A stretch of DNA of 20,000 bases. It comes from an uncultured virus (IMG/VR IMGVR_UViG_3300025675_000001). Its lineage: Duplodnaviria > Heunggongvirae > Uroviricota > Caudoviricetes > Schitoviridae. This document shows, piece by piece, positions 1-20,000 of the stretch. The notes beneath the pieces were generated by a model. That model had not been told where the DNA came from. It saw nothing but the letters and a program-made list of their open reading frames with translations, and did not search any database. The stretch is from IMG/VR virus record IMGVR_UViG_3300025675_000001. One strand, given 5' to 3'. The position numbers and the translations under genes are program-made. The first letter of the stretch is position 1. Each line of letters opens with the position of its first letter.

Positions 1-159
1 AGCGGCATCGGCGCCATTGGCACCACCGGATCTGAGGATCCAGCCCTCCGCATAGAGGTAGCAGGCGACATGGTGCATGATCTTGAGGATCGGCTCAGGC
101 GTGTTCCTGGCACCGATCCCGGCATAGACCAGGTAAGGTTTCTCCTGAACGTCGATCAT
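1..159 (-). CDS. SLOG (DprA/Smf-like Rossmann) domain protein, 5' part only; runs off the window edge
   Basis: Manual translation from ATG 159: MIDVQEKPYLVYAGIGARNTPEPILKIMHHVACYLYAEGWILRSGGANGADAA. YAGIGxRxTP and LRSGGAxGAD are typical of phage DprA-like SLOG proteins. ATGA overlap with the stop of the upstream gene. Confidence 0.75.
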   Translation of the reverse strand, partial: MIDVQEKPYLVYAGIGARNTPEPILKIMHHVACYLYAEGWILRSGGANGADAA

Positions 160-587
160 GCATAAAGATCCTCTATGGCGTGTGACCGAGCGTGGGGTTC
201 GAGAACGATGTATTCCTGGCGCAGGACATTCCCGAAACCACGCAGACGGGGTGGATTGCGATAGAGCCAGAGACTGACGGTATCGATGAGATCCTCGGTC
301 AGACGGGCGATTTGTGCGCCATCCCACTGATCGCTGAATTCGCTGTCCAGGTTGATGTGCTGCTCGTTGTTCTCGAGGATCTCCTCGGCGATGTTCTCGG
401 CCACCAGGGCGGCCATGAAATCGGCCTGAAGATAGGCGCGATCGGCACAGGCCAACGTGATCGACCCCATGGTGGACTGGATGGCTCCAGCATGCAGGGC
501 CACTTCACGGGTGGGATAGGGCCCGAGATAACCTTCCGGATCACGGCCTTCTCCGACCCACCAGTAGAATTTTCCGTCGCTATACAT
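156..587 (-). CDS. Hypothetical phage protein (143 aa), paralogue of 580..999
   Basis: ATG 587 preceded by AAGGAGG RBS. N-terminus DGKFYWWVGEGRDPEGYLGPYPTREVA aligns with the neighbouring gene. Overlaps both neighbours. Confidence 0.8.
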   Translation of the reverse strand: MYSDGKFYWWVGEGRDPEGYLGPYPTREVALHAGAIQSTMGSITLACADRAYLQADFMAALVAENIAEEILENNEQHINLDSEFSDQWDGAQIARLTEDLIDTVSLWLYRNPPRLRGFGNVLRQEYIVLEPHARSHAIEDLYA

Positions 588-999
588 GGGAACCTCCTTC
601 ACCTTCTGGTTCGCCGATGAAATATTTGACATTGCGCATGGTGCCGAAGGCCCAGGTTGTCCCTGGATGCGCGATGAGCCATGTGGTGATGGCCTGCTGA
701 AAGGCGGTGTCGAGTGCCTTCAGGTCTTCATCGTTCCAGATCTGGTCGAGATCCGGGTAATCGTCACTGAAGCATTCCTCGTTTGCCTCGATGAGGCTTT
801 CGAGGATCTGCTCGACATAGAAATCCAGATTGATTTCAGGCCGCATCACGCTCTTATCGGATTCACAGATCGTGAAACCCGTGTCCTGGTAATCACTGCG
901 GCCGGTCTGGATCGCGATGTCTCTGGTCTCGAAGGGGCCATGATAGGCTTCAGGTTCAGCGCCCTGCCCGACCCACCATTTGAAGTTTCCGTCACCCAT
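580..999 (-). CDS. Hypothetical acidic phage protein (139 aa), paralogue of 156..587
   Basis: AAGGAG RBS upstream. N-terminus DGNFKWWVGQGAEPEAYHGPFETRDIA. Operon-like packing. Confidence 0.8.
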   Translation of the reverse strand: MGDGNFKWWVGQGAEPEAYHGPFETRDIAIQTGRSDYQDTGFTICESDKSVMRPEINLDFYVEQILESLIEANEECFSDDYPDLDQIWNDEDLKALDTAFQQAITTWLIAHPGTTWAFGTMRNVKYFIGEPEGEGGSHV

Positions 1000-1014
1000 G
1001 TCGGGTCTCCTTGT

Positions 1015-1470
1015 TTACCAGCAGAGCGAAAGATGTTCGCCAGGCTGGATATCGATGTGCGACAGGCGGAAGGCGCGAAGCGCGGTCTTCTCAGGATCGA
1101 ACGCCCGAAGGAACCAGCCTGGCTCGTAGCCGTAGCCGGGCTGCTGGATGTACTCGACGCCCAGCGGCATCACCCGTCGGGTGCGCTTTTCACCGCGGTG
1201 GTTGGTGTAGGTGAACTCGACGAAGATGCGCGAGGAAGGCTCGTGGGCCTCACGCGGACAGGGCGGCCCGAGAGCCAGAACCGCCCTGCCCTTCTCGGTA
1301 AGCTGGCCGCCGAATTTCTTGGTGATGAGGCCCGAGCCCTTGAGATATTCGAGCGCCACACCGATCGATGAACCCCACGGCGTGGGATCCTTCTGGCCAT
1401 CCACCTCTTGCAGGATGCGGTATTCGAACGGTGTGAGCTTGGGCAGTTGATCCACAGGATGATGGTTCAT
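1015..1470 (-). CDS. Winged-HTH plus WYL-domain protein (151 aa)
   Basis: GGAGG RBS. N-half LTPFEYRIL...ALEYLKGSGLI...QLTEKGRAVL is wHTH-like. C-half VEFTYTNHRGEKRTRRVMP...GWFLRAFDPEKTALRAFRLSHI matches the WYL signature. Confidence 0.8.
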   Translation of the reverse strand: MNHHPVDQLPKLTPFEYRILQEVDGQKDPTPWGSSIGVALEYLKGSGLITKKFGGQLTEKGRAVLALGPPCPREAHEPSSRIFVEFTYTNHRGEKRTRRVMPLGVEYIQQPGYGYEPGWFLRAFDPEKTALRAFRLSHIDIQPGEHLSLCW

Positions 1471-1481
1471 GACAGCCTCCG

Positions 1482-2090
1482 TCAGACTGGCAAGTCGAGC
1501 AGCTTGTTGAGCTGATGGATCGGAACAGCCGGCAGCTGGGTGGGCTTCTGGCCGGTCATATACGGCCGTGCAAAGGGTTCGATCTCCGGCCAGAGCTCGA
1601 TCAGCTTGGTGAAGGAGTTGGTACTCTGGAGCATCCGCATTGAGGTGCGTTCGGCTTCCCGGACCGTTTCCTCGAGTTTATTCCGCTCGTCTTCCAGTTC
1701 CTGGAAGCGGATGCTGAACAGGTGTGTGTCTTCGTAGCTCTTGACGCAGATGCCCTTGTGACGTTGCTGGATCCGATGACAGACGACTTCCTTCTTGTAA
1801 TCGGCATAGCGTTGCAGGAAGCCGTGGAAAGTCCCGGTGAACAGGATCCGCACATAACCCGTACCGGAGCTGCCGAAGCGGACATCGAGCCCGGTTTCTT
1901 CGGGCAGCCAACCTTTGGGCAGCTCTGCCATCTTGCGGCGGATCTCAGGGGTGTAGAGATCCAGATAGACCTGGTTGATCAGGTGGGCACGCTTCTCCGT
2001 CACCTCGTTGATGAGCTTGCGGAAGCGACGGATCAAAAGCGCTTTCTGGATGCGCTCACGGGTCTCGTTGATCAGGCGTGGAGTGCTCAT
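1482..2090 (-). CDS. Nmad5-like (nucleotide-modification-associated domain 5) protein (202 aa)
   Basis: N-terminal RLINETRERI and C-terminal TKLIELWPEIEPF...LPAVPIHQLNKLLDLP are typical of Nmad5 phage proteins. GGAG RBS. Confidence 0.7.
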   Translation of the reverse strand: MSTPRLINETRERIQKALLIRRFRKLINEVTEKRAHLINQVYLDLYTPEIRRKMAELPKGWLPEETGLDVRFGSSGTGYVRILFTGTFHGFLQRYADYKKEVVCHRIQQRHKGICVKSYEDTHLFSIRFQELEDERNKLEETVREAERTSMRMLQSTNSFTKLIELWPEIEPFARPYMTGQKPTQLPAVPIHQLNKLLDLPV

Positions 2091-2227
2091 TGTGGTAGCT
2101 CCAAGGTGCGATTTGGAAGGGAGTTGGTTTCACGGGTGATTCCCGTCGGTTTTCGGGAAAAAGTTGAAGTTGGTTTCCCGTCGCGTTGAAACTGAGTTGA
2201 ATTATATTCAACTTGGGTAGAAAACGC

Positions 2228-2710
2228 TCAACTATTTTCTTCAATATATTTTGAAAGAAATCCGTCGCGATAAGCCATCAGGATGCGACCCAGATGGTTA
2301 TGGCCTCTGCCACGGCAGACACCCCAGAAGATGTCACCCCAGTGGTTGTCTTCGCGCAGCTCCCGAGGCGCGGTGGCCAGGAGCTTCTGCTTGAGATCGG
2401 GGTTCTGTTCGTACTTGGCCCGGGTGATCTCACCCATGATGCGGATCTTGATCTGATCCCAGTCGGGACGCATCTCGAGCTTCTTTCCCAGACGCTTGGC
2501 AGCGCCGGGTGAGACACATTCGGAGATGTCTTTCCAGTCTTCCCAGTTCAGGCTCTTGGCTGCCTGGTAGGCATGTTCGGAGGTGGGAAAGACCAGCGTG
2601 CCCATGACGATCGGCGCCGGCCAGAAGTTGGAGAGGAAACGAAACTCGCCCTGGAATCCGCGGATCGGCTGCGGGATGGGCTTCGACAAGCTGTCTGCGA
2701 TATTGTCCAT
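2228..2710 (-). CDS. NADAR (YbiA-like) ADP-ribose/N-glycosidase family protein (160 aa)
   Basis: Motifs FLSNF, FPTSEHAYQAAK, AKRLGK, RPDWD, AKYEQN, DIFWG, NHLGRILM. ATG 2710 with CAGGAG RBS. Confidence 0.93.
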   Translation of the reverse strand: MDNIADSLSKPIPQPIRGFQGEFRFLSNFWPAPIVMGTLVFPTSEHAYQAAKSLNWEDWKDISECVSPGAAKRLGKKLEMRPDWDQIKIRIMGEITRAKYEQNPDLKQKLLATAPRELREDNHWGDIFWGVCRGRGHNHLGRILMAYRDGFLSKYIEENS

Positions 2711-2729
2711 GATACTGTCGCTCCTGATG

Positions 2730-2761
2730 AAAAGGGCCACTTCCCTTGTGAGGAAGTGGCC
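2730..2761 (-). terminator. Intrinsic terminator-like hairpin just upstream of the NADAR RBS
   Basis: GGCCACTTCC(2735-2744)-7 nt-GGAAGTGGCC(2752-2761), a 10-bp stem followed by CTTTT on the minus strand. Confidence 0.6.
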
Positions 2762-2950
2762 AAGGTTCCAGATCAGGGAGGTGCGATCTGGTGAGGGGAA
2801 ACAACGTCAATCTCACAGAGTTATGAGATGATTTCCTCGGTGACGGTGAGGACCACCGCATCCGTCAGGTGGATGAATCGATCACTTCACATGGTACCCT
2901 CCTTTGTTGGAACCCACACACCCTCAATCCTTCTTTCATATGAAGGAGGG

Positions 2951-3523
2951 TCAGTGCGTGTTCAGGGTAAAGAAGCAGTCCAGCGCCGAGCGGATGGCCT
3001 TATCGGCGCCGAAGAGAGAAAACCGGCCGATGTCCTCGACGGCAATTTCATCAGCTGTGCCGAGGAGATGCAGCGTGACCGGATTGAGGTTGCGAAACGC
3101 CACGATCCCCTTCTTGGGAATGATCGCTTCGAAGACCCCGGATTGGCCATTGGCTTCGCCGCCCATCATGGCGATGAAGTGATGCGTGGTGTTTCCGACA
3201 TCCACCTTGGTGGCCGGTACGTTGAGGAAGACCAGAGCGGCATCCTGTTGGCTGAAGGTGACAGCCATGTGCATGGTGTCGTAGCGGGCGATCATGGTGC
3301 AGTTCCTGGTTCGGGTTGAACCATAAACCTGCCAGGTACCGAGATCAGCCCATTTTGCTGTGCCTGGATCAAGAGGTTGCGCCTGGGCCTGACCCAGAAG
3401 GCTACTCATGCCGATCGAGCGGTCATTGACCCGTTCGAGGACATCCCCACAGAAGCGGAGAACCAGAAGGCCCACCAGCAATGCGAGGAAGATGCCAATC
3501 TTTTTCAATGCATAGATGAACAT
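2951..3523 (-). CDS. Hypothetical membrane-anchored or exported protein (190 aa)
   Basis: Basic then hydrophobic N-terminus (KKIGIFLALLVGLLVLRF). AAAGGA RBS. Distal cysteines could form a disulfide. Confidence 0.75.
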   Translation of the reverse strand: MFIYALKKIGIFLALLVGLLVLRFCGDVLERVNDRSIGMSSLLGQAQAQPLDPGTAKWADLGTWQVYGSTRTRNCTMIARYDTMHMAVTFSQQDAALVFLNVPATKVDVGNTTHHFIAMMGGEANGQSGVFEAIIPKKGIVAFRNLNPVTLHLLGTADEIAVEDIGRFSLFGADKAIRSALDCFFTLNTH

Positions 3524-3556
3524 GGTGTGTTCCTTTCTGGTTCAGGCCTTGAGGGC

Positions 3557-3874
3557 TCAGGCTTCGGTTTCGGGATCGGATGGAGAGAGCAGTTGCAGCA
3601 CCTTGTGGAACCCGACATTGAAGGTCATGGCTCGCAGGTAATCCTGGCCCTTGCGGGTCAGTTCAGGCACCGTGCTCTTGCGGTTCTTCACGCTGCGGAT
3701 GAGACCGTGCTCAAGCAGGATACCGGTCAGGGTCGAGCCCATCTCGTAGCCCATGGCGGCTTTGAGCACGCCGGCTTCGACGACACGTCGTTTGGGCTCA
3801 CGCCCGAAACTGGCATTGCCATGGACCCGTTCGATTTCCTCATCGGAGATCAGGAGCTGCGTCACTTGAGGCAT
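3557..3874 (-). CDS. Hypothetical phage protein, possible wHTH (105 aa)
   Basis: ATG 3874 with GAAGGA RBS. ILLEHGLI...ELTRKGQDYL is a wing-like motif. Confidence 0.75.
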   Translation of the reverse strand: MPQVTQLLISDEEIERVHGNASFGREPKRRVVEAGVLKAAMGYEMGSTLTGILLEHGLIRSVKNRKSTVPELTRKGQDYLRAMTFNVGFHKVLQLLSPSDPETEA

Positions 3875-3901
3875 GGTATTTTCCTTCAAGCTGTCGGGTG
3901 G

Positions 3902-3939
3902 AAATAAAGAGGGGAATGCAGGATTTCTCCTGCATTCCC
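3902..3939 (-). terminator. Intrinsic terminator after the gp2-like gene
   Basis: Minus strand GGGAATGCAGGA-GAAA-TCCTGCATTCCC (12-bp stem, GNRA loop) followed by CTCTTTATTT. Confidence 0.8.
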
Positions 3940-3950
3940 TTTGGTTTGGT

Positions 3951-4445
3951 TCAGCCCGCTGCCGGGACGAGATCCTCCTCGGTGGCCTGAGCCTTCTGGC
4001 TGGTGGGCATGGTGGTCGGCTTGGAACCGCCCATCAACATGCTGGCCAGATCGACGGCGTACTCGTTCTCCGCCTTGGAGACTTCGAGATCCTCGTTCAC
4101 CCGACGCAGCCGGATCACGAGGGTCGAGACCTCGACTTCCTCACCGGGTGCGAGGCTCATGCCATAGTGCTGAAGGGCCTCCAGCAGCTGGTTGCGAGCG
4201 GTCTGGAACTTGACCCAGTCTTCGTTCTGGCCCTTGACCTCGGTGGGCTTCATCGTATCGACCGGCATACCGATCGGGAGATTGACGAAGCGACCATTCA
4301 CCTCGTAGCCGACATTGAGCCAGAGCTTCGCCCGGTCCCGCTGTTCGGGTGCATTCTGCATGGTGCCGAAGGGCATACGCTGATTGCGGTTGTCACGCTG
4401 AGCGGGTGCGGTGGCCTGCGGTGCATTGAAATCCATGATACCCAT
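3951..4445 (-). CDS. gp2: N4 gp2/Drc-like ssDNA-binding RNAP II co-activator (164 aa)
   Basis: AKLWLNVGY...FVNLPIGMPVDT...ARNQLLEAL...LAPGEE...IRLRRV matches the N4 gp2/Drc family signature. Located in the early region near the genome end. Confidence 0.88.
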   Translation of the reverse strand: MGIMDFNAPQATAPAQRDNRNQRMPFGTMQNAPEQRDRAKLWLNVGYEVNGRFVNLPIGMPVDTMKPTEVKGQNEDWVKFQTARNQLLEALQHYGMSLAPGEEVEVSTLVIRLRRVNEDLEVSKAENEYAVDLASMLMGGSKPTTMPTSQKAQATEEDLVPAAG

Positions 4446-4501
4446 TGTGGTAGCTCCTGAGTTGGATGTGGGGATGTGGGTTTGATGGAAGGCTCTAACC
4501 C

Positions 4502-4520
4502 TCCAAGGGGCGCAAGCCCC
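4502..4520 (-). promoter_or_regulatory. Hairpin resembling a virion-RNAP promoter (tetraloop variant) upstream of gp2
   Basis: + (template) strand TCCAA-GGGGC-GCAA-GCCCC has the same stem as the 5782 hairpin. No good U-tract for a terminator. Confidence 0.5.
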
Positions 4521-4543
4521 AACCAGAGAAACGGAAACAGGGA

Positions 4544-4825
4544 TTAGCTCACGAGAGCCAGATCCTTGGTCATGCTGTAAAGCAGGGTGAGATGCTTGAA
4601 CTCACGCTGCGCCAGCAGGAGTGCAGCATCACGGTCCTCGACATAGAGATGCTGGCCTGTGGTCAGATAGGCGACGTACCAGCGGGTCTTATCCCGAGAG
4701 CTCGGCCAAGCCGACATCACGAGCTTGGGACCATAGGCCCCGTCGTCGTAGGCATTGGCGATGAACAGGTCGATCTGCTCTTCGTCGGCTTCGAGGATGG
4801 GTGGAAACGGATCAGGTTTGATCAT
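4544..4825 (-). CDS. Hypothetical early protein (93 aa)
   Basis: ATG 4825 (MIKPDPFPP...) with GAGGA RBS. Overlaps the upstream gene. Confidence 0.7.
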   Translation of the reverse strand: MIKPDPFPPILEADEEQIDLFIANAYDDGAYGPKLVMSAWPSSRDKTRWYVAYLTTGQHLYVEDRDAALLLAQREFKHLTLLYSMTKDLALVS

Positions 4826-5051
4826 GATCGTTTTCCTCTGGTTCCACCTGTTCGACACAGGCGGTCTGGGCTGAAGCTCCGCTGTAGGAACAGATCCAGC
4901 GATGCTTGTTCTTGAGTTCGGAAGGCTCCTTGAAAGGCTCCTTGGTGGACACACGGATGGTGTCGAACGAGAGGTTGGTCAGCACACCTATGGTGCCTAT
5001 GGTCATGAGGGTCACACCGAGGAACCCCGTGATCAGACAGAAGGATCTCAT
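4812..5051 (-). CDS. Small membrane protein (79 aa)
   Basis: AAGGAG RBS. Hydrophobic N-terminal segment FCLITGFLGVTLMTIGTIGVL. Confidence 0.65.
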   Translation of the reverse strand: MRSFCLITGFLGVTLMTIGTIGVLTNLSFDTIRVSTKEPFKEPSELKNKHRWICSYSGASAQTACVEQVEPEENDHDQT

Positions 5052-5096
5052 GAGAGGTCTCCTTGGTTCGAGGGAATGTGGGAATGTGGGTTTGCT

Positions 5097-5297
5097 CTAC
5101 TGGATCGTTGTCCAGAGATGGTCCTTTGTTTCCTTCTCTTTCAGGAAGGTCTCGTAGGCTTCCAGCTGGTCGAAATCAGGATCGACATAGCAGTTGGTGG
5201 TGATGAACAGGAGCGGACGATCGTCCCGTGTCTCTGCCCGTTCAATGGCCTCGGCGAAGGTATCGAAGTTGAACGTGGTCTTGAAGAGCGAGGGCAT
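5097..5297 (-). CDS. Hypothetical early protein (66 aa)
   Basis: ATG 5297 (MPSLFKTTF...) with GGAGG RBS. Confidence 0.7.
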   Translation of the reverse strand: MPSLFKTTFNFDTFAEAIERAETRDDRPLLFITTNCYVDPDFDQLEAYETFLKEKETKDHLWTTIQ

Positions 5298-5406
5298 GTT
5301 GGCCTCCATCAAGTTGAAGCTATTTTCAGGACAAGTTGAAAATAGGCTATCGGTCTATTAGGGGGTCTCCCCCGGTGCCATGGTTAGGTCACCGGGGTAG
5401 TTGGGT

Positions 5407-5745
5407 TCACGGGGTGGTCTCGGTAAACAAGGCCTCCAACTCTGCGAGGTTTTCGTTAAACCTTTTCGTCAGGTTGGCGTTACCGTGTAGTTCTCGCTCC
5501 AGTGCATCCTCGATCTTGGCTTGGTTCTTGGCAGAATCGAGGAAGAGATTACGCTGCCAATGGTGATCCTCCACTTTGTGCTGGACGATCTGTTGGTGCT
5601 TGGCACGCTGAACATAGCGGTCAAGCATGTCGATACTGGAAGCACCAGTGTCAACGATTTGGGTGACGCTCTGGGCTACCGAATTCACGGTATTTAGGAG
5701 AGCGACAACGGTGGATGAGGTGGACTTGGCGATGGACGTAGACAT
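5407..5745 (-). CDS. N4 gp1-like first early protein (112 aa)
   Basis: ATG 5745 with GGAGGA RBS. First gene behind the vRNAP hairpin promoter. Size and the T/V/S-rich helical N-terminus resemble N4-like gp1. Confidence 0.65.
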   Translation of the reverse strand: MSTSIAKSTSSTVVALLNTVNSVAQSVTQIVDTGASSIDMLDRYVQRAKHQQIVQHKVEDHHWQRNLFLDSAKNQAKIEDALERELHGNANLTKRFNENLAELEALFTETTP

Positions 5746-5774
5746 GGTGATATCCTCCGGATGAAAGGGAATGA

Positions 5775-5794
5775 TCCGGAAGGGGCGAAGCCCC
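5775..5794 (-). promoter_or_regulatory. N4-type virion RNA polymerase hairpin promoter
   Basis: Template (+) strand TCC-GGAA-GGGGC-GAA-GCCCC: 5-bp stem, GC-GAA-GC triloop core. Taking the central loop purine (5788) as -11 puts +1 on C5777 of TCC, as in N4 early promoters. The transcript would start GGA 32 nt before the gp1-like ATG. Confidence 0.85.
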
Positions 5795-5900
5795 GAGTGT
5801 AGGTGTGGTGGGAAATGAGGTGGGGGGTAGTGTGAAAAGTGTGTGGTGTGTTCCCGGGGGGGGAGGGTTTTCAGAATGGAGTCCCACCGGTGTGACAAAC

Positions 5901-5989
5901 CTACTGCCAGACGTAATTATGAGGTTCGCCAAACCCTGCGATCCTCTACTGCCAGACGTAGGTGTGGGATTCGCCAGACCCTGCGGATC
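5901..5989. repeat. Two-copy 45-bp imperfect direct repeat
   Basis: CTACTGCCAGACGTA-N9-TTCGCCA(A/G)ACCCTGCG at 5901 and 5946. Confidence 0.9.
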
Positions 5990-6017
5990 GTCATCTCGTG
6001 GATCAGTTTCACCATTG

Positions 6018-6193
6018 GAACCAGAAAGAGAAATGACCCTTCTCTGACCCTGCGGAGCATCTCTTGGAACCAGAGGGAAAGACGCATCCTTTGGAACCAG
6101 AAAGAGAGGATATCCCCTCCTTCGATCCGCCGAGCGATGCTCTCTTTGAACCAGAGGAAAATCCATCTCCCCTACCCTTCTCTCTGAACCAGA
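6018..6193 (+). repeat. Cluster of five GAACCAGA direct repeats
   Basis: Copies at 6018, 6067, 6094, 6148 and 6186, each followed by a purine run. Confidence 0.9.
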
Positions 6194-6204
6194 AAGAAGA
6201 GCAT

Positions 6205-6510
6205 CTCTTATTTTCAAATAATGATATACAAAAAATATTATGGGGATTTTTATATAGGGATTTTCCTTAATAATATATTGTATATCGTTTTATATATTAT
6301 CAAACATAATCCCGAAGGATTTTCTTTAAAACCGATTATATAGATAATACGTCTCTGATTTTCTTCATAATATATTATGAACTTAATACGCGAGATATTA
6401 TCTTCATAATATATTATGGAGTTAATAGAATAGGCTTTTCGAGATAATGTTTTTAAGATAATGGTCTTTTATTATATTTATAATATTATCTTTATAAGGG
6501 GGGTTCCCCC
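6205..6510. other. Very AT-rich non-coding tract with duplicated palindrome; candidate origin or terminal-repeat region
   Basis: Sharp GC drop. TCTTCATAATATATTATG at 6362 and 6401. Perfect palindrome TTCATAATATATTATGAA at 6364-6381. GGGGG-GTT-CCCCC hairpin at 6498-6510. Confidence 0.6.
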
Positions 6511-6615
6511 ATGATCCCTGGGTGAAACCTATCAGGTTTTACCAATAGCTTCGCCCGTCCGTCTTTTGTCCTTCTTTGAGAAGAAAAAAGGCAGAGGTAG
6601 GCCCGGTGAGGCAGG

Positions 6616-7401
6616 TTACAGCGTAGGGTCGGTAAAATGCTCTCTTTCCCTCGATCTGTAAAGCCCTCTCTTCACAGGAAGGGGGGGTCTTTTTTCTTCT
6701 GGCTCCCGAAAGGAAGGCCCCTTTGAAAGAGATGGGTATCCGTGGGGGTGGGTTTTTTGAACCCTATCAGGCTTCGAAACATCCTTGGATGTCCCCTTGG
6801 GACCACGCTTGAGCCAGGTCGTCCATTCCGCACAGACCACGGTGATCCTGTTCGGCAGGTTCTTGGCACCCCGGACACGTCGTTCTTCCACCTTGAGCAT
6901 GCCCATGGCACGGGCCTGACGGATGGCGTTCTGGGTGGTGGTACGAGACACCCCTGCCCGTGCAGCGATCTCGGCGAGGGTTCTCACACAAGCCCCCTTC
7001 CCTCTCCATTCATCCCCGATGATGCGCAGGACGGAGAGTTCGCCCGTGGTGAAATGAGCGGCGAGAGACGGAGGCACCGGACCGGTCGAAGCGAGCCGCC
7101 GACGGCGGGCGAGCGAAGACCGGGGGTCCGGTGCCGTCTGTTTGCGTCGGGGCGGGAAGATCGAAAACCGGGGACGGGAAATTTCTTCCCCCCTACGGGG
7201 GGAAGCGGATTTATTGCCAGCACTCCCAGCTTCAATCCCCTCCCCGCTTCGCAACAACTCGAGCTGCTCGGAGAATCGTTGTGCCTCGTTCTCGCTCAAC
7301 ATTCCCTGGGCCATCCCGCCCCAGATGGTGCGTGAGATCTCGTCGAACATCGTCCGGCCACGCGCCATCGACAGCGCGACCGTGATCTGGTCTGCCAGCA
7401 T
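6616..7401 (-). CDS. HTH-domain putative plasmid replication initiator (alphaproteobacterial Rep-like, 261 aa)
   Basis: HTH TLAEIAARAGVSRTTTQNAIRQARAMGMLKVEER and SLARRRRLA...FTTGELSVLRII...NLPNRITVV..EWTTWL resemble a Rhizobiales mobile-element HTH family. Divergent from parA. The Rep function is inferred from context. Confidence 0.6.
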   Translation of the reverse strand: MLADQITVALSMARGRTMFDEISRTIWGGMAQGMLSENEAQRFSEQLELLRSGEGIEAGSAGNKSASPRRGEEISRPRFSIFPPRRKQTAPDPRSSLARRRRLASTGPVPPSLAAHFTTGELSVLRIIGDEWRGKGACVRTLAEIAARAGVSRTTTQNAIRQARAMGMLKVEERRVRGAKNLPNRITVVCAEWTTWLKRGPKGTSKDVSKPDRVQKTHPHGYPSLSKGPSFREPEEKRPPLPVKRGLYRSREREHFTDPTL

Positions 7402-7461
7402 CTTTCATCCCTCAGCTTGGGATCCGGCAAACCTCCCCCGTTGCGAGAAATGACATTCCCA

Positions 7462-7491
7462 CTTGACGAAGGCTTCGAGCTTTGGGAATAT
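7462..7491 (+). promoter_or_regulatory. Sigma70-type promoter for the putative counter-transcribed RNA
   Basis: CTTGACG (-35, alphaproteobacterial CTTGAC consensus), 17 nt, GAATAT (-10, 7486-7491). Confidence 0.55.
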
Positions 7492-7496
7492 CGATG

Positions 7497-7568
7497 TCGC
7501 CAAACGTCGATATTTCCTCGGCCCTGCCGAATCATGTGACCCGCCCTCAGTGGCGGGTTTCGTGTTTC
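7497..7568 (+). ncRNA. Putative antisense copy-number control RNA (ctRNA) opposite the rep leader
   Basis: Bounded by the promoter above and a terminator ACCCGCC-CTCAGT-GGCGGGT-TTCGTGTTT (7539-7567). Begins with CGCCAA, complementary to a UUGGCG loop in the rep-strand leader. Confidence 0.55.
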
Positions 7569-7594
7569 TGGTCTCTCTGGTTCCCTTCTGGTTC
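7567..7594 (-). repeat. Tandem TCTGGT(TC) repeats (reverse complement of GAACCAGA) between rep and parA
   Basis: TCTGGTCT 7567, TCTGGTTC 7576 and TCTGGTTC 7587; the last two are 11 bp apart. Confidence 0.75.
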
Positions 7595-7766
7595 CAGTCG
7601 TCGAATCGTGGCGCAAATCAGATGCACCAACGCGGCATTGGAAACGGATCAGGGGGGTGCGTCAACCACAGCGTATTGGGTTGACTCATTTCGGGACATG
7701 CGCTGGGGGCTTACAATATCTTGTGAAATGTGTAAGGTTCCGGCTTCTGTACGGAGCAACCCCCAC

Positions 7767-8420
7767 ATGATCATTTCCTTCCTCAATCAGAAGGGTGGAG
7801 TGGGCAAGACAACCCTCTCCATCAATGTCGCAGGATACTTGGCCAATCAGGGTCACAAGGTTCTGCTGATCGATGCCGACAAGCAGGCATCTTCCTCGAC
7901 CTGGGCTTCGCTCAGGGAGGAGCCGACATTTCAGGTCGTCAACCTGGCCAGGAGCAATATGGCCAAGGAAGCGATCGCCATGGCGGCGGATTACGACCAC
8001 ACCATCATCGATGGACCACCCCACGCAGAAGAGATTGCGCGCTCGTGCATCATCGCCTCGGATTACGTGGTGTTGCCGATCGAACCGTCCGGTCTCTCCA
8101 CCTGGGCCACGGATCTGACCGTGCGGCAAGTCAAGGAAGCCCGCGATTTCAAGCCGTATCTGGAATGTGGGTTAGTGGTTTCCCGCAAAATAGGGAATAC
8201 GGTTATCGGGCGGGACATCCGCAACATGGCCGCCAATGTCGGCATGCCGATCCTCCAGACCGAGATTGAGCAGCGGGTGGCCTTCGCCGAGAGCCTGACC
8301 ATGGGGCAGACCATATTCGAATGGGCGGCGGAGAGCGCCGCCGCCCGCGAAATCGAGCAACTCACCAAAGAGATCATGAGCCATGTCGAAGAAGACGTTT
8401 TCACTGGTGCCGAAGCCTAA
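7767..8420 (+). CDS. parA: Type Ib ParA (ParF-like) partition ATPase (217 aa)
   Basis: MIISFLNQKGGVGKTT deviant Walker A, VLLIDAD, IIDGPP Walker B. No N-terminal HTH. GGAG RBS. Confidence 0.95.
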   Translation: MIISFLNQKGGVGKTTLSINVAGYLANQGHKVLLIDADKQASSSTWASLREEPTFQVVNLARSNMAKEAIAMAADYDHTIIDGPPHAEEIARSCIIASDYVVLPIEPSGLSTWATDLTVRQVKEARDFKPYLECGLVVSRKIGNTVIGRDIRNMAANVGMPILQTEIEQRVAFAESLTMGQTIFEWAAESAAAREIEQLTKEIMSHVEEDVFTGAEA

Positions 8421-8691
8421 CCAGAAGGTTCTCTCGGAGGAGCAGATCCGAGCCTATGAATCATCCGGTCCGGGCCATGACACCAACAAAGACAGCTACC
8501 GAACCCGTCCCGAGTTTGCCCACAAGACAGCTAGTGAGCCCATCAAGCGTTTGAGCCTCGATCTGCCACAATCCCTGCATCGCCGGTTCAAGATGGTATG
8601 CGTGGCAACCGATCGCAGAATGCTGGCAGAGATCCAGAACTTCATCGAGCAACGCACGGACGAACTGGAGAAGGAGGCCGGGATCAAATGA
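8383..8691 (+). CDS. ParG-like ribbon-helix-helix centromere-binding protein (102 aa)
   Basis: Overlaps the parA end. Flexible N-tail plus C-terminal KRLSLDLPQSLHRRFKMVCV...MLAEIQNFIE, an RHH signature. Confidence 0.85.
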   Translation: MSKKTFSLVPKPNQKVLSEEQIRAYESSGPGHDTNKDSYRTRPEFAHKTASEPIKRLSLDLPQSLHRRFKMVCVATDRRMLAEIQNFIEQRTDELEKEAGIK

Positions 8692-8804
8692 GAGAGGGAA
8701 GGGGCCGAGGAAACGCTGGGAGGAGCAGTCCCTTCCTCGGCCCCGATTCCCCGTCGCGGAAACCCACCAAACGCGCCAGGGAAACTGGAACAACCCTTTT
8801 GGGA

Positions 8805-8887
8805 TTTTCTCGAAAATGCGTCTTGAATATGCTACGAATTAATAGCAGAAATGTTTTCTCGTGCAAACGCATTTATTTTCGAGAAAA
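8805..8887. promoter_or_regulatory. AT-rich late-promoter region flanked by a 13-bp inverted repeat
   Basis: TTTTCTCGAAAAT (8805-8817) and ATTTTCGAGAAAA (8875-8887), with a partial copy TTTTCTCG at 8854. Directly upstream of the late operon. Confidence 0.5.
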
Positions 8888-8895
8888 GGGAACCC

Positions 8896-9687
8896 ATGAC
8901 GACGCCCTCTCTTTTCAACACGCCGCCGCTGCAACAGCCTCGAGCGGAACCAGCCCCGAACCAGAATCCGGTCGCTGAAGAAAGTCTGCCGGCTCTGAGC
9001 CAGGAAGAGGTGAAGCGCGCCTTGCCGGCGCATCTGCGCTCGGCCGTGACCCAGGAACTGACCGACAAGCTCAACACGATCGCTGCCGATCCGGTCATTG
9101 CCCAGAACATCCGCGACAATTTCGTGAGCTATTCAGGGATCCTGCGGGAAGGGAAATTCCGGGCCGACGAGTACATCAATGCCGTGGCCTATGTCAGCTA
9201 CAAGCTGATGGGCTATACCAACCATGACGCTTATACCCGCGTCTTTCCCCAGCGTTACGCCAATCTGGTCGCCAAGGGCACATTGCCCAAGGACATCGCC
9301 TCCATCGTGTCAGCCTACCACCGCGGTCGTCTGGTCAACCTGATCATGGAACAGTCCCTGGTGCCGACCTGGGTCTTGAATCAGGATCTCTTCCAGAAGG
9401 CCCTGAACGTCCAGGCCGATCTGATGCTGAACGCCAACTCGGAGAAGGTGCGCACGGAAGCGGCCAACTCGTTGCTCACCCATCTGAAGAAGCCTGAGGC
9501 CAACAAGGGCTTCCAGATCAACATCAACAACGAGGATTCCTCCGGCATGAAGGAAATGCGGGAGATGATGGTTCAGCTTGCCGAACAGCAGCGGGGTCTG
9601 ATTGCCGAGGGCAACATGAAGACGATCGATGTGGCAGGTTCCCGTCTGGTTCAGCGTCCCGCACCGGAGGACGTGAGTGATGTCTGA
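8896..9687 (+). CDS. N4 gp69-like protein (putative terminase small subunit, 263 aa)
   Basis: IRDNFVSYSGILREGKF...YINAVAYVSYKLMG...AYTRVFPQRY...SEKVRTEAANSLLTHLK is characteristic of N4-like gp69. Immediately upstream of terL. Confidence 0.85.
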   Translation: MTTPSLFNTPPLQQPRAEPAPNQNPVAEESLPALSQEEVKRALPAHLRSAVTQELTDKLNTIAADPVIAQNIRDNFVSYSGILREGKFRADEYINAVAYVSYKLMGYTNHDAYTRVFPQRYANLVAKGTLPKDIASIVSAYHRGRLVNLIMEQSLVPTWVLNQDLFQKALNVQADLMLNANSEKVRTEAANSLLTHLKKPEANKGFQININNEDSSGMKEMREMMVQLAEQQRGLIAEGNMKTIDVAGSRLVQRPAPEDVSDV

Positions 9688-11326
9688 GGTCGCCGACGAC
9701 CACATCATGCACTCCATGTCGGATCGGGTCATCATCAAGAAGGCTCTGGATGAATGGCTCGATGAGGTCGATTACGCGGATCTCAACGACGGCTCCTACG
9801 TGCCTTCGCAGTTCTCCCTGATCTTCATGAATTTCATCAAGCTGGTGAACGGGGAGGAAGGCGAGAGCCACAAGACCCCGCCCGTGCATCTGAAGATGCT
9901 CGACAAGCTCACCAGTCCCGCAAGCCAAATCGTCAACCTGTGTTTCCGTGGTGCGGCCAAGACCACGCTCTTCTTCGAGTACCTGATCCTGTTCCTGGCC
10001 TTCTACGGCTACCTGCCGGGATTCGGCAAGATCGAGGCGATGATCTACGTCTCCGATTCGATGGAGAACGGCGTCAAGGCAGCCCGCAAGAACGTCGAGT
10101 TCCGCTACCACAACAGTGCGTTCCTGCAGGAATGGATCCCCCAGGCCCACTTCACCGACAATTACATCGAGTTCACCAACCGGGATGGACACCGGCTGGG
10201 CTGCAAGATGTTTGGCGCCAAGACCGGTCTGCGCGGTACGAAGATCTTCGGCAAGCGCCCGCCGCTGGCCGTGCTCGACGACCTTGTCTCGGATGACGAT
10301 GCCAAATCCAGGGCTTCGATGGAGGCGATCAAGGACACGGTCTACAAGGGGGTGAATTACGCTCTGGATCCGACCCGCCGCAAGATCATCTTCAACGGCA
10401 CGCCTTTCAACAAGGACGACATCATGATCGAGGCGGTCGAATCCGGCGCCTGGGATGTGAACGTCTGGCCGGTCTGTGAACGCTTCCCGTGCTCGAAGGA
10501 GGAGTTCATCGGCGCCTGGGAGGACCGCTTCGATTACGACTTCATCGTCGAGCAATACCAGAATGCCGTTCTGACCGGGAAGGTCGAGGGCTTCATGCAG
10601 GAGCTGATGTTGCGCATCTCCTCCGAAGAGGAGCGTCTCGTTCAGGATGCCGAGATCCGGGAATATTCCCGCGTCCAGCTGCTCAGCCGGCGCAACCAGT
10701 TCAACTTCTACATCACCACCGACTTCGCCACCTCCGACAAGCAGACGGCGGATTTCTCGGTGATCTCGGTCTGGGCCTACAATTCTCAGGGCGACTGGTT
10801 CTGGGTCGATGGTGAATGCGAACGCCAGACCATGGACAAGACCGTCAACACCCTGTTCCGGATGGTCTCGGAATACCGGCCACAGAGTGTCGGGATCGAG
10901 GTCTCGGGTCAGCAGCTGGCCTTCATCAAGTGGCTGCAGTCGGAAATGATGCAGCGTAACATCTGGTTCAATTTCGCTTCTTCGGAGAAGTCCGGCGCCC
11001 CGGGCATCCGACCGATCCAGAACAAGCTCACCCGCTTCAATCTGGTGGTGCCTCTGTTCAAGGCCGGCAAGATGTATTTCCCGCAGGAATGGAAGACCTC
11101 GAAGATCATGGGGCACTTCTATGGCCAGATCCGCCTGGCCACCAAGAACGGACTCAAGGGCAAGGATGACTGCATCGATACGATCTCGATGCTGATGTAC
11201 CTGAATGCCTGGAAACCGACCCAGGAGGATGAGCGGCCCATGATCGGGCACAATGGCGGGCCGGATATGTTTGCGGATGATGAGATTGAAGAAAATCCCT
11301 CATCCTTGAGCTCTTATATCGTTTGA
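9680..11326 (+). CDS. terL: Terminase large subunit, N4 gp68-like
   Basis: FRGAAKTT Walker A, LAVLDDL Walker B, FNGTPF, nuclease motifs YITTDFA and DDCIDTISML. GGAGG RBS (GTG 9677 is an alternative start). Confidence 0.96.
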   Translation: MSEVADDHIMHSMSDRVIIKKALDEWLDEVDYADLNDGSYVPSQFSLIFMNFIKLVNGEEGESHKTPPVHLKMLDKLTSPASQIVNLCFRGAAKTTLFFEYLILFLAFYGYLPGFGKIEAMIYVSDSMENGVKAARKNVEFRYHNSAFLQEWIPQAHFTDNYIEFTNRDGHRLGCKMFGAKTGLRGTKIFGKRPPLAVLDDLVSDDDAKSRASMEAIKDTVYKGVNYALDPTRRKIIFNGTPFNKDDIMIEAVESGAWDVNVWPVCERFPCSKEEFIGAWEDRFDYDFIVEQYQNAVLTGKVEGFMQELMLRISSEEERLVQDAEIREYSRVQLLSRRNQFNFYITTDFATSDKQTADFSVISVWAYNSQGDWFWVDGECERQTMDKTVNTLFRMVSEYRPQSVGIEVSGQQLAFIKWLQSEMMQRNIWFNFASSEKSGAPGIRPIQNKLTRFNLVVPLFKAGKMYFPQEWKTSKIMGHFYGQIRLATKNGLKGKDDCIDTISMLMYLNAWKPTQEDERPMIGHNGGPDMFADDEIEENPSSLSSYIV

Positions 11327-11388
11327 TATTTTTATGAAAATAGCCTAGATAATGTCGTGTTATTTTCAACGCGATTATCGAGAGCGCC

Positions 11389-12105
11389 ATGAAAGTCATC
11401 GAACTCTTCCGTCAGCTCTCCTATGGCGAGCTGTCCAATCTCTCGGTCAGTCGCTCCGGATCCGGGGAGATCCTCCAAGAGAAATGGCCCCAGATCCTGC
11501 AGCACACCAATGATGGTCTGCTGGCGCTGTTCACGCGCTTCATCCTGCGGGAAAAGCATGTGCTGATCGAGCAGGTGGCCCACATCACCAATTACCATCT
11601 GCATCCCAAATTCGCCGAATCCTCCGCCTCCACAGCCGAATTTCCCTACATCAAGGACATGCCTGAGGAACCCTTCATCGATGATGTGGTGAAGATCCTG
11701 CGGGTGCAAAGCGTGGAAGGCTGGCCCTATCCGCTGAACGATGCCGGGCGGGAGGATTCGCTCTTCACACCCCAACCGCATGTCCTGCAGGTACCCCGTC
11801 CGATCGCTGGTGATCCGCTCTCCGTGGTCTACCAGGCGCAGCATCCCTTGCTGGATGACCGGCTCGGCGGTCCGGACAATGTTCTTGACCAGATAATCCA
11901 TTTGCCGCATTATCTTGAAAATGCGCTGAAAATGTATATCGCGCATAAAGTTTTCAGCCATATGAATGGCCAAGAAAATCTGATCAAGAGCCAAGAGCTC
12001 CTCGCCGCCTACGAAGCGTTCTGCCGCGATGTCGAGCAACGCGATCTGGTGAACCAAACCACCCATACGACGCATTCGAAGCTCGAGCAGAGAGGCTTTG
12101 TCTGA
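11389..12105 (+). CDS. N4 gp67-like head-tail adaptor/virion protein (238 aa)
   Basis: LSYGELSNLS...NDGLLALFTRF.LRE...SVVYQAQHP...KLEQRGFV resembles N4-like gp67. Synteny after terL. Confidence 0.85.
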   Translation: MKVIELFRQLSYGELSNLSVSRSGSGEILQEKWPQILQHTNDGLLALFTRFILREKHVLIEQVAHITNYHLHPKFAESSASTAEFPYIKDMPEEPFIDDVVKILRVQSVEGWPYPLNDAGREDSLFTPQPHVLQVPRPIAGDPLSVVYQAQHPLLDDRLGGPDNVLDQIIHLPHYLENALKMYIAHKVFSHMNGQENLIKSQELLAAYEAFCRDVEQRDLVNQTTHTTHSKLEQRGFV

Positions 12106-13337
12106 TGGCTATTCGGACCGTCTTCCACCCTGATGGGAACCAATCCGTACTCGTCGATAAGATGCTCGGCGAGTCCTACACCGTTGTGCGGACTGTGGCC
12201 GAGCACCTAGATTACGTGAAGCACGTCTCCACCCACATGGCGGAAGTCTTCCGGGTGCATGGTTCGATCAGTGCGATCGACAAGCTCAACGAGGAGATCC
12301 TCAAGCTCGATCTGCTCTACAACCACATCACCGAACTCCTGGTGATCGACACCAACATGCCGGCACTGGTTGGTCTTCACGACAACCTGTCGGCATTGCT
12401 GGATCTGTATGCGATCCGGGCCCAGCTGCTCGTGGTCCATGACGACCTCGCCAATGTGGTGACCGTGGCCACCAACATCGCTGCGGTGAACAGTGTCGCC
12501 ACCAACATGACCGAGCTGCTGGCCATTCATGCCAACCTGACCCAGCTGCTTTATGTCGCCGACAACATGCAGACCTTCCTCGATGAGCTCGACACGCTCA
12601 TGGCGATGGACGGGCGCATTGGACAGCTTGAGACCGATCTACCGGCGCTGACCACCCGGGTCACCAATGCAGAGAATGCGGCCGTGACCCTGACAGGCCG
12701 GGTCACCACGGCAGAGGATGACATTGATGCGCTCGAAGGGCGCATGACCACGGCAGAAGGCACGCTGACGACACATGGGGGCCGACTGAACACGGCAGAG
12801 GGGGATGTCACCAGTCTGCAAGGGCGAATGACCACCGCCGAAGGCGACATCACTGCGGTCGAAGGGCGAGTTACCACGGTTGAGAATGAGGCCGCCCTGC
12901 TGGAGCCCCGGGTCACCGCCGTCGAGAACGGCAAGCAGGATCAATCTGCCAACCTGACCACGCTGGCCGGGATCACCCCCGGCGCCACAGGCCAGGCCCT
13001 GCTGGAAACCACCACACCTGCGGCAGCCCGCACGGCAATCGGCGCCATCACCGCCAGCGAACTGATCGTCGGCAGTATCACGCATGACTGGCCGGCGCTT
13101 GCCGACAACGCCTCGGATTCCCACGACTTCACCCTGAACGGCGTGGCGACAGGGGATGTGGTGCTCGGGTTCTCCATCAATCTGGGAGCATCCACGAACC
13201 GCGTGCTGATGTCAGCCCAGGTGACAGGCGCCAACACCATCACGGTGTCACGCTTCAACCTGTCCGGGGTCTCCGTCGATCTGACCTCGGCCACACACCG
13301 TTTCGTCGTTCTGCCTCAGGCCAACTGGGGTCTGTGA
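12105..13337 (+). CDS. N4 gp66-like appendage/fibre protein with coiled-coil stalk (410 aa)
   Basis: N-terminal LVDKMLGESYTVVRTVAEHL anchor typical of N4-like fibres. 14-aa R(V/M)TTAEGD repeats. C-terminal beta-rich domain. Confidence 0.75.
   Translation: MAIRTVFHPDGNQSVLVDKMLGESYTVVRTVAEHLDYVKHVSTHMAEVFRVHGSISAIDKLNEEILKLDLLYNHITELLVIDTNMPALVGLHDNLSALLDLYAIRAQLLVVHDDLANVVTVATNIAAVNSVATNMTELLAIHANLTQLLYVADNMQTFLDELDTLMAMDGRIGQLETDLPALTTRVTNAENAAVTLTGRVTTAEDDIDALEGRMTTAEGTLTTHGGRLNTAEGDVTSLQGRMTTAEGDITAVEGRVTTVENEAALLEPRVTAVENGKQDQSANLTTLAGITPGATGQALLETTTPAAARTAIGAITASELIVGSITHDWPALADNASDSHDFTLNGVATGDVVLGFSINLGASTNRVLMSAQVTGANTITVSRFNLSGVSVDLTSATHRFVVLPQANWGL
12651..12929 (+). repeat. About seven 42-bp (14-aa) coding repeats forming a coiled coil
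   Basis: RVTNAEN, RVTTAED, RMTTAEG, RLNTAEG, RMTTAEG, RVTTVEN, RVTAVEN at 14-aa spacing. Confidence 0.85.
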
Positions 13338-13355
13338 TCCAGATAAGGAGCTTCC

Positions 13356-13889
13356 ATGAGTGATGAAGACGATCCGTTGATGGAGGGGTATGTTCCTCGC
13401 GAGGGGATCATCGACACATCCCGTTCCAGTCGCCGGATCCGTGACACCGAATTCGAGCGGCGCAAGGAGGAGATCAAATTCTCCACGGCGCAGCTCACCT
13501 TCGATGAGCGTGGAACAGGGACGGAATCGCCTGCCCAGGTCGTGGTTCTCACCAATACCGGCTACGGCGATGTCCATATCTTCGGCTCAACCCTGACCGG
13601 TGACTTCGTGGTGAAGTCGCCGATCCCTTCGCGTCTCCAACCAGGGGAACATGCCGCGATCCAGATCGCCTTCGCTCCGACGACGATCGGCCAGCATATC
13701 GGCAGCCTCTACATCGATACCGGTGATGCGGCGGGTGATGAACTCGTTGCTCTCTCTGGTTCCGCCGTCGCCGGGGATCTCGGCATTGCTCCGACAGATG
13801 ATATTCAGGCGATCCTGAAGATGACCCAGTCGGAATACAACGCCCTGGACCCCAAAGATCCGCAAACGCTCTACATCATCGTGGGATAA
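13356..13889 (+). CDS. Virion protein with ASH/Ig-like domain and C-terminal fibre-docking motif (177 aa)
   Basis: LTF...QVVVLTNTG...LQPGEHAAIQIAFAPTTIG...VALSG is an ASH (ASPM-SPD-2-Hydin)-like Ig fold. Ends MTQSEYNALDPKDPQTLYIIVG. AAGGAG RBS. Confidence 0.75.
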   Translation: MSDEDDPLMEGYVPREGIIDTSRSSRRIRDTEFERRKEEIKFSTAQLTFDERGTGTESPAQVVVLTNTGYGDVHIFGSTLTGDFVVKSPIPSRLQPGEHAAIQIAFAPTTIGQHIGSLYIDTGDAAGDELVALSGSAVAGDLGIAPTDDIQAILKMTQSEYNALDPKDPQTLYIIVG

Positions 13890-13895
13890 ACGATC

Positions 13896-14294
13896 ATGGC
13901 TTCTGTCATCTACCCCAAGGCAAAAGAGGCGGCCCTCGCTGGTGGCCTCAATCTCTCAAGCGGCGTCGTCAAGGCTGCCCTTATCGACACCGGCACCTAT
14001 ACGTACAGCTCGGCGCACGAGTTCTACGACGAGGTGACCGGTGTGGTCGGAACGCCGGTCACGCTGGCCAACAAGTCCCTGACCAACGGCGTCTTCGATG
14101 CCGATGACGTGACGTTCGCCAATGTGGCCGGTGACACGATAGAGGCCATCCTGATCTATGTCGATACGGGAACGGCCGGCACATCGCGTCTGGTGGCCCT
14201 GATCGATCAGGGTGCCGGTCTGCCGCTCACCCCGAACGGCACGGATGTGCAGTGCGTCTGGGATAACGGCGCCAACCGGATCTTCGCACTCTGA
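13896..14294 (+). CDS. Conserved phage tail-fibre-associated protein (132 aa)
   Basis: GVFDADDVTF...GLPLTPNG.D...WDNGANRIFAL is a widespread phage structural family found next to fibre genes. Confidence 0.75.
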   Translation: MASVIYPKAKEAALAGGLNLSSGVVKAALIDTGTYTYSSAHEFYDEVTGVVGTPVTLANKSLTNGVFDADDVTFANVAGDTIEAILIYVDTGTAGTSRLVALIDQGAGLPLTPNGTDVQCVWDNGANRIFAL

Positions 14295-14311
14295 TCGGAC
14301 GACGTGCCTTG

Positions 14312-14334
14312 GGGGATCCCGAACAGGGATCCCC
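14312..14334 (+). terminator. GC hairpin between tail genes (weak terminator or processing site)
   Basis: GGGGATCCC-GAACA-GGGATCCCC, 9-bp stem. Pyrimidine-rich tail but no U-run. Confidence 0.4.
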
Positions 14335-14372
14335 TGCCTCCCTCTCTTCATAATCACCCGATGGAGTAGCCC

Positions 14373-17300
14373 GTGAGCCGCGATATCCAGTTCATCGGCT
14401 CTGCCACGGGCACCTTGAGCGCCGATCTGTCGGGGATCGGGATCCAGGCCGGTGACCTGATCGTCGTGTTCACCTTTCGGGTGAGCAGCACCACGCCGCC
14501 CAACCTGGGATCCGGCTATACCAACATCGGGACCGGATCGGGCTTTGCGTGCTCCGAACGCACGGGCTACCGGATTGCCGATGGCTCCGAGACCAGCACC
14601 GGCACCTGGTCCAATGCCAACATCATGGTCGTCGCCGTCTACCGCAATCATGGCGGGATCGGGGCGACCAGCATGTTTGGTGCCTCGAGCACGAACATCC
14701 AGTATCCGGCCCTGGCCATGGATGTGCCGGACCGGGCCAGCCATGTCCTGGTCTTTGGTGGCAACCGCAACACATTCGGCGATCTGGAAACGAACCCGCC
14801 GACGGGGACGGTCAATTTCGCGCATGACGTTTCAGGCGGGCAGGTGGCTGGTTTCCGGATGCTCGAGCCTGCCGGGGGCTGGGAAGCCACCAGCACGAAT
14901 ATCGGTGGCTTCGGGGTCGGATACCGCACCCGCATCGTCGAGATCAAGGCTCCCCTGTGGCCGGATCGCACCTTTTATATCCATCCGACGAGCGGCAACA
15001 ACGCCAACAACGGCACCAGTCCCTCGACGCCATGGGCCTCTCTGGACATGACCTGGAGCGGGCTTCTGCCCGGGGATCGGCTTTTGCTGGCCGGTGACAC
15101 CGTCTTCAATGGCGACATGATCTGGAACACCACCAGCGGCACGGCTGCAAAGCCAATCGTGTTCGGGGCCTATGGTTTGGGTGGCAGGCCGGAAATCGTC
15201 TCTTGGGAATGGACCAACGCCGTCTACATGGAAAACGTCTCGCACGTCACGGTGCAGGACATCCTGGTGACAGCCTCGGCCACGAACCCGGTGGATGATG
15301 GCATTCTCTTCTGGCTCACGGGAACGAACCAGCGTGAGGGTATCAAGGTCATCAACTGCGAGGCCAAGAACTACGCCCGCCGCGGTATCTTTGTCGGGGC
15401 CAATGATGGCGCCAAATACGATGACGTGCTGATCGATCGCTGTCTGACACATGCCAACGGCGATATGGGCATTTTCGTCTGGGCCGGGGATGAGACCCAG
15501 GCGGTGCGCCACACCAACGTGACGATCATCGACTGTACCTCCCATAGCAATCCCGGTCTCACCACCGCCTCCAACAATTCCGGCTCGGGCATCTGTCTGT
15601 CCCGCACGGATGGTGGCGTGATCCGCTACTGCCTGGCCTACGACAACGGCAATTCCAACAACCCGAATGTCGATGAAGCCGGCGTTGGCATCTGGACCTA
15701 TGGGTCCAACAATGTCGTTATCGAGCATTGCGAAAGCCACTCGAACAAGACCAACTCGGCCCGTGATGGTGGCGGCTTCGACATCGATGAAGCCTGCACC
15801 AACTGCGTGATCCAGTATTGCTACTCGCACGACAATGACGGTCCGGGCTTCATGCTCTGGCAACAGCCGGGTGGCGATGGGGTCTGGAACAACAACACGA
15901 TCCGGTTCTGTATCTCCGAGGATGATGCCCTGAGTGGCACCTATGGTTCGCTCTACGTGGCCAACCATGCCTCCTCGACGATGGGTACTGCCTTCGTTCA
16001 CCACAACGTCTTCTACAACGGCAATCCCGGCAAATGGGCGTTCGGGATGAACGAAGCGCCCAACAGCGTGCTGGTGCGCAACAATATCTTCGTGGTGCCG
16101 TCCGGTAACAAGATCGGCTTTGGTGTCATCGGTGTTCAGCCTCAGATGCGCAACAATGCCTATTGGACGCCCGGCACCTGGGAACTGGATTGGGGAGCCA
16201 ACACCTATACCAGCCTGGCGGCATGGCGGCTTGATCATGGCCAGGAAACCCATAACGGTCTGTGGGATGGCAATCCGCTCGGCTTCGAGGTGGATCCGGA
16301 ACTGGTCTCCGTCGGGACAGCCGGCACGATCGACGATCCGCGCAATCTGGCCAGCATCACCGCCTACCGGATCGAGGAAACCTCGCCGCTCTTGAGTGCC
16401 GGCCTGGTGTTTGATCCGGGCGTGACGGAAGACTTCTTCGGTCTGCCGGTCTCGAGCTCCACGGCCAACACGCTGGGTATCCATAACGTCGAAGGCACGG
16501 CACCGCCGATCCAGCAGATCACCCTGACCGGTGTGGCAACGACCACGGTCTTCGGGTCACCCTCCCTGACACAATCGGCCCCGATCCAGGAGATCACGCC
16601 GGCCGGGTTCGAGAATGTGTCCGGGTTCGGGTCTCCAGTTCTGACCCAGGAAATCCGGATTGACGGAACGGCGTCGGTCAATGCCCTGGGCAGTGTGACC
16701 CTGACACAAAGCGTTGTCCTCCAGGGCTTTGCCAATCTGGCTGGTTTCGGATCCCCCGCTCTCGAAGTGGGTGTCCTGCCCATCGAACCGATCGGGTTCG
16801 CCTCAGGCAATGCCTTCGGCAGCTACCAGCTCGACCAGACACTGGCGCCCCAGAGCCTGACCGGGATTGCGGGCTTTGGTGATGTGCAGCTGACCCAGAC
16901 GCTGGAGATGGCAGGTGTCTCTTCTGGTTCCGCCACCGGCAGTCTGACCCTGAACCAGATCCTCAATCTGACCGGTCTGGGCCATGCCAACACGTTCGGC
17001 AATGTGCGTTTGAACCAGAGCCTGAACCTGACGGGTCTTGGCTCCACGGGGACGCTCGGCGAGGTGCTGATCACGCAAATCCTGACGACGGAAGGGATTG
17101 CGCCCGGGTCGGGATTGGGTGAGCCACGTCTGGATCAGGCCATCACGCTTGAGGGCGTGGTCCCGGCCAACAGTTTCGGTTCCCTGACCCTCGAACAGAC
17201 GCTGGGGCTCACGGGTGTGGCATCGACTTCGGTTCTGGGCGAGATCCTCCTCTCCCAGATCCTGTCGCTGGATGGCGTTGCCTCGGGCACGGTCCTTGGT

Positions 17301-19673
17301 GACCCGCAACTGAACCAGAACCTGGAACCCTCCGGCCTGGCAGCATCGAACGGGTTCGGTTCCGTGCAGCTCATTCTCTCCGTGACGATGGAGGGTCTGG
17401 CCGGCACCGTGGCAATGGGTGCCCCGAGGCTGAACCAGGAAGTCAGGCTGGATGGGTTCGTCTCCGGTTCGTCGGGCTTGGGCGAGATCCGGATCATCGA
17501 GAGCGTCACCCTGGAAGGGATCGCTTCGACATCGGCACTGGGCGAGATCTGGCTTGGTCAGGAACTGCACCCGGCCGGGATCGAATCAACCACGAATGTG
17601 GGATACCCGGTATTCTCCTATGTGGGTGATGTGGTGGTGGCCCTGTCGGGGATCGCTGCGACAAACGCCTTTGGCAGCCCGGCCCTGTCACAACAACTGC
17701 GCCCGCAAAGCCTGATCTCGGCGAGCGTCTTCGGGTCTTTGTCCCTGGCGCCGATCCTGGAGATGCAAGGCTTTGCCGGCACGCAGGCATTCGGGTCTGT
17801 CTCTCTGGTTCAGACCCTGAAACCGGACGGCTTCAGCAATCTGTCGCTGTTTGGTGTGTCGCAGGTGAGCCTCGGCCAAGTCCTCGTTCTGACCGGGTTC
17901 CAGAATGGCAGCCTGTTCGGGACACCGGCCTTGCAGACCGACCAGGTGCTCAGCCTGGACAGTCTGATCAACGCCCCGACCTTCGGATCTGCTTCTCTGG
18001 TTCAAAACCTGATCCTGCATGGCTTTGCGGATCCAGATGGGCTGGGTGAACCGGCCTTGTTCATGGGCCTGTTGCCGCAACAGATCCGCCTCGAGGGCAA
18101 GCTCGGTCGCAACGGGGTTGGGCAACCGCTTCTGTTTCCCGGTCTGGTGCTAACGGGAGCACAGAGCGTCAACCAGTTCGGTTCACCGGCCCTGGAACGT
18201 CTGCCACGTCTGGCCCAGGTGCCGGCGCATGGTCTGGCGTATTTCGGGGAAGACGAGATCCAGGCGCTCTATCTCGGCGAGAACAAGGTCAACCGGGCCT
18301 ATCTCGGTCACCTCTGCATCTGGCCGCTGGGTTCCCTGCCATTCAATTTCCCCTCGGCCAAAGAGCAGGACCAGATGTCCGCTGATCAGATGCGCTGGGG
18401 ATCCACCCGGCCGCTGACCCCGGAAGAACAGGCGCTTGTTCCCGAAATCCCGCCCCACACCACGCTGGCCTGGTGGCGGGCCGATGATTTCGACGCCATC
18501 GATCTGCACGAAGGCAAGGTCTATGAATGGCGGGATTCCATGTATGGCCAGCCGATGTACCAGCCCGATCCGGACCGGCGCCCGGAATACTCGCTCACGG
18601 CGTTCGGCGGCACGCCGGGTGTGATCTTCCGCAGCGGCTTCCAGCAGTTCCTGGAGATGTTCACCTCGCCCTGGCCGATCGGTCGCAATGACATCTACGT
18701 GGTCGCTGTGGTGGATCAGCTTGCACCTCCCAGCAATCCGGCAGCCCAGTCGATCATCGCCTACGGCAACACGCCCCTGGCGCAGCGCAAACTGCAACGG
18801 CGTCTTGTGCTCGGCTATAACCGCTGTGCCATCGCCTTCGGCAACGGCTTCACCGAATATTGGCACATGCATCAGCCCAACCTCTATTGGGGCCGCAATG
18901 CTGCCCTGAGCTGGATGGGTGATGTGATGGCCTCGCTCGGGGTGAACGGTGTCTTTGCCGGGATCCTGACCCAGGCTCTGCGCACCGAGAACGGACGCAC
19001 CCGGATGGGTGCAGATGCTGCCTCCTTCGAGGCGCCGGGCGAATTTGCCGACATCATCGTTCGGGACATCCTGTTTGGCGCCTCCTCGGCGATGACGGCA
19101 CGCCATTGGGAGGAACTCCAGAAATGGGTGCTGTTGCGCCGGCAGATCCAGTTCTACGACGACTTCGTGCGCATCGAAGAGGATCTCGAAGCGGCCCATC
19201 CCTGGATCTGCGAGATCGGAACGCCCGGGATCCTGCGGGTCGTGAACAACAAGATGGTGCAGGAAGCAGCCGGTCCCGCCGACAGCCTCTACCTGTCACC
19301 GGATGTGCAGGATCCGGATCAGTATGTGCAGATCAAGATCCTGGCCCCGGCCACGGTCACGGCATCCCCGATCGTCGCCTTGCGGATCCAGGATCGGGAG
19401 AATTTCGCCTGCGGCATGCGGGCCGAGAACGGCACCATCCGGCTCTATACCTGCAGCAACGGAATACTCCAGGCCCTGGGCACACCGGTGGCTTACGGTT
19501 CTGGTGATCTGGTTCGGCTCGATGCCCGGGGCACCGAATTCCGGTTCTATCTGAATGGTGAGCCGATGCTGGGCCCGATCACCATCACCCAATTCGCCAC
19601 ACAGACCCGGGCTGGTGTTCGTGCCGGTCTGGCGACGGTTCCCTTCATCGACAATTACGAGAACGCGCGATGA
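14373..19673 (+). CDS. Giant multidomain tailspike/fibre (1766 aa): beta-helix depolymerase, Gly-rich repeat stalk and LamG/ConA-like lectin domains
   Basis: GTG with GGAG RBS. FYIHPTSGNNANNGTSPSTPWASL followed by parallel beta-helix repeats (DGGGFDID, CVIQYCYSHDNDG). About 20-aa LxGxxxxxxFGxxxLxQ repeats. WWRADD...VYEWRD LamG-like domain. Confidence 0.85.
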   Translation: MSRDIQFIGSATGTLSADLSGIGIQAGDLIVVFTFRVSSTTPPNLGSGYTNIGTGSGFACSERTGYRIADGSETSTGTWSNANIMVVAVYRNHGGIGATSMFGASSTNIQYPALAMDVPDRASHVLVFGGNRNTFGDLETNPPTGTVNFAHDVSGGQVAGFRMLEPAGGWEATSTNIGGFGVGYRTRIVEIKAPLWPDRTFYIHPTSGNNANNGTSPSTPWASLDMTWSGLLPGDRLLLAGDTVFNGDMIWNTTSGTAAKPIVFGAYGLGGRPEIVSWEWTNAVYMENVSHVTVQDILVTASATNPVDDGILFWLTGTNQREGIKVINCEAKNYARRGIFVGANDGAKYDDVLIDRCLTHANGDMGIFVWAGDETQAVRHTNVTIIDCTSHSNPGLTTASNNSGSGICLSRTDGGVIRYCLAYDNGNSNNPNVDEAGVGIWTYGSNNVVIEHCESHSNKTNSARDGGGFDIDEACTNCVIQYCYSHDNDGPGFMLWQQPGGDGVWNNNTIRFCISEDDALSGTYGSLYVANHASSTMGTAFVHHNVFYNGNPGKWAFGMNEAPNSVLVRNNIFVVPSGNKIGFGVIGVQPQMRNNAYWTPGTWELDWGANTYTSLAAWRLDHGQETHNGLWDGNPLGFEVDPELVSVGTAGTIDDPRNLASITAYRIEETSPLLSAGLVFDPGVTEDFFGLPVSSSTANTLGIHNVEGTAPPIQQITLTGVATTTVFGSPSLTQSAPIQEITPAGFENVSGFGSPVLTQEIRIDGTASVNALGSVTLTQSVVLQGFANLAGFGSPALEVGVLPIEPIGFASGNAFGSYQLDQTLAPQSLTGIAGFGDVQLTQTLEMAGVSSGSATGSLTLNQILNLTGLGHANTFGNVRLNQSLNLTGLGSTGTLGEVLITQILTTEGIAPGSGLGEPRLDQAITLEGVVPANSFGSLTLEQTLGLTGVASTSVLGEILLSQILSLDGVASGTVLGDPQLNQNLEPSGLAASNGFGSVQLILSVTMEGLAGTVAMGAPRLNQEVRLDGFVSGSSGLGEIRIIESVTLEGIASTSALGEIWLGQELHPAGIESTTNVGYPVFSYVGDVVVALSGIAATNAFGSPALSQQLRPQSLISASVFGSLSLAPILEMQGFAGTQAFGSVSLVQTLKPDGFSNLSLFGVSQVSLGQVLVLTGFQNGSLFGTPALQTDQVLSLDSLINAPTFGSASLVQNLILHGFADPDGLGEPALFMGLLPQQIRLEGKLGRNGVGQPLLFPGLVLTGAQSVNQFGSPALERLPRLAQVPAHGLAYFGEDEIQALYLGENKVNRAYLGHLCIWPLGSLPFNFPSAKEQDQMSADQMRWGSTRPLTPEEQALVPEIPPHTTLAWWRADDFDAIDLHEGKVYEWRDSMYGQPMYQPDPDRRPEYSLTAFGGTPGVIFRSGFQQFLEMFTSPWPIGRNDIYVVAVVDQLAPPSNPAAQSIIAYGNTPLAQRKLQRRLVLGYNRCAIAFGNGFTEYWHMHQPNLYWGRNAALSWMGDVMASLGVNGVFAGILTQALRTENGRTRMGADAASFEAPGEFADIIVRDILFGASSAMTARHWEELQKWVLLRRQIQFYDDFVRIEEDLEAAHPWICEIGTPGILRVVNNKMVQEAAGPADSLYLSPDVQDPDQYVQIKILAPATVTASPIVALRIQDRENFACGMRAENGTIRLYTCSNGILQALGTPVAYGSGDLVRLDARGTEFRFYLNGEPMLGPITITQFATQTRAGVRAGLATVPFIDNYENAR

Positions 19674-20000
19674 TCTACAGCGGCGATATTCCGATGACGG
19701 AACTTTGGCTTGGCACCCAGCCGGCCAGTGCCGTCTATCTGGGGGAGACCCTGATCTGGCGCCCGGAATTCTTCTCCTATCCCGAGACCGTGCATTTTGC
19801 CGCGAACGGCGATGACTGGACAGGGCAGGGGACAGACGCCTCACCCTTGCGCTCTCTGGCTCTGGCGAACCAGATCCCCCGGGAAGGCAAGACCATCCTG
19901 TTCCGGGGCGGGGATACCTTCGAGGGCACGCTTCATCTGGCACCCAATCAGGCAGCGTCTTCCTATGGTTCCGGAAAGGCCCGGATCTTCTCCGGCATGG
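19670..20000 (+). CDS. Second tailspike (beta-helix-type), 5' part only
   Basis: ATGA overlap with the previous stop. Manual translation MIYSGDIPMTELWLGTQPASAVYLGETLIWRP...VHFAANGDD...PLRSL...ILFRGGDTFEG...SSYGSGKARI. Open to the window end. Confidence 0.8.
   Translation, partial: MIYSGDIPMTELWLGTQPASAVYLGETLIWRPEFFSYPETVHFAANGDDWTGQGTDASPLRSLALANQIPREGKTILFRGGDTFEGTLHLAPNQAASSYGSGKARIFSGM

Follow-up and report, generated by a model that had tools for sequence, protein, structure and literature searches.

Can a phage of the N4 type be inherited by its host as a plasmid? In textbooks the N4-like phages stand as lytic phages. They are widely suggested for therapy and biocontrol, and it is a virion RNA polymerase, injected into the cell, that sets their programme going. 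Extrachromosomal prophages, with parABS in place of an integrase, are known from P1, N15, VP882/phiHAP-1 and cluster A mycobacteriophages (e.g. RedRock). The question is raised here by a 20,000-nt stretch of DNA from an uncultured virus (the window, in what follows), in which the original prediction had recognised an N4-like phage carrying a complete plasmid replicon and a partition cassette.

Integrase-bearing N4-like proviruses indicate that a strictly lytic life does not hold for every member of the Schitoviridae (Zheng et al. 2023, mSystems, PMC10654107). These proviruses rely on integrases, transposases or DGRs and are the sole reported hint of lysogeny for N4-like phages; the words 'plasmid' and 'partition' do not occur in the main text of that study (0 occurrences each). 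Phage-plasmids are mostly sipho- and myoviruses (Pfeifer et al. 2021, PMC7969092), and no description of N4-like ones was found in the literature searched.

A module at the early/late junction of an N4-like genome

As predicted, the source phage is N4-like (Schitoviridae), the window spanning the early/late junction of its genome (Table 1). The terL, gp69 and gp67 homologues keep the gene order of N4 and lie on one strand, the early genes on the other; all the late genes announced were found, gp66 in the form of a gp66-like appendage gene. TerL is 75.6% identical to that of Rhizobium phage RHph_X2_28B, the best among 484 matching phage records. On the early side, 8 of the 15 minus-strand ORFs scanned in 1-6217 match PHROG families, and five minus-strand ORFs have homologues in N4-like relatives. 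Two early hallmarks of the original prediction fared less well: the proposed vRNAP hairpin corresponds to two 45-nt repeats (5901-5985) which fold no better than shuffled sequences (z from -0.87 to +1.28, minus strand), and the proposed gp2/Drc gene is an ORF (3951-4445, minus) with N4-like homologues whose PHROG has no assigned function. The giant virion RNA polymerase gene is not within the 20-kb window. Integrase families were matched by none of the 35 ORFs scanned in these 20 kb of a 74-kb genome, in agreement with what had been noted. An alphaproteobacterial host, also proposed originally, is plausible because the nearest relatives of terL are Mesorhizobium and Sinorhizobium elements, those of parAG are Rhodobacterales plasmids and those of the Rep-like gene are Hyphomicrobiales plasmids.

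Table 1. Features of the window discussed in the text (positions counted from its first nucleotide)
Feature	Position	Strand	Remarks
Last N4-like early-region gene	5407..5898	-	phrog_5020 at 5e-17; homologue in Mesorhizobium N4-like element L034
Two direct repeats, 40-45 nt (CTACTGCCAGACGTA...CCCTGCG)	5901..5985	.	85% identity; no significant hairpin
Array of five direct TGGAACCAGARRGA repeats	6012..6200	+	spacing 49, 27, 54, 38 nt; candidate iterons or centromere
AT-rich tract	6201..6500	.	300 nt, 22% GC versus window mean of 58%; internal 21-nt repeats and palindromes
Rep-like winged-helix protein	6616..7401	-	261 aa; candidate initiator of unnamed family
Divergent rep/parA control region	7402..7766	.	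hairpin, inverted repeat copies, palindrome
Terminator-like hairpin	7538-7559	+	z -3.3; 2/200 shuffles fold as well
Three inverted GGAACCAG-type copies	7565-7600		upstream of parA; candidate centromere sites
Palindrome CTTACA...TGTAAG	7709-7738		upstream of parA
Type Ib ParA partition ATPase	7767..8420	+	217 aa; deviant Walker A KGGVGKT
ParG-like ribbon-helix-helix protein	8383..8691	+	102 aa; basic N-terminal tail; overlaps parA
Stable GC-rich hairpin closing the parAG unit	8697..8745	+	-19 kcal/mol; z -4.34; 0/200 shuffles fold as well; no T-run
AT-rich promoter-like region upstream of gp69	8797..8890	+	13-nt perfect inverted repeat
N4 gp69 homologue	8851..9687	+	probable start ATG 8897; phrog_2109 at 3.4e-93; 51% identity to N4 gp69
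N4-type large terminase terL (gp68)	9677..11326	+	phrog_38 at 1.9e-94
gp67 homologue	11389-12105		N4-like right flank
gp66-like appendage gene	12105-13337		N4-like right flank

The first early gene and gp69 are separated by a 2.1-kb module made of a winged-helix gene on the minus strand, a parA gene and a gene for a ParG-like protein. The last early-region gene is the left border of this variable slot; its right border is the promoter-like region upstream of gp69, a native N4-like feature since L034, the closest relative, also has a comparable stretch there. In N4 the slot holds gp70-72, in L034 it is occupied by other genes, an unrelated cargo, and the complete records of RHph_X2_28B, N4 and DSS3P2 contain no ParA. 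Judged by its absence from the nearest relatives, the module is an acquisition and, going by the affinities of its genes, a mosaic: a partition operon like those of Rhodobacterales plasmids, joined to a divergent winged-helix gene belonging to a family of Hyphomicrobiales plasmids.

The module is contiguous with the phage genes. In four out of four runs, a 74,263-nt circular contig, of a size typical for Schitoviridae, holds the window with 0 differences, cassette edges included, and with four different start points (permutations). These runs possibly come from one campaign and include the window's own source, so that they are not independent. The circular assembly is equally produced by the terminal repeats of a linear virion genome. 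A replicon in a bacterial isolate had been proposed as a check: the phage was found in metagenomes alone, i.e. in these four runs (n=4).

The partition pair and its winged-helix neighbour

The divergent type Ib parA and the ParG-like ribbon-helix-helix (RHH) gene stood up to scrutiny. The parA ORF was listed as 7482-8420; homology begins at ATG 7767, and the protein starts with MIISFLNQKGGVGKTT. It scores 239.8 bits against NCBIfam NF041546 (ParA_partition; cut-off 180 bits), covering profile positions 1-203 of 203, and matches phrog_164 at 1.7e-52. It has the size (about 200-220 aa) and the deviant Walker A motif of small ParA ATPases devoid of an N-terminal DNA-binding domain. The downstream 102-aa protein shows an RHH pattern in its C-terminal part. 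Taken alone, it reaches RHH_10 at an E-value of 0.036 only and does not reach the Pfam ParG model; its family profile (A3) matches ParG (PDB 1P94) at 4.3e-5, and among 40 homologues 13 match Pfam ParG (PF09274) and 10 match RHH_10. It is thus through the family profile that the small RHH centromere-binding protein expected downstream of parA is found. At the DNA level, parA-parG aligns over 99% of its length with three Rhodobacterales plasmids, at about 70% identity. Eight plasmids of this order match, with parA followed by the ParG-like homologue, and in the two that were inspected the pair is directly 3' of a gene for 'replication initiator protein A'. These sequence relationships firmly identify ParA/ParG as a genuine partition system of plasmid type and plasmid provenance.

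The winged-helix gene is present where an HTH Rep-like gene had been predicted, but the Rep part of that assignment did not find a match: for known initiator families (Rep_3, RPA, RepC, RepL, etc.), the Pfam, NCBIfam and PDB profile searches gave none, only weak sub-threshold HTH matches. The fold search, part of the HMM and structure check proposed originally, likewise retrieved generic winged helices, e.g. CodY and MarR, and no recognised Rep family. RPA-type RepA was tried as a relative and rejected (hhalign probability of 1.2%). The modelled protein consists of a three-helix N-domain, a linker and a winged HTH (mean pLDDT 75). It matches phrog_15967 at 1.7e-63, its residues 124-192 give weak matches to the phage 'replication initiation' PHROGs 270, 391 and 4617, and the nearest Atlas clusters carry HTH_36.

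Its homologues occur in 87 plasmid records. ParA lies at most 1.3 kb away in 10 of 19 distinct elements and, by annotation, is nearby (about 2.5 kb or less) in three further plasmids out of three. Six of the seven plasmids inspected are without a second annotated Rep, the exception being pAU20rrn, and in two 14-kb plasmids none of the 46 ORFs of 150 aa or more matches a Rep Pfam at 1e-5. Because small Hyphomicrobiales plasmids and phage-like plasmids have the winged-helix gene beside parA and no other Rep was found, we infer by analogy that the protein probably acts as an initiator; it could be a repressor instead.

Repeats and the AT-rich tract

An iteron-type layout was seen: five direct repeats, an AT-rich tract and inverted copies. 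The TGGAACCAGARRGA 14-mer gives 10 matches when as many as 2 mismatches are allowed (0.53 would be expected at random), and the five-repeat array is absent from L034, which has no cassette. Its core, GAACCAG, is dispersed and 10-20 times over-represented across N4-like loci, N4 included, and is nearly absent from the plasmids carrying winged-helix homologues, so that the array may have a function of the phage itself. Adjoining the winged-helix homologues of four plasmids, no iteron array was found. The longer direct repeats at 5901..5985 belong to a stretch of roughly 330 nt that L034 lacks. The AT-rich tract is possibly an unwinding element or a native early/terminal region. It is not specific to the cassette, since L034 has a positional equivalent (31% GC). 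DnaA boxes (TTATCCACA-like, up to 1 mismatch) number 0 in 5900-6600 and 2 elsewhere in the window, versus 2.48 expected, and CtrA boxes are absent from the tract. The predicted repeats and AT-rich tract are present, but the tract has a counterpart in a cassette-less relative and the repeat core is scattered in N4-like genomes. With a winged-helix protein that matches no recognised initiator, a tract and a repeat core native to the lineage, and no DnaA box in the tract, the notion of a complete replicon is not supported as put forward. The antisense RNA that had been proposed comes down to the hairpin at 7538-7559 (+), without an Rfam match.

Lifestyle, alternatives and related systems

Phage-plasmids combine phage and plasmid genes on one replicon and are recovered as extrachromosomal replicons of a host (Pfeifer et al. 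2021, PMC7969092). The window combines phage genes with plasmid partition genes and a putative replication gene; recovery from a host is on record for analogues only (pRBH2-3 and contigs of three isolates). All three isolate assemblies with a genome-length N4-like contig have ParA on that contig. On contig 6 of Larsenimonas suaedae DSM 22428, which has a 123-nt end overlap, a Rep_3 gene (9.8e-38) adjoins ParA. On contig 16 of Vreelandella venusta NBRC 102221, which also has the vRNAP gene (phrog_2206, E 0), a RepL gene (2.2e-8) is divergent from it. The Acinetobacter baumannii element pRBH2-3, a closed 75-kb circle 98.4% identical to the phage record Ab2712, carries ParA, a small gene, an HTH_36 gene and a resolvase. 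None of the 22 tyrosine integrase matches in the three isolate genomes falls on the N4-like contigs. By analogy, these elements of cultured bacteria make the episome idea credible.

A plasmid-type partition pair with a probable initiator gene suggests that the phage may persist in its host as a plasmid. We consider it fairly probable that it is an N4-like phage whose 2.1-kb plasmid-maintenance module keeps it in the host as an episome, either a plasmid prophage of low copy number or a carrier state. The genome would circularise by terminal redundancy after infection; the winged-helix protein would bind the GGAACCAGA repeats adjoining the AT-rich tract and initiate host-dependent theta replication. 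Repeated sites would be the target of the ParG-like RHH protein, whose basic N-terminal tail would stimulate ParA, and ParA, a Walker-type motor ATPase, would segregate the genome copies together with the RHH protein. In this extrachromosomal form the phage would be kept without integration. The assignment of the repeats as centromere or origin and the repression of the lytic programme are presumed steps of this scheme, and episomal persistence itself is argued from analogues.

It is unlikely, though far from negligible, that the module is active solely in lytic or prolonged (pseudolysogenic, lysis-inhibited) infection, where ParA/ParG would place or spread out the replicating genomes and the winged-helix protein would regulate transcription, either of the phage programme or of the parAG operon, with no autonomous plasmid replication and no stable prophage. 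The winged-helix fold is indeed generic, its best structural matches being the regulators CodY and MarR, the protein has no recognised Rep family, the lineage has both the AT-rich tract and the GAACCAG motif as native features, and the ParA-bearing Ab2712 and Pantoea G19 were deposited as sewage phages for which a bacterial host is named; a pseudolysogenic stage is described as possible for N4-like viruses by Zheng et al. (2023, PMC10654107). However, the parAG organisation is near-identical to that of the partition operons of bona fide plasmids, with about 70% DNA identity, and the winged-helix family accompanies parA on plasmids showing no second initiator. Moreover, other N4-like lineages pair ParA with an unambiguous plasmid initiator, Rep_3 or RepL, and, in cultured strains, form contigs of their own at genome length or a closed circle, two type-strain assemblies included.

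That the phage is temperate by means of an integrase encoded in the other 54 kb of its genome, as its closest relative would be, the ParA/ParG/HTH module being accessory cargo (plasmid incompatibility, exclusion) or a recombination remnant, seems improbable to us. The closest terL (78%) is on a 727-kb Mesorhizobium yinganensis contig with tyrosine-integrase matches about 16.5 kb (514.9 kb) and 42 kb (540.4 kb) from it, 54 N4-like genomes have lysogeny hallmark genes (Zheng et al. 2023, PMC10654107), and the analysis covers 20 of 74 kb; yet none of the three genes is damaged, their motifs are conserved and a terminator hairpin of their own is present, the genome is a free circle without bacterial flank in the four runs, and the ParA-bearing N4-like contigs of the three isolates are free of tyrosine integrase. 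An assembly chimera, with plasmid DNA misjoined to a phage contig, could be suspected from the metagenomic origin and from the plasmid relatives of the parAG and Rep-like genes. It is hardly believable in view of the identical circles with different starts (possibly the window's own source, with depth given as one mean per contig), of a 7,852-nt IMG/VR record identical across the cassette and terL, and of an identical Rep-like protein on 12 contigs; the few loose ends are unrelated 4-5 kb contigs sharing about 20 nt.

A broader proposal is that the N4-like podoviruses are a class of phage-plasmids that has escaped recognition, with at least five lineages (the window's phage and the Acinetobacter, Larsenimonas, Vreelandella and Pantoea elements) which would combine a type Ib ParA with different initiators (the new winged-helix family, HTH_36, Rep_3 or RepL) in episomes of about 75 kb, the window's protein being the founder of an initiator family shared with small phage-like Hyphomicrobiales plasmids. 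This we put forward tentatively, as a possibility not quite evenly balanced. If plasmid persistence is true, the therapeutic suitability of N4-like phages has to be judged differently, podoviruses with an injected RNA polymerase join the phage-plasmids, and a phage started by such a polymerase can be shut down and passed on as a plasmid; how the programme of the co-injected polymerase stays silent then becomes a mechanistic question. The winged-helix family may also explain the replication of many small untyped Hyphomicrobiales plasmids. The question is testable now because related elements exist in publicly held strains (DSM 22428, NBRC 102221).

Compared with known systems, the window shares with P1, N15, VP882/phiHAP-1 and RedRock a ParA-type partition cassette in a tailed phage, no integrase being seen; these are myo- or siphoviruses with known repressors, whereas the window's phage, a candidate for such maintenance, is a podovirus of the N4 type, with a programme begun by an injected virion RNA polymerase and without a recognised repressor. 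As in TP228 ParF/ParG, a small ATPase with a deviant Walker A is encoded just ahead of a small RHH protein with a flexible basic N-terminal tail, the two genes overlapping, and repeats are found upstream of parA; unlike there, identity to ParG is low, the pair sits in a phage genome and the centromeres are candidates only. The repA-parA-parG modules of Rhodobacterales (Phaeobacter piscinae pP14_e, Paracoccus sediminicola p6) have the same parA-parG order and overlap, with about 70% DNA identity, but there an RPA-type RepA is upstream on the same strand, whereas in the window the neighbour is a winged-helix protein, unrelated to RepA and encoded on the other strand. Closest in kind are pRBH2-3/Ab2712, the Larsenimonas and Vreelandella elements and Pantoea phage G19: N4-like genomes of roughly 73-76 kb with a type Ib ParA and a small protein, three of them with a putative initiator adjoining ParA. 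Their ParAs are 30-34% identical to that of the window, their initiators are HTH_36, Rep_3 and RepL, and their modules lie at other genome positions, so that they are independent acquisitions.

Continuity of the cassette with an N4-like genome

A 74,263-nt Logan contig holding the whole window, with no differences, was present in all four hypersaline lake metagenome runs X1-X4, which possibly come from one campaign and are possibly the window's own source, and so do not amount to independent replication. None of the listed runs containing the window was an RNA run. The contig start points differ among the four runs and, in one of them, the window is split across the contig ends, which overlap by 30 nt. 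The assembly graph is circular, which fits a circle and equally a linear genome with terminal repeats. In these contigs the cassette (5900-8700) is continuous with phage genes on either side. The original prediction had held that a chimeric join at the cassette edges would speak against it; none was found, the cassette joining the phage genes without a break in each run assembly. That plasmid DNA was misjoined to a phage contig is therefore highly improbable: recovery of the same contig from four assemblies, with different start points and without differences, excludes a one-off chimera, and we rejected this reading. The stretch from the cassette through gp67 is also covered identically by a 7,852-nt IMG/VR record, and an identical Rep-like protein is recorded on 12 contigs, the longest of 74,853 nt. 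Searched as DNA, positions 5800-9000 had no match in the phage collection.

Features of the window, with the best profile match where there is one
Feature	Position	Strand	Match or description
Truncated ORF	1-327	-	phrog_768, DprA-like recombination-mediator protein, 1.7e-12
Five direct TGGAACCAGARRGA repeats	6012-6200		abut a 300-nt tract of 22% GC
Rep-like winged-helix gene	6616-7401	-	phrog_15967
Terminator-like hairpin, then TTTCGTGTTTCT	7538-7559	+	antisense to presumed Rep-like 5' leader; z -3.3
parA	7767-8420	+	NCBIfam ParA_partition
ParG-like gene	8383-8691	+	profile match to 1P94
gp69		+	phrog_2109, 3.4e-93
Large terminase (terL)		+	phrog_38, 1.9e-94
gp67		+	phrog_2125, 1.9e-71
Appendage-like gene		+	after gp67, before the tail protein
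Tail protein, 1,766 aa	14373-19673	+	right-handed beta-helix domain PF13229, 4.3e-15

From 8.8 kb on, the plus-strand ORFs were identified by PHROG and Pfam profile searches as N4 late genes in N4 order. TerL matched 484 phage records by tblastn, the best being Rhizobium phage RHph_X2_28B (Schitoviridae, Xoxocotlavirus; 75.6%). The beta-helix tail protein, which has internal LNQxLNLT-type repeats, is probably the receptor-binding or depolymerase protein of the gp65 position. The genes of 1-5,900 are on the minus strand: 8 of the 15 minus-strand ORFs there matched PHROG families, none of the nine plus-strand ORFs tested gave any match, and five minus-strand ORFs have homologues in N4-like relatives. 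Given this strand split and the N4-like homologues on both sides, the window covers the point at which the 'left' (early) and 'right' (late) ends of N4 meet, read in reverse orientation relative to N4. Homologues of the truncated ORF at the window's edge are present in locus L004 and in L034, an element of Mesorhizobium yinganensis.

Partition pair and Rep-like protein

ParA and ParG form a textbook pair, and the prediction of a parA gene with a ParG-like RHH partner was borne out. From its ATG, ParA is 217 aa long, carries KGGVGKT and scored 239.8 bits against the NCBIfam equivalog ParA_partition (cut-off 180), across the entire 203-position profile. The overlapping 102-aa ORF has 85 homologues (39-73% identity); common to all of them are an N-terminus that is basic (MSKKTF..APKPK), the motif GHDT and a C-terminus (KRLSLDLP..LH.RFK..C) with a strand-helix-helix pattern. 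The best solved match of a profile of 40 homologues was ParG of plasmid TP228 (1P94, 4.3e-5). Pfam ParG was matched by 13 of these 40 and RHH_10 by 10; the window's own protein had no Pfam match at 0.01 and reached RHH_10 at 0.036. In DNA, the 925-nt parA-parG stretch matched nine plasmid records, eight of them Rhodobacterales plasmids (68-74% identity, three covering 99% of the stretch) and the ninth a 61-nt match in a Mycolicibacterium plasmid; the ParG-like protein matched those eight as well, at 48-57%. In both of the plasmids inspected, parA-parG lies directly 3' of 'replication initiator protein A', at the start of the record. The parAG unit ends in a stable hairpin (z -4.3). On these sequence comparisons, a type Ib partition system can be regarded as established, and every available test classes it as a plasmid system.

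The broader claim of a complete plasmid replicon held for this partition half; the replication half is putative, no known initiator family having been matched. The Rep-like protein (261 aa) is a strong member of a PHROG without assigned function, and three phage 'replication initiation' PHROGs were matched weakly, by residues 124-192 only. Pfam gave HTH matches below threshold and nothing else; the NCBIfam and PDB profile searches likewise gave only weak sub-threshold HTH matches, all outside the initiator families. The AlphaFold model (mean pLDDT 75) has a bundle of three helices at the N-terminus, joined to one winged helix by a linker that is disordered and rich in arginine; for this model Foldseek returned generic winged helices only (such as CodY, MarR, ScpB and the DnaD N-domain). 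The proposed profile and structure check thus yielded a winged helix and weak initiator-PHROG matches, and no known initiator family. HTH_36 is frequent in the Atlas clusters nearest to the protein, which is unrelated to RPA-type RepA. An hhalign comparison with the HTH_36 protein of the Acinetobacter baumannii plasmid pRBH2-3 aligned the wHTH only (probability 42%) and was for that reason not counted as homology.

Genomic context suggests, by analogy, an initiator role. A Rep-like homologue occurs in 87 PLSDB plasmids, mostly of Methylobacterium and other Hyphomicrobiales; ParA is encoded within 1.3 kb of it in 10 of 19 distinct elements and, by annotation, within about 2.5 kb in three further plasmids. 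Six of the seven plasmids inspected have no second annotated Rep and no MOB-suite replicon type (the exception being pAU20rrn), and none of the 46 ORFs of at least 150 aa in two 14-kb Rep-like plasmids matched a Rep Pfam at 1e-5. No convincing iteron array was found beside the homologues in four plasmids, which counts against this role. The family also occurs in complete or near-complete non-N4 viral contigs. When viral contigs were scanned with the Rep-like protein alone, the window's own fragment and a single distant locus were the only matches; a scan with the family alignment found 16 loci, only the window's fragment being N4-like. Phage structural genes are also present on three of the Rep-like plasmids. 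The Methylobacterium/Methylorubrum plasmids pMPOP02, pAMS5c and pMRAD08 (20-23 kb, without MOB-suite replicon type) carry a Rep-like/ParA module alongside phage genes for head, tail, tape measure or terminase, and may be phage-plasmids in defective or miniature form.

Repeats and candidate control elements

Besides the direct repeats, three inverted copies lie in the rep/parA intergenic region; with the AT-rich tract, they together have the form of an iteron origin with operator. The closest relative of the window's phage, L034 (terL 78%, gp69 58%), lacks the cassette and has at the same place a 31%-GC tract, after which come cargo genes of unrelated kind and, beyond them, gp69; from this positional equivalent, the AT tract is a native feature of the lineage. 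Relative to L034 the window has ~330 nt extra, which contain the 45-nt repeats and the five-copy array.

Copies of the heptamer GAACCAG, the core of the repeats, are scattered over both strands of N4-like loci from unrelated hosts, coliphage N4 included, with a 10-20-fold over-representation.

Occurrence of GAACCAG in the window and in N4-like loci
Locus	Observed	Expected from base composition
Window	29	2.6
N4 (12 kb)	24	1.1
L034, M. yinganensis element	30	2.8
L035, N4-like locus	29	2.7
L036, N4-like locus	26	2.1

It also occurs in a further N4-like locus (L003), and akin words head the 8-mer lists of several others. No other word is as strongly over-represented in the window, where the 8-mer GAACCAGA has 23 copies against 0.72 expected and the heptamer is found throughout (e.g. 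605, 3460, 3536, 4837, 8958, 9645, 10962, 13755, 16923-17996, 19508 and 19867). Some copies are just upstream of early-gene ribosome-binding sites and some within repeated LNQ/SGS coding motifs of tail genes. In PMC9163698, none of the 12 passages covered, out of 13 on RNAPII, motif and middle, mentions it. Because GAACCAG is dispersed and enriched in N4-like loci generally, the core of the repeat is a motif of the lineage. Plasmids with Rep-like homologues have almost no copies of the full 8-mer, and the dense array is, among the sequences compared, specific to the cassette-bearing phage. Whether it would be the origin or centromere of the module is about evenly balanced.

Neither DnaA nor CtrA boxes were found in the AT tract. 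A sigma-70-type promoter scan gave six sites, all in or beside this tract, and was uninformative; it gave none in the rep/parA intergenic region. Rfam had no above-threshold match in 5500-9100, and two sub-threshold matches to microRNA families were rejected as chance. The suggested countertranscript thus keeps a compatible hairpin, with neither promoter nor Rfam match beside it.

Partition genes in other N4-like elements

ParA is absent from the complete records of N4, DSS3P2 and RHph_X2_28B. At 38 N4-like terL loci of species-representative genomes, no match to ParA or to the Rep-like protein fell within 10 kb of terL, and a spread sample of 60 from 365 ParA-bearing phage records contained no N4-sized Schitoviridae record. 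In isolate assemblies with a genome-length N4-like contig, ParA was found elsewhere on that contig in all three. Two of them are type-strain assemblies, that of Vreelandella venusta NBRC 102221 and that of Larsenimonas suaedae DSM 22428, and in each the complete N4-like genome forms a contig of its own. The Vreelandella contig (75,948 nt) encodes vRNAP (phrog_2206, E 0), and its RepL-family gene (2.2e-8) is divergent from ParA. The Larsenimonas contig (74,886 nt, 123-nt end overlap) has Rep_3 (9.8e-38), ParA and two small genes, consecutive and on the same strand; its giant ORF comes within 20 nt of the end of the contig, suggesting that it continues across the junction. The third is a 74,273-nt contig of Acinetobacter sp. 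A47.

The module might be accessory cargo in an integrating phage. L034, from the cultured strain CN2-181, occupies C12:486833-508440 of a 727,017-nt contig (assembly G005) with tyrosine-integrase matches at C12:514.9 kb and C12:540.4 kb; its early genes adjoin its late genes, as they would in a permuted genome, and the element is probably a prophage of the N4-like kind that has integrated. Zheng et al. (2023, PMC10654107) reported N4-like genomes and proviruses that bear integrases, as first evidence for lysogeny, in a main text where 'plasmid' and 'partition' do not occur. In the three isolate genomes, none of the 22 tyrosine-integrase matches was on an N4-like contig, and we consider the cargo explanation quite improbable. 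The observation itself is real. A function of the module in the lytic cycle or in regulation is rather unlikely; we favour, with some reserve, its use to maintain the phage in the host as a low-copy plasmid.

Few phage-plasmids are podoviruses (Pfeifer et al. 2021, PMC7969092), and the passages of that paper describe no N4-like one. We found no literature on N4-like or Schitoviridae phage-plasmids or their ParA, nor a paper under the name pRBH2-3; the supplementary tables of both studies could list such elements. Closed circular 'plasmid' pRBH2-3 (NZ_CP110465.1; 75,126 nt), from the clinical isolate A. baumannii RBH2, is an N4-like genome. It has a capsid gene of the N4 gp56 type and an ORF of 3,646 aa, and its ParA is accompanied by a small gene, an HTH_36 gene and a resolvase. 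Over 95% of 20 kb, its identity to the Schitoviridae phage record vB_IME_Ab2712 (OK149216.1) is 98.4%. The N4-like Pantoea phage G19 (PV483189.1; terL 66%), from sewage, encodes ParA and an Arc-like RHH gene near its right end (64543-72819), and its annotation includes a PemK/MazF-like toxin and a UmuD-like protein. The ParAs of these N4-like elements are just 30-34% identical to that of the window, so that these are separate captures. By analogy with the N4-like elements of cultured bacteria, episomal persistence of the uncultured phage is credible.

Follow-up and report, generated by a model that had tools for sequence, protein, structure and literature searches.

A putative countertranscript element upstream of a winged-helix rep-like gene in an N4-like phage and its plasmid relatives

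The rep-like gene and its upstream region

The window, by which we mean the whole stretch of 20,000 nucleotides that was analysed, comes from a tailed phage. Its large terminase gene (9677–11326) has 72–76% identity to those of Rhizobium phage RHph_X2_28B, Achromobacter phage JWAlpha, and similar 70–76-kb phages, which we take to be N4-like. An identical stretch is carried by a metagenome contig of 74,396 bases. On the minus strand, a rep-like gene (6616–7401) encodes a 261-aa winged-helix protein and would be the target of the putative antisense RNA discussed here. A gene for a ParA partition ATPase (7767–8420, plus strand; NCBIfam NF041546 at 1.9e-71, above the cut-off; Pfam AAA_31/CbiA) diverges from the rep-like gene, and the antisense element lies between the two. 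Just past the stop codon of the rep-like gene, an AT-rich, repeat-dense region of around 300 bp (6210–6500) contains repeated motifs of 14–18 nt, with direct repeats and many inverted repeats, and is a candidate replication origin. The order of AT-rich candidate origin, winged-helix rep-like gene, control region, and parA looks like a replicon-type module within an N4-like phage genome. A nucleotide search of phage records with 6200–8500 gave zero matches, and the rep-like gene was not found in any further N4-like phage of the collection searched (tblastn returned just 4 records from 2 other phages, each of them a partial match). A small open reading frame at 7463–7684 (73 aa) was considered as a gene and rejected; it has no PHROG match, and the region varies by indels.

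The rep-like protein matches phrog_15967 (1.7e-63), a PHROG family of unknown function, and gives weak matches to PHROG families of phage replication initiators (1.6e-5 to 6e-4) in the helix-turn-helix region only, a region that is nearly invariant among relatives. At E ≤ 0.01, Pfam gave only sub-threshold matches to MarR_2, GntR, and HTH_11, and NCBIfam gave nothing above the cut-off. The AF2 model of the protein (pLDDT 74.8) places the winged helix at around residues 119–199; a Foldseek search with this model retrieved only generic winged helix-turn-helix proteins, CodY and MarR, with a best E of 6.7e-4, and a PDB sequence search with the protein gave nothing below E 0.049.

Read in the plus-strand sense, the region upstream of the rep-like gene starts with HP0 (7443–7462), a hairpin of 7 bp within the leader on the rep strand, which aligns to the HP0 of the family model described below and has the loop UGUCAU on the minus strand. 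In the window, HP0 folds on the minus strand only (−6.6 versus −0.2 kcal/mol). Directly downstream is the −35-like hexamer TTGACG (7463–7468), the region's best-conserved motif. The original prediction was of a plus-strand promoter, CTTGACG-17-GAATAT, and this sequence is present: CTTGACG at 7462–7468, a 17-nt spacer at 7469–7485, and the candidate −10, GAATAT, at 7486–7491, which was read from the sequence and lies within the 5′ arm of the next hairpin. In this candidate promoter, TTGAC is conserved and the −10 is weak: GAATAT agrees with TATAAT at just 3 of 6 positions, which is why the promoter falls below the threshold of a consensus scan of the window DNA and was not called.

HP1 (7484–7517), detected both by an inverted-repeat search and by folding, is a 14-bp hairpin. 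Its loop (7498–7503) reads CGCCAA in the plus-strand sense and UUGGCG in the rep-strand sense. The inverted repeat that had been proposed around CGCCAA turned out to be longer than originally given, with arms of 14 nt each (7484–7497/7504–7517) that are 86% complementary and 6 nt apart; on the plus strand, all 14 positions pair, 2 of them as G·U. HP1 is followed by HP2 (7518–7530, plus strand), a short 5-bp hairpin found by folding, and then by an intrinsic terminator on the plus strand (7533–7568), which comprises a core (7538–7545/7552–7559), outer pairs (7533–7536/7561–7564), and a T-rich tail. A terminator scan found this site on the plus strand only, with a stem at 7538–7559 of 8 pairs (6 G-C), a 6-nt loop, and the tail TCGTGTTTCT.

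The plus strand from 7484 to 7572 folds into these three hairpins (HP1, HP2, and the terminator) at −44.8 kcal/mol (z −6.53), and none of 200 shuffles was equally stable; the minus strand from 7402 to 7572 also folds, with a z of −2.43 and 2 of 200 shuffles equally stable. Terminator-like sites are no rarity in this DNA (5 in the 3 kb scanned, versus 3.4 ± 1.8 expected), and it is because of its conservation, rather than on the window alone, that the feature stands above chance. No clear minus-strand promoter for the rep-like gene was found in the window, where TTGACG at 7665–7660 with TCCAAT at 7642–7637 is a candidate picked by eye, and no canonical minus-strand terminator was found after HP0.

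Conservation, covariation, and strand bias

Relatives of the rep-like protein number at least 504 at E 0.001 or better. The protein is encoded on 87 plasmid records, 46 of them from Methylobacterium and most of them of 9–76 kb, and its carriers also include phage-plasmid-like elements and an N4-like phage. Of 136 loci fetched, 101 allowed the gene's N-terminus to be located and had 150 nt or more of upstream sequence; after 5 copies of the window (L001, L040, L055–L057) and 3 duplicates (L017, L061, L072) had been left out, 93 loci remained, 89 of them with at least 300 nt upstream. A common layout recurs upstream of the gene, consisting, in the plus-strand sense of the window, of HP0, (C/G)TTGAC, a spacer, the longer HP1, a GC-rich hairpin, and a T-rich tail that is conserved on the plus strand only. 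In many relatives, the spacer is itself a small hairpin, and the subgroup to which the window belongs has the short HP2. TTGAC and the terminator hairpin were both located in 57 loci; in 45 of these, the hairpin ends 94–102 nt from TTGAC, and in the window, it ends 102 nt from it.

A covariance model built from the window sequence alone and its folded structure (model R1) found 11 other loci, with E-values of 1.4e-7 to 2.9e-20. A second model (R2), based on the relative L044 alone, gave 39 matches at E 0.001 or better, including the window itself at 7440–7571 on the plus strand (25.8 bits, E 6.9e-4). Since the L044 model finds the window, the three-hairpin subgroup and the two-hairpin majority constitute one family. 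With the family model (R3) or R1, the element was found in 49 of 55 non-redundant loci at or above 36% protein identity and in 7 of 34 loci below 36%. The single-sequence models overlook some elements that can be recognised by eye. Every full-length model match lies on the strand opposite to the gene and just upstream of it. The element is also present in pAU40rrn and pSS37A-Re-6, and upstream of both copies of the gene on plasmid pE.

The stems of the element covary. Within the window subgroup (12 sequences), 92.0% of the cells are paired, as against 75.2 ± 1.4 in shuffles, and compensatory change is seen at 21 of 31 pairs, as against 11.9 ± 1.8; none of 500 shuffles reached any of the covariation measures, a count that is not to be read as a probability, since the sequences are related. 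When the partners were slid by 1–3 columns, pairing fell to 39–50% and the covariation score from 0.537 to 0.058–0.120. Two-sided changes affect 11 of 14 pairs in HP1, 5 of 5 in HP2, 2 of 4 in the outer terminator, and 3 of 8 in the core terminator, where 4 of the 8 pairs never vary. The family alignment of 38 distinct sequences gave 92.3% paired cells versus 61.8 ± 0.9 in shuffles, with 39 of 40 pairs changing on both sides and a covariation score of 0.745 versus 0.087–0.137 after sliding; these values, like those of the subgroup, come from alignments made to fit the structures of the models, a procedure biased towards pairing. Alignments made with MAFFT were out of register in HP1, and the counts were taken from the model-based ones. 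The covariation analysis upstream of Rep homologues for which the original prediction had called finds the element at 49 of 55 loci with the rep-like gene, and compensatory changes at 39 of 40 pairs across the family.

A G·U pair is tolerated solely on the strand that folds as RNA, because it corresponds to an A·C mismatch on the opposite strand. In the family, the terminator has 72 cells with G·U on the plus strand versus 1 with A·C, as expected of the plus-strand terminator predicted at 7539–7567 and located here at 7538–7568. The reverse holds for HP0, with 1 G·U versus 17 A·C cells, the latter being G·U on the minus strand. The spacer hairpin (11 versus 3) and HP1 (28 versus 14) lean to the plus strand. 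Within the subgroup, the corresponding figures are 23 versus 0 for the terminator with its outer pairs, 3 versus 0 for HP2, and 20 versus 8 for HP1, where the strand preference is not decisive. When both strands were folded separately, the terminator was more stable on the plus strand in 53 of 55 loci; HP0 was more stable on the minus strand in 31 of 54 loci and on the plus strand in 11.

From this asymmetry, it follows that a plus-strand RNA is selected to the right of TTGAC and a minus-strand RNA to its left. The opposite strand bias of the terminator and HP0 is, at the level of sequence, the signature to be expected of two converging transcripts, a putative countertranscript and its target mRNA, and selection that is specific to one strand argues both against a purely DNA-level operator and against an element that acts only as a leader. 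The original proposal of a plus-strand element antisense to the leader of the rep-like gene accordingly gains from the conservation of the element with the gene, the covariation of its stems, and the selection of its terminator on the plus strand.

The small RNA and its putative role

The small RNA predicted for the window extends over around 70 nt (7498–7568, plus strand), with a start placed some 7 nt after the candidate −10, and would consist of a 5′ tail with CGCCAA, HP2, and the terminator. A GAnnnT hexamer lies 17–18 nt after the −35 in 11 of the 12 members of the subgroup, as judged by eye. Since the candidate −10 lies within the 5′ arm of HP1 and the start would be at around 7497–7499, the small RNA should lack this arm and carry CGCCAA in a free tail. 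Indeed, in the fold of 7498–7570, CGCCAAAC is unpaired (−26.9 kcal/mol, z −3.36). HP1 would then form on the rep-strand RNA only, with UUGGCG in its loop. We infer that pairing in the window is of the loop-to-tail kind, as in hok/sok or p42d, rather than a CopA-type kissing. The idea that CGCCAA acts as a kissing loop would thus not hold with the very promoter originally proposed with it, which would start the RNA at around 7497–7499 and leave the hexamer in the 5′ tail.

The relatives do not all conform to this arrangement. Those of the Methylobacterium type have no convincing −10 at 17 nt and instead have a TATGGC- or TATGAT-like hexamer at 12–14 nt. The lean of the G·U pairs of HP1 to the plus strand would fit an RNA that starts upstream of HP1, although no promoter upstream of this hairpin, which would place the whole of it within the small RNA, was found by eye. 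Because of this lean and of the missing −10 in the Methylobacterium-type relatives, the start site remains a predicted one. A search of public RNA runs for any that contain 6000–9000 listed none.

The hexamer UUGGCG/CGCCAA recurs in the loops of the family, but not always on the same RNA. In the HP1 loop of the subgroup, CGCCAA occurs in 4 of 12 members, and TGCCAA or TGCCAC in 2 more. In the two-hairpin relatives, the plus-strand terminator loop is TTGGCG in 16, TTGCCG in 11, TTCCCG in 3, and CGCCAA in 2 of 38 sequences. Judged by sequence, the YUNR motif is fitted by the loop UUGGCG of the rep-strand HP1 in the window and by the UUGGCG or UUGCCG terminator loops of the relatives (27 of 38). 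The HP0 loop is not part of the antisense overlap, yet in 10 of 38 sequences, it has a 5-mer in common with the terminator loop of the same sequence (variants include TTGCCG in L041 and GTGGCG in L049), as against 5.3 ± 1.55 in shuffles, where 10 of 2000 reach 10, a test weakened by the relatedness of the sequences. Since the terminator loop of the small RNA would find its complement in the HP0 loop of the mRNA, a second contact site is possible. A pseudoknot of the loops with the conserved motif GGCAAAG (in the mRNA, CUUUGCC) fits by eye in relatives with a TTGCCG loop but shows no covariation in those with a TTGGCG loop.

Taken together, the region 7440–7570 is probably the control region of a replicon module, in which a plus-strand countertranscript would pair with the leader of the rep-like gene and lower the output of the winged-helix protein. 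In this scheme, a small, non-coding countertranscript would be made from the conserved TTGAC promoter and end at the intrinsic terminator (7538–7568). The rep-like mRNA would be made from the other strand of the same DNA and would carry the complementary hairpins as well as HP0 (7443–7462) outside the overlap. The 5′ end of the small RNA, with its CGCCAA, would bind to the HP1 loop, UUGGCG, of the mRNA, and this pairing would lower the output of the protein after transcription, so that the winged-helix protein would be linked negatively to gene dosage. Should this protein be an initiator, the outcome would be control of copy number. What we infer in all this is where transcription starts, that the small RNA overlaps the mRNA, by which pathway they pair, by which route expression would be lowered, and that the protein is an initiator.

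As to this route, pairing of the antisense site was forbidden in 20 leaders, and the mean accessibility of the ribosome-binding site (positions −16 to +3) shifted by at least 0.10 in just 4 of them (3 down and 1 up), in predicted equilibrium folds free of pseudoknots. A shift so inconsistent lends no support to simple refolding, and we therefore commit ourselves only to post-transcriptional repression by pairing. Possible routes are a block to translation, the loss of an activating long-range contact, and cleavage of the duplex.

Whether the outcome concerns copy number depends on the protein, for which the role of replication initiator is plausible. This role is favoured by the weak phage-initiator profiles, the AT-rich repeats, the neighbouring ParA, and the small plasmids in which no other initiator is annotated. 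On pSS37A-Re-6, a complete plasmid of 14 kb with the order ParA-like ATPase, RHH protein, small open reading frame, element, and gene, 17 features are listed, and no replication initiator is annotated among them; the same is true of the 10 listed features of plasmid pE and, apart from the rep-like gene, of 20 of the 26 features of pMPOP02 of Methylorubrum populi BJ001, a 23-kb, phage-plasmid-like element with MipZ/ParA. The gene tables of PLSDB being incomplete, these absences hold for the listed features. On pAU40rrn of Aureimonas sp. AU40 (9.4 kb), the rep-like gene and the element are found together with a separate Rep_3 initiator (Rep3_N 8.7e-33). The original prediction held that the antisense RNA independently supports the Rep assignment; the RNA alone is no proof of it, given the Rep_3 of pAU40rrn and Foldseek matches that are of the generic winged-helix kind only.

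The same observations bear on another explanation, which we consider unlikely but which has to be taken seriously, namely that the plus-strand RNA is real but has a role other than the control of copy number. In one version, the protein is a winged-helix regulator, for instance one that switches maintenance or lysogeny, with the RNA as its antisense partner of the immunity type, like P22 sar or P1 c4; in others, the RNA acts in trans, is a replication primer, or, in the window phage, is a terminated leader before parA. The separate initiator on pAU40rrn and the purely generic structural matches of the protein (Foldseek 6.7e-4; no PDB match below 0.049) are in keeping with such a role, the RNA in the window points at parA, 200 nt away, and the identity of the HP0 and terminator loops in 10 of 38 sequences hints at pairing beyond a simple cis-antisense action. 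However, in most relatives, only the end of a gene on the opposite strand lies downstream of the terminator, so a parA-leader role cannot be general. Moreover, the element always accompanies the rep-like gene, the small carrier plasmids list no other annotated initiator, the protein does have weak matches to phage replication-initiator profiles, and AT-rich repeats flank the gene.

A bolder version of the copy-number reading is tentative and, on balance, rather improbable: here, the family would represent an undescribed, widespread alphaproteobacterial replicon with a winged-helix initiator and its own countertranscript acting in cis and in trans, a module that an N4-like phage would have captured to persist as a phage-plasmid. 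With a single U-turn loop, UUGGCG, the RNA would then contact two identical loops of the mRNA, its perfect antisense site and the HP0 mimic outside the overlap.

The hairpins might also be explained, with very little probability, as a structured cis-regulatory 5′ leader of the rep-like mRNA on the minus strand, no plus-strand RNA being made. HP0 is indeed selected on the minus strand, the minus-strand leader also folds (z −2.43), and no promoter passes the consensus scan. But 72 G·U cells of the terminator would be C·A mismatches on the minus strand, with 1 cell of the converse kind, the plus-strand fold of the terminator is the more stable one in 53 of 55 loci, the T-rich tail is confined to the plus strand, and the distance from TTGAC to the terminator is fixed. 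Also very improbable is a role of the inverted repeats as DNA operators, bound by a repressor and overlapping a promoter, without RNA structure, for, even if the candidate −10 and the predicted start fall within HP1 and HP1 has no decisive strand preference, the stems stay paired despite near-complete sequence change (11 of 14 and 39 of 40 pairs compensatory), the helix-turn-helix of the neighbouring protein is nearly invariant while the stems change, and the G·U asymmetry of HP0, HP2, and the terminator would be meaningless for double-stranded DNA.

The antisense control of replication genes is a textbook subject, and the RNA families known come from a few plasmid groups. The element, whose covarying members number more than 50 and go with a winged-helix protein that is itself uncharacterised, is well supported, from sequence comparison, as a structured countertranscript family that is apparently uncurated and that accompanies an uncharacterised replicon-type gene; most likely, it adds a new family to the classic antisense switches by which replication-type genes are kept in check. 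Searches of the non-subscription literature listed no paper on the RNA of the element or on the protein family, and those for the UUGGCG hexamer were empty or unspecific. The element could serve as a handle for defining the replicon of the winged-helix gene and its incompatibility groups, as a test of a plasmid lifestyle in an N4-like phage, and as a way to study the recurrence of the UUGGCG/CGCCAA loop motif in unrelated antisense systems.

Relation to known antisense systems

A cmscan of 6000–9000 against Rfam 15 at E ≤ 10 gave 8 matches, none of which overlapped 7440–7572 and none of which was CopA (RF00042). In 10 relatives at E ≤ 1, Rfam 15 had no family for the element and gave no match to ctRNA_p42d; the lone overlap was a sub-threshold match of “sar” to the terminator hairpin of L041 (27.8 bits versus a gathering score of 43). 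With no Rfam match, the element lies outside CopA, ctRNA_p42d, and the other curated families, though it may work in a similar way. Membership in the CopA/CopT family and in the repABC ctRNAs, to both of which the original prediction had pointed, is therefore not borne out.

The likeness to CopA/CopT of R1 lies in an antisense RNA directed against the leader of a rep gene, with a structured recognition hairpin, and the R1 loop uses the same hexamer. The loop-to-loop recognition of CopA and CopT has a counterpart in the DNA, which encodes the CGCCAA/UUGGCG loop; the small RNA itself may be without the hairpin, the candidate −10 being in the 5′ arm. The two systems would differ in the predicted start, which puts CGCCAA in the 5′ tail, so that a kissing of two loops is not the expected first step. 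The 5′-rUUGGCG-3′ motif of the ColIb-P9 Inc RNA target appears by name in the title of a 1998 paper by Asano, Niimi and Yokoyama, which PMC10724649 cites. With the ColIb-P9 repZ Inc RNA/RNAI (IncI-alpha, IncB, IncK), the element shares the UUGGCG target loop facing CGCCAA and an antisense-controlled rep gene; it has no sequence or model similarity to the Inc RNA, and many relatives differ from it in having UUGGCG on the terminator loop of the antisense RNA and not on the target.

The repABC ctRNA of Rhizobium etli p42d is close in other respects. It has alphaproteobacterial hosts and a place opposite the leader of a replication gene, and it is a short countertranscript that ends at an intrinsic terminator and has a promoter of its own, for which the element has a candidate. 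The order ParA-like gene, gene for a small DNA-binding protein, element, and replication-type gene is found in pSS37A-Re-6, and an order with the element between partition and replication-type gene is likewise found in the loci L006, L025, L027, and L028, which have a co-directional ParA homologue upstream. In the window, by contrast, parA is divergent rather than upstream in an operon. The target of the repABC ctRNA is RepC, whereas the rep-like protein has no RP-C match in Pfam at E 0.01 or better, and the element differs further in its two or three hairpins and in the extra HP0, which is found on the mRNA only.

The loop-to-tail pairing favoured for the window has its precedent in hok/sok, where, according to an extract of PMC4485353, the 5′ tail of the antisense RNA pairs with the loop of a target hairpin, a mode that the same extract reports as suggested for p42d too. 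It also presents the YUNR U-turn as enhancing antisense pairing in general. With RNAII of pMV158 and with Sok, the element shares a short, unpaired 5′ tail and, after it, a terminator hairpin, and in both of these, the extract of PMC4485353 assigns the decisive contact to the tail and not to the loop. They are unrelated to the element in sequence and hosts, and its RNA would be longer, with the additional HP2; moreover, the loops of pMV158 are described in that extract as lacking YUNR, whereas the target loop of the element fits it.

Finally, with replication-control countertranscripts in general, the element shares the position opposite the leader, the terminator on the antisense strand, and a conserved structure, as seen in alignments fitted to the models. 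The further trait of a promoter of its own may be represented by TTGAC at a fixed distance from the terminator, together with a weak −10 that the scan did not call.

Loops and motifs in the rep-like leader

The leader of the rep-like gene carries, on the mRNA only, a hairpin (HP0, 7443-7462) that lies outside the overlap with the antisense small RNA. In 10 of the 38 distinct sequences of the family alignment, A9, the loop of this hairpin matches that of the terminator hairpin on the small RNA, a likeness that covers two variant hexamers (examples in A9 are the relatives' loci L044:810-940, L041:2328-2456, and L049:2319-2450). Given such sequence likeness, the small RNA may have a second pairing site on the mRNA, beyond the antisense overlap. 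The stretch from HP0 to the start codon also holds a GGCAAA(G/C) motif (7426-7432; CUUUGCC when read on the rep strand), which is kept at the same place in most relatives. This motif is similar to the UUGCCG loop motif.

Sites flanking the rep-like and parA genes

Between the terminator and parA lies a 10-nt inverted repeat (7658-7667/7679-7688) with GGTTGAC on both strands; parA and the rep-like gene could have divergent promoters here, or the repeat could be their operator. On the far side of parA, 3' of the small ORF that follows it, is a long, perfect, GC-rich hairpin (8692-8754), where an Rfam scan returned only spurious, sub-threshold microRNA matches. This hairpin might act in transcription termination or as a partition site.

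Adjoining the rep-like stop codon on its downstream side is a very AT-rich stretch of about 300 bp (6210-6500). It contains repeated motifs of 14-18 nt (one of them, around TTCATAATATATT, is present three times) together with 22 pairs of inverted repeats, and is, on its sequence, a candidate replication origin.

Provenance of the module and its plasmid relatives

The terminase of the phage (9677-11326) shares 72-76% identity with its counterparts in N4-like phages of 70-76 kb. No rep-like gene was found in the records of these phages, and hence the module comprising this gene, the RNA element, and ParA (5840-8900) looks to have been acquired.

The gene and element also occur on plasmids. The 9.4-kb rRNA-operon plasmid pAU40rrn has both a Rep_3 initiator and a winged-helix gene with the RNA element (at 216-1028 and 7620-8554), and the two may constitute separate replication or control systems. 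The 14-kb plasmid pE of Methylobacterium sp. FF17 has two copies of the winged-helix gene (1718-2743 and 12621-13616), each with its own RNA element.
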